A stretch of DNA of 64,000 nt from NCBI GenBank assembly GCA_965112735.1, contig OZ218960.1, positions 1,488,001 to 1,552,000 on the forward strand. Direction: 5' to 3'. Shown piece after piece: positions 1 to 64,000 of the stretch (position 1 is the first letter of the stretch; the number at the start of each line of letters is the position of its first letter). This DNA is from Phaeosaccion multiseriatum. Its lineage: Eukaryota > Protista > Ochrophyta, other classes. The position numbers were made by a program, and so were the translations under genes. A model generated the notes under the pieces. That model was not told the origin of the DNA, made no database searches, and saw nothing but the letters and a program-made list of their open reading frames with translations.

Positions 1-336
1 GCAGATGGCTGATAGGAGGTCGTTCCACGCGCATGTAGAAGCAGAAAAAGGGCAAGCAATCAGCCCCTCCGCCCCCATGTCTCCTCAGTCCCCAGGGGTA
101 TGGGGCGAGGTACAAGTAGAGAATAGTACGTAAGTAGTACGTAAGTAGTACGTACCCAAATGATGTAGGGCCCGCCCGTAAAGGCAGGAGCCTGCATGTG
201 TGAGCAGGTGCGTGGGTGCGTGTGTGAGCAGGTGCGTGGGTGTGCGCGGAGGGGAGAGTCTGACTGAGCTCAACCCTTCTCATCGGAAGCGCCAGATAGG
301 TAGCCCATTCCCTCCCTCCCTCCCTCCCTCCCTCAC

Positions 337-564
337 CTTGTTCGGCTCAAGCACCCAGTACTGGCTGTCAAGCAGGGCCTTGATAGGCACGGAGAAGCAA
401 TGTGACACCTCATCTGGGTTGGGCCTCAGCTCCACCCCCGACAGCTGCCCAATGAATCCCACCACCGGCGTAACGGCCACACCCACGATGGAGGCTACCT
501 CGGACCAGTCGCAGCGGAGCACGCCCAGCACTGTTCCACGACCGTTCCGACCACCCCAGCGCGT

Positions 565-624
<60 letters not shown>

Positions 625-1894
625 GTTGGAGGAGCAGAAAGGCATGAGGAACGGGAAGGGGTGATTGATCGTCGGGTGTAAGAGTCCAGCGCAAGCCGCC
701 TGTCAATCAATTCAAGCATGTCGCCCCAGACTGTCCCGCCTAGAGGTCACAGCCCTCGGTCAAGTACAATCCCACGCACAATCCAAAGCCCCCCCGCCCC
801 CCTTCTAGTAGCAAAAGCTCAATAGGCCTCCTTTGGCCTCGACCCTAGCCCTCGGTCCCTCCCCTCTCCAACGCGGCCTGCTCCCTCCCGTCCTCCCTCC
901 CCTCCTCCGTCCACTCCTCCCTCCCCTCCTCCCAGCTTGCCGACCCTCAGCAACTCAGCCCCTCTCCTGTGCATCCTCCTCCCTCCCTCCCTCCCTCCCA
1001 TCGTCTCTCTCTCACCCCATCCACTGCCATCCTCCGCTCAACCAGCGGTCTCTCTTTCTGACCCTATCCACTGCCATCCTCCTCCCTTTGCCCCCCACAC
1101 ACACCCACGCACCATCAACCTTGGTCTGAAGGCCCACCTCTTCGGTGAGCTCTCTCATTGCCGTGTTGACGATGTGACGGTCGATTCCAAAGTCCACCTT
1201 CCCACCCGGAAAGCACACCTGCACAAGAGTAGAATTTGGATATCAAATATTTGCAAAGCACAGCAAAGAACAAGGAAAGCAGACAAGGCGTCGGAGAGCG
1301 AAGCAAAGGCTCTGCTCTTTTACTGCTTCGTAGTACGATAGGGAGAGGATAGGGAGGTGTGTTTGTTGATGTGCGTGGATAGGGAGGGAGGGTTTGTTGA
1401 TGTGCGCGTGTACCTCATTCCTGTGCGCTCGAAGGTCGTCGGACCGCAGTGTAAACAGAATGCTCGCCACGCCGTCGACGTTGCACAGGGGAACCATCAC
1501 AGAGGCTCTGGAGACAAGAGCGGCAAGGCAGAGAGAGAGAGAGAGGAGGAGGAGGAGGAGTAGGAAGAAAAGGGGAGAGAGTAAGAGAGAGACAGGGAGG
1601 GAGGGAGAGACAAAGGGAGGGGGTGGGGGAGACAGAGTATGTTACCCCCCTCCCCCCCCTTACCGATGCTCAGTGTTCCTAGCGATGTGCCTTGGCATAC
1701 GCTGAAGCTTCTTCTTGAGAGTGTCCATGTGGGGTCCCTTGAAGCCCTGCGTGAGGTCCATCAAGTTCTCCACCTGTGGAAGTGAGATGGCAGTGGACGG
1801 GGGCGGGGGTAAGAGGGGGTGATGCCATCACTCCACTGAGCGAGTGCGATGATGATGATGATGATTGAGATTGTCCCACTTGCCACTTCAGAAG

Positions 1895-1933
<39 letters not shown>

Positions 1934-1934
1934 T

Positions 1935-2020
<86 letters not shown>

Positions 2021-3759
2021 TATCACAAGGGCAGTGTAGTGCTGGCTCGCACGCTCCATACTTCTTTCAAAAAAACCCTTGGAGGGAAAGGAAGCTTTAC
2101 CTTGCGAGACTTGGTCACGTTGGCGTGTTCGAAGGGCCTTAGGAGTTGCTTTAGACCAGCGAGGTCGTCTTTGCCGAGCAGATGGGCGCAGTTGTGCAGA
2201 GTAGTCTCTCTGAAACGCAGACAGAGGGTTGAGGGTGGAGTGGACGGAGTGAGACACGGTCCTCGAGTGGTGAGACGGGGAGAGAGGGGGCGTTACGGAA
2301 AGACGGAGAGGACGGAGAGAGGGCAGACACTCACTCATGCAGAAGAGGGGAGAGAGAGAGAGAGAGAGAGAGAGAGGAAGAGTGCAAGGGAGGAGAAGAA
2401 CGAAACGCACCAATGAAATCTGTTCCAGCAGCTTTTTGGTTCCTGACTCTCACTCACTCACTCACTCACTCACTCACTCACTCACTCAGAACTCTCCATC
2501 TAACCCAATCACACTCCTTCCCTCCCTCCCTCCCTCCCTCCCTCCCTCCTTCACTCACCGGTCTCTCAGTGCGGTGGCAAGGGCGGGTGCTGTGAATTCC
2601 TCCACCAACATTGTGAGGTCCTCCCTCTTATCCACCTTGAGTACCCCATATCCTTCGAAACGCCTGTAACTGCCATGCCGAGCCCCAGACCCAGCTTCAG
2701 ACCTTGCCTCGGCTCCTCTCCCGGTTGGGGTCTGAGACGAAGACAAGCCCCCTGAGGTGGGGGAGGAGGAGGAGGAGGCCACCGCCGATTGTGCCGCTGA
2801 TGGAGGAGAGGAGGAGGGACAGGTCGGAGAGGATGAAGGAGAAGTGCCCACAGAGACGGAGTCGGAGCCAGAGGTGGACCCGGCCAGAGGCGGGGAGGAT
2901 GAAGCGGGGGGCACTTCGCCGTGCAGGACGATCTCCGCCCCGACCTTGCGGTGTACGCCCTTCATCTTCTCCCATTTGACCTCTGCACAAGAGAGAGTAA
3001 TGCAGAGGTCAAAAAGGAAATGAAAGCAGCGGGTTAGTTGTCTCATAGGGGCAAGAAGCAGTGGAGAAGAGAAGAAACAACAAATACTCGCAATGAGGCT
3101 GCGGCTTGTTTCGCCTTGTTGTTGATGAAAGTGTGCGCCGCTTGTTGAGGACGGCCATCGGACCACAAGAGATGCGCCTCCCCTTCCGACTTACCAATAG
3201 GGGCCTCCTGTCCTCGGCGTGTCTCCCACAGCCTCCCTCGGACGTTGACATCTTGCATGGGTTCGGCTGATCCGTCGACTGGCGCCTCAGTGGTGGTGCT
3301 GGTGGTGGTGGTGGAGGAGGAGGAGGAGGGTGAGGAGGATGCCTTTCCTGAGAACCAGCAGCGCCGCCCTTCTCTTGATGCTGTCGCTCCTCGAGCTGCT
3401 GCTGTTGATGCTGCAGCTGATGCAAGCCTTGGAGGCGGGAGGACAGTCTGGGGATGACTCTCGGCCGCTCTGAAGCGTCCGCAGCGCCTGCTGTTGTGGT
3501 CTCTGTGGCTTCTAATGCCCCTGTAACCAGGGTGAGCCAAACGCAGGCCCTCTGCTGACAAGGCCACAGGACGTGAAGAGCAGGGGGCCGTGGTGCCGCG
3601 CCTCCTGCTGCAAGCGAGACATCGCTGTGGCTGCTGCTGCTGTCCCTGAGCAAGGCTTGTCCTTGGCCCAGCGGGGTACCTGTACTGCTGAGGCTGTAGC
3701 AGGTGCTTCCACTCCCTCGGTCGCCGCCAACCCCCGCCCCCCCTCAGGTGCAGCAGCAT
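337..3759 (-). CDS. NUDT8: Nudix hydrolase, CoA-diphosphatase (NUDT7/NUDT8-like); 3' end not located (beyond 337, possibly outside window)
   Basis: Phase-consistent GT-AG exons approx. 3759-3195, 2982-2559, 2209-2101, 1773-1664, 1507-1414, 1218-1113, 530-337. They give RASVMVPL..LFTLRSDDLRAHRNE|VCFPGGKVDFGIDRHIVNTAMRELTEEVGL (Nudix box plus CoAse signature) and VTPVVG..PNPDEV. Arg-rich N-terminus resembles a transit peptide. Confidence 0.85.
1845..2025. repeat. (GAT)n/(CAT)n microsatellite in a Nudix intron
   Basis: About 40 CAT units read directly; explains the poly-H, poly-M and poly-S ORFs. Confidence 0.95.
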
Positions 3760-4042
3760 CGATCCTGCTGCTGAAGTGCCACGTAGGATGAGGTTCGGGG
3801 CACGGACTCGCACGCACAAAAAATAATGGACTACAGTCGAGTACGAAAGAGGGAGAGAGAAGAGGGAAGGGGGAAGCGCGGCCCCGATCCGCCCCTCAGG
3901 GGTCACAGATGGGTTGGGCCACCAACACGCGTAGCAAGAAAAGGGGGCGCCAAACCTAACATCAACACAAGAGCCCTCGAGTCTCCAATCATCTGCCTGC
4001 CCTCGTAGACCCCTCGGCTCCTAGCCTGCAACTTCAGCAGCG

Positions 4043-6306
4043 ATGAACGCGTTTTCAGCCATCAGCTCTTCGGTGCTGCTGCTGCTGCTGCTCGCAGCCC
4101 TTTCGACGGCAGGGACTGGTCTCGCAGCCTCAGCAGAGCACGAGGAGAAGGATGCATTCCGTTCCATCCGAACCCTGTGGGCAAATGATCACAGTCTCAC
4201 GACGCTTGGGGTTTCCTCGCTCTCGTCGCTGCGATCTGCTTCCTCGGCCTCGTCGTCGGGAAGCTTGTCGTCTTCTTTCAGCTCGAAGGGAGTGGTTGGG
4301 AGCAGCAGCAGCAGCAGCAGCAACGGCAGCGGAGACCCCGGCTCCAGCAGCAGCAGCGGACGCCTCGACACCAGGACCAGTGGAAGCATCGGCAGCAGTG
4401 GACGTTTCGGCAGCACCAGCAGCGGCATCGGAGGCTCCAGCACCAGCGGCACGGGCAGCAGCACCAGCGGCACAACCTCCTCCTCCTCCTCCTCCTCTGC
4501 GACGACGAGCAGCGGCAGTAGCGGGGCGAGCTCCTCCTCCTCGTCCTCCTCTCCTAAGTCCGTCTACTGGGATGAGTATGAGCCGAGGCTCCAGCCCCGC
4601 TGGATCAAGGACCACGGCAATTGGCTCTACAAAGTCCCGGAGCCCAAGTGGAAAGAGAAGAACATCTTCCACGACCCCGACGGTACTTGCACGGTGAGTG
4701 AGTGAGTGGACATGAGCGAGCGAGCGAGCGAGTGATTAAGACAGAGCATCCACCTTGAGACTCAGCGACTCCTTCTGCGACCCCCCTCCCCCGCTTGCTC
4801 GCTCGCCAGCATTACTGCAAGCAGAAGGACTTCCCCATGTACGGCATGGACTACTGCCACAGCTACTTGCCCTACTACAAGGACTACTGCATGGACTACT
4901 ACCACCCCTACTACCACCCCTGGGCTGTCGAAGGCGTACAGGTCATCCCAGCGCACCTTCTCTCTTCCTCTTCCTCTTCGACCTTCGGCCACGGCCGAGT
5001 TCTAAATTTCAGCGGGGACTGGACCCCCAAGTGGCCCGGCAAGGAGAACATGTACTGCCACTTCTACTACTCCATCTGCGGCCACCACGTCGCTATCAAG
5101 GGAAGCGAGTGGACGCGCGACTTCGGCGGCGCCAAATACTTTTCCGACTACTACTCTACTGATAGCAGCGACTCCACCTTCTCCGACCCCTACCTTTACA
5201 AGGGTAGCGAGTGGAAGCACGGATACGACGGCGCCAAGGACTACTACTCAGACTCATCCAAGCACGACTACGACGATGCCAAGGACTACTACTCAGACTC
5301 ATTCAAGGACGACTACGACGGCGCCAAGGACTACTACTCAGACTCATCCAAGCACGACTACGACGATGCCAAGGACTACTACTCAGACTCATTCAAGCAC
5401 GACTACGACGGTTCCAAGGACTACTACTCAGACTCATTCAAGCACGACTACGACGATGCCAAGGCCTACTACTCAGACTCATTCAAGCACGAATACGACG
5501 ATGCCAAGGACTACTACTCAGACTCATTCAAGCACAACTACGACGGCGCCAAGGACTACTACTCAGACTCATTCAAGCACGACTACGACGGCGCCAGGGA
5601 CTACTACTCAGACTCATCAAAGCCCAGCGACTACGACGGCGCCAAGGACTACTACTCAGACTCATCCAAGCACGACTACGAAGATGCCAAGGACTACTAC
5701 TCAGACTCATTCAAGCACGACTACGACGATGCCAAGGACTACTACTCAGACTCATTCAAGCACAACTACGACGGCGCCAAGGACTACTACTCAGACTCAT
5801 CCAAGCACGACTACGACGGCGCCAAGGAATACTACTCAGACTCATCCAAGCACGACTACGACGGCGCCAAGGACTACTACTCAGACTCAGCCAAGCACGA
5901 CTACGAAGATGCCAAGGACTACTACTCAGACTCATCCAAGCACGACTACGACGGCGCCAAAGACTACTACTCAGACTCACTCAAGCACGACGCCAACTAC
6001 TACTCCTCAGCCTCGTCGAAGCACGACTCGTCTGATGCCAGCAACGCCTACTCTTCTGATCCCGACCACTTCTCTGCGGATACGAAGCAGTCTTACTCTC
6101 CAAAGGACCACTCCAATTCTGAACCCAGCGGCTCGGTCACCTTTCGTGACATACCGAGCGGCTTCTACTCTTCCATGGGCAGCGACTCGACCTACCCGGA
6201 TGACTTTTCTGATGTCAGCGGCCCCAGCTCTTTCAATGGCGGCGGCTCGACCATCTCTTATGATATCCCGACGGGTCCCGACTGGAAGCGCAACTCAGCT
6301 TCCTAG
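4043..6306 (+). CDS. Secreted Ser/Gly-rich, Tyr/His/Cys-module protein, paralog A, with Tyr/Asp repeat tail
   Basis: Signal peptide MNAFSAISSSVLLLLLLAALSTAG; exons 4043-4693 and 4810-6306 (phase 0 GT-AG); modules shared with three paralogs. Confidence 0.85.
5215..5982 (+). repeat. Coding tandem repeat, 17 x 45 bp (KHDYDGAKDYYSDS[S/F])
   Basis: Units counted from the translation; one unit has an extra codon. Confidence 0.95.
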
Positions 6307-6454
6307 ATCGCATATATATATATATGCTGCCAATCGTATCTAATCTGATGTATCCATGACCACATCTCTCAAAGCTCTCTCAAACACTTGTCACGCCGGT
6401 GTGTGTCTGTTTCGCTCATGTCGGCATGCGCGCGGCCCCGCGCCCCCTGCTTCG

Positions 6455-6541
<87 letters not shown>

Positions 6542-7032
6542 GCATTGTGCTCACGTGTGTGTGTGTGTTTGTGTTTGTATTTGTGTGGTGTCGCTTATTC
6601 TTTGTGCTTGTGTGTGTGCGTGCATGTCGCAGTCCGCCAGCGCGATAGGAAGGAGCATACCTAGTCAGATGGACGCCGTCGGCGATCCGTAGTAGGGGGC
6701 AGGACCACGCATCTCCACCTCCTGCACACCGGCAAGGAAGGACCACGAACTTCAAAAGCGTATCCATCAAATTGCATCGGCTTCCGCGACGAGGCAGGGA
6801 GGCTCAGAAGAACGTTGAGCTCCTGCACTACTGATTGGAGTGTGCGGATGAGGCAGAAAGATCACAGATGCAGTACAGTACCAACACGCTAGCCCAACAA
6901 AACATATAACAGCAACGTAGTTGCTGCTGCTGGCTTCCTAAGAGTGACCGTCGAGCCTTATGACGATGGGGCATTTTTCACACTACACCCGCCACTTTTC
7001 TGCTTCGCTTCTAGCCCGCAGCCTCTGCAGCA

Positions 7033-9000
7033 ATGAAGACTTTCTCAGCCTGGGGGGGGTTGCTTCTCGCAGTTCTCTTGATGGAAACGACTGGCCTCGC
7101 AGCCTCAGCCGAGCACAACGAAAAGGCCGCTGACGCCCCTGAGAAGGGTTTGTTCCGCTCCATCCGATCCCTGTGGGCAGGAGATCACAGCCTCACGACG
7201 CTGGGCCTTTCCTCGTTCTCGTCGCTGGGGTCTACTTCCTCGGCCCCGTCGGGGGGCTCGGGGTCTTCCTCCGGCTCGAGGGGGGTGGGTGGGAGCAGCG
7301 GCAGCGGCAGCGGCAACGGTAGCGGGGGCCCTAGCTCCGGCAGCGGAGGCGCCAGCTCCGGCAACGGAGGCTCCAGCACCAGCAGCGGCTCCGGGAGCAG
7401 CACCAGCGGCACATCGTCCTCCTCCGGGACGACGAGCAGCACCAGCGGGAGCAGCACCAGCGGGGGCAGCACCAGCGGGGCACCTTTTTCCTCCTCCTCC
7501 TCCTCCTCCTCCTCCTCTGGAGTACCCGTCGTCTACTGGAACGACTATCAGCCCAAGCTTCACCCCCGCTGGATCAAGGACGACGGCAAGTGGCTCTACA
7601 AAGTCCCGGAGCCCAAGTGGAAAGAGAAGAACATCTTCCATGACCCCGACGGTACTTGCACGGTGAGTGAGTCGGATCGAGGGTGTGTGAGGGTGTGAGA
7701 GCTTGAGTTATGCTTCCCGACTGGCTGGCGCTTTAGGGTGGGATCTGCCTCACGCGCCCCCATGCCCCCTCGCTCGCTCACTCACTCGCAGCACGTTTGC
7801 GAGAAGGACAACGACATGCCATTGTACGACCTCGAGTATTGCAAGAGCTTCGAGAGCTACTACAACCGCTATTGCACCGACTACTACCACCCCTACTACC
7901 ACCCCTGGGCTGTCGAGGGCGTCGAGGTCATCCCAGCGCACCTTCTCGGCTCTTCCTCTTCCTCTTCGACCTCCGGCCACCGTGGCCGAGAGCTAAAGTT
8001 GAGCGAAAACTGGGCCCCCAAGTGGCCCGGCAAGGAGAACATGTACTGCCACTTCTACTACTCGGTCTGCGGCAGTTACATCGCTCTCAAGGGCTCCATC
8101 TCGAACCCCACTTCCGGCAGTGGCAGCAGCTCCGGCTCCGGCTCGGGATCCTCCTCGTCGTCCGGCAGCATCGGCTCATCCTCCGGCTCTATCTCTGGCC
8201 CCACTTCCGGCAGCAGCAGCGGCAGCAGCTCGGGCTCCTCCTCGTCGTCCGGCGGCTCATCCTCCGACTCTATCTCTGGCCCCTCTTCCGGCAGCAGCAG
8301 CAGCTCTGGCTCTGGCTCCAAGCCGTCGTCCGGCAGCATCGGCTCATCCTCCGGCTCTATCTCTGGCCCCACTTCCGGCAGCAGCAGCGGCAGCAGCTCG
8401 GGCTCCTCCTCGTCGTCCGGCGGCTCATCCTCCGGCTCTATCTCTGGCCCCTCTTCCGGCAGCAGCAGCAGCTCCGGCTCCGGCTCCAAGCCGTCGTCCG
8501 GCAGCATCGGCTCATCCTCCGGACACAGCAGCAGCGGCAGTAGCTCGGGATCCTCCTCGTCGTCCGGCAGCATCGGCTCATCCTCCGGCTCTATCTCTGG
8601 CCCCACTTCCGGCAGCAGCAGCGGCAGCAGCTCGGGCTCCTCCTCGTCGTCCGGCGGCTCATCCTCCGGCTCTATCTCTGGCCCCTCTTCCGGCAGCAGC
8701 AGCAGCTCTGGCTCTGGCTCCAAGCCGTCGTCCGGCAGCATCGGCTCATCCTCCGGACACAGCAGTAGCGGCAGTAGCTCGGGCTCCTCCTCGTCGTCCA
8801 GCAGCATCGGCTCTTCCTCCGGACACAGCAGCAGCGGCTGTGAGTCCTCCACCTCCTCCTCCTCCTCCTCCTCCTCCTCCTCCTCCTCCTCCTCCTCCTC
8901 CTCCTCCTCCTCCTCCTCCTCCTCCTCCTCCTCCTCCTCCTCCTCCTCCTCCTCCTCCTCCTCCTTCTCCTCCTCCTCCTCCTCCTCCTCGAGTGACTAG
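7033..9000 (+). CDS. Secreted family paralog B, with Ser/Gly higher-order repeats and poly-Ser tail
   Basis: Signal peptide; exons 7033-7662 and 7792-9000; about three ~168-bp S/G units, then a (TCC)n run at about 8846-8990. Confidence 0.85.
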
Positions 9001-9218
9001 AGGACTCTGGTACTGGCTTTCGCTAGCTCTTTATTCATGACTATATATCTATCAATACATAAACCAAACAAACCTTTCAGTTTTGAAGTGCGAGTGTGGG
9101 GCTCCTGTGGGCCTCGGGGAGAGAACGGAAGAGGCGAAGAGTGATGGAGTCGGAGAGCAGGAAGAATGGAAGGAAGACACGACGACCTCTCCGTCTCTCT
9201 CTCTCTCCTCTCCCTAAG

Positions 9219-10736
9219 TGAGTCGTCTTCGTCCTCCGGCGGCGGCGATCCTTGCCGCAAGCTCACCACCTCCTCCTCCCCCGGCGACTCCTCCGGGTCA
9301 TCCTTCTCCTCGGGCTCCGGCTCATGCTCCTTTTCTGGCCACGGCTCGTCTTCTGGCAGCGGCTCGTCATTCGGCTCGTCCAGCGGCGGCAGCCCCTTCT
9401 ACCGCTACTGGGAGCCCAAGGCCACACCGATAGTTTAAGTTGGAAAGCGTGGCCGCCCGCGGCGTAAATTTCTTGGCCGCCGCTAAACCGTAGAAAGCGA
9501 AAAACCGTGGAAAGGCCTCTGAGTGGGCTGAGAGAGGGCCTTAGGTCGTGCACAGTGTGAGCAGACAAGAAATCGAAAAAAAGGTTCAAGAGTAATCAAT
9601 TCGAATTTCAATTTGGGAGGGGCAGGGGCGGGAACCTTTATTTTTGAGAGGGTCTCAGGCAGCTACAGGCGTCAACCCAAACAACGCAGTCTCCGCGCGC
9701 GCCTACGTAGCCTTTGTAGTGGGACGGGCTTTGTCACTTGGTCTCCTGTGCCTCTTCCCTCCCTGACAGACCGCAGCGGAGGTGACTTGGCCTCCCGTCA
9801 TAAAGCAAGTACTTCCTAAGCAAGACTTAAAGCCCATCACCTCCGGTCCATTGTCGGCAGCCCCAGAGTCATGATGCTCTTCTGTGATGCTGACGATGCT
9901 CTGCTCGTTCCCTCTTATCCTACAGGATGTTGAGGGGGCTGCACTAGCGCATGGCCGTGATACCGCCCCACCAAGAGTTTTGCCAAGTCTTCGCCTTGAT
10001 TCGGTCGGTCCCGACATGGTAGCAGCAGCAGCCAGAGGTCCACAGGAGCTGAAGCCAGTCTTAGACGGGGATCAAGGCGAGAAGAGTCTTCTCCAAGCCG
10101 CCTCGCGCTTGTCTCGCGCGGCGCAATGTATCATCGCGTTCTCGATTTAGAGGAAGGAGGCAGGGGGGCGGGCCGGCTCTGGGTGGGCTCCAGGACCGAA
10201 GGCATGCCGGGCTGGTAGAGAGATGTCCAAGGGACCAAGATGACGGGGTTGAGGAGTGTGAATGGGCGGGTCAAAGAGCAGAAGGGAAAGAAGGCTAAGG
10301 GGGAAGTTTAGGAGGGCACCTTCTCCGCGGGTCGAAGCAAGGGGATTTAGGCGCTTTGCGGTGGGCTCTTTGGACCTAATTTGGACTGATGTAAGCATAA
10401 TAGAGGCCTACACACACTCATACTGTAAGAAGGACACTCATGGGGGGGTGTTCAGGGCCGTCTACGGTTTTTTCCGCCCGCCCGCGGAGATTTTTCCAAA
10501 TGTGCGACGCTTTCCAACATATTTTATCGGTGTGGCCCAAGTGGCCCGAGAAGGAGATCATGTACTGCCACTTCTACTACTCGGTCTGTGGCCACCACGT
10601 CGCTCTCAAGGGAAGCGCGTCCTCCTCCTCCAGCGGCTCGGGTCCCTCTTCCTCGTCGTCCGGCAGCATCGGCTCATCCTCCGGACACAGCAGCAGCGGC
10701 AGCAGCTCGGGCTCCTCCTCTGGCTCGTCCCACTAG
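9219..10736 (+). pseudogene. 5'-truncated paralog of the secreted family, split by a transposon
   Basis: RKLTTSSSPGDSS..PFYRYWEPK (to 9419) resumes as KWPEKEIMYCHFYYSVCG..GSSH* (10538-10736). Matches paralog C; no signal peptide or exon 1. Confidence 0.85.
9420..10537. mobile_element. Non-autonomous TIR DNA transposon (PIF/Harbinger-like), ~1.1 kb
   Basis: 31-bp imperfect TIRs GGCCACACCGATA-N6-GTTGGAAAGCGT at both ends. TSD is CAA (or CCAAG if the ends are drawn 1 bp inward). Removal restores EPKWP. No transposase motif seen. Confidence 0.85.
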
Positions 10737-11185
10737 CTCAGGCCGCGCATTTGGCGCTGGCTTTCGCTAGCTCTCTATCCATGACTATATCTATCAATAC
10801 ATGACCAAACAAACCTTTCAGTTCTCTGAAACTTCCTATACCCCTCACGCCTCCATTCCGTGCGTGTGGGCTTGTATACCTCTCTCGCCGGGTTGCTTCC
10901 TTTCTTCCTGCTCTCCGACTCCATCACTCTTCGCCTCTCCCGTTCTCTCCCCGAGGCCCACAGGAGCCCCACACTCGCACTTCCAAACTCGAGGGGGTGT
11001 CGCTCTTGACTGGTGAGCTTGCACAGAGGTATTCTACAAGCCCACACGCACGGAATGGAGGCGTTCAGAGAACTGAAAGGTTCGTTTGGTCATGTATTGA
11101 TAGATATAGTCATGGATAGAGAGCTAGCGAAAGCCAGCGCCAAATGCGCGGCCTGAGCTCTAGTGGGACGAGCCAGAGGAGGAGC
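10711..11185. repeat. Long inverted repeat formed by convergent paralog 3' ends
   Basis: 10711-10877 is a near-perfect reverse complement of 11035-11185, with small indels. Confidence 0.9.
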
Positions 11186-12418
11186 TGCTGCTGCTGCCGC
11201 TGCTGCCGGAGGACGAGGACGAGGAGGAGCCGTAGCTACCACTGAGGTGATACGCCACCGTCTGGCCGCAGATGGAGTAGTAGAAGTGGCAGTACATGTT
11301 CTCCTTCTCGGGCCACTTGGGCTCCCAGTAGCGGTAGAAGGGGCTGCTGCCGCTGGACGAGCCGGACGACGAGCCGCTGCCAGAAGACGAGCCGTGGCCA
11401 GGGAAGGAGCCTGAACCGGAGCCCGAGGAGAAGGATGATCCGGAGGAGTCGCCGGGGGAGGAGGAGGTGGTGAGCTTGCGGGCGGGGCAAGGAGGGCACT
11501 CGCCCGTCTCGCGGTGGAAGGCCTCGCCCTCTTCGGTCAGAAGGTGGCGCCCGGGGCTGTCCTCCTCGGGGAAGCACTCCGTGCCGCACAACTCGCGGTT
11601 ATGGTCGCCGCTGGAGGACGAAGACGAGGAGGAAGAGCCGCCGCTGGAGGACGAGCCGGAGGATGACCTTCCGTAGGGGCCCTTTGAGAATGTCCAGGGG
11701 TGGTAGTACGGGTGGTAGTAGTCCATGCAGTAGTCCTTGTAGTAGGGCAAGTAGCTGTGGCAGTAGTCCATGCCGTACATGGGGAAGTCCTTCTGCTTGC
11801 AGTAATGCTGGCGAGCGAGCAAGCGGGGGAGGGGGGTCGCAGAAGGGGTCGCTGAGTCTCAAGGTGGATGCTCTGTCTTAATCACTCGCTCGCTCGCTCG
11901 CTCATGTCCACTCACTCACCGTGCAAGTGTGGTCAGGGTCTTCAAACACGTACTCCTCGTGCCACTTGGGCTCCTTGAAAAGTCGAGCCATGGGACAGGC
12001 GAGGAACTAGTTAGTACTTTGTGAGTGAAGTGATTGGTCAACGTTGCTGGAGAAGGCCAAACTCTTCAGTGCTCTTGCTTACCGGGACTTTGTAGAGCCA
12101 CTTGCCGTGGTCATCCTTGATCCAGCGGGGGTGGAGCTTGATATCGTCATAGTCCAGGTGCTTGCCGCCGTGGACGGGGTAGATGCCTCCATGCGATCCC
12201 GAGGAGGAGCCCGAGGATGAGGGCGATGAGCCGCCCCTGCTCCCGGAGGAGCCGCTGAAACCCTTCGGGAAGTACGCCGGGTAGCTCCCGCTGCCGGAGG
12301 AGCCGCTGTTGCTCTTGCTGCTACTCCCGGCGAGCTCACGGTCATCCGCCTGCTCGAGGGAGAGGCCTTGGGCAGCGAGGCATGACGCCAGGAGGAGGGT
12401 GGCAAGGAAAGAGCGCAT
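11160..12418 (-). CDS. Secreted family paralog C (3 exons)
   Basis: MRSFLATLLLASCLAAQGLS signal peptide; exons 12418-12083, 11973-11920 (EPKWHEEYVFEDPDHTCT), 11807-11160. Confidence 0.85.
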
Positions 12419-13089
12419 GATGATCGACTCGGATGCGAGGTGATGTGTTGGAGTGGTTGTGAAGCCTGAGCAAGCTCCCTCCCCGCTAACAGCATGGAAG
12501 CCTTTAATACGAGTTACTGCTGTAGCATTCTCGCGCCAAAGACAGAACCCAACTGCCAAGGGCAACAGATTCGCAACAGAGTGGAAACTGCCCAAGGGCA
12601 ACATGGGCCAGGAAATTACAACTCACGTTTACAAGCGGCCGTGCCAGACTCATGACTGCCTGCGTCGGAGGCGAATCACGCATTGTCCCCCTCTTCTCCA
12701 GTACTGAAGCCAGTGGAGCTTGGGAAGCAAACTTCGAAGGAGGAAGGTCACAGATCGGTGCTAACGTAGATAAGTAGGGGATGAAGGAGGAGGAAGAGGG
12801 ACAAGGAAGAAGCAAACACATCACCCCCATCACCACGTCCTCCACACGGCCGCATCACCGCGTCCTCCCCACCTCAAAAGAGAAGAGAAAAAGAAACGAA
12901 TACGTACTTTTAGTGTGTGTGTGCGTGCGTGTGGCGAGACCTTTTTTTTCGCAAAAGGGCCTTCCACAACTTATTTGAAAATGGAAGTTATGGAAGGAAG
13001 AGAGGAGCCTCCTCACACTACGCCCGCCACTTCCTTCCCTACTCCGCTTTCTGCCCTGCAGTCTCAGCAAGCAAGCACAGCAAGCAGCA

Positions 13090-14260
13090 ATGAAGACTCT
13101 CTCAGCCATCGGTCCTTCCGCGGTGCTGCTTCTCGCAGTCCTATTGACGGCATCGACTGGCTTCGCAGCCTCAACGGACCACGAGGAGAAGGGTTTGTTC
13201 CGCTCCATCCGATCCCTGTGGGCAGGAGATCACAGCCTCACCACGCTTGGCACTTCCGCCCTCTCATCGTCGGGGTCTGCTTCCTCGGCCTCTTCGGGCT
13301 CATCTTCTTCCTCCGGCTCGAGAGGGGTGGGTGGGAGCGGCGGCAGCGGCAGCGGCAACGGTAGCAGCACCAGCGACACGTCTTCCTCCTCCGGGACGAC
13401 GAGCAGCACCAGCAGCACATCTTCCTCCTCCGGGACGACGAGCAGCACCAGCGACACGTCTTCCTCCTCCGGGACGACGAGCAGCACCAGCAGCACATCT
13501 TCCTCCTCCTCCTCCTCCTCCTCCTCCTCTGGAGTACCCGTCGTCTACTGGAACGACTATCAGCCCAAGCTTCACCCCCGCTGGATCAAGGATGACCACG
13601 GCAAGTGGCTCTACAAAGTCCCGGAGCCCAAGTGGAAAGAGAAGAACATCTTCCATGACCCCGACGGTACTTGCACGGTGAGTGAGTCGGATCGAGGGTG
13701 TGTGAGGGTGTGAGAGCTTGAGTTATGCTTCCCGACTGGCTGGCGCTTTAGGGTGGGATCTGCCTCTCCCCTCACGCGCCCCCATGCCCCCTCGCTCGCT
13801 CACTCACTCGCAGCACGTTTGCGAGAAGGACAACGACATGCCATTGTACGACCTCAAGTACTGCAAGAGCTTCGAGAGCTACTACAAGAGCTACTGCACA
13901 TATTACTACGACCCCTTCTCTCATCCTTGGCAGCTCGAGGGCGTGCAGGTGATCCCAGCGCACCTTCTCGGCTCTTCCTCTTCGACCTCTGGCCACGGCC
14001 GCGAGCTAAAGTTGAGCGAAAACTGGGCCCCCAAGTGGCCCGGCAAGGAGCACATGTACTGCCACTTCTACTACTCGGTCTGCGGCAGTTACATCGCTCT
14101 CAAATCGGGCCCCACTTCCGGCAGCTCCGGCTCCGGCTCCTCCTCGTCGCCCGGCAGCATCGGCTCATCCTCCAGCTCTATCTCTGGCCCCTCTTCCGGC
14201 AGCAGCAGCAGCTCCGGCTCTATCTCTGGCCCCTCTTCCGGAAGCTCATTTTTCGCGTAG
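13090..14260 (+). CDS. Secreted family paralog D (short tail)
   Basis: Signal peptide; exons 13090-13677 and 13814-14260; intron nearly identical to that of paralog B. Confidence 0.85.
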
Positions 14261-15004
14261 CTCAGCTCTATATCCATGACTATATCTATCAATACATGAA
14301 CAAACGAACCTTTCAGTTCAACTTCCTATACCCCTCACGCCTCCATTCCGTGCGTGTGGGCTTGTATAATACCTCTGTGCGAGCTCACCAGTCGAGAGCG
14401 ACACCCCCTCGAGTTTTGAAGTGTGAGTGTGGGGCTCCTGTGGGCCTCGGGGAGAGAACGGGAGAGGCGAAGAGTGATGGAGTCGGAGAGCACAGGAAGC
14501 CCGAGGTAGGTGGAGAGATACCAAGCCGTCATCACTCTCGTCACTCGTCGATGAAGCTTCCGGCACACGAGCAGAGCAGCAGGTTGGCCTTCTCTTGTTC
14601 CTTGTTCAGAAGCACGCGGGTAGCCTCACGTGGAAGCCTGTTTCGGTGGCCTGAAAAGACAATCATCGACGCTCTCATGGACCCCCTCTGCCCTGCCTGG
14701 CAGGGACCCAGTACCGCCATATTTTTTAGTACATCTGGCGAGGGAGGTCGCAAGTCAAACTTCAATTTAGCTATTTATGTCTCGCATCCTCGGCAGTAAA
14801 AGGTGAAGGGCGTCGGAAGAGCGGGGGGAGACGGTTCCCTTCTCGGCAATGTAGGCCTGTTCCTTCTCTTCAATCTGTATCACTCTCTGCGAAACGTTCA
14901 GGCCTGTCCCTCCCTCGCTTCGCATGCTTTGCATATCTAGCGTACGCTTGCCGGCGGGAGCCGGGCCAACGGAGGCTGTATGCAGTACGTTTCTCACACG
15001 CCTC

Positions 15005-15585
15005 AGCCTCCTGGGTCGTCTCCACCTTCAAGGACCTACAACGTCCCTCTTAAGGCGCACCCTGGCAGGTTCACACCTCCTGGAAGGGCTTTAATGCCAC
15101 CGACGATACCTGGGAACCTTTGACCGTCATGAACGATGACCTTCCCGCTCTCTTGGGAGCAATTCCTCTCCTCTTTCCCTCGTCGCTCTTTGGCGGAGGA
15201 CGCTAAACGCTTCCTTCGGTCTCGCGGCCCCTCGTCACGCCGACGCCCGCGAGGAGCAGGCCGCCGATAAGGAACCCTTCGGGAACCCTTTTTGGGTACT
15301 TTTACTCATATAACATTCTCTCTCTAGCATTGTCGAGCTTCTCTCTCGAGGGGGAAGTGTTGCCCCTACAGCCTCATTCAGTGCCTTCGTACGTGTAACT
15401 GTCACCACGCAGTCTGCCGTATAACATTGTACTTCGTACAATAATACAATGTACAATGAGGTGGCACACAGCCCACCGGGAGTAGTAGCCTGTGGCGCTC
15501 CCTCACTCTTAGCTTATCCACCCTAAAGCCAAAGGAGACTCGGCTCTTTACTGGAGCTGAGGCAAGGCCTCCAAACTTTACAACC
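15005..15585 (+). mobile_element. Degenerate Ty3/gypsy chromovirus 3' end (chromodomain, PPT, LTR)
   Basis: WVVSTFKDLQRPS*GAPWQVHTSWKGFNATDDTWEPLTVMNDDLPALL (chromodomain with an in-frame stop). Purine tract GAGGGGGAAG at 15348-15357 is followed by TGTTG; candidate LTR end CAACC at 15581-15585. Confidence 0.65.
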
Positions 15586-15636
15586 TTGCACCCATCTCAT
15601 AGATTATTGGCTCACTTTCTGACTTGCTAGCGATAG

Positions 15637-16122
15637 CAGGGTTGGCTACACTCGTCCCGCTTGGTTCTGAGGCGACCCCGGTTCCTGGTTCTGGCCGGCG
15701 CCAGCCGGCCTGGTTCCTGGCTGGTTCTAGTCGGCGCCAGCCGGCCAGGCAGGTTCCAGGTTCTGGGGGAAAGCCATGTAACAAGGCAATGATGAGGGCC
15801 AAGGTTGGTTCCTGGTTCTGGTCGGCGCCAGCCGGCCTGGTTCCTGCTTCTGGGCTGGCCTGTCTCAGAACCATGTTAGGGGCCGACTAGCTAGCCTACA
15901 CGTAGCAATCAGCTTCCTCACTTCTTCCGACTGATCATGCAACTCGCTTCTCTGATCCAGCCATCCTCGGCGTTCATGGAAAGGGTCTTCTCCACCCAGA
16001 ATAGGGTGATCAGTCCTGGCCAAGCCAACATGAAGGAGGACTTGCTTCAGCTGACAGTGATGTTGTGTCACAACCGCGAGCATGCAGACACGGTAGGCTG
16101 GCCGCATTCGACGACGAACTGA
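15637..16122 (+). mobile_element. hAT transposon remnant (C-terminal dimerization domain plus subterminal repeats)
   Basis: LIQPSSAFMERVFS..NMKEDLLQLTVML matches the hAT dimerization motif (P-x-S-x3-ERxFS). Starts CAGGG, with repeated GGCGCCAGCCGGCC/GGTTCC. Second TIR not found. Confidence 0.6.
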
Positions 16123-17236
16123 GCAGACAAGTACTTGACCTTGCTTTAGCTGAGCAGCTTGCCGAGCTGCCGAGACGCGGGAGAGCTCTTGCGTCGGCGC
16201 AGGTCATTAGGAGCTTATCGCCTGCAGACAGAGAATGAACGTATATTTGAGCAAGTAACAAACGCATATATTTAGGGTGTCCGCACAATATACGCATATA
16301 TATCATAAAACGCATATACTGGGTGTTGACAAAACACAATATGCGATTGTGCTTTCGCATATTGCTCTCCCCTCGAGCAGTATATACCCTTCTTCTGTTG
16401 GGCCCTGCGGGCGGCTGGTTAACTGGGTCCCTATCTACTGCCTGCCCTGCCCTTCGCGCTCCGTGTATGGCGTGCGTATCTGTGTACAAACGTGTGTGTG
16501 TGGGTGTGTGTGTTCGTGCGCGTACGTGTGTGCGTGTGTGCGCAGAGTGAGTCCTGAAGCGCGAGACGGAGTTTTGGACCAGTCGAGGAGGTGGGCCGGT
16601 GGCGATGGACTAGCTACGGGTCTGGTGTTGTGCGGACTAACGAACGCCTTCCTCGTAATGAGCACCATCCCGGCCTGAAGTGAGCTTGTCTTCGCCCCTC
16701 CTCCTCCTCTCTCTCTCCTCCCACCCCGAGATCAACATCAGTGTAAGGGTGGCCTGCTCTTGTGTGGCTCTCGCGCAAGCGTGTTTGGATTTCCTGGTGT
16801 TTGCCAGTTTGTATTTTCTAATCTAAATAAACCCTCGTGCTTGATGCTTTGCGACAAGTCGAGCAAGCACAAACTTGGGAGCGGTGTCCGCCGGCCCTCT
16901 CCCAAAAAGGAGAGAGCTCCACTTGATCGGCTGAGAAATGCTCCTTGTAAACCTTCCCCACTTCGCCATCTCCTCATTCTCCTCCTCCACTTCGCCATCT
17001 CCTCATTCTCCTCCTCCTCCTTCTTCTTCGTCTTCTCCTCCTCCTCCTTCTCCTTCTCCTCCTTCTCCTCCTCCTCCTCCTCCTCCTCCTCCTCCTCCTC
17101 CTCCTAACCTCCTATCCTTCTGCTGCTGACGACGGACGGCAGGCTCTGCACCAGCACAGCAGCGCCAAGTATAAAGCAGCCAGCCCCTTTGGGAGGGAAG
17201 CACCCCCCCCCCACCCTCGAATGGGCCTATCTGTCT

Positions 17237-19136
17237 CTAATCCTTGCCGCCGTTGATGGTGATGCGACCTCCGCCCTCGTCATCCACAACGAAGGGGATG
17301 CCCTGAGTAGTGAGTGACATTGGGTAGCGTGAGAAGGGAGAGAAGGAGCGACGCATGCGGGTAGGCGTGAGAGGTACGTGCGGTGAAGCAGACAGGGAGG
17401 GGGAGGAGGAGGAGGAGGAGGAGGAGGAGGAGGAGCAGGAGCAAGGGAAGGGGCAGAGTAACACACAGCCGGAGAAGAGACATGTCGAGGAGTAGGGAGG
17501 GGCGGGTACAACAAGCAGGCCAGAGCAGGCAGTGTAGGGACAGAAAAGAAGCGAGCAAGCCAATCACTGTCCCTCCCTTTTCCTTTTGAAACGCCACTGG
17601 TGAGGAGGGGGGGCTGCGTGAAGCAATTTTGGAAGTGCGTGATGTGGGTAATGTAAACATCGGTGGGCCGAGAGGAAGGCGCTCGAAGGGGAACAGATTC
17701 CGACGAGCCAAGGCGCGGGAGGAACCAAAGAGACACTGACCCCTAGGGCACTGATCCCCTTGCTCACTCTCTCTTTCTCACTCAGTCACTGCCTCAGTCA
17801 CTCACTCCCTCTTTCACACTCGCTCACTGGCTCACTCACTCAGTCCCTGACTCAGTCACTTACTCTCGCTTACTCCCACCACACTCTCACTCACACTCAC
17901 TCAGTCACTCATTCACTCATTCACTCACTCACTCACCCACCCACTCAATCCGTCCCTCAATCTCACTCATTCTCACGTCCCTCCCTAACTCTTATCACTC
18001 ACTCACACACTCACTCACTCACTCACTCACTCGCGCAATCAACTCACTCTTATCACTCACTCACTCACTCACTCACGCACGCACTCACCATGCTCCGTAA
18101 ATCGCGTGCGATCCAGCGGATCAGAGCGCCCCCGTCCTCCTCCTTCGCCGCCCACCCCCCTGTTGAAACCTCCATGCGAGCCTGCGGTCCTCTCTCCCTC
18201 AGCAGGAAGCGCAGGGCAGCACGACCAGTGGCAAGGTTGAGCGCTGTTTGCGTGTGGGTTTGTCGCCATAAGTAAGTCAATGGAAGAGCAGGTGGTTGAG
18301 GGGCAACGATGGGAGAGTAGTGAGTGAGGTGTGTGTTTGGAGGAGGGCAGGAAGGACACTCCACTCATCCAATCCCACTCTTTCCTTCCTTCCCTCTCCC
18401 TACCTTCCTTCTCTCCTTCCCTCTCTCTCTCCTTCCCTCTACCTCCTTCCTTCCCCCTCTTTTCCCTCCCTCCCTTCCTCCCCCCCTCCCTCCCTCCCTC
18501 CCTCCCTGCCTTCCTTCCTCCCTGCCGCCCCACTCACTTCTCAAGTCCGGTTTGTCCTGCGTTATCACCGACTGGAAGTTCCCCTCCTCCACTGCCTCCT
18601 TGAACAGCGCATCGCCCACCCCGGTATTTCCTTCGTCCCACACCAAGCGCAGCATAATGCTGTACATCTTCGCCGCCTCCTCCTCCGAATCGACAGCTGT
18701 GATTTTCCTGCCGTCCCTAATCGCTGCTTTGTCTTCCGCTTCCGCGGCTTGCGCAATAGAGTGGACTTGCTGCCACAGACGAAACACACCTGTGTGTGTG
18801 CACATATGCGTGCGTGTGTGTGTGTGTGTGCACATATGCGTGCGTGTGTGTGTTTGCATGAATAGTACACGAGCAACAAAACATGTCGGTAAGAACAAGT
18901 TACAGAAATCCATCTCCACTCTTCTGTTCTGTCCGAACGGACATGTGAGGGGCAGAGAAACAGAGACAGAGACAGCAAAAAGAGAAGAGAGAGAGACAGA
19001 CAGCACTTGATTCTTTTCCCCATGCCCTATGTGTAGGTAGGGTGGATGGGGGGGGGGGGGGAGGGTGCAAGACTTGGATGAACCAATTTTCCTCCCGGTC
19101 CCCCATCCCGGAGAAGTCAAAAGCGCCTCACATACA

Positions 19137-19199
<63 letters not shown>

Positions 19200-19655
19200 G
19201 CACACATACACATTCCTGCTGTCCTGCCCCACTCACCGAGAAGGGCAGCCCCCCTGTCTCCTCTCAGGGGCGAGTCGGACACCACATTCAACAGATGGCG
19301 CCACACACTCGCTTCTGCCCCCAACAGATGCTGCGAGATGAGCTCCAACTGTGCTGCTGAGAGTGACAATGGAGGCATTGAAGGCAGTACGTCTAGCGGA
19401 GCTGCTTCTGCTTCTGCTTCTTCTTCTCCTCCTGATGCTGTTGCTGTTGCTGCCGCCTCTCCTTCCGCTGTTACTCCTTGTGCTGCTGCAGCACTCGAGC
19501 TCTCCTCCCCTCCTCCCTCTCCTGCCATCCCTTCCCAATCCGCCACTCGCCCCTGCAGGAGTGAGTCCAGGAAATCTTCGAGACGCCCCACACTCACAAG
19601 AGAGCTGAGCAGGGACATCAGGAAGCCGGCGTCAACCTGTGGTGATCCGTGTGTT

Positions 19656-19753
<98 letters not shown>

Positions 19754-22666
19754 TGTGTGTGCGTGTGTGCGTGTGTGTGCGTACGTGTGTGTGCGTACGT
19801 GTGTGTGCAGTGTGTGTGCGTACGTGTGTGTGCGTGTGTGTGTGTGTGTGTGCATTTGGCGCGGGGGGGGGGGGTTGGGGGAGGCGAATTAATTCGATGT
19901 CGGGATTTGGTAGGGCATGCGGGCATCCATTCATTGACTTCTGTGAGTGATACGCAGTTACGCAAGGTGTCTTAAAAGGCGATAAGAGAGTCCCACTCAC
20001 CCCCCTCCAAGGGCAAAAGAGAGAACACAACTCCTTCGCACACACGCACGCACACACACACACACACGCACACACACACGCACGCACCGCTTCCTCTTGC
20101 TTGGCGCAGACATGCAGCATAAGCTCCACAGCCTTATCGTCCCTACCCGCAGCCACGCAGCAAGCGATGACGGAAGTGTACGTTGCCTGAGGGAGGGAGG
20201 GAGGGAGGGAGGGTCAGGGGCGTGGTCAGGGTCAGGGTCTAGGGGCGGAGGGAGGGAATGAGGGAGGGAATGAGGGAGGGAGGGAGGGAGGGAGGGAGGG
20301 AGGGAGGGAGGGAGGGAGGGAGGGAGGGAAGGGAGGGAGGGAGGGAGGGAGGGAGGGAGGGAGGGAGGGAAGGGAGGGAAGGGAGGGAGGGAGGGAGGGA
20401 GGGAGGGAAGGGAGGGAAGGAGGGAGGGAAGGGAGGGAAGGGAGGGAGGTAGAGGGGGTGGGAAGCTGGTTGAAGAGGGTCCAGACAGGAAGACGGATTT
20501 TGAGTTTGAGTTTGATTGAAGTATGCACGCACGCACGCACGCACCGAGTCTGGAGGGACGCCCCTCTCTTGCATCTCTGTGAGCAGTGCCTGGGCTTCTT
20601 GCCACTGCGCTGTGGCAGACGAGCAAGTGGCCAGGGCAGAGATGGCGATGTTGTAGTGCACCTGTTGGTGATACAGTAACGCAGGGCAGGCATATGGGCA
20701 GGGCAGGGCAGGGCAGGGCAGGCAGGGCAGCAAGGGGGGGGGGGGGGAAGGTACATGTGGGAATGGTCGGGGAGTACAAGATACTGGTGGTGTCCCTCTC
20801 CTCTCTCCCCTCCCTCACACTCACACGCACACAGCACGCACGCACGCACGCACGCACGCACACACGCCCCACACGCGCACGCACGCACACACACACTACA
20901 CGCACGCACGCACGCACGCACGCACGCACTCACCGTATTGCAAATGCCGCTCTCTGTGGCAATGTTGAGAAGTCTGCGCATGTCGGCAAGCATCGTGGCG
21001 CCCCCACCACTCCGCTCCGGCGAGTCTCGACAGACGAGCATGACGGAGCTGAAGGTGAATGTGTCAGGCTTGAAGCCTGCGGCCTTCATCTCGTTGAGGT
21101 AGCGGAGCGCACGCTCCAGCTGCGAGAGCAGGGGGGAGGGGGGGGGGAGAAGAGAGAGGAGAAGAGACGGGAAGAGAGAGGTAGAAAGGAGAGAGGGGGG
21201 GCAATGAGCGGCGCGTATGTACACATGGGCATTCCTTCCCTCCCTCCCCTTCCCTCCCCTTCCCTCCATCGCTCCCTCCCTCCCTCCATCCATCCACTTC
21301 CCTCCCTCCCTCCCTCCCTCCATCCATCCATCCCTCCCTCCCTCCCTCCCTCCCTCCTCTCCCCTCCCTCATCTCTTCCTGCCTATACTCCTCCACCCAC
21401 CTTCCTGCTGGTGGCGCAGCTCGCAATGGCGGTGTTGTACATAACCCTGTCCGGCGTAATGGCAATGTCCTCCCTACCCATGAGCTCGAACAGGGCGTGT
21501 CCGAAGCTCTCGGGGGCCTTCCCTATGATTTCCATGGCGCTAGAAGAGAGGGCAGAGCAGAGCAGAGCAGGCGGAGGAGGGTAGGTGGAGAGGTGAGATG
21601 GCAGCACATACACGCACACAGAAGGCATATAGATATAAGGTGGCTGTACATGCACATACACGCACATAGACAGGCATATAGATATAAGGTGGCTGTGCAT
21701 GCACATACACGCACATAGACAGGCATATAGATATAAGGTGGCTGCACACAACACGGGAGGTACCTGCAAGGGCACTGACACACACGTACACAACACGTAC
21801 ACACACACCTTTAACACACACGTACACAACACGTACACACACACCTTTAACACACACGTACACAACACGTACACACACACCTTTAACACACACGTACACA
21901 ACACGTACACACACACCTTTAACACACACGTACACAAACACGTGCACACACTTTAAGCACACACGCACACATACGGTACACATATACATATACACACTAC
22001 ATGCACAACACATAATGCAGACCCGAATGTTGGTGATTCAGCAGGCAGAATTCACAAATGGCTGCCTGGAGTTGGAGCAATAAACACGGGACACGATACA
22101 CAGCTGCCCAAACCTCTCTACCTCCGTCACATTGCCCAGCCCTGCTCCCTCACTCTCCCTCCCTCCCTCCCTCACTCACTCACTCACTTCATTCACCCAC
22201 TCACTCACTCACTCACTCACTCACTCACCCACTAACCCACTCACTCCCTCACTCACTCACTCACTCACTCACCAGGTAAAGTTGAGTGTGTCTGGCAGGA
22301 TGCCTGCATCAATCATCTCCTTGAGCACCGAAAGCACTCTCTCGGCCGCTGCCTCTCCGCGGCTACTCCGCCCACCACCACCCCCACCTCGACTCTCTTT
22401 ACTCTCAGCACTGACGTCATCATCATCCGTCATCGTTAGCACCTCTTCGTTGTCGGCGTCGCTGCTACTGCTACTACTACTGCTGCTGCTGCTGCTGTCC
22501 TCCTCGGACTGAGGTTCCCGGGCAGCTACGCGGATGACCTCGTTGTACGCGATGTTGGACATGGCGACGCCATCCCCTGCCATCATCTCCATCACCTCCC
22601 GGACCTTACCACACACACACACGCGCGCGCACACACACGCACACACACACACATGCACACACGCGT

Positions 22667-22703
<37 letters not shown>

Positions 22704-23572
22704 CACACATGCACACATGCACACACAATTAGGTCAGTAAGACCAGAGATTTGGGTATGGCTAAGAGATGAATCAGAAAGATTGAAGGAGATGGAAGTGC
22801 ATGGCTACGTAAGAGATCAAGTAAGGCTACATAAGAGACAAAAGTAAGACTACGTCGTACCGCGTCCATGTCACAGCGCGCCAATGCGAAAGCCTTGAGG
22901 ATGGTGGAGTACGTGATGTGGTTGGGCTGCACGCCTCGAGACTTCATTCGCTTCAACATCTTCTTGGCGTCTGGGGGAGGAGGAGGAGGAGGAGGAGGAG
23001 GAGGACGAGGAGGAGGAGGAGAATGAGGAGGAGGAGGACACACACACGCACGCACGCCCACACAAACACACACACAAAGAGAGAGAGATGCACACGCACG
23101 TACCCTCGGGAGTGCCGTTCCTGCCGCACGCCACGAACACCTACCAGGGCATGAGGGCAACAAGGCGGCATGTGGGGGGCATACAGGCATACAGGCATAC
23201 GGGCATACAGGCATACAGGCATACGGGCATACAGGCATACGGGCATACAGGCATACGGGCATACAGGCATACGGGCATACAGGCATACAGGCATACGGGC
23301 ATACAGGCATACAGGCATACAGGCATACAGGCATACAGGCATACAGGCATACGGGCATACAGGCATACAGGTATACAGGCATACAGGCATACAGGCATAC
23401 AAACATACAGGCATACAGACATAAGCATACAGACATAAGGGGGCACGAAGGGAAGACAGCAAGAGCAAGAGAGTCAAAGGGGGGGGCATGAGTGGGGCAC
23501 ATGCGTACATGAGATAGAGGACTGTCAGCTTCTTGATCCGATAGAGAGAGGGAGAGAGAGAGAGAGAGGAGA

Positions 23573-23603
<31 letters not shown>

Positions 23604-23848
23604 CGCGCGCGAGAGAGAGGGGAAGAGAGCGAGAGACGAAGAGAGAGAGAAGGATAGAGAGAGAGCGAGATAGAGAGGGAGAGGGAAGAAGAGATGGCCT
23701 AGTTTGATTATCCTAGTTTCCAATCATGGGTCGAAAACACAAGAAAAAACGACCTCTCGGCCCCTCTGCCGAGGAAGAGTCGAAAAGAGTGAAAAAAATG
23801 GAAGAAAAAGAGAAAATCTCACTCAGTCACTCAGTCAGTCAGTCAATG

Positions 23849-23880
<32 letters not shown>

Positions 23881-24696
23881 AGTCAGTGAGTGAGTCAGTC
23901 CGTCCGTCCGTCCGTCAGTCAGTCAGTCAGTAAGTCAGTAAGTCAGTCAGTCAGTCAGTCGCTCAGTCAGTCACTTCAGTCAGTCAGTCTCTCTCTCACA
24001 CACTCACTCACTTACATGATTGTACGTAATTCGGTCGGGCTGCACCCCCGCCTCCTCGGCATCATCCAATAAAGCCTTCGCCAGCTGTGAAGGGGAGAAG
24101 GAGATGGAAGTGGATGGAAAGGACAGAGGAAGACGAGAAGCGAATGGGCAAGACTAAAGGTGACCACACCACCGAACGTTGTCATGTCATGTCACGGGTG
24201 AGGAGGAACACTTCTTGCTCCCTTCCTTTCTTCTTCCTTTCCACCAATAACGCAATAGAGGGAAGGGAGCAAAGGACAAGAGACAAAATGGGAACAGGGG
24301 AAACAAAAGCCCCCTCTTACTCTCTCTCGCCCTTCCCCTCCCCTCCCCTCCTCTCCCCCCTCCCCATATGTCCGTAACCTTGAAGTCTCCCATGGTGCAT
24401 CGAATGGTGCAGTCGTACACTCTCCCCCAGTCCCCCTCCGACATTCCTCCGAGGCCGGGGGCACGTGCTCGGAACTTCGTCTGCTCTCGTCCGCCAGCGC
24501 CCGCCACGAGAACGACAGTGTACGTACATATATATACATACAACATATACATACATACATACATACAAATGTAAATACATACAAATGTACATACGTACGT
24601 ACGTGCGTACGTACATAAATGTAGCATAGAGGGAGGTTGGGGGGGGGGGGTGAGTGAGTGACACAGACTGCGAAGGGAAAGGGAAAGGAGATGGGC

Positions 24697-24727
<31 letters not shown>

Positions 24728-27700
24728 TAAGAGATGTGGAGAGACAGGTGAAACAAAAAAGACGGAAGGGAGAAGAGACGGACAAAAACAGCTCCCCTGC
24801 ACCGGAGGAAACGGAAGAAAAGGAAGGAGGCAAGGTATCCTAGGGCGAGTAGGTGCACGAATATATGCATACATATAAACCGACAGGCCTACTCTCTCTC
24901 CCTCCCCCTCCTCTCTCGTTCTCTCCTCTCTCCCCCCTCTCTACTCTTTTCTCCCTTTGTCTCTCTCATCCTCCCCTCTCCCTCCCTCCATCCCTCCCCC
25001 CCCCCCTCTCTCTCCCTCCGTCTCTCGTCTCTACCTTGATTTCCTGATACAACTGCTGCGCTCTGTCCTGAATCTCCAAGTCCGGTAAAGGCCGAGTGCT
25101 GCTTGCCTCCTTGGTGGAGAGACAGCGGGCCTGCGCAGACGCCATAGTCTGAAGTGCGTGTGTGTAGTGGCGAGGCGCCAGCATGAGCCCGTCTGTCTGC
25201 ATGGTACGAAGTACCTCCCATGCACGTTGGTGATCGCCCGACTTTTGGAACCCCACTAAGGCACTTAGCCACACATCTTGGGGGGGGGGATGGGGGGAGG
25301 GAGGGAGGGAGGGAGGGAGGGAGAGAGGGGGGTCAATATCTTCTCTGCCCTTCTCCCTTTGAAGGAAGTCAAGTCAGCAGCACCTCATGGAAGGAACGAG
25401 CGTCAGAGCGTCAGTGGTTGTTGGCAGGGCCTCAGAAGCAGCTGACCATTCCTCTCTCTGCCTCTCCCCTGTGCCTCTCTCTCAGCCCTCTACACTCTCC
25501 CCTCTCTCCTCCCTCCCGCCCCCCCCTCCCCCCCCCTCTTTCGTCTCCCCTCTCCCCTCTTCCCTCTACCTCTCCCCTCCCCCCCCCCTCTCCCGTCTCC
25601 CCTTCTCCCCTTCTCCCCTCTTCTCCCTCTCCCCTCTTCCCTCTACCTCTCCCCTCCCCCCCCCCCCCTCTCCCGTCTCCCCTTCTCCCCTTCTCCCTTC
25701 TCCCCTCTTCTCCCTCACCTTCGTCCAACTCTCTCCCTTCTCCCCTCTTCTCCCTCACCTTCGTCCAACTCTCTCCCTTCTCCCCTCTTGTCCCTCACCT
25801 TCGTCCAACTCGATACCCTTGCTCTTCATCCACTCCCGTACCGCGTCCCCCATCCCGTGGGCATCGCTCTGACTGAGCGAGCGGAGAACGCACTTGAAGA
25901 AGTAGGGGGTAAATTTGAGCGGAGGAGCGGAAGGATCGCGGCCGCCTGACTTGTCTTCTTCCATGAGTGTTGTCAGCAGAGTGACAGCCTGTGTGGGGGG
26001 AGGTAGGGTAGGGTAGAGTAGGGTAGGGTAGGGCAGGGTAGGGTAGGGCAGGGTAGGGTTGGGTAGGGTAGGGTAGGGTAGGGTAGGGAAGGGTAGGGTA
26101 GGGTAGGGTAGGGTAGGGTAGGGTAGGGTAGGGTAGGGTTGGCAGGGTAGGGTAGGGTTGGTAGGGCAGGGTAGGGTAGGGTAGAGTAGTGTAGGGTAGG
26201 GTAGGGTAGAGTAGGGTAGGGCAGAGTAGGGTAGGGTAGGGCAGGGTAGGGTAGGGTACGGTAGGGTAGGGCAGGGCAAGGTAGGGTAGGGTAGGGTAGG
26301 GTAGGGTAGGGTAGGGTAGGGTAGGGTAGGGTAGGGTAGGGTAGGGTAGGGCAGGGTAAGGTAGGGCAGGGCAAGGTAGGGTAGGGTAGGGTAGGGTAGG
26401 ATAGGGCAGGGTAGGGTAGGGTAGGGTAGGGCAGGGTAGGGTAGGGTAGGGTAGAGTAGGGTAGGGTGGGGTAGGGTAGGGTAGGGTAGGGCAGGGTAGG
26501 GTGGGGTAGGGTAGAGTAGGGTAGGGTGGGGTAGGGTAGGGTAGGGTAGGGTAGGGTAGGGTAGGGTAGGGTAGGGCAGGGTAAGGTAGGGCAGGGCAAG
26601 GTAGGGTAGGGTAGGGTAGGGTAGGATAGGGCAGGGTAGCGCAGGGTAGGGCAGGGTAGCGCAGGGTAGGGCAGGATACGGTACGGTAGGGTAGGGTAGG
26701 GTAGGGTGGGGTGGGGTAGGGTAGGGTGGGTAGGGTAGGGTAGGGTAGGGTAGGGTAGGGTAGGGCAGGGTAGGGCAGAGTAAGGTAGGGTAGGGTAGGG
26801 TAGGGTAGGGTAGGGCAGGGCAGGGTAGGGTAGGGTAGGGCAGGGTAGGGTAGGGCAGGGTAGGGTAGGGTAGGGTAGAGTAGGGTAGGGTGGGGTAGGG
26901 TAGGGTAGGGTAGGGCAGGGTAGGGTGGGGTAGGGTAGAGTAGGGTAGGGTGGGGTGGGGTAGGGTAGGGTAGGGTAGGGTAGGGTAGGGTAGGGTAGGG
27001 CAGGGTAAGGTAGGGCAGGGCAAGGTAGGGTAGGGTAGGGTAGGGTAGGGTAGCGCAGGGTAGCGCAGGGTAGGGCAGGATACGGTACGGTAGGGTAGGG
27101 TAGGGTAGGGTGGGGTGGGGTAGGGTAGGGTAGGGTAGGGTAGGGTAGGGTAGGGTAGGGCAGGGTAGGGCAGGGTAGGGCAGAGTAAGGTAGGGTAGGG
27201 TAGGGTAGGGTAGGGTAGGGCAGGGCAGGGTAGGGTAGGGTAGGGCAGGGTAGGGTAGGATACGGTAGGGTAGGGTAGGGTAGGGTGGGGTGGGGTAGGG
27301 TAGGGTAGGGTAGGGTAGGGTAGGGTAGGGTGGGGTAGGGTAGGGTAGGGTAGGGTAGGGTAGGGTAGGGCAGGGTAAGGTAGGGTAGGGTAGAGTAGGG
27401 TAGGGCAGGGTAGGGAGGGGTGGGTTAGGGTAGGGTAGGGCAGGGTAGGGTAGGGTGGGGTAGGGTAGAGTAGGGTGGGGTAGGGTAGGGTAGGGTAGGG
27501 TAGAGTAGGGTGGGGTAGGGTAGGGTGGGGTAGGGTAAGGCAGATGGCCCTCTCTCTCTCAATATATTAATCAATCACCTTGTGCGTGTCTCTCACATCC
27601 GACACACGACACTCACTCACTACCTTTGCACCTACTCACCCAATCACTCACACACTGACAAACCACCCACCCACCCACCCAATCACTCACTCACTCACTC

Positions 27701-29391
27701 ACTCACTCACTCACTCACTCACTCACTCACTCACCCACTCACACACTGACCAACCACCCATCCACCCACTCACTCACTCACTCACTCACTCACTCAGTCA
27801 GTCAGTCAGCCAGCCACTCACTCCCTCACCTCCTGCGGGGCGCCTTCGGCGGTGTACATGCGGATGACCTCCACATATACATCCGTGTTGGGGTGGAAGC
27901 CGCACTCTTGCATCTCAGCGAGCAGGTTCGTCATCCCGTCTAAGTTCTGCATCATTCGGCTCGCCTGTAGAGCACAGTACAGCACAGTAGAGCAGTTGGT
28001 GATACAGCAGCACAGTAGAGCAGTTGGTGATACAGGACAGTAGTTGGTGATACAGCAGCACAGTAGAGCAGTTGGTGATAGAGTATCAATAGCATCAGTT
28101 GGTTGGTGATACAGCAGCAGTATAGCTGTTGGTGACGTCACCTTGATGCAGAGGGAGAAGCTCCGTTCGTTGGGCTCGATATTATTCTCAGTCATATCGG
28201 ACATTAGACTCAGCGCGTTCTCGGGCTTGGGGGAAAGAGGGGAAAGGGGGGGGGGTGAGAGGGAGGAGTGAGGAGGGGGGGGGGGACAAGAAGCAAGGAA
28301 GGCGGAAGGACGCAGGGACGGAAGGAAACAACGAAGGAAGGAGGGAAGGTAGGAAGGAGGGAAGGAAGGAAGGAAGGAAGGAAGGAAGGAAGGAAGGAGG
28401 GAAGGGAGGCAGGGAGTGGTTGTCCGGCGCGGCCGTCACCCTCTCTCTGGGCTTGGGCCCTCCTCCCACCCTCCCTCCCTCCCTCCCTCCCTCCCTTCCC
28501 TTCCTCAGCCAAATTGCTGCCTCCCTCCTTCCCTCCCTCTGGGCGCGCTTCCCCCCCATGAGCTCACGCCGCTCCCTCCAAAATCGACCGAAAGACCGCC
28601 ACTCCTCACTCGCTCACTGATTAACTTTGCTATGGCGCAATGTCATTGGTCATGAAGTTCGTACACTGAGACTGAAATTGAAAGTGAAACTGACCTGGTT
28701 CTCATTGATGTAGGTGCCGATGAGCGAGTTGTAGGTGTAGCAGTCAGGTATGCATCCCTCCGTCCTCATCTCCTCAAACACTTCGATGGCCTTAGCCTAA
28801 GAAATAGTAGGAAGGACAGGGGAGTGAGGAGAGAGGGAGGGAGGGAGGGAGGGAGGGAGGGAGGGAGTGAGGAGAGAGGGAGGGAGGGAGGGAGGGAGGG
28901 AGGGAGGGAGGGAGGGAGGGAGGGAGGGAGGGAGGAAGGGAGGGAGAGAGGAAGGGAGGGAGGAAGGCAAGGCAGTAGCAGGGCACACAACAAACACCCT
29001 TTCCTTTGAGACATATTAAAATCTCGGGCACTGTATAATTGATGGACGCGGTCTTTTGCCTGCCTTTTCAGTCACTCTCTTCCTTCCACTTACCCACTGC
29101 TTTGCCTTGTTACATGCTCTCAGAGTGAAGCCGAAGGACCTCGCATCCGGCTTGACTCCCTGCGCCTTCATTGCCTGTGTGATGGAATGGAGAGTAGGAC
29201 AGAGAGCAGGGGGGAAAGGAGGGAGGGAGGGAGGGAGGGAGGGAGGGAGGGGGAAAGGAGGGAGGGAGGCAGGGAGGGAGGGAGGGAGGGAGAGGGAGGG
29301 AGGGAGGGAGGGAGGGAGGGAGAGTGAAAAACTTGCAGGAGGGCAGGACGTCAAAAGAGAGACTAATGCATGCACGCCCCCACATCCCACG

Positions 29392-29428
<37 letters not shown>

Positions 29429-31781
29429 CCCACCTGGAATGACTCGTACGCTTGCATAGGGTTGGGGGCAGACCTGCCGAATTCAGAGATGAGCGTGTTG
29501 TAGTTGTAGGTCTTGGGGTCGATGCCCAAAGCCTAGGTAGGGGGAGGGAGGAGCGAAGAGTGGGAGGGGGGGGGGGGGGGGGCTACATCAACATTTAAAC
29601 CTTTCATTTGGATTGGCAGGGCAGCTTCTCGCTGTTGTCAGACTGTGGATGGTGTGTCGTGGAGGGGGGTAGGTAAGGAATGATACTGAGCCAATGGATA
29701 TGGAAGTCTTGTACCAAGTATTGTACCGCAACGATGTCGCCCTTCTCGTAGAGAGGTGGACCACAGAGTTGCAAGGTCAAGGAGGAGTATCAATCACACA
29801 CCAAGGAGGAGCGTCAACACCACACACGATATCTACGGCAACTGGTGATACGATGCCATGCAACGCAGCAGCACGGGACAGAAGCAAAGCAGCACAGAAC
29901 AGAAGCAAAGCAGATGCAAAGCGAGATGCAAAGCAGCACTGGACAGAAGCAACAAAACTCAGTTACATACACAGCCCTTCCTTTCGTGCTGGCTGGTAGG
30001 TGCAATACAATATGTCATCTGTGACAGGTATCATTACCAACGTGTGTACGTACCAGCATCTCTTGGAAGAGGCTGGAAACTTCCACGTGGTTGTTCTGCT
30101 GCTGCTTTGCATACGCCTGGGCAGTGAGGGAGTGAGTGATGAGTGGGTGAGTGAAAGGGTGAGTCAGTGAGTGAATGGGTGAGTCAGTGAGTCAGCGAGA
30201 GGAAGTGAGCCAGCTAGGTAGGTAAGTAGGTAGTAAGAAGTGGATGTAGGTAGGTAGGTAGGTAGCAAGGCAGCCATTCAGCCTGTCCGTCAAGTCGGTC
30301 AGTCGGTGAGTCCCTGAGTCCATCAGCGAGTCTGGGATGCAATGAGACAGCAAAGGCAAAGACAAGCCACGAGAAGGGGAGCCAAGGCACGCGCCACGCT
30401 ACACACCAGCAGCTGACTGACCAGCTGTGCTACGGGCCTGCCTGGCCAGTCTTCCTCCCTCTCTCTCTGTCCCTCTCTCTCTCTCCCTCCCTCTCTCTCT
30501 GTCCCTCTCTCTCTCTCCCTCTCTCTCTCTCCCCTCCTCCCGTCTCGTCCTGCACCTTTATAGTTCAGTTCAGTTCAGCAACGGATTGAAACTGAGGGTC
30601 GATTCATCCCTACGATCCAAATACATACCAAATCCGACCTATAAAGTCAACCCAATTTGACCTTCTCCCGAGGCTCTTCCAAGGAGCCCAACGCCGCATG
30701 TCTGAATACTAAGGAGGAGGAGCGTCACCTCACAACTGACGTACACTGACGTACACTGACGTACCTGCATGACCATGTTGAACTCCCTAGCGCTGGCGGC
30801 CTTTATTCCGACCAACTCTGTAAGCAAGTCTCGAGCCGCGCGTGGAGGGCCGGTTTGGCAGGCGATGGACAGCAGCCGCATCTGACAAGAGACGGGGGTC
30901 GGGTGGCAGCAGATGGCAGCAGAGGGTCGTGACAAGAGGAAGGAAAGAAGGTATGTTAGTGTGGTTAGATGGAGGCGGGTTTATGCGCGGTGTGTTTGTT
31001 TCAGTGGGACGAGACCTAGCTCAAGTGCTACTGCTATGTACATGGCAGGGAGTCTTGGGGATAGAACAGGCAGACGTACTCCTTCAGCGCTTGCTTGCTT
31101 GCTTGCATGCCTACCCTCCTCCTGTCCCTCTCTCGCTGCCTCCCTCTCACCAGCACATCACTCGAAAGAGCCTGCTCCTTGTTGGCCTTGATATCCTCCA
31201 CCATTGGCGCGGCCATTGACCATGTTATATTCGCGCCATTGAGAACGGAGAATTCACCGGTGAGCTGCTTGCCTCCCCTCCCTCCTCTCCCTCCTCGGCC
31301 TGGCCCTCCCCTGCCTCCTGGTCCTCCTCTTCCTCCTCCCCTCCCTCTCCCTCTCCCTCGCCCGCTCGAACTCCCTCTCCCTCGCCCGCTCGCAGCCCCC
31401 CTCCCTCCCCCTGCTGCTGCCTCTACCGTCGTTCCCACCGCTGCCCCCCTCCCTGACGGAGGGCTCCTCTCCCCACCACCCCCTTCTGCGCTTGCAAGCC
31501 ACACGGAGGCCCCTCCTCTACGGCGCAGGGGTGCATCAAAAGCCCCCCCCCACACGGCTGCAGTTCCTCTTCTTCTTCGCTCCAGAGCCGTTGACGATGG
31601 CAACAGGGACGACGCTGAAGTCAACAGGAATGCTGAGGTCAACCCTGGTGGTGCCAATGCCCCTGCTGAGGCTCTCGGAGGAGTGGGTGCGTGTGTGACG
31701 GCCCACTGAAGTGGCCCCACGAAACCAGGCGTCCCACCAACTTGCCTCCCACTATGGGCATTCTCCAAAGGGGGAAACATC
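17237..31781 (-). CDS. Pentatricopeptide-repeat protein with C-terminal Smr-like domain (about 22 exons; start codon uncertain)
   Basis: Many PPR exons, e.g. GIDPKTYNYNTLI, MKAQGVKPDARSF, AIEVFEEMRTEGCIPDCYTYNSLI, MKSRGVQPNHITYSTIL, MKAAGFKPDTFTFSSVM. Spliced end reads PDLRTLNLATGRAALRFLL..EVSTG..GIPFVVDDEGGGRITINGGKD*. Confidence 0.85.
21600..21960. repeat. Intronic minisatellites (3 x GCATATAGATATAAGGTGGCTG-containing unit; about 5 x 30-bp CA-rich unit)
   Basis: Read directly. Confidence 0.85.
23177..23435. repeat. (GGCATAC[A/G])n octamer array in a PPR intron
   Basis: Read directly. Confidence 0.95.
26002..27540 (+). repeat. (GGGTA)n pentamer array, ~1.5 kb, telomere-like and G4-prone
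   Basis: Read directly; variants GGGCA, GAGTA and GGGTG recur in blocks. Confidence 0.97.
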
Positions 31782-32068
31782 CTCGAAGGGAGGGAAAAGG
31801 GAGCTCCGCCAGGATGCGTCGAGTCCTGCTCTGATTTGCCAAGAGCAGACGACGAAATTGAGCTATCGCCTGCTTTGAACACGCAACGTAGAGGTAGCAA
31901 CACTCCTAAGCGAGCGAGTGCTCTACAGCGCACGAGTGTGCTCTGTATTGGCGCTCTTTATGCGTTGTATGCGATGCCGGATCAACACGGATGCAGGATG
32001 CGATGGCACTGGATGGCGCAGAATCCTGCCGTGTGCAGCAAGGTTGTTGTTGAAGGAAAAAACACGCA

Positions 32069-34112
32069 ATGGCGAAAGGCGGCAAGCGCAAGTTTGATGG
32101 AGGTGAGGGCGGCGGCGGGGGAGGAGGAGGAGCAGGGGAAAGAGGAGGCCGAGGAGGGAGGGGAGGAAGAGGGGGCAGGGGAGGGAGAGGAGGAAGAGGA
32201 GGTGGCGCGAGCAAGCGAGGGAGAGGAGCAGCAGCAAATGATGGGGGGGGCAAAAAGGTGCATTTTTCAGAGCACGTGGATACCCAAGAGGCGCCGAGAA
32301 AGAATGGGGGCGACGGCGAAGAATACGATGAGGATGATGGAGACGACATCGACGGGGATGGAGACGCTATGCTCGGATCTACAGGCGGGGGTCGAAGGCG
32401 ACGGGATCGTATCGCAGCCGGGATGGAGGAGGAGGAGGACAGCGAAGCAGAGGATGAGGAGGGTAAGGAGGAGGGAGACGGGTACGATGATGATGATGAT
32501 GATGATGAAGCCGACACACCCGTTCGGCCCTCGCGAGAGCAGAATGTGGACGGGGAAGAGGAGGCAAGAGACACGCAGCTCGACGACACGGGCGAAGTGA
32601 TGGAGCCCTTCCACCTCAAGGAGGAGCGGCAAGAGGGCTTCTTTGATCAGAACGGGAACTACGTGTGGGCGAAGGAGGACGCCGAGCCTGACGCCTGGCT
32701 GGCGGGGATGGAAGAGGACGGGCTGGAGGCGTCTATGAGTGCGGCTGCGCGGGCCAGGCAGGAGCAGGAGAGCGCTTCCATCGCCGCGCAGCACAAGCGG
32801 TCGCTGCACAAGCAACCTGTGCTGGAGCAGTACAAGGAATTGCTCGCCATCCTCCAACCCAAGGAGACATGCCTAGGGGCGCTCAAGAGGCTGAGGGCGA
32901 CCGGGGGGAAGGCAGGCAGCGGTAGAGGAGGGGGGAGGGCGGCGGCGGCGGGGCAGCAGCAGCAGAAGAAGAAGAAGGACAAGGAGGGAGGGAAGGGGGG
33001 TGAGGCGGCAGGGGCGACAGGGGCGACAGCAGCCGGAGGAGGGGCATGGTGAGCAGCAGGGGGTGAGCGCGGGACCAATTCACTCGCGCACCCTCACACG
33101 AGTTTGGCCCCATGTATTAAGGGTGTCTCTCAGCTTGCTTGCTTGCTTGCTTGCTTGCTTGTTTTCCTTCCTTCGTCGCATGAACGTATGTCGTGGGGTC
33201 CTTCGGTCCTCCCTCCTCTCCTCTCCTCGGCACCATAGTCAGTATGCCCCCCTTCCTCTTTTCTTGCCTTTGCTTTACCCAACCCCCCTCCCTTCTCTCT
33301 CTTTCCGTCTTTTTGACTCACTCACTCACTCACCCACTCCCTCATTCACTCCCTCACTCCCTCACCCACCCACTCACCCACTCACTCCTCACTCTCCCAC
33401 TCCCTCACTCACTCCCTCCCTCACTCACCTAACTTGACATGACTCCCTCAGGTCGAGTGAGGACAAAGCCAGCTTCGAGCGAGTCACAGACCTCGCGGAC
33501 AATCTCCTGCAGGAGGAGGGCCATGTCGACATTTACCAAATGAAGCGCGAGGAGATTGAGGAGAAGACGCGAGCCATGGAGAGCAGGCGCCAGAGGTACC
33601 TGGATAGCATCGGGGAAGGGGGAGGAGGAAGTAGTTCCGCAGGCGGCGGAGGAAGCTACTTCGGTGGAAGAGGTGGGCAGTCTGATGGTGCTACTGCTGC
33701 TGCTGCAGTTTCTGCCGCTCCCGAGGGGGTGTGTTTTGAGTACAAGGGCAAGGACGGAAACCTACACGGGCCCTTCGCTCTCGCGCAAGTGCGGGAGTGG
33801 GTGGAGGGGGGCTTCTTTAGCGGAGAAAATGTGGTGCAGATGCGGTGTATAAACCCACCCATAACAACAAATGGCAACAAGGGCACTGGGGAAGAAGGTG
33901 GGGCAGCAGCTACATCAGCAGCAGTTGGTGATACAGCAGGCTCCTCCAAGGGCTCAACAGGGGCGGAGGACTTGATTGCGGATTTGGATGCAGATGACGA
34001 CGACGAGGAGGAGGAGAAAGAGAAGGAGGCTGTATCTTCCCCAGCAACAGGAGCAGTGGGGGCAGCGGCGTGGGTAGATTCGGATAAGATTTCTTTCGAG
34101 GAGTACGCCTGA
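32069..34112 (+). CDS. CD2BP2: CD2BP2/U5-52K/Lin1-like spliceosomal GYF-domain protein
   Basis: Exons 32069-33048 and 33452-34112; MEPFHLKEERQEGFFDQNGNYV..DAWL, LQPKETCLGALKRL, VTDLADNLLQEEGHVDIYQMKRE, GYF domain HGPFALAQVREWVEGGFF. Confidence 0.9.
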
Positions 34113-34533
34113 GAGGGTCGAGCGTGGAGAGAGATGTGCGTGCGTGCGTGCGTGTGTGCGTGCGTGCATGCCTACTGAGGGAGGTGTGGAGGGCGCGAGG
34201 AGCTGAAAGAAGGGCATTGAAGAAAGCCCGAAAGCCAGTCGAGGTTTCTGCTTCTTTCAACTACTCTCTCTCTCTCTCTCGTGATCGGCATCACAGTCCT
34301 TCTTCTCTGAAGGCCCCTTTCTGTTTACTTTTTTAATTAAAAAATTAATTTTAATTAAAGGAGAGTATGAAACTGAAGGGAAGGGGAGTCTCGAAGAAGA
34401 GGAGGGAAAAGGGAAGATTGAGCGAGCGGGGGCGGGCAGGGGAGCAGTTACACTGCCTGCGTCGGCATCATCATCATCATCATCATCATCATCAAGATCG
34501 GGTTCGTGGCACTCCGAGAGCGTCAACAAAGCC

Positions 34534-34793
34534 TCAGGGTGCCCCCCCCTCCCCCACCTCCGCCGCCGGAGCCGAAGGCGGTGAGCGCAGGCCCTTTCCG
34601 GTCCACGTCCTTCCCATCTCCTCCGCCTGTGCCACGAAGCTCGAGACATGCGCCATGTGGTGCTCCACTTCGCTGGCGACGCTCGCAGGCAGCACCGTGT
34701 TCCTTGCACTGGCGGTGCCAGTGTCAGTTCCGGTGCTGAGCAGGAAGCTCGGGGGAGAGCCGGGGGGACTCCTCCTCTTAGCTCCTCCTCCTC

Positions 34794-34827
<34 letters not shown>

Positions 34828-36774
34828 TCCTCCTCCTCCTCCTCCTCCTCCTCCTCCTCCTCCTCCTCCTCCTCCTCCTCCTCCTCCTCCTCCTCCTCCT
34901 CCTCCTCCTCCTCCTCCTCCTCCTCCTCCTCCTCCTCCTCCTCCTCCACCTCCTCCTCCTCCTCCTCCTCCTCCTCCTCCTCCTCCTCCTCCTCCTCCTC
35001 CTCCCCTCCTACTTCTACTGCTCCCGACCCCCACCCCTCGGCCGCCTGCCTCCTCACCGCCCCTAGACCGAGGCCCTTTAGCTCCTCCTCCTCCTCGTCC
35101 TGACGATGGGCTTCCTCCTCTGAAGTTGGTTCTCGTCTGTCGGCCCTCTCCACCCCTCCCCCCACCACCACCACAGCCACTGCTGTCGTTGGTGGAGGTA
35201 GTAAAGGCACTACTACCCCCCCATGAGGGCATCACTAAGTCCTCCTCGCCGCCCCGCCCTCTCCCTCTCTTGCCCGCCTTGGCTCGTGCATGATGGCCGG
35301 AAACCCGTGTACCGTCCGCTGCCATCCGAGTGCTGCCATTCTCCCTCTCGGCTCGGCGCTCTTCTCTCTGCGACGCCTCTTCTCGGAGCTTACTGAAACT
35401 TCGTATGTGCGCCTCCGCCCGCTGAGATTGGTTTTACGTAACGTTACGTACGTCGACATGTAAGGCCAACCCGTCCGGCACATGGACGGAGGACAGTACA
35501 GGAGGTACATGATGCAGCAGCAGCAGCACCAGCAGCAGCAGGGCATTGCATGGATCAAGGGCAGCAGGAGGGAGCTTGTGGTTAGTTTAGGGGGTTTCGG
35601 GGGCTCGGCCACCTCCTGCTTGACTTTGCCTCCCTCCCTCTCCTCCCTCCCTTCTCTCTGACAGTGCGTAACGTCCGTAACGTACCCGCAGATCTTGATG
35701 GCTCTCCCTCAGCTTGAGACTGTGCGTCTTAGCCAGGAACCCGTCGTCCACGGCGAGTGGCCTAGACAGCTCGTCCTCCACAACTGTCTGCACCCAGCGG
35801 TCGCGCTGACCCTGCGGTGATTTATGCCCACCCCAGCGAGGGGCAAGCAGCCGAGAGGCGAAAGGGGACAGCAAATGGGACATGCGGGGGAGGGGGGGGG
35901 GCATCAAGAGGTTAAGTTGAAACGGAGAATGAGAGGGGAGTGGAGCCATGGGCTTGTCACCTGTAGCAAGCACCAAGCGTAGGCAGTTCAGCTCTGAAGG
36001 AGAGAAAGTGCGGTAAAAGCCTGATCCAAGCCTAACTTGGGAAGTGACTCAGCCCCATCATAGAGCGGCGCAAACTAAGGCATACTCTCTACTTTCAGAT
36101 GTCTCATGGACTCTGAAGGGCGGGCGGTGCCTTGCCTCGGTCCTGCCACCGTACCTTTCTATCCAAGGAGAGCATGACGAGGAGGTCTCTGTCTTGCATC
36201 TGCTTGGAGAAGGTGAGCGCCTGTCTGATGCCGCCCTCGTTGCGGCTCTTCCGCCACTGCAGATAGGCCAAGCGCTGCTCAATCTCGCGGACAACAGGAT
36301 CCTCTACTACTGCGCCGCCTGCTCCTCCTCCTCCTTCTCCTCCTCCTCCTCCTCCTCCTCCTCCTCCTCCTCCTCCTCCTCCTCCTCCTCCTGGTCCTCC
36401 TCTTCCTACTCCGCTATCCACTCTGCCTGGCCGCTCTTGACGCTCCCTTCTCCGGCTGCCGTGACTGCTCTTGACGCTAAAGGTGCTTTCCGGCGGATCT
36501 GCTCTCGCCCTCCGTCCTGCCGAGGGGCGTGCTCTGTCCGCATAGTCGCCGTCGCAAAACATGTGATTGTGCACGTTGACGCCACTGGCTGCTCCACGAT
36601 TTCTTCTTCGGGCAAATTTCTTGGCGCCTCTGCAGCTCCCCCCAGAGCTTCCAACTCAGCCCAGCCAACAAGCAGTAGAGAGAGACACAGTGTTCTGTCC
36701 TTCGCTCACGGGCTTTGCTTTTTGCTTTAAACCTTGACGTTTCATACCCCCCCCACCCTCCCTTCGGCTGCCAT
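34534..36774 (-). CDS. Hypothetical protein with poly-Gly tracts (start uncertain)
   Basis: In-phase exons at about 36650-36155, 35811-35686 and 35421-34534 (VREIEQRLAYLQWRK..|GQRDRWVQTVVEDELSRPL..|RAEAHIRSFSKLREE); no recognisable domain. Confidence 0.6.
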
Positions 36775-37153
36775 CTGCTGTTCGCCCGTTACGGAATCGC
36801 CGATTTTTATCCGAGCACCAGCAGCAGCAGCAGAGCAGCAGCCAGCCAGCAGCAGCAGCAGCAGGAGGAGGAGGAGGAGGAGGTAGGGAGACGAGAGCAG
36901 AGCGGGCTGAAGCGGTCGAAGGAAAGAGAGAAAGCGAGAGAGAAAGAGAGTGTGACAGGGAGAGGGACGGAGAGAGAGACAAAGGAAGCCCCCTTCAACG
37001 AGAGGAAGGATTGCCCTTCCGGAAGGCCACTGAGGTGAAGGGGGGGGGAGCTCCCACAGCCTCAGATGGGACACCGTATGGGGGAAGGGAACGATTGAGG
37101 CCTGAGAGAGCCCGCTGCGTTTGCTGCGACTGGGGCAGAAGAAATAGAAGAAC

Positions 37154-39016
37154 ATGGTGACTCTCAGTAGTCAACAGCAGCACAATACCGATGCCCACCA
37201 GGCTGCGGAGGGCGCGACGGCGGGGGCTGCGCGCTACCTCCAGCCCACCAAATGCAGGGAGGCCTACGAGAGCCTGCAGAGTCGCATGTTTAATCACCAG
37301 GTGCACAGGAGGAGGAGGCCGCAGTCTGCCTCGCCCTCCTTCTCCGCACACCACGCACACGCAGCAGAGCAGCAGCAGCAGCAACATCAGCAGCAGCACA
37401 GCAAGCAGCAGCAGCACTTTGTGGCTCCGCCTCCCCACAGGGAGACGTATATGGGTGCTGGTAGTAGCGGCAGTAGTGGCGGCGCTGGCGGCGGCTCCCA
37501 CAAACAAAACCACCAACATCACCACTTCCACCGGCACCATCATCCCCACCACCAACGTCAGGCCTCAGACGGGCCCAAACCTCCCCCAGGCTCCCCACCC
37601 GCTAATCACAGACGCACACCTCAGCGGCCGCAGAGCGCCAGTGCAGCAGCTGGAGGCTACTACCACCACGCCGCGTCACCCAAGAGCGGCCACAGTAGTA
37701 GCAGTAGCAGCAGAGGAGGGGTTGGACAAAAGGCATCAGGCAGTAGTGGAAACGCAGCAAGTGGCGGCAGAGGAGGAGGAGGTGGACGAGGAGGAGGAGG
37801 AGGAGGAGTGGACCACAGACGCCACTACGCCACCGCAGGGGGGCGTCCGGCGGCGCGGCAAGTCTACACCGGGGCCGCATCATCGGCTACCTCTGGCCCT
37901 GCCGGTAGTAGCGCAAGTGGCAATGCAGGAAGAGGAGCCCCGGGTGCGAGTTCCAACGCCCGCCCCTCGAGGCAAATCCCAGTGAGGCTCATGGCGAAGA
38001 TTCGCCCGAGCTCTGCGGCGGCCGTGTATCGCCGCACTGTAATATCGTCTTCTTCTCCCTCCGCCGCTTCCTCACCCTCGTCATCGGTGGCAGGAACGGC
38101 GGCGTGTGGTGGTGGTGGTGGTGGTGGCGATGGAAGAGGAGGAGGAGGGGGAGGCGCGCGCTTCGATGCTGCAGCAGGGTCTGCGGCAATGATGCATGCC
38201 AGAGCTCAAGCAGCCGCAGCAGCAGCGGCCAGCGCCTCGGCAGCAGCGGCGGTGGCAGCCGCGGCCGTGAGGTCATCCAAGGGAGGCAACAGTAGCAGCA
38301 GCAGCAGCAGCAGCAACGCTGGCGGTGGCGGTGGCAGTAGTAGCGGTAGTAGCGGTAGGAGCAGCCGCCATCAGAGGTATCCACAGCAAGTGCGAGCATC
38401 TGCCAAACAGGGAGGCCGGCCCGTACGACCGCACAGCGCTACAGTACGGTCCTCCACCCCTCCAGACCAGTACCGTGCGGCGGGAGGGGGGTCGTCAGGA
38501 TCGTTATCAGCGGCAGCAGAAGTGGGCCATCATCCCGCGGCAAGTCACTCGCAGGCCCCCACGCGAACTGGAGGGGGCATCGCGTCCATGAAGGCAGCAA
38601 GCGGCAGCAGCAGCAGCAGCAACAGCAGCAGCACTGGCGGTGGCAGTGGCAGAAATGGGGGGGCTCACACCGGTGTCAGCGGGGCCTATCGAACCTACAT
38701 TCGTCCGCACAGCGCTACCGTACGAAGCTCCTCCTCCTCCTCCTCCTCGTCCTCTTCCTCGACCCCCAGCTCAGGCAATGCCGCTGCAGCTGGAGCCGCC
38801 GCTTCGAGTGCGAGTGGTGGTGGAGGTGGAGGGGGGGCAGAGCAAGCAACGTCAGCACCTTCCAGCAAGAGGGATAGTAAGAGGGAGCTGGATAGGGTCA
38901 TCGAAAGGGTCTTCCAGAATAGGTGCGGTTGTTGTTGTGGACTTGTATCGCCGGCCCTTCGTCGCTCCTTCCTTCGTTCTCCACCGCCCTCCCTCTGGCC
39001 TTCCTTTCTCCCCTCA

Positions 39017-39068
<52 letters not shown>

Positions 39069-39598
39069 CTCCTCTTTCTCCCTCCCTTCCTCCCACCCTC
39101 TCTCTTTCTCTCTCTCTCGCTGTGTGTGTGTGTGTTTGCGTGTGCTTGCGTGTGTGCGTGCAACTGAAGGTACGCCTGGATGGCGAGTAAGCGCTCTTCC
39201 TTCACCTCCGGACCCGTCAAGGCCAAGATCCAGCCCGATCCGACGGCACCTCAGCAACAGCACAAGACAACAGCCTCGGGTGTGGTTCGAAGTGGTGCCA
39301 ATAGCGTCGCCAGCAGTAGCTCCGAGCAGCACCAACAGCAGCAGCAGAGAGTGTTCTTGGCACGCAAGCAGGTCCCCCCGCCCCGGCGCAGTTCCTTCAC
39401 AGAGACAGCATCAACAGTTGGTGATACAGCAGCAGGAGAAGGAGGAGCCGGCGGCGGCGGCGGTGGCGGCGCACATTACGTGGCGGCTGCAGTGGCGGCG
39501 GCAAAAGCGGGGCCTCCGAAGAACGCGCCCGGCACGGCAGCGGAAGTGAGTCAGTCGTTAGCCAGCACTACCCCAACCTCACAGCAGCAGCAGTCGGT

Positions 39599-39647
<49 letters not shown>

Positions 39648-41243
39648 CGGTACTTTGTCGAAGCCTCACCGCACGGCGCTAGGAGGGAACGGGCGGGGTC
39701 AGCGCCGACTTCGGGGTCCGCGGCATCAGGCAAGGGGGGGGCAGAAGCAGTCACGGCGGCAGCGGCGGCGACAAACAACAACAGCGGTAGTGAGACTAGC
39801 GCGTACGCAAAGCTCTTTCAGAGGGCCCGCAGAGGGAGTCACAGCCTGCGGAAAGTGGGCGTTGAGGAGGAGGGGGGGGGGGGAGGAGCCATCGAGGCTG
39901 CTCAAGCATCAACAGCAGTAGCCTCGGGGGCAGCCGCCGCAGCAGGGGGGGCTTCTTCGTCGTCGTCCGCCTCAAGCACCCATATGCCTGCCCATGTGCC
40001 TGCTGCCCATACACCTGCGATGGCGAGGACGAGCGGGAGCGGGACCGTCTCGAACAACAACAGCAGCAGCAGCGGCGGCGGCAGCAGCAGCACCAGTCAT
40101 AGCAACAGCAACAGCAACAGCAATACCAATAGCAGCGGTGACAGCAACCAAGCACCAGCGTCAGGCACTTGTCTGCACGAGACCGGGAAGAGTAATCCCA
40201 CCAGTGACAAGCAGCAGGACAACAACAACGACAACAACAACGACAACAACAGCAACAACAACAACAACAACAGCAACAGCAACACCAAAAACAACAACAA
40301 CAACAACAACAACAGCAACAGCAACAGCAACAACAACACCCGCAAGCCCTCCGAAGGCGGCCACAGCGGCAGCAGCAACAGCAGTAACAGCCCCACCGGG
40401 GGCATTGACCCCCAAGAAACGGTCAACACCGCAACTACCGCAACCGCGAGTCACAGTCTCAGTCCTATGGGCAGCAGCGAACTCACCTCCTCGCCCGCCC
40501 CCAAGCCGCTCACTCGAGCCAGTGTGGACGTGTGCCCGACTCAGGAGCGACAGTACTTGCAAGGGTTGTTGCTACGGTTACAGAATAGTTCCAAGAGCAG
40601 CCTGGACTTTTACAGGCTCGGCAAGGTCGTCGGAGAGGGGTCCTTTGCCAAGGTGTGTGTGTATGTGTGTGTGGGGGGGTGGGGGGGGGGCGGCTGTGTG
40701 TGTGCGTGCGTGGGTGCGTGTGTGGGTGTGCGGGTCTGGGTATGTGTATGTGTGTGTGCGTGTGTGCGTGTGTTTTGTGTGTGTATGTGTGCGTGTGTGC
40801 GTGTGTGCGTGTGTGTGCTTGTACGTGTGGTATGCGTGTGTCTGTGTGTGTGTGTGTGTGCACTCAGCGCTTGTACTGGCGCTTCGAGAGAGAGAGAGAG
40901 GGTGGAGCATATCGAGGCACCCTTTTACTTCTTCTCCCTCTTCTTGCCTTTTCATGCCATGCACTTACCCTCCTCATTCCCCGTATGCCTTTCTCTGTCC
41001 CGTCTGCACGCACGCGCATACACACACACGACAGGTGCGGTTGGCCTGGCATAAGTTGACGGGGCAGAGAGTTGCCATCAAGACGTACGAGAGGAAGCGC
41101 ATTACCGACGCCTCGCAGTGGAAGCGGATCGTGCAGGTTAGGCGGAGGGGAAGGAGGGGGACGACAGGGAGGAGAAGGAAGCGAGGGGAGACAAATGTGG
41201 GACAAAGAGCGGGCACCCGTGGCCCCTATTGTGTCCCATGTGC

Positions 41244-41286
<43 letters not shown>

Positions 41287-43975
41287 TTCATCGAGCGTCT
41301 GCGGTGCCCCCCTGCTTGCTCGTGTGTCTCCCGCCCCAATTGCGTTCAAATCCACTAATTGCGCGGTCAAAATCCAGGGCATGGGAACAGAAGCTCAAGA
41401 CGAATTCGCCTTCGCCGCCCTCCTCACTCACCCACTTACCCACTCACCCACCCACCCACCCACCCACCCACCCACCTACTCACCCACCCACCCACCCACC
41501 CACTTACCCACCCACCCACCAATCCACCCACCCACTCACCCACCCATCCACCCACTCCCCCCCCCCCGCCCCGTTGCCCTCCTCTTCCTACTCTCTTTGC
41601 CTCTTTTGCCTGCAGGAGATTCGTCTGATGGAGCGGCTGAACCACCCTCGAGTAATTCGCCTGTTTGAGAGCATTGAAACCACCAAGAGAACACACTTGG
41701 TCATGGAGCTCGCAGCAGGAGGTAAGTACGTAAGGACGTACGTAAGGGGGCTGAGAGGTTAGCGAGGTCGTGGAAGAAAGGGTGCTTGTGGAAGGGTTCA
41801 GCGGAAGGGTGGGAGCCGCGAAGCGTACATGTGTAGTCAGCAGAGGCTTAGCTTTCTTGACTTCATAGGTAGGCAGCAGAGCCTTAGCTTAGAGCACAGC
41901 CCATGCCTACGAGACGCCATCCTCACTACTTGCGTGCCTCTCTTTTCGAAGGGCACTCACTCTTGTCGTCCATTGCGGCACCCCGTCCCCATCCACTGCC
42001 ATCCTCCGCTCCCCAGGCAACCTGTGTACTTACGTCAAGAGCAAGAAGCGCCTCAACGAGCACGAGGCGCGCCGGATATTCGACCACATACTTCAGGTAC
42101 TTGGTGTCAGGGTGTGTGTGTGTGTGCGTGGGCGTGGGCGTGGGCGTATGCGTGTGTGCGTGTACGAGAGAGAGAGAGGGGGGGGGGCTATCAAATGAAA
42201 AGCGAATTCCATGGGACACTCACACACTCACGCACTCACACACTCACGCACCCACGCACTCAAGCACGCGCACACTCAAACCCACACTCACACCCACCCA
42301 CCCACCCACCCACACACACACACACACACAGGGTCTGGAGTACATGCACGAGCTCGAAATCGTGCACCGCGACATTAAACTCGAGAATGTGCTGTTCGAC
42401 GAGCGGCAGAACGCCAAGCTTGTGGACTTTGGTTTCAGCGCACACTGCACCACCTCCTCCTCCTCCTCCTCAAGAGGGGGGTCAGGGCCAGGGTCAGGGT
42501 CAGGATCAGGGTCAGGGGAGAGCAAGATGTTGCATGTTTTTTGCGGCACGCCTTCCTACATGGCTCCGGAGATTATCAAGCGAGTGGAGTACGCAGGTGA
42601 GGGAAAGGAAAGGATCATGCCCATATGCCTGCCTCTAGATTTTCCGTAACGCCCAATGTATAATATGCCCCACAATACCCATATACACGCATGCCCATAG
42701 ATAGGCCTGGCCACAGGCCTAGCTCCATTGCCCACACATCACCAGGCACGGCGGTGGACATTTTGTCCCTTGGAGTCGTGCTGTAGCGCGATGCTCTGCG
42801 GCTGCTTCCCCTATGCCCATATGCCTGCTCATGCCTGCCCACCCATATGCCTGCCTCCATGCTCCAACCCATATGCCCGTCTGCCCACACACCACCAGGC
42901 AAGCCGGTGGACGTTTGGTCCCTCGGAGTCGTGCTGTACGCGATGCTCTGCGGCTGCTTCCCCTTCTCCGCCGCCTCGTACCCAGAGCTGTACAAGAAGA
43001 CCGTTCGCGGAGCGTTCCGCTTCCCCGACTGGATCAGCGCAGGGGCGATGGACCTGATTCGGAGGATGCTTGTGGTGGATCCTGCGAAGCGGTACACGCT
43101 GCCGCAGGTAGGTGGGGTTGGGTTGGGAAGGGGAGTAGTAGGGGAGGGGGGTCAGGGAGTAGGGGAAGGGAAGTAAGTTCGTAAGCGAGTATCGGCTGGT
43201 GCTGTTTGGCTTGTCGCTTGCCGGACTGCTAGACTGCTGGACCTCCTCCTGGCTGTCTCCTCGGCGTACGTACCCATCTAGCTTTCTCACGCACACATTC
43301 ACTCACTCACTCACTCACACACGCACGTACGCATGCACGCACACACCCACGCACGCACGCACGCACGCACATCTCAGGTGAGAGCGCACTCGTGGCTGCA
43401 GGGCTTCAAGACCAGCAACGGAAGCGGGAGGCACACCGCCCCCGACTGTCAGCGCAAGTGCTTCCACATCAGCCCAGACCCAAACAATGTATGGCCCAGC
43501 ACAGTTTCAGTTTGAGTTTGAGTCAATGTCGACTGAATCCAAGCACTACACTCACCTTCCCTCCCTCCCTCCCTCTATCCCTCCATCCATCCCTCCCTCC
43601 CCTTTCTCCCTCCCCCCCTCCCCCTCCCCTTTGTGTTCCTAGGATTACAACAAGGCCGTGGCGAGTCGCTTGGAGGCGTTTGGGTGCCGCAGAGACGACC
43701 TTCGACGCAGCATTCAGACGGCAGGGCACGGCTGCCTCATGACCACGTACTACCTACTGCGGCAAGGACTGCAGGCGGAGCAGCAGCCACAACTGGGCAT
43801 GCCGATGAAGCAGGCTTCCTCCTGTGCTGCTTCTAGTACGACTAGTGCCCACTCGTCGGCAGTAGAGGGACGGCATCACCACCATCACCACCATCCTGTC
43901 AAGGCTGTGCCAGCGGGGGGGGCAGCAGCAGTGGGCGGCGGTAGAGGGCAGGCAGGGGGAGGGCAGTACCAATAA
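37154..43975 (+). CDS. CAMK-group (AMPK/MARK-like) Ser/Thr kinase with long low-complexity N-terminus
   Basis: Nine exons; GEGSFAKV, VAIKTY, HRDIKLEN, DFG, CGTPSYMAPE, DVWSLGV; UBA-like segment after the kinase domain. Confidence 0.92.
42725..42812 (+). pseudogene. Decayed intronic duplicate of the next kinase exon's acceptor and start
   Basis: Near copy of 42883-42964, with frameshifting indels and TAC changed to TAG. Confidence 0.85.
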
Positions 43976-44211
43976 TGTAGAGAGAGGTATAGAGGGAGCC
44001 CAGACGGGGAGGGGAGGAAAGGACGAGAGAGAGAGAGACAGAGACAGACAGAGCGAGAGAGAAATCTGAAATTTGGTGTCTCTAAGAGAAGTGACAAGTG
44101 TGCCAAGTGTGCCAAGTGTGCCGACGGAGTGGGGCGAAGGGGGTCCCCGCGTGGCAATTTTTAGTATAAAAAACAGACTCCTAATCCGGAATAGGAGTCT
44201 GCGCTGAAAAA

Positions 44212-44602
44212 CTCACTCATGGACTCAATCACCGACTCACTTAACGAACTTAACGACTCACTCACTCACTCACTCACTCACTCACTCACTCACTCACTCA
44301 CTCACTCACTCACTCACTCACTCACTCACTCACTCACTCACTCACTCACTCACTCACTCACTCACTCACACACACACTCATCCAATCACTCACTCACTCA
44401 CTCCCACCTCCATCACCTTCCACACTCACTCATCCACTCACTCACTCATCCAATCACTCACTCACTCACTCACTCACTCACTCACTCCCACCTCCATCAC
44501 CTTCCACACTCACTCATCCACTCACTCACTTATCCAATCACTCACTCACTCACTCACTCCCACCTCCATCACCTTCCACACTCACTCACTCCCTCACTCA
44601 TT
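44212..44602. repeat. (CACT)n-based intergenic satellite
   Basis: Read directly. Confidence 0.9.
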
Positions 44603-45094
44603 AATCAGTCATTGTCTTTGTTGTCGCCATCACAGTCATACGGGGGCGGGCGTAAGGTTACGTAAGGATGTGCAACTTTGGGAGGCGACCAAAGGGACAA
44701 TTGAGGAAGGAAACAATAGAACAATGAATGTGTGCGAAGAGGAGGAGGCCAACGCGGGGCTGTGAAGAAGCGTCTTTGGGGCGGAGTGTGGTGTGGCCGC
44801 TTTTGCCTAATTGCTGTAGAGCTTGTAGCATCACACATCGGAGGTGTCAAACAGGAGAGGTGGCCACGGAGGGTGGGGCAGGTTTGATTTGCGGGGAAGG
44901 GCTGATACGTTGCTGGTGACCTCTCGGCCTACTCGAGGCGGCCGCTGCTTCTGCTGCGGCCGTACTGTAATCCCGAGTGAGGGATTCCTTACCAGCTTCT
45001 GAGGTGCTGCTGGTGAGGTGCTGGGTGGGCCCTGCAGGGCTGTGCGTTTCCCCCCCCGTGTGGGGCAACGGCCTCTATTGCTCTCACTGTAGAG

Positions 45095-45411
45095 ATGGAG
45101 GCCGACGATCGACAACGGCAGATCGATCGAATCAACGAGGAGCTGGGAGGTGAGTAGGTGATGTTCCTTAGTGCCTCGTTTAAGCCCCGATCCGTGCACA
45201 CAAAGCCCCGACCCCTGCCCCAGCTCCAACTCCAGGTCCCGTATCTCCGACCCTTGTTCCGCTCATTCCTACTATCTCTTCTCCCTCCTCTATTGGTTTA
45301 TTGGACCGCCTCTGCCTATCGGACTCCATCTTCGCCTCTACGGAGCTCCCTGCAGACCACATCGGCCTCTCCTCTTGCGCTCACCCGCCCCTCCTCCTCC
45401 CCCTCCTCCTC

Positions 45412-45448
<37 letters not shown>

Positions 45449-45914
45449 CCCCCTCTCTCTCTCCGCTCAAACCGTCAACCCCACCCACACCTCCATCCCT
45501 CTTGGAGCAGAGACTTTGCACAGTAAGCTCCTGGACATATGCAAAAAGGCCAAGCCGGGCCCTAGAGACGTTCGTGATGCCGACTCCCTCGTGGACAGAG
45601 GCGCCGATGTGGACACCAAAGACGATGCCAACTGGTCTGCCCTGCACAATGTGGCCTCCAAAGGCAACTGCGGTCTGGCCACGTGTCTGATTGAGTGGGG
45701 CGCCGACGTGGACATCAAAGGAGGGAAGTTTGACCACACTCCCCTCCACAGCAGCAGGTAGGCTTGCTCCCTCCCTCTCCCTCTCTCTTCCTCCATCTGT
45801 CTTCTCTCTCGGCATTCATCTCTGTCCCGTTCTCTCTCTCTCGACAGCCCCCCCCCCTCTCTCTGTGTGTGTATGTGTGTGTGTGTGTGTCCCAGCATTT
45901 CTCTCTCTCCCCCT

Positions 45915-45951
<37 letters not shown>

Positions 45952-47497
45952 GTCTTTCCCCTCCACATGGCCACATCCCTCTCAGATTCCCTCTCTTTGC
46001 CCCATTCATTCCGCATCAGAACAAACACACTCCTCTCTCACACCCCCTCTCCCTCGTGCCTAGCCCCCCCCTTTTACGTGTCGCATTGCCTCCCCTCGCC
46101 TCGCTTGTCTCTCCTCCCCTCTACCCCGGCCCTCACCTTTTGTCGATCCTGCCCCTTCCCGACGCGTAACGTCATTTCATGAACACCCTCCGTGCTATAC
46201 ACACACACACGCACACACACGCACACACAGCTCCAACGGAAAGGCCGAGATGGTTGCTCTGCTGCTCGACAATGGCGCTGACAAGAACGCCCGCAGCACG
46301 GAGCTGTCCACTCCCCTGCACGATGCCGCCTTCAACGGACGCCGCGACACCGCTGTGCTGCTCATGGACAGGGGCGCGGAGGTGGACGCCAGAGACAACA
46401 AGCTCTACACGCCTCTGCACCGCAGGTAGGGAGCGTGCGTGGGTGTCAGGACTGTGGGTGTCAGGACTGTGGGTGTTAGGACTGTGGATCAGGTGTGGGT
46501 GTCAGGACTGTGGGTGTCAGGACTGTGGGTGTGAGGACTGTGGATCAGGTGTGGGTGTCAGGACTGTGGGTGTGAGGACTGTGGGTGTGGGGCTTTATGA
46601 AAGAGGTCAGGGCAGTAAGAGAGAGAGAGAAAGCTGTGTATGTGTGTGTGGTTGTGTGTGTATGTGTGTGTGTGTGTTCTTCCATCCACCCCCTTCTGCT
46701 GCGTCCGGCTGCTCCTCGCCTCCCTCACCTCCCTCACCTTCCCCTCTCCTCCCCTCTCCCCCCCTCTTCCCCCGTCCCATGCCCCCTCGGAAAATCCTCA
46801 ACCTCTCTCCCACCCCCCCCCTACCAAATGTTCCGTAGTTGCTGGAAGGGTCAGAGGAAGATGGCGCGTCTGCTCCTGGACCGTGGGGCCGATATCAACG
46901 CTGAGAGCGTGGATCAGTCTACCCCTCTACACGAGTGTGCTCGCGACGGCAAGTGTGAGACAGCCGCCCTCCTCCTGGACAGAGGTGCCAATGTCAGTTC
47001 CATGTCCAACAAATGCGGCACGGCCCTCCACGTGGCGGCGGTGAATGGCCACACCGAGTTTGTTGCCCTCATTCTCGACCGAGGCGCCGATGTCAACGCC
47101 AAGAACAAGTTCGAGCGTACGGCACTGCACCTCGCTGCAAGGGCGGGGCATTGCGAGACGGCGGCCCTCCTTCTCGAGAGAGGCGCCGATGTGGATGCCC
47201 GGGGTCAAAACAATGAGACCCCTTTGCATAAGGTAGCCAAGTCCAAGGGCCACTCCAGACAGGCCACTGCTGCCACCATTCTGCTGAGGGAAGGCGCCGT
47301 GGTGGAGGCGAGATGCAGCACCGAGTGGCAGACCCCTCTCCATGTGGCAGTGCTCAATACAGAGCTTAGCCTCGATTTGGTGGCCGTGTTGCTGGACCAC
47401 GGGGCCAATCTCTACGCCAAGGATCACTCTGAGAAGAGCCCCCTGGACTATGCCGCCACCAATGCGGAGAACAGCGCTCTCTTGCCGCTGTTGGAGG
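45095..47497 (+). CDS. Ankyrin-repeat region (about 9-10 repeats); probably the 5' part of one gene with the kinase-RING region
   Basis: Exons approx. 45095-45149, 45510-45757, 46231-46425, 46839-47497; repeated TPLH..A..G...LLDRGADVNA; ends at the phase-1 donor G|GTAAGT. Confidence 0.9.
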
Positions 47498-47902
47498 GTA
47501 AGTGAGCAAGCGCAAGCGAAGCAAGCGATGAATGGAAGAGACTCTGATTGAGTGTGTGTGTGTGTGTGTGCAAAAGCAAAAAAAAAAAAGCGCCATCAGA
47601 GAGTCACCTCATCCCGCCATTCCGCACAGAGTGGGAAGGAAGGAAGGAAGGAAGGAAGGAAGGTGCTGTTGGTTTGTTTGTCGGTCGGTCGGTCGGTCGG
47701 TCGGTCAGTCAGTAGGGACCTCTCTCACAACACGCTCCTCCACCCTCCTTTCTCGGTGACGTATCTCACACTTGTATCCTCTCCTACTCACTCTTTTGAC
47801 GTGGTGTATATGTGTATTTGTGCCCCCACCCTTCTTCTTGCCCACCCCCGTTGCCTCCACACTGCCATTCTCTCTCTCTCTCTCTCTGTGTGTGTGTGAC
47901 AG

Positions 47903-48561
47903 GAGCGGGAGCGAGGAACAAGCGCTGTCTACTTGCGCTGCTTGGGGAGATTGGAGTACTGCGTATCATGGCCCCTGCTGTTGTCGCAGCACCATCCCGT
48001 GGGCACGCGCAGTCTGGGGCTGGGAATGGGCCGAGCTCAGGGGCGGCACGCAAGTCCAGAGGAGGGAAGGACGCGGGGGGGGGGGTAGCAGCAGCAGCAG
48101 GACAGCCACCGCCAGCAGGAGCAGCTGGGGTAGAGGTTGATGCGCCAGGAGGGAAGTCAGGCGGCAAAGGAGGGAAGGGGGCGACGGGAAAGGGAGGAGC
48201 GAAAGGAGGAGCAGTTGGTGATACAGCAGAAGCGACGGCGACAGCTACAAGCACAACGTCGGGAAAGACAGGAAAGAAAGCCAAGAAGGAGAAGGGGGGA
48301 GGAGGAGCAGGAGGAGGACGGGGGAAAGAGACAGGAGGAGGAGTGGGAGGAGGAGCTGTATCTGCGTCTGGGGGAGCGGAGAAGGAGACTGTGACAGCCA
48401 CAGCAGAGGCAGCGCAGGAGGCGGCGGCGGGGGCAGACGGGGAGTCAAAGGCTGCCTCTCGGCGACGCGCCCGCGCACGGCCACGCGCCACAGGAGTAGA
48501 GACAGAGACAGCAGGGGCGCCAGCAGGGGTGGTGCGGGCCAGTGGTGGCAGCGGCAGTAGC

Positions 48562-48608
<47 letters not shown>

Positions 48609-51448
48609 CGGTGGTGGTGGTGGTGGTGGTCTCAATGGGAGTAAGGCGCCACTGTCGAGTCCCTGGGGGGCAGCGGCAGCAGTGTCGTCCTCCCCTTCCA
48701 CGTCAGCAGCAGCAGTTGGTGGTACAGCAGCAGCAGGGGGGTCCATTTCCTCGCCGAGCGGAAAGGGGCCCACTCCTTCCGCGTCGATGCGATTGTCAGC
48801 AGCAGGGGCAGGGGGCGATGGGGCAGCGACCTCCGTGTCGTCATCACCCAGTCTCACGCCAGCCCGCCGCGCCAAGCCAAAGACTGCTGCAGCGGCAGCA
48901 GGAGGAGCAGCAGTAGGAGGGGGGGGGGGGAGCAGGAGGAGGTGGTGGTGGTGGTGGAGGAGGAGGAGGAGGAGGAGGAGGAGGTGGTGGAGGAGCAGCA
49001 GGTTCGTGGTCGGCCATCGCCCGTGCGGGACCTTCCTCCTCTGGCCTGGGCGGCTCACCGCCCAGCACGACCACCACCACCACCACCAGCAGCAGCAGCA
49101 GCAACAGCCACAATGGCAGTCATAACGGCAGCCATAGTACAGGCAGAGCAGCGACGGCCCCAACACTGAGTCTCTGTGTGCCGCGTATCCCGCTGGCAGT
49201 AGGTGCGGCAGCTGTTGCAGCGTCTGGTGGGGCGTCAGCCTCGTCTTCTCGGATAGCTGTGTCTTCTTCCCCTGCCGCTGGTGCTGGTGCTGCTGTTGGT
49301 GCTACGGCAGGAGCCATGCCGTCGCTTGCGCTGGGAGCTCCCCACCAGCACGCCCCTGGGCCGATATCGAGGTCGACATCTGCCCCGACACCGACACCAG
49401 CGCCTCCTCCTCCTCCTCCATCAGCCGCAGCCTCCAATGCGGGGGGCGGTGGAGGAACTTGCTCTTCCGCGATGGGAGAGGGGCCCCCCGGGGGTGACGC
49501 CTACGCAGCAGCAAGGGTGGCTCCACTGCAGAAGCGAAACCAGAAGCAGCAGAAGCAGCAGAAGCAGCAGCAACAGCAGCAGAAGCAGCAGCAGAAGCAG
49601 CAACAGAAGCAGCAACAGAAGCACAGCGAGGTGGCGCCAGAGGATGATGCGGGGTTGCGCCAGCGCGTCGAGAAGGTGGGAGCCGTCAACGGAGGCTACC
49701 GAGGAAGGTGGGAGGGGCGCGACATCATTGTGCGGCCTCTGACTGTGCGTGCAGGGCCTGAGCAGGAAGAGGCTTTGAAAGGTTTGGACTTGGAGCTTGC
49801 TCGCTTAGGTCAACACAAACACTTGATGCAGCTCCTCCTCACCACGTTGGACGAGGGCAGCAGCAACGCGGTGACCTTTCTCATGCAGGAACGGGCTCCT
49901 AGGGGCTCGCTCCTTGCGGTGCTCCAGAGCATGAAGGAGGAGGGGCAGATGGCTAAGGATGAAGTATTGCTAAGGGTGGCCATGCAAGTGTGCGAGGGCA
50001 TGGAGCCCCTGGCGAATGCAGGTGCGTGCGTGCGTGCGTGCGTGCGTGTGTGCGTGTGTGTGTGCGTGCGTGTGTGTGTGCGTGCGTGTTGGAGATGGTG
50101 GTGGTGTTGTTGAGATACATTCTGCGGACTTGCTTATTCCTTTGCTTGGCCTGTTACAACGCTGTTCTCTCCCAATCCGGTGTATACTCTGTGTCTCCCG
50201 CTCTGTCTCTTCCCTCCTCGTCCCCCACCCTCCCCTCCACTTATTTCCTCCCTCCCTCTCTCCCCTTCTCTCTCCCTCCACCCCCCGCTCCACTTCTCCC
50301 TCCCTCTCCTTCTCTCTCCTCCCCTCCCCTCTCCCTTCTCTCCCTCCCCTTTCCTCTCAGGACTATCGCATCGGCACCTGGCGCTGAGTAGTGTGCACGT
50401 GTTTGACTGGCATGCCTCAGACCCGCGAAGCGTGCTCGTCAAAGTGGCGGATTACAATATCCCCCTCGACACCCCCTCCTCCTCTTCCTCCTCCTCTTCC
50501 GCCGCCGCGTCCTCCTCCTCCTCCTCCTCCTCCTCCTCCTCCTCCTCCTCCTCTTCTCCCGATGTTGCTCTACCAGTGCGGTGGATGTCTGGAGAGGCAC
50601 TGGAACGAAGTCTGTTTAGCGAAAAGTCCGACGTGTGGGCCTTTGGCGTGCTGCTGTGGGAGTTGTGGACGGGTGGGGAGCTTCCGTACGAGGACGTGCC
50701 GAACGATGGGGTGGTACGCACGTTGGTAGTACGGGATGGGGTGCGTCTGGAGCGACCTGAGGCGTGTCCAGACGCGGTGTTCGATGTGATGGAGCGGTGC
50801 TGGCTTAGGGATGCTCAGGACCGCCCGACCTTTTCCGAGCTCCGTAGCGACTTGCTTGATATTTTGGCTCTCTTGGCGAGCGGCAAAGCGACCAAGGGCG
50901 TCACGAGTGGTAGGAGAAGAGGTGGCGACGCGGCAAGGGCGGCCGCAGCGCACAGCAGTAGTGGGGGTGGGGGTGAGCATGAGCATGGCATGAGCGAGCG
51001 GAATAGCAGCACCAGCAGCAGCGGCGGCGGGCATAGCACGGGGAATAGCAGCAGCGGTAGTGGCAGCGGTAGCGACGGTGACCACATGGCGACCATGGGC
51101 GATAAGAAGATGGCACCGGCGTGGGCTAATGGGGCATGGACCGCTCCTGTGACCTCCGCGGCGGTGGTCCATGGATGGGAGAGTCTGCTCGACGAGGGCA
51201 ACGAGGAGGGGGACGGGGAGGCAGAGGGGGGTGACCTGTTTGACGCTCACCAGCAGCAGCAGCCGCAGCAGCAACAGCCCCGGCAAGAGTGCCTCATTTG
51301 CTGGGAGCGCGTGAGTGCCAAACCCTTTCTTCTGACGCCCTGCGGTCACGGCCCTCTGCATGAAGAGTGTGCACAAATATCGGTGCAGACGGGCAATTGC
51401 CCCGTGTGTAGAGAGCGGGTGACCAGCTCCGTGTGCGTCTTTCTCTGA
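47903..51448 (+). CDS. Low-complexity linker, tyrosine-kinase-like pseudokinase and C-terminal RING finger
   Basis: Exons 47903-50021 (apparent +1 frameshift in the G run at 48919-48930) and 50361-51448; LPVRWMSGEAL..FSEKSDVWAFGVLLWEL..CW..RPTF; CLIC..PCGHGPLHEEC..CPVCR. Confidence 0.8.
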
Positions 51449-51770
51449 GGAGGGAGGGAGGGAGGGAGGGAGGGAGCTCACAGAGTGTGAGCGTTCACTG
51501 GGATCCCTGTCCTCTCTCTCTCCCTCTCCCTCTTGCTCTCTGAGGAGTGAGTTATTGATTGCTGAAAGCGGTTCCGTTATACTTACACTAGACACTCCTT
51601 ATTTTATGAACACATGCTCAAGCCTTTCACTCTCCGCTCGCCACTCGAGCATATATGAGCATTAAGTTTGCATGTAGCTGCATAATTCGTCGTTGGGCTA
51701 AGGAGGAAATCAATCCGACCAGACCAGCTACCTATCCGCCACAGTGAAGTGAGGCCAGCAGGGGCGCCGC

Positions 51771-54700
51771 TCACCCCCTCAGGAGGGACGTCAGCTCCAG
51801 GCTCTTAGCACCACCGGCGCCCGAGGGGGGTGAAGACGGCCGCACCGACGCCAGTCCTGACACCGGTGTCTTAGTTCGCACTCCCACACCCGCCCCGCTT
51901 GTCGGGTCTCTTCCACTCGTGCTACTGCTGCTGCTTCTGCTGCTTCTGCCGCCGCTGGCGCTGCCTCTATTCGTCCGCCCAGGTGCTGGTCCTAGCGAGA
52001 AGGGGGCAAGCAGGAAGGACGCCGCAGTGCTCAGCCGGGCCTGACTGGCATGCCAGAGCACCTCCTTTCTGTCCGAGGGGATGACGTAGAACCACACGAC
52101 AAGTGCCCCTATGCCGACAAGCAGAGTGCCCACCCCCAGCCACCGAATCCACGCCATGTACAATCTGGAGCGAGGGGACGAGTAGCGGATGGTAGAGGGA
52201 GAGAGAGGGAGAGAGAGAGGCAGAGGGGGAGGGGGGGGGGAGGTACGCGCCATTTGTGAGAGGGAGCCCAGGAGAAAGCGGCGACTGCCCCCTTCTTCTT
52301 TATTCGCATCGACACTCTCCGTGCTGAAGGTGAGCCGAAGGCCCAAGCCCAAGCACCCGGCGACGAAACATGTACTGAAACTGAAACTGTAAGCCGAGCA
52401 TGACGATGCGATACAGCTCCTCCCCCGTACGCTTTCTCTCACCGCATCTCTTGCTCCACCCTGCATTCCTCGCTACCGTCCAGTCTCCCCAGGCCGTCGC
52501 TACGAAGCCAGACCTCCTTCCAGCGGGCAGGTGAAGTGCGCACGACGGGGGAGTACAGAGAGAGAGAGAGAGTTTGCGTGTGTGTGTGTGAGAGGGAGAG
52601 AGACAGGGGCGTGTGCATGCAGAGTCGGAGGTCCACACACATACACACATAGAGTTGTCTCACACAGACATACAACAACACTCGACGTACAAAAGACCAT
52701 GAACCACCCACCTCTGGCACCTGCGCCACCGCTATCCACGTCTCGCGAAGGCTGAATCCCCCCCCCCCGGCTCCTCCTCCTCCTCCTCCTCCTCCTCCTC
52801 CTCCTCCTCCTCCTCCTCCTCCTCCTCCTCCCCCTGCTGCTGCTGGGGAGTACACGCAGCCAGTGGTCCACCCCGCAAGAACTAGAGGCAGCTGCTGCTC
52901 TCCTGCTGTCTGAGAAGCAGTGGCAGCTACAGCAAGAGCGTGCACCCCGCCACAGGCCTTGCTCTCCCTCCTCCTCCCTCCTCCTTCCCCGTCTTGCTCG
53001 CTGCTGGAACTCGTGCGGTCATTCCTATAGGTGTGGCTGTAGCTGCTCCCGCTGCTTGCCAGCATCTCCCACCCTCTCTTGCCCGTCGCCGCGTCAAGAG
53101 CTGTGACCCACACCGCCCCGGAGCTTGCCATGAGGACGGTCCCTCCTCTAGCGCCGGTCCCCTTGGCTTCTTCCTGCCCACTCGGTGGTACCCATCGGAC
53201 TGCATTGCCGTACTCGTTTGCGCCCCCCGCCTGTTGAGTGTCCTGATATTCCCACACAATGGCCCCATTGTCCCCTCTGTGCTTGACCACAAAAGCATCC
53301 GCATCCGGCCCTCCTGACCCGGACCCTGATTTCGACCCTGATTTCGACCCTGATTTCGACCCTGACTTGGCCCCAGCGGGGATGATGCCTTCGGTGTAGC
53401 CCGTGGCATACACGTCCCCGTCGTCGTCCACTGCCATCGAATTAATGACTTCATTCAGAAAGTGGGCGGGCGTGCTCCCCTGCGTCCAGCTGGAGGTCCC
53501 ACTTTTCTTCCACACCACCCTGCCATCTCGACCCCGCAGCTTCATGAGGAGGTAATCGTTTCCCTGGGGGGGAGGGGCGGATTGGGGCAGGTCGGGGCGG
53601 ACAAGAGAGAGGAAGGAAGGAAGGACAGAAGGAAAGAAGCAAGGATGGATGGAGGGAAGGAAGGAAGGAAGGAAGGAAGGATGGATGGAGGGAAGGAAGG
53701 AAGGAAGGAAGGAAGAAAGAGGTGTAAGGCGAGAGGTTGAGGATTTGGGGAAGAGAGAGAGATAGGCAGAGACAGAGAGAGAGAGAAGAGAGAGAGACAC
53801 AGACAGAGACAGAGGGAGAAAGAGAGAAGTGAAAGTGGACAAACGAACATTTGCGGGTACCTTTGCCGAGTCCCCGGTGGGGTTGGTCCAGCCTCCTGCG
53901 AAGACGTCACCGGAGCTGGGGTCTACTGCTACCGCCTTCGGAGAGATAAGGGGGGGGGGGGGGTTGGCAGGACAGAGGAGGGGTGACGGAAAGAGAGAGA
54001 GAGAGAGAGAGAGAGAGGAAGAGAGAGAGAGAGAGAGGGGGGGGGGGGGGTGAGAGACAGACACAGAGACAGAGACAGAGACAGAAACAGAGTGACTTCG
54101 AAAGGGATGCTGGCATGTAGACTTGTTACCTGGAGTCCGTCGTTGTAGCCTCCCTCTACCTGAGTACCCCATGCAGTGGTTCCTTCTGATCCCAACAATC
54201 GACAGCACCAGCCCTCCTGGAAGGCTGGCGGAGGGGTCACAGGCCGGCAGGTGGATGGGTAGGCGGCGGGGGGGAGGAAGAGGGAAAGAGGGAGACAGAG
54301 AGAGAAAGAAGAAAACAAAACAGAAAGAGGGGAAGTAAGGAGGCAGGGAGCGAGGGCGAGCACAGAGGAGGGCGGGAGAGTGTCAGAAAGCTGTGCAGGA
54401 GGAGGACCGGCTCGCTGGTAAAGAGAGAGAGAGAGAGGGGGGGGGGGGGGGATAACGCAAATAAGAGAGAGAGAGATTCCTCATCGGAGAGCGACGCACC
54501 AGAGATTTGACGAAAGAGGTCACCCCTGGTGCCTCCGCACACCACCACGTCATCCCCCCACACTGCCACAGAAGTCACGGAGTCCTCCGCTTCGGACCCA
54601 AATTGAGTGCCCCAAACAACCTAAGCATAAAGGTAGAGGGAAGGAGGGAGGGAGGGAGGGAGGGAGGGAGGGAGGGAGGGAGGGGGGGGCTGATGCGCGA

Positions 54701-56035
54701 CAGAAGAGAAGCATCATCTCCGGATCATCAGCTTCGACTGATTCGATTCGATTCGATTCGATTCGAAGAGCATCGCAACGCAACGCAAATTCTCTCTCTC
54801 TCTCTCTCTGCTCGAGAATAGAAATGGTAGCAAGTGAAGGAAAGCACCTCCCTCCCTAAAGTGCTCACTGAAGCAAAGCACCATGCACTACATGAGTTAG
54901 TACGGAGGAAGGGGCAGAGGGTGGGAGATGAAGCAGGAGGATTGAGAGCGGCACTACATTGGCACCGCTCGTCACTCATCAGAGCCTCCCCTCCCCTCCC
55001 CTCCCCTTCCCTCCCCTCCCCTCCCCTCCCCTCCCCTTCCCTCCCCTCCCCTCCCCTCCCCTCCCCTCCTCTCCCCTCCCCTCCCCTCCCCTCGCCTCCT
55101 GTCCTGTCCTGTGTGGCTGTGCCGTACCTGTCCATCCCGCCCGTCCACCTTCGCCACAAACACGTCCGAGCCCCCCCGGGACGGCGTGAAGAGCTCCCCT
55201 GGCAGCCGAACCAAACCATGCAAGCACGCACAGACAGACAGACAGACAGACAGACAGACTCATCAAAGAAATGGCAAACGTAGAATGGCTTCTGAAGCAG
55301 CAACGTTCATTAACAACAAGAGCAATTGGTGATGGGATGGTACTTTCGAGAGAGGCCAAGACCCATCCACCACGGCTTCTCACGTCTCTCGCATTCTCGC
55401 CGTCAAGCCTACCTACCTTGGGCCATCCCTGCTATATACACGTGGTCATGCCCGTCGCTCGCTAGCGCAGCCACCCAGCCCCCTGGTCGAGGATAAAGTG
55501 TCGTTTCCCGCGCCGCGTTGGCCATTGACCATTGCCATGTCATTTAAGTCAGTCCGCGCGAGGAGAGAGAGAAGGTGAAAGACGAGAAAGACATGAGCAA
55601 AGCTGGGCCGGAACCGAGGCAAGCCGCTGTTGCTGCTTGTGCTGTAGAAAGCAGCACAAGCCCTTTAGATCCTTTGGAGAGAGAGAGAGTACAGGCCCAC
55701 CCACCTGCCTTCTCAGCCGACAAGAGGGGCGTGTTCCACCTCTCCTTCCCCGTGAGCCCATCCACCTGCATCACGAAGCCGCGCACACCGTCATCCTCTG
55801 CTTCACCCCCCTGCTGCGAGAAGTGCCCGCCCACGAAGACGTTCCCGGTCTTGCCGTCCACGTCCATGCTCGTGGCCGTCACCTGGTCTGCCCCGCTCCA
55901 TTGTACTCCCCAGCGAGACGGTACTACAACGGGGAGAAGAGAAGAGGAGGAGGAAGCAGCAGCTGGAGCGGTGGACCAGGTGAAGCCCCACGAGAGGACG
56001 AGCAAGGCAACCGTGCAGCGAAACTGCGGTCTCAT
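51771..56035 (-). CDS. Single-pass membrane protein with beta-propeller (SBBP/PQQ-like) repeats
   Basis: Signal peptide MRPQFRCTVALLVLSWGFTWS; repeats such as SMDVDGKTGNVFVGG, DVFVAKVDGRDG, SMAVDDDGDVYATGYTEG, DAFVVKHRGDNGAIVW; TM segment WLGVGTLLVGIGALVVWFYVI. Confidence 0.75.
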
Positions 56036-56218
56036 AAGTAAGGCAAAGACCGCTTCAATAAAAAAAAAAAAAAAGGGCAGCCAAAAACCCAGCTGTGAGT
56101 CTATGACGCACCAACTCAGATACCAGCCAGTCCCGCGCTGCTGCGACAGCGAGGGGTGCACCGGCAAAGGAGACGGGTGCGCTGGCACGTGTATCTACGG
56201 TAAAAACGCGGCAAGAAC

Positions 56219-57722
<1,504 letters not shown>

Positions 57723-58591
57723 GCCAAGTAAGTCAGTAAATCCTCAAACGAGAGGCTAGAAGAGTCCGTTGGAGAGCAGCAGCAGCACAGCACTAGGCTC
57801 CGCCTCCCATAGGGAGTCCCATAGGGAGATGAATATAGGCGCTGGTAGCAGCAGGAGCAGCAGCAGCAGGAGCAGCAGCAGCAGCATTGAAGCAGCACCA
57901 GCAGCAGCAACGGGGGGCGACGTGTGTGTGTACTTGTGTGTGTACACACGAAAGCGAGGTACGCAGCACGAGAGCGCAAGCAGTAATTCCGCCTACAACC
58001 CCGGTACAGTGTCAGTTTCAGTGTATTAGCCCGTTGCCGCCCCCCGGGCGGGCGCTCCAAACCGGCCCAGTTCTTGCAAAAAGCTCGGGGGCGGCCTGTA
58101 AGGAGACTACGGTGGATACAACCCTCTTTGTCCTAGTTGGTGCTGCCCGACAGGCATAGCCCGTGGGGAAGCTTGCGCTACACTCGCTATCCCCCGAGGT
58201 GGGGGGGGTGCAAGCAGCCAGTCCACCCAGCCACGCTGCTACTCGCTATTACACAACATGTACATGTGTACATAAGTCTGAAGTCAATGGAAAGATGTGG
58301 CTCCTTGGGGAGAGCTCTCACCTCTATGCACCCACCCATCCACACCTCTGTGACTCTGCAGCTCTCCTCTTACCATGTCTGTCTTTCTATCTGTCTATAC
58401 TTTAATACTATACAAAAAAATCACGCATGAGACCCCGTTTCCAGCGTCACCGCTTGGAAGCGTCACCTCTTTTGAATATAATGTCATGGGCACACAGCTC
58501 CAGCTAACATTCCTTCGTGTTCAACCTGGCTTCCCCCCCCCCCCGCCCGCCCTCCTCTCCGACCCAAGTCTTGGCGGTGTCACTCACTCAC

Positions 58592-61387
58592 TCACTTCCT
58601 CCGGGCCTCAAAGTCGGTGCTCCACGGGCCCTCCACCTCGTAGGCGGCGTCGTCGGGGCGGCTCAGCACGTGCTCCCTGCCGGCCATGATGGCCTCTCCG
58701 GTGACACTGTCGTGCTTGAGCTGTCTAGTCTCGCCCAGCACCCCGTCCCACTCGGACGGGTCGGTGGCGGCACCGGCGGGGTAGGCCATGATGAACGTGT
58801 CGATGGAGTGCGATTGGCACCGGTCCACCTCCTGGCGGTCTGTAGAGCGTGAGGAGGGGAGAGAGGGAGAGAGCGGAAATCGCAGCAGAGCGAAAGAATT
58901 AGCAGGCAAGAAAGACATTTACATTGGACAAGTCATTCCTTCCTGCCACCTGGCTGGCTGAGCCTCCGGAGGGCCTCGGCCTCGCCCAAAACAAAGCAGC
59001 ACATCACTCACACTCGATGTGGAAGTCCAGGGAGTCCGCAGTCTCGATGTAGATGGTGGTCCAGCCACCGTTGGCTTCGTAGAGGTCGCCGGCCTCCATC
59101 TTGGCCTCGATCCAAGGCAGACAGGCGTCCGGGTCCTCGACCTTCGACAGGCGAGCTTTGAGGATGTCTAGCGCATCAACTCCCCAGGGATCGGCCTCAG
59201 TCTGAGAACAAAGTCCCGGGGGGGGGGGGAAGGGGGATGGGGCGATAGCAGGAGCGGCCGAGGCAGAGGCGGAAATGGCGTGGGGTCGGGGTGGGAGGTT
59301 AGTTTAGGTCAGACCACTTGCTGCTTCTGCTGGTGGTGGTACTCTCGCGATGGCTATCGACGGTCCTCTCACTCCACGCACACAAGCAAGGCCGCGAAGC
59401 ACTCACCAGGCGGCGGCGACGGCGCTCTTCCTCCGTCTGAAGGGCCTTCTCGGCGAGGAGAGCGTCCTGCATATGCACGTCGCGCTTGTAGGAGCAGGGG
59501 CCGAAGGCGTTGAAGGCGTACACCTTGCCACCGTCGCTGAGAGGGTAGGCACCGGGCTTGGTGATAACCTCCTCGTTGATAACAAGGCGCAGGTTGCCCT
59601 CACCCAAACAGGCCTCGTCGTCGTACGGGCAGCCGGGGAAGAACTCGGAGGTGTCGATCACGTCGACCAGCACCCTGTCGGCCACGGAACCGTCCTCGTT
59701 CTTGAGGGACATGGCACTCGAGGTGAAGTACGTCTGAGGCGGGCGGAAAAGGGGGTGACGAGCAGGGGAGGGGTGGAGGGGGGCAGCCAGGCAGAAACGC
59801 GACTCGATGAGCAGCTGGTGTGTTTCGGGGAGGGAAAGAGGCGTTGCTTCCAGTGGATGGGTGCCTGTCTGCCGCGCTTCCTCGCTCCCCCTGTTACTCA
59901 CCGGTTCCAGGCCGTTCTCACACTCCACGAAAGCGTTCAGCTTCCAGGTCCAGTCGAGCAGAGGGCTCGCAATGGCGCTGTACCAGCGCTCATCCTGCCC
60001 CTCAAAGAGAAACACTTGGTTCTGAAGACCGAAGATCATGGGGTCGCCAGCGCCTCCCGCGTCGAGAAGCTGGTAGAGGGAGGGAGGAGGAGACAGCACA
60101 GAGAGCCGGGAGCAAGCAGAGGGGGTCCAAGCAGCCAGCGTTGGGAAAGGAATGAAGGAGGGAAGCAGATGAGGGCCTCTAACTACTACTACGCGGAAAG
60201 GCAAATTCAAATTGGCCAACCCTACGCACCTCATAGTCGCAGGTAACGAAAGGGATGATTTCAAAAAGACACGATGGGATCTCCGAACCCGCGTTGTTAA
60301 ATGTGAAGGTCCACACCTCACCACCATCAACTTCAATGTCATCGAGCGCACTCAGGGATTCTGCCGGTTTGAAGAGCCCGGGACCCCCTGGAAGACCAAA
60401 GAAAGTACTGCCCTCTGAGTTGTACAACAAATTAGGGTCCAAACTGTTTGCCGGGGCACTGTCCTGAGCTTCGTCTGGAGCGAGGGGGGTCGGCATGATT
60501 GTTGGACGTATGTGAGAGAACATGACTCACTCGGTGCGGGAGAGACTGAGTGCGGAAGTGGGTGAGTGAGAGAAACTGGGAGTGAGTGAGTGAGTGAGTG
60601 AGTCACTCACCGTCTAATGTCGCAAAGACGTAGTCGAAGGTGGTCGTGAGAGGATCGAATGCGTTATAACTAGGGACTTGGTCCAGCAGTACAAGCTCTA
60701 TATCATTCGGTGATCCAGGCACTGTGAGGGTGACTTTAGCTTCCTCGAGTTCACCGTGCGTGTAATGGATCCCCACGTCGACGTCGGCAATGGTGCCGCC
60801 TGTGGACCACCAGCAATTGACCAGCACAGGAGTGGAAGGAGGTGGTTGGAAAAGAGGGAAGGAGGGTCAAAGCCAGAGGCCTCATGGGGGGCGGCGGCAA
60901 CAACTGTGGCTAAGGTTAGGAGGGGATAGAAATGCACTGACCCTGGCTGCTGACCCTGCCTTGCTTTCTCACCTTCTTTGCAGCCCACAATGGGTCTCGT
61001 CACGACTACGGTCTCTCTTTTGTCGATGAACACTGGGTCCAGATTAAGAAACGCGAAGAGAGCAGGATCATCAAAGTAGCTGTCTGGGAACAGGTCCGCA
61101 GTGAACTCGGCACCCTGTGAGGTTATGATTGGAAAGTCGTCGGGGGTCAAGCCACCAAATAGTACATCCGTAAACTCCTCGCCCTTGGTCGTGAGAACGG
61201 GGTCCCCATTGCCATCAGTAAAAAGCACTGGGAAGTCCGGGTGTACAGCGAGACACTCATCCTCTGTGATTGGTCCTGGTGTCCGATCAGGGTCAGGAAA
61301 TTCATGAGCCACAATCTTGTTGCCGATCATAACCAGTAGGAGAGTGGAGAGGATCCTACTCTTCTTCGTGGGAACAGGGAGGGACAT
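58592..61387 (-). CDS. Secreted protein with GDPH-type (VWD-like/root-cap) C-terminal domain, about 7 exons
   Basis: Hydrophobic N-terminus; GDPMIFGLQNQVFLFEGQDERWY and WDGVLGET..YEVEGPWSTDF resemble the GDPHF..GVLGQT family motifs. Confidence 0.7.
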
Positions 61388-62991
61388 GATGCCGTTCCAC
61401 CTCCTTGCTGTCGTGGCACAGGCTGGTGGCGGCGCCGCGAGTCTGCGAAAGAGAAGGAGACGTTCGCGCAGAGCGAGGGGGGACGACGAGACGAGCGAGA
61501 CACGGCGTACCAAGAAAGAACATGAGATATTTGCTTGGAGCAAGCAAGCACATATATATCTCGTCGGCGTATTGTGTGGCTGGTTGTATGCGATGCTTAC
61601 TGCTGGCTGCCCGGGCCCTGGCCTCAAGTCACTGCTCCCTCATCCTGAAGTTGGTGGTACCTAAACGGCTCCCTCTCCCCCCCCCCCCCGCACTGCTGCT
61701 TTGCGTTTTTTGGTTTGGGACCACTGGGGCACACATGAAATGCGTCCAAAGGTCGAGGGCGGCGGCTGCTCTCCTTCTTACCTCGCGTTACGTTTTTTCT
61801 GCCGCTACTCTTTGTGGTGAAGGTGTCTCTCCTCCTACACACCCTGGCCTGGGCCTCTCTTTTCCGACCCTTTTTTGTGCTCCGTAACTTAAAATTACTT
61901 TTCCAGCTGGGGGGGGTATTGTACCAAAAAATACGAAAATTAAAAAAATAAAAAGATGCAAATTCTAAAAGGAGGAGATTGTGTGGTTGTGTTGTGAACA
62001 TGTTCATCAATAGGCCTAGGCCGGGGGGGGTGCCCCAAAAATAGGCCTAGGCCGGGGGCCTGCGGCCCCCCTAGCACTAGGCCGGCCAAATTTCGACTCT
62101 AGGCCTAGGCTTCTAGGCCAGTCTGGGGCCGATATATAGCCCGCCTCTAGGCAGCCTCCCAGTGACCGTGGGCGCGTGCGTGGTGCCGCCCAGCCATCTG
62201 TAGGTCTGCACTCCTCGTAGGGCCAGCGAGGCGGAAGAGACAACACGAACAAAGTCTACTCCTCACTTCCAATCCCAGCCATGCAATGAAACTGACTACT
62301 CTTTGCACTCTGGGCACTCCCACCGTCCGCCTAGTTGGCTGGCGCCGACCGACTGTCTTCGCCTCCCTCTTTGCTCATGACCCTCTCGGCCCATCGTCCA
62401 CTCGCAGCCGTCATCTTGTCCGGCCATTGCAATGGGGGCAACGCTGTAGCCGGAACAGCAGCGGCAGCAGAGGCCATGAGCAAGCAGGAGAGGTTTGAAA
62501 TCTGGGGAAATATTACTTTTAGTACCTTACGTAAGTATACATCACCCAAGGGAATTGGGTGTCTGTCCCCTGGGGAAATGGCCCCCCCCTCGCCCCCCCC
62601 CCCCTTTTTCCACTTTCCAGAGGTGCGTGTGACTTTCTGCTCAGCGTCCAGAGTAGCCATAGGTAAGGGAGGCACAATAAAGCCAATTAGCTGTCGTTCA
62701 CTCAGGTTTTACTCTTACGAAAATACAAAATACTTCGAAGTACAAGATACACGCACGTACAAGCAAGAGAGGATATTGAAAAAAAAGCATACTAGAGATG
62801 TCCCCCCCCCCCCTCGACCCCCCTTCAACAGCGTTGGTCGACTTTAGGTGGCCACCCCCATGCTTGTCCTGGCTGCTGCGGCAGCAGCGGTTCAAGGCGT
62901 TAGCCCCCAGATGAAATCGGCCCCGACTGCAAGCTAGCTAGTCGAGCTGCTGCACACGTCAGCGGTGTACCGCCTCCGGCCGATCCTAAGA

Positions 62992-63421
62992 CTACTTCGT
63001 CCCTGCTGCTATCGCACCTTCAAGCAGCCTCACCACTGCCACGTGCCCGGCTGCGGTGGCCAGTTCGCGAGCCGTCTCTCCGGCGCTGTTCGTAGCGTCC
63101 ACTCTCGCCCCTCGGGACAGAAGAAGCGCCGTCGCCTTCACCGCTCCACCCGCGGCAGCGAGGTGCAGCGCAGTGAAGCCGAGGCAATTCGCCGCCTCAA
63201 TGCTCCCGTTAGAGTCGAGGAGGCGCTTCACCACCTGCCAGTGCTCCCCCTGGGCAGCGCAGTGTAGAGCCGTGTTCTTATCCGGCTCTCGCCTCGCCTC
63301 AATGTCCGCTCCCGCGAGCAGGAGCCGGCCCACGAGGCACTCGTGCCCGAGTCGAGCCGCCATGTGGAGACATGTCTCCGTCTCTGCCTTCGTCTCCTCG
63401 GAGCTCTTTCCAGCCCCGCTG

Positions 63422-63452
<31 letters not shown>

Positions 63453-63804
63453 ATGCACCAGTACCACTTCTCTTCTCGTCGTCCTCGTCTACCGAATCCA
63501 CAAAGGCAAGAAGCATGCGTCGCGTCCCGTGAACAAAATACAGAGAGAGGGGCCGCTTCATCTCCTCGCCGGAGCGATCAAAAGTAGGAGGATGCTTCCT
63601 CTTCTCCTCCTCCTCCTCCTTGCCCACTACCCCCTGCTGCCGCTCCCCCCCCCCTACTTCTTCTCCGCCGGCGCCATTGTCATCGCCTTTCTTGTACCGC
63701 GTATACCTCGTATGCACGCTTGCGCCCCTCTCCATAAAGAGCATTGCTGCGTCCGTATGCCCCGCCAACACGGCACTGAGCAGCAACCGCTCGAAGGGAA
63801 TCAT
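62992..63804 (-). CDS. Ankyrin-repeat protein (5' end may extend upstream)
   Basis: TCLHMAARLGH..GADIE, TALHCAAQGEH, TALHLAAAGG..GARVD. Confidence 0.85.
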
Positions 63805-64000
63805 GCACGAAAGAGTCCGCCCCTCCCCAACCTCCGGACGGCCGCAGCATCGCGACCCCCTGCTCTCTCGCCGCAGTGCTTCTCCTCTCGCTAGCGCATC
63901 TACTGCTGTCTCACCACCACTGATGCTCTCCGGCCCCTGGCTCGTCCCAGCCGGAGGCTCCCCGAAGGCCCGCTTGTTCCGCCCCCCGGCCGATCGATGC

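Follow-up and report, generated by a model that had tools for sequence, protein, structure and literature searches.

A tandemly duplicated orphan family of predicted secreted modular proteins, possibly components of an extracellular layer

A tandem array of about 10 kb (positions 4043-14260) in the 64-kb window, the whole stretch of DNA analyzed, contains four intact paralogs (A, B and D on the forward strand, C on the reverse strand), together with one dead copy (E) that is broken by a transposon. Judging from their sequences, we tentatively read these genes as encoding secreted modular proteins of a family that expanded by tandem duplication and is restricted to one lineage of eukaryotes, possibly stramenopiles. 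The proteins may build or decorate a layer outside the cell, for example a cell, cyst or spore wall, a surface coat or mucilage.

Gene Models and Cluster Structure

The initial annotation had claimed four intact genes and one pseudogene, and this was borne out by gene models read from the sequence and by blastn and tblastn comparisons (Table 1). A phase-0 intron (GTGAGT...CAG, 112-136 nt) is common to all four genes and lies at the same codon, directly after the codons for the residues ..TCT; gene C contains one extra intron after KVP. At the nucleotide level, blastn identity was 72% over 1081 nt between A and B, 70% over 1100 nt between A and D, and 81% over 1262 nt between B and D, and the module cores of these three genes matched each other in tblastn with E-values of 1e-49 to 1e-80. 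The dN/dS ratio ranged from 0.1 to 0.8 with a third-position excess in every segment, the inter-module linker included. Given the conserved phase-0 splice sites, these dN/dS values and the E-values among A, B and D, we consider A-D to be real genes, and the substitution pattern indicates that purifying selection acts on all segments of their proteins. That A-D are instead chance ORFs over low-complexity repeats, or a decaying duplicated segment, can hardly be maintained: (AGC)n-type tracts do hold several frames open and one copy is clearly dead, but the modules are of high complexity and the four copies agree in 50 of about 100 columns, dN/dS stays below 1 with a third-position excess, the intron keeps its position, phase and canonical splice sites, and reading frames are preserved across spacers that differ in length.

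Copy E is a 5'-truncated pseudogene split by a 1.1-kb inverted-repeat transposon. Its first piece follows directly after the 3' flank of B, with no signal peptide or module 1 upstream, and the insertion divides module 2 between WEPK and WPEKE. The insertion has terminal inverted repeats (GGCCACACCGATA.. / ..TATCGGTGTGGCC) and is accompanied by a short target duplication that is ambiguous between CCAAG and CAA; since it is without a long ORF, it looks like a non-autonomous DNA transposon. The second piece of E is followed by the 3'-flank element shared within the cluster, which is also present as an inverted copy downstream of C and as another copy downstream of D. Family copies swap sequence through gene conversion. 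No further copies of the family were detected by tblastn elsewhere in the 64-kb window.

Table 1. Positions of the genes, their predicted parts and associated elements in the window.
Feature	Position	Strand	Details
Gene A	exons 4043-4693, 4810-6306; intron 4694-4809	+	715 aa
Gene A, N-terminal parts	predicted signal peptide ~4043-4132; RTL 4169-4177; S/G spacer ~4211-4570	+	
Gene A, modules	module 1 4589-4693 and 4810-4923; linker 4924-5019 with RVL 4996-5004; module 2 5020-5082	+	
Gene A, tail repeat	5215-5991	+	17.2 tandem copies of a 45-nt unit, 91% matches
Gene B	exons 7033-7662, 7792-9000	+	612 aa
Gene B, parts	RSL 7165-7173; module 1 7558-7662 and 7792-7908; REL 7987-7995; module 2 8011-8073	+	
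Shared 3'-flank element	9079-9175	+	~90 nt; blastn 95-96% identity to 10989-10893 (downstream of C) and 14412-14499 (downstream of D)
Copy E, piece 1	9255-9420	+	C-type linker ending ..FYRYWEPK; 95% identical to 11481-11316
Insertion in copy E	9420-10537		1.1 kb; 34-nt terminal inverted repeats, 85% complementary
Copy E, piece 2	10534-10736	+	remaining module 2 (KWPEKEIMYCHFYYSVCG), HHVALKGS, S/G tail, stop
Gene C	11160-12418; exons 12418-12083, 11973-11920, 11807-11160	-	345 aa
Gene C, parts	REL 12340-12332; module 1 12136-12083, 11973-11920 and 11807-11694; module 2 11327-11265	-	
Gene C, internal RxL	REL 11597-11589; RHL 11549-11541; RKL 11480-11472	-	
Gene D	exons 13090-13677, 13814-14260	+	344 aa
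Gene D, parts	RSL 13210-13218; module 1 13570-13677 and 13814-13930; REL 14000-14008; module 2 14024-14086	+	

Protein Architecture

Each protein is ordered in the same way, with a signal-peptide-like N-terminus, a segment ending in RxL, a Ser/Gly spacer, module 1, a linker, module 2 and a tail, so that the shared architecture with paralog-specific tails proposed in the initial annotation holds for A-D. In all four proteins, the first 21 aa include a hydrophobic core 10-14 residues long, followed by small residues, and a hydropathy scan gave N-terminal maxima of 2.3-3.05 over 11 residues, with neither a later window above the transmembrane threshold nor a hydrophobic C-terminus in A-D. Secretion is therefore plausible, as predicted from hydropathy. 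Module 1 comprises 73-75 aa with four invariant Cys, and 36-42% of its residues are Tyr, His, Trp, Phe or Cys; module 2 comprises 21 aa with two invariant Cys. The consensus strings originally quoted for both modules are correct; D alone deviates, as its module 1 closes with TYYYDPFSHPW. Outside the modules, Ser, Gly and Thr together make up 37-75% of the residues. The linker of C is specific to this gene, with 122 aa, four extra Cys and the motifs REL, RHL and RKL. For module 1b, the linker and module 2, AlphaFold2 reached a pLDDT of 40 and yielded no confident fold, so that a compact fold is not demonstrated.

The tails grow through tandem repetition. In A, the 45-nt unit encodes KHDYD(D/G)AKDYYSDS(S/F), 17 copies of which form an acidic, Tyr-rich tail; the whole protein contains 32 DY dipeptides and has a net charge of -49. 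The tail of B consists of about 300 aa of Ser/Gly encoded by nested repeats of 81-234 nt and ends in (TCC)48, while that of D is short and S/G-rich.

RxL tripeptides occur exactly where they had been reported, at RTL43 and RVL280 in A, RSL45 and REL276 in B, RSL41 and REL259 in D, and REL27, REL201, RHL217 and RKL240 in C. The first of them lies about 10-21 residues past the likely end of the signal peptide, and the segment in between is mostly acidic. In composition-preserving shuffles, the probability of reaching at least the observed RxL count was 0.06 for A, 0.02 for B, 0.03 for D and 0.0008 for C. Because A, B and D share their two sites by inheritance, there are few independent RxL events, and the enrichment is modest and largely inherited among the paralogs. 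Conservation of the linker RxL is limited to A, B and D and reflects common descent; the three internal RxL of C sit in the insert peculiar to that gene and do not line up with the linker motif. No RxL was found between the 17 acidic-tail repeats of A, whose only two such motifs are those listed above.

Search for Relatives and Genomic Context

No named domain had been recognized in the initial annotation, and the searches agree with it. Eight exon translations gave no Pfam match above noise (E<=1), sequence profile searches of PDB with A1 and A2 gave a single chance-level match (E=0.73), and a profile search of 1.84 billion proteins, with sources including MMETSP, EukProt and oomycete proteins, found no relative; neither did scans of metagenome, viral and prokaryotic DNA. 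The modules thus matched neither a characterized domain in Pfam nor a homolog in the library drawing on MMETSP. MMETSP and EukProt include many diatom transcriptomes. The family is an orphan in the databases searched.

A uracil phosphoribosyltransferase encoded in the window had stramenopiles as all of its named best matches (44-58% identity), including a diatom and a silicoflagellate, with Phytophthora as the best (58%); in the tree, the window's protein stands on a long branch in a polytomy. The GC content is 58%, and the neighboring genes are intron-rich and microsatellite-laden. As far as is known, this combination is unlike sequenced diatoms, and many-intron, repeat-rich neighboring genes are unlike oomycete genomes. 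The neighbors scanned included no gene for a wall-modifying enzyme such as a peroxidase or tyrosinase.

Possible Roles of the Family

As structural proteins of an extracellular layer, A-D might work as follows. The six invariant Cys could form three disulfides, making the aromatic modules compact knots, and the Ser/Gly tracts could serve as hydrated, disordered spacers bearing O-glycans or phosphate. Through Tyr and His, oxidative (dityrosine-type) or metal-mediated cross-linking would fix the protein in an insoluble matrix. At the N-terminal RxL, a short pro-segment would be removed in the secretory pathway, as described for diatom RXL domains, whose layout of signal peptide and short RxL-ended segment the family matches (PMC5525289), and the internal RxL may split module 2 and the tail from module 1. 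The differing tails, strongly acidic with Asp, Tyr and Ser in A and neutral Ser/Gly in B, C and D, might tune charge and hydration. Secreted Tyr-rich orphan proteins have been identified experimentally as insoluble wall-matrix components, namely AC3362 in a diatom (PMC4220933) and proteins of coccidian oocyst and sporocyst walls (PMC2726925, PMC4776368).

A bolder version of this role, which we regard as improbable, is a hitherto unrecognized class of stramenopile polyproteins of walls or biomineral matrices, in which a secretory protease specific for RxL would free an N-terminal Ser-rich phosphoglycopeptide, a disulfide-knotted Tyr/His module and a small peptide of module 2 and paralog-specific tail, the pieces then being oxidatively cross-linked or templating mineral. 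The poly-DY tail of A could be Tyr-sulfated or phosphorylated in such a system. If true, diatom-type RXL processing and matrix assembly would extend to a new protein fold and possibly to a new lineage.

It is unlikely, yet more than a formal alternative, that the proteins are secreted adhesives or mucilage proteins attaching cells, spores or cysts by Tyr/DOPA chemistry or by coacervation of Ser-phosphate and acidic tails. The Tyr/His/Lys modules and poly-Ser resemble marine adhesive proteins (background in PMC4220933), and fast-expanding repeat tails and tandem duplication fit such a role; however, a Tyr-rich candidate of one diatom, picked in a similar way, was a wall protein and not an adhesive, with DOPA reported absent (PMC4220933), and the sequence does not separate adhesion from incorporation into a wall.

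We consider it improbable that the modules chelate Cu, Zn, Fe or Ni through His, Cys, Tyr and Asp, as a secreted metal-binding or redox family for extracellular uptake, storage or detoxification. Invariant residues of these four kinds do cluster in HPYYHPW, MYCHFYY and HDPDGTCTH, but no known metal-binding domain was matched, disulfides are the simpler explanation when a secreted protein has invariant Cys in even number, and chelation needs neither long Ser/Gly spacers nor repeat tails.

Similarly improbable is a function as precursors of a biomineral (silica) matrix, namely RxL-processed polyproteins that release mineral-templating Tyr/His modules and acidic or Ser-rich peptides in the manner of silaffins, silacidins and cingulins; a biomineral link is speculative. 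Silacidin precursors are cut at repeated RXL sites to yield acidic Ser/Asp/Glu peptides; A does end in an acidic tail, but no RxL occurs in the 17 repeats of that tail. The Ser-rich tracts and the acidic Tyr/Asp tail of A recall biomineral phosphoproteins, and the matches of the uracil phosphoribosyltransferase to a diatom and a silicoflagellate are in line with such a function; against it, the Ser-rich parts contain neither lysine-rich regions nor KxxK motifs, no relative was found in the library drawing on MMETSP and EukProt, and the GC content and neighboring genes differ from sequenced diatoms as described above. In diatom biosilica-associated proteins, the RXL domain comprises a signal peptide and, behind it, a stretch of no more than about 30 aa that ends in RXL (PMC5525289), a motif described as a potential proteolytic site (PMC5525289, PMC9650480); hydropathy and motif positions place both a predicted signal peptide and a short RXL-ended stretch in A-D. 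Of the likeness to diatom wall proteins drawn in the initial annotation, the layout of signal peptide and RxL therefore stands (PMC5525289), whereas the lysine-rich elements of silaffins and cingulins are absent. Silaffins are defined by pentalysine clusters, five Lys in 12-14 aa, within Ser/Lys-rich sequence (PMC9650480), and the sole 14-aa window with five Lys, KWLYKVPEPKWKEK, belongs to the aromatic module 1 in B and D; the maximum per window is four in A, and C has no window with at least four. Cingulins, which alternate lysine-enriched Lys/Ser-rich regions with Tyr- or Trp-rich ones and are recognizably homologous to each other, were rejected as well, as KxxK occurs zero or one time per protein and KK not at all, the Ser/Gly/Thr spacers hold almost no Lys and the profile search gave no homology.

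Even less probable are secreted effectors that a parasitic stramenopile would direct at its host, with processing at an RxL(R)- or PEXEL-like motif soon after the signal peptide. The position of the first RxL, the Phytophthora match and an orphan, tandemly duplicated family adjoining a transposon would fit, but the motif reads RxLW or RxLA and neither RxLR nor RxLxE/Q/D, no homolog was found in the library holding oomycete proteins, and the neighboring genes are unlike those of oomycetes. In oomycete RXLR effectors, an RxLR motif, as a rule accompanied by EER, occurs no more than about 40 aa after the signal peptide, and RTLW, RSLW and RELA without a following EER do not match; for the PEXEL of Plasmodium or the TEXEL of Toxoplasma (RxLxE/Q/D or RRLxx), the fifth residue is A in A, B and D or G in C, and RRL is absent. 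Mucin-like Ser/Gly tracts are also atypical of RXLR/PEXEL-type effectors.

Comparison With Known Systems

The precursors of GAM56 and GAM82 from Eimeria are processed to smaller peptides that are cross-linked via dityrosine, with proteases and sites that differ from RxL, and to our knowledge they lack Cys-bearing modules and poly-Ser/Gly spacers. These two and the sporocyst wall protein are Tyr-rich wall proteins (PMC2726925, PMC4776368); no homology to the family was detected. RXL-type processing is documented for oomycete effectors and Plasmodium PEXEL proteins, whose Arg-x-Leu core, cleaved in the secretory pathway, lies shortly after the signal peptide as in our family (PMC11754927, PMC4740378); the fourth and fifth positions of the family (RTLWA, RSLWA, RELAG) misfit, however, and neither EER nor a WY/LWY effector domain is present. 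Marine invertebrate adhesives such as mussel foot proteins and sandcastle-worm cement also combine Tyr/His/Lys-rich and poly-Ser segments (background in PMC4220933), but they belong to an unrelated lineage that uses DOPA chemistry, show no homology and compare with the family by composition.

The layout of the family resembles that of the diatom silaffins, the cingulins CinY and CinW, and silicanin-1, which are secreted, modular, low-complexity proteins in which R-x-L closes a short stretch behind the signal peptide. Domains rich in aromatic residues (Tyr or Trp) occur alongside Ser-rich ones in cingulins, and some frustule proteins have further internal RXL motifs. In contrast to these proteins, to which it has no sequence similarity, the family has six invariant Cys and single-copy aromatic modules instead of alternating repeats. 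AC3362 of Amphora coffeaeformis is Lys-rich (15.5 mol%) with KG repeats, while the family is rich in Ser and Gly and has Lys only in its modules and in the A tail, and no homology was detected; yet AC3362, like the family, is a secreted orphan singled out by its Tyr-rich composition, and it is an SDS- and fluoride-insoluble component of the wall matrix (PMC4220933). Among analogues with experimental support, AC3362 comes closest to the role proposed here.

Gene Models of the Cluster

The window is eukaryotic nuclear DNA with about 58% GC, spliceosomal introns and abundant (CA)n and other low-complexity tracts. Models of the four intact paralogous genes (A–D) were derived from open reading frames and splice signals. 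All four share a phase-0 intron of 112-136 nt (GTGAGT...CAG) located exactly 3' of the Thr-Cys-Thr codons; C alone has a second intron (GTAAGC...AAG), after Lys-Val-Pro. Over 1.1-1.26 kb, blastn identity was 72% for A and B, 70% for A and D, and 81% for B and D, and comparison of the module cores of A, B and D by tblastn gave E = 1e-49 to 1e-80. A tblastn search of the 54 kb outside the cluster found no additional copy of the family. The observation of the initial annotation, four intact paralogs and one dead copy (E) at 4043-14260, was confirmed in full.

Features of the cluster and principal neighbouring genes (window positions)
Feature	Position	Strand	Remarks
Gene A	4043-4693, 4810-6306	+	715 aa
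Gene B	7033-7662, 7792-9000	+	612 aa
Gene C	12418-12083, 11973-11920, 11807-11160	-	345 aa
Gene D	13090-13677, 13814-14260	+	344 aa
Copy E, piece 1 (C-type linker)	9255-9420		95% identical to 11481-11316
Copy E, piece 2 (module 2 and tail)	10534-10736		
GYF-domain gene	32069-34112	+	long Gly/Arg and acidic low-complexity tracts
TKL/Tyr-type protein kinase with C-terminal RING finger	49178-51448	+	
Uracil phosphoribosyltransferase (UPRT) gene	56204-57175	+	at least 2 exons; Pfam PF14681, E = 4e-27 and 3e-18

Pairwise dN/dS values (Nei-Gojobori) for the N-terminus, the parts of module 1 before and after the shared intron (1a and 1b), the linker and module 2 ranged from 0.1 to 0.8. Codon-position differences were skewed to third positions (6/4/16 in the linker of A versus D), and the frame was maintained in all four copies despite spacers of differing length. 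Judged as far as the sequence alone allows, A–D are genes, because dN/dS and the third-position excess, the kept frames and the conserved position, phase and splice signals of the intron all argue for it; that they are non-functional open reading frames is highly improbable.

The linker between the modules (..AVEGVQVIPAHLL..GHGRxL..) was suspected to be an unannotated in-frame intron, as A carries a pyrimidine tract and TTTCAG there. This reading was rejected because of the third-position excess, a linker dN/dS of 0.25-0.8 and the lack of a plausible acceptor in B. A GT..AG intron candidate was also sought in the insert specific to C, and none was found.

Architecture of the Encoded Proteins

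The N-termini of A–D are signal-peptide-like, with an 11-residue hydropathy maximum of 2.3-3.05 that lies within residues 1-21 and has small residues after it; past this point, hydropathy analysis found neither a membrane-like segment nor a hydrophobic C-terminus. Next comes a segment of 10-21 residues, mostly acidic, that ends in R-x-L and is directly followed in A, B and D by the conserved WAxDHSLTTLG. A Ser/Gly/Thr tract of about 55-120 residues then precedes module 1, which has 73-75 residues and 4 invariant Cys and is divided by the shared intron into LHPRWIKDDHGKWLYKVPEPKWKEKNIFHDPDGTCT and HxC..YC..YY..YC.DYYHPYYHPW. The linker of A, B and D (AVEGVQVIPAHLL-Sn-GHGR(V/E)L..) measures about 31-34 residues, whereas that of C has 122 residues and 4 additional Cys. 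Module 2 comprises 21 residues, WxPKWPxKExMYCHFYYSxCG, with 2 invariant Cys. Within the modules Tyr, His, Trp, Phe and Cys make up 36-42% of residues and Ser and Gly only 5-9%; outside them, Ser, Gly and Thr account for 37-75%. A possible origin of module 2 by internal duplication of the EPKW..C..C stretch in module 1 was also considered and dropped, as the two did not align with significant scores (shuffle P 0.16-0.19).

The C-terminal tail differs by paralog. That of A consists of 17 tandem 15-residue repeats, KHDYD(D/G)AKDYYSDS(S/F), encoded by 45-nt units that are 91% alike, and the net charge of protein A is -49. The tail of B extends over about 300 residues of nested Ser/Gly repeats with a terminal run of 48 TCC (Ser) codons, and those of C and D are short and rich in Ser/Gly.

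Searches for Relatives

The initial annotation had recognised no named domain in these proteins, and Pfam, PDB and all profile and DNA searches were likewise negative. With eight exon translations, no Pfam match rose above noise, and a profile search of PDB sequences returned a single chance-level match (E=0.73). Exon 2 of A, used as query in a word-indexed search, matched none of 5.8 billion clusters. A HMMER profile spanning module 1b, the linker and module 2 had no match at E<=0.001 among 1.84 billion representative proteins, a search that, given the size of the library, detects only relatives scoring above roughly 45 bits; self hits were absent too, so that the proteome of the source organism is not in the library. 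Scans by back-translated pattern and tblastn found nothing in JGI metagenomes, where both module alignments were used, in IMG/VR or in GTDB prokaryotic genomes, and five motif strings occurred in no paper in a full-text literature search. AlphaFold2, run on the four-paralog alignment for the exon-2 part only, reached a pLDDT of 40 and a pTM of 0.23; at this pLDDT the model is unusable and permits no statement on the fold.

Arg-x-Leu Tripeptides

The RxL tripeptides of A (RTL43, RVL280), B (RSL45, REL276), D (RSL41, REL259) and C (REL27, REL201, RHL217, RKL240) are located exactly where they had been listed. Their number exceeded that in composition-preserving shuffles, with P(>= observed) of 0.06 for A, 0.02 for B, 0.03 for D and 0.0008 for C; these statistics call for caution, as RxL is a short motif picked post hoc from the sequence. 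The independent observations are few because the two sites of A, B and D are shared by descent. The internal RxL of C fall in an insert that only C has, at positions that do not correspond to the linker RxL of the other three. The N-terminal site is the most telling point: C has an R-x-L about 10 residues past the signal peptide although the rest of this region cannot be aligned to A, B and D. A signal peptide followed by a short segment ending in RxL corresponds to the "RXL domain" of the diatom literature (PMC5525289), and in additional frustule proteins RXL is termed a potential proteolytic site (PMC9650480).

A–D had been interpreted as RxL-processed precursors of cross-linkable or mineral-templating peptides. 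This interpretation is supported in part: the family is of secreted type, is unrecognised and has an RXL layout like that of diatom proteins. That the proteins are processed, become cross-linked or template mineral is a hypothesis.

Exchange Among the Copies and a Probable Transposon in the Dead Copy

The paralogs are mosaic: copies that elsewhere match at about 65-72% have tracts of 90-95% identity in common. In A and C one such tract, 285 nt long and 93% identical (4639-4923 vs 11974-11694), contains the whole shared intron, lies on opposite strands and has far more diverged flanks. Module 2 of A is nearest to that of E (90.6%; 5026-5110 vs 10536-10620), and B and D are alike over their entire length. 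Such high-identity tracts among diverged copies argue for gene conversion, and the pattern indicates ongoing or recent conversion together with unequal exchange in a young, dynamic cluster. An element of about 90 nt with 95-96% identity recurs downstream of B, C and D, 80-270 nt from the stop codon (9079-9175, 10893-10989 on the minus strand and 14412-14499), and could be a 3'-UTR or termination signal common to the three genes.

Copy E is without signal peptide and module 1, since the 3' flank of B lies directly upstream. A 1.1-kb insertion (9420-10537) breaks its module 2, leaving WEPK on one side and WPEKE on the other. The ends of the insertion are 34-nt terminal inverted repeats (9420-9453 and 10504-10537, 85% complementary) flanked by a short target duplication, and a second, subterminal inverted pair is found at 9500-9518 and 10454-10472. 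As it contains no long open reading frame, the insertion is probably a DNA transposon of the non-autonomous type. No second occurrence of its ends was found in the window.

Neighbouring Genes and Repeats

All top-scoring named matches of the UPRT exon were stramenopiles at 44-58% identity (Phytophthora 58%, Dictyocha 54%, Attheya 50%, and Globisporangium, Nothophytophthora, Thraustotheca, Chrysoparadoxa and Blastocystis); lower scores went to a dinoflagellate and a red alga. The length filter of the search may hide longer homologs of other groups. In a maximum-likelihood tree, the window sequence was placed on a long branch within a polytomy. The kinase-RING exon carried no taxonomic signal, its matches of 36-51% being metagenomic proteins, animal RYK-type kinases and one Chlamydomonas protein; the architecture of kinase plus RING recurs in two metagenomic proteins (45% identity). 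A stramenopile affiliation is therefore taken as a lead rather than a result. The product of the GYF-domain gene is presumably CD2BP2-like. To our knowledge, the high GC and the many-intron, microsatellite-laden neighbour genes resemble neither sequenced diatoms nor oomycetes.

The open reading frame at 52439-54208 (-) encodes an SBBP-type beta-propeller repeat (Pfam PF06739), a repeat known mostly from bacteria; that at 55544-56188 (-) looks similar in sequence and has a signal-peptide-like start and no Pfam match. Two ankyrin-repeat frames (46585-47505, +; 62992-63804, -) and a PPR-repeat exon (20232-21323, -), whose gene appears divided into many small exons, were also observed. The stretch 37154-43000 (+) holds a Ser/Thr kinase gene and, upstream of it, two long frames (678 and 624 aa) of low-complexity poly-Q, poly-N, poly-S and poly-G sequence; these may belong to the kinase gene as an N-terminal region that would be disordered and very long. 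A long 15-nt minisatellite at 25755-27023 (-), translated as (PTLPY)n, coincides with the strongest GC skew of the window (+0.61, 26001-28000). A (TG)58 microsatellite lies between A and B (6475-6591), and CA/TG tracts fill introns of many neighbour genes. Rfam and tRNA scans of the whole window returned nothing.

Possible Function

We tentatively rank first a role of A–D as a secreted component of a wall, matrix or surface coat. The signal peptide, the absence of a membrane anchor, the even number of invariant Cys in presumably compact aromatic modules, the mucin-like Ser/Gly/Thr spacers and the rapidly expanding repetitive tails are, taken together, hallmarks of an extracellular structural protein. 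The Tyr/His modules, stabilised by disulfides, would act as cross-linking or anchoring knots, and the N-terminal RxL would be a processing site for a pro-segment.

An adhesive or mucilage role seems unlikely. Precursors of a silica or other mineral matrix, as proposed in the initial annotation, are a weaker candidate: A–D lack the lysine-rich elements by which silaffins and cingulins are directed to silica, KxxK occurs 0-1 times, the sole 5-Lys window falls within module 1 of B and D, no RxL is present in the acidic repeats of A, and the 1.84-billion library, which draws on MMETSP and EukProt, held no relative. Extracellular metal binding is just as doubtful. Less probable still are host-directed effectors of a parasitic stramenopile; Arg-x-Leu processing is also described for oomycete RXLR effectors and Plasmodium PEXEL proteins (PMC11754927, PMC4740378), but RTLWA, RSLWA and RELAG of A–D fit neither RxLR nor RxLxE/Q/D.

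For most protist extracellular matrices the chemistry is known and the proteins hardly are, as these are typically orphans missed by homology-based annotation. With a clean repeated architecture, 6 invariant Cys, possibly two RxL-type proteolytic sites and a series of tail variants in 10 kb, the putative wall or coat family is a tractable entry point to the wall or coat composition of the source organism, and allows asking if RXL-type processing extends past the diatom, oomycete and apicomplexan cases. Should it merely be a lineage-specific secreted protein without a known role, the finding would be ordinary, since orphan secreted families are common in protist genomes. The sequence family is new, but of a familiar kind, the lineage-specific secreted low-complexity matrix proteins. 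The nearest analogues with experimental support are orphan wall-matrix proteins rich in Tyr, such as AC3362 and the cingulins of diatoms (PMC4220933) and, in Eimeria, Tyr-rich proteins of the oocyst and sporocyst walls (PMC2726925, PMC4776368).
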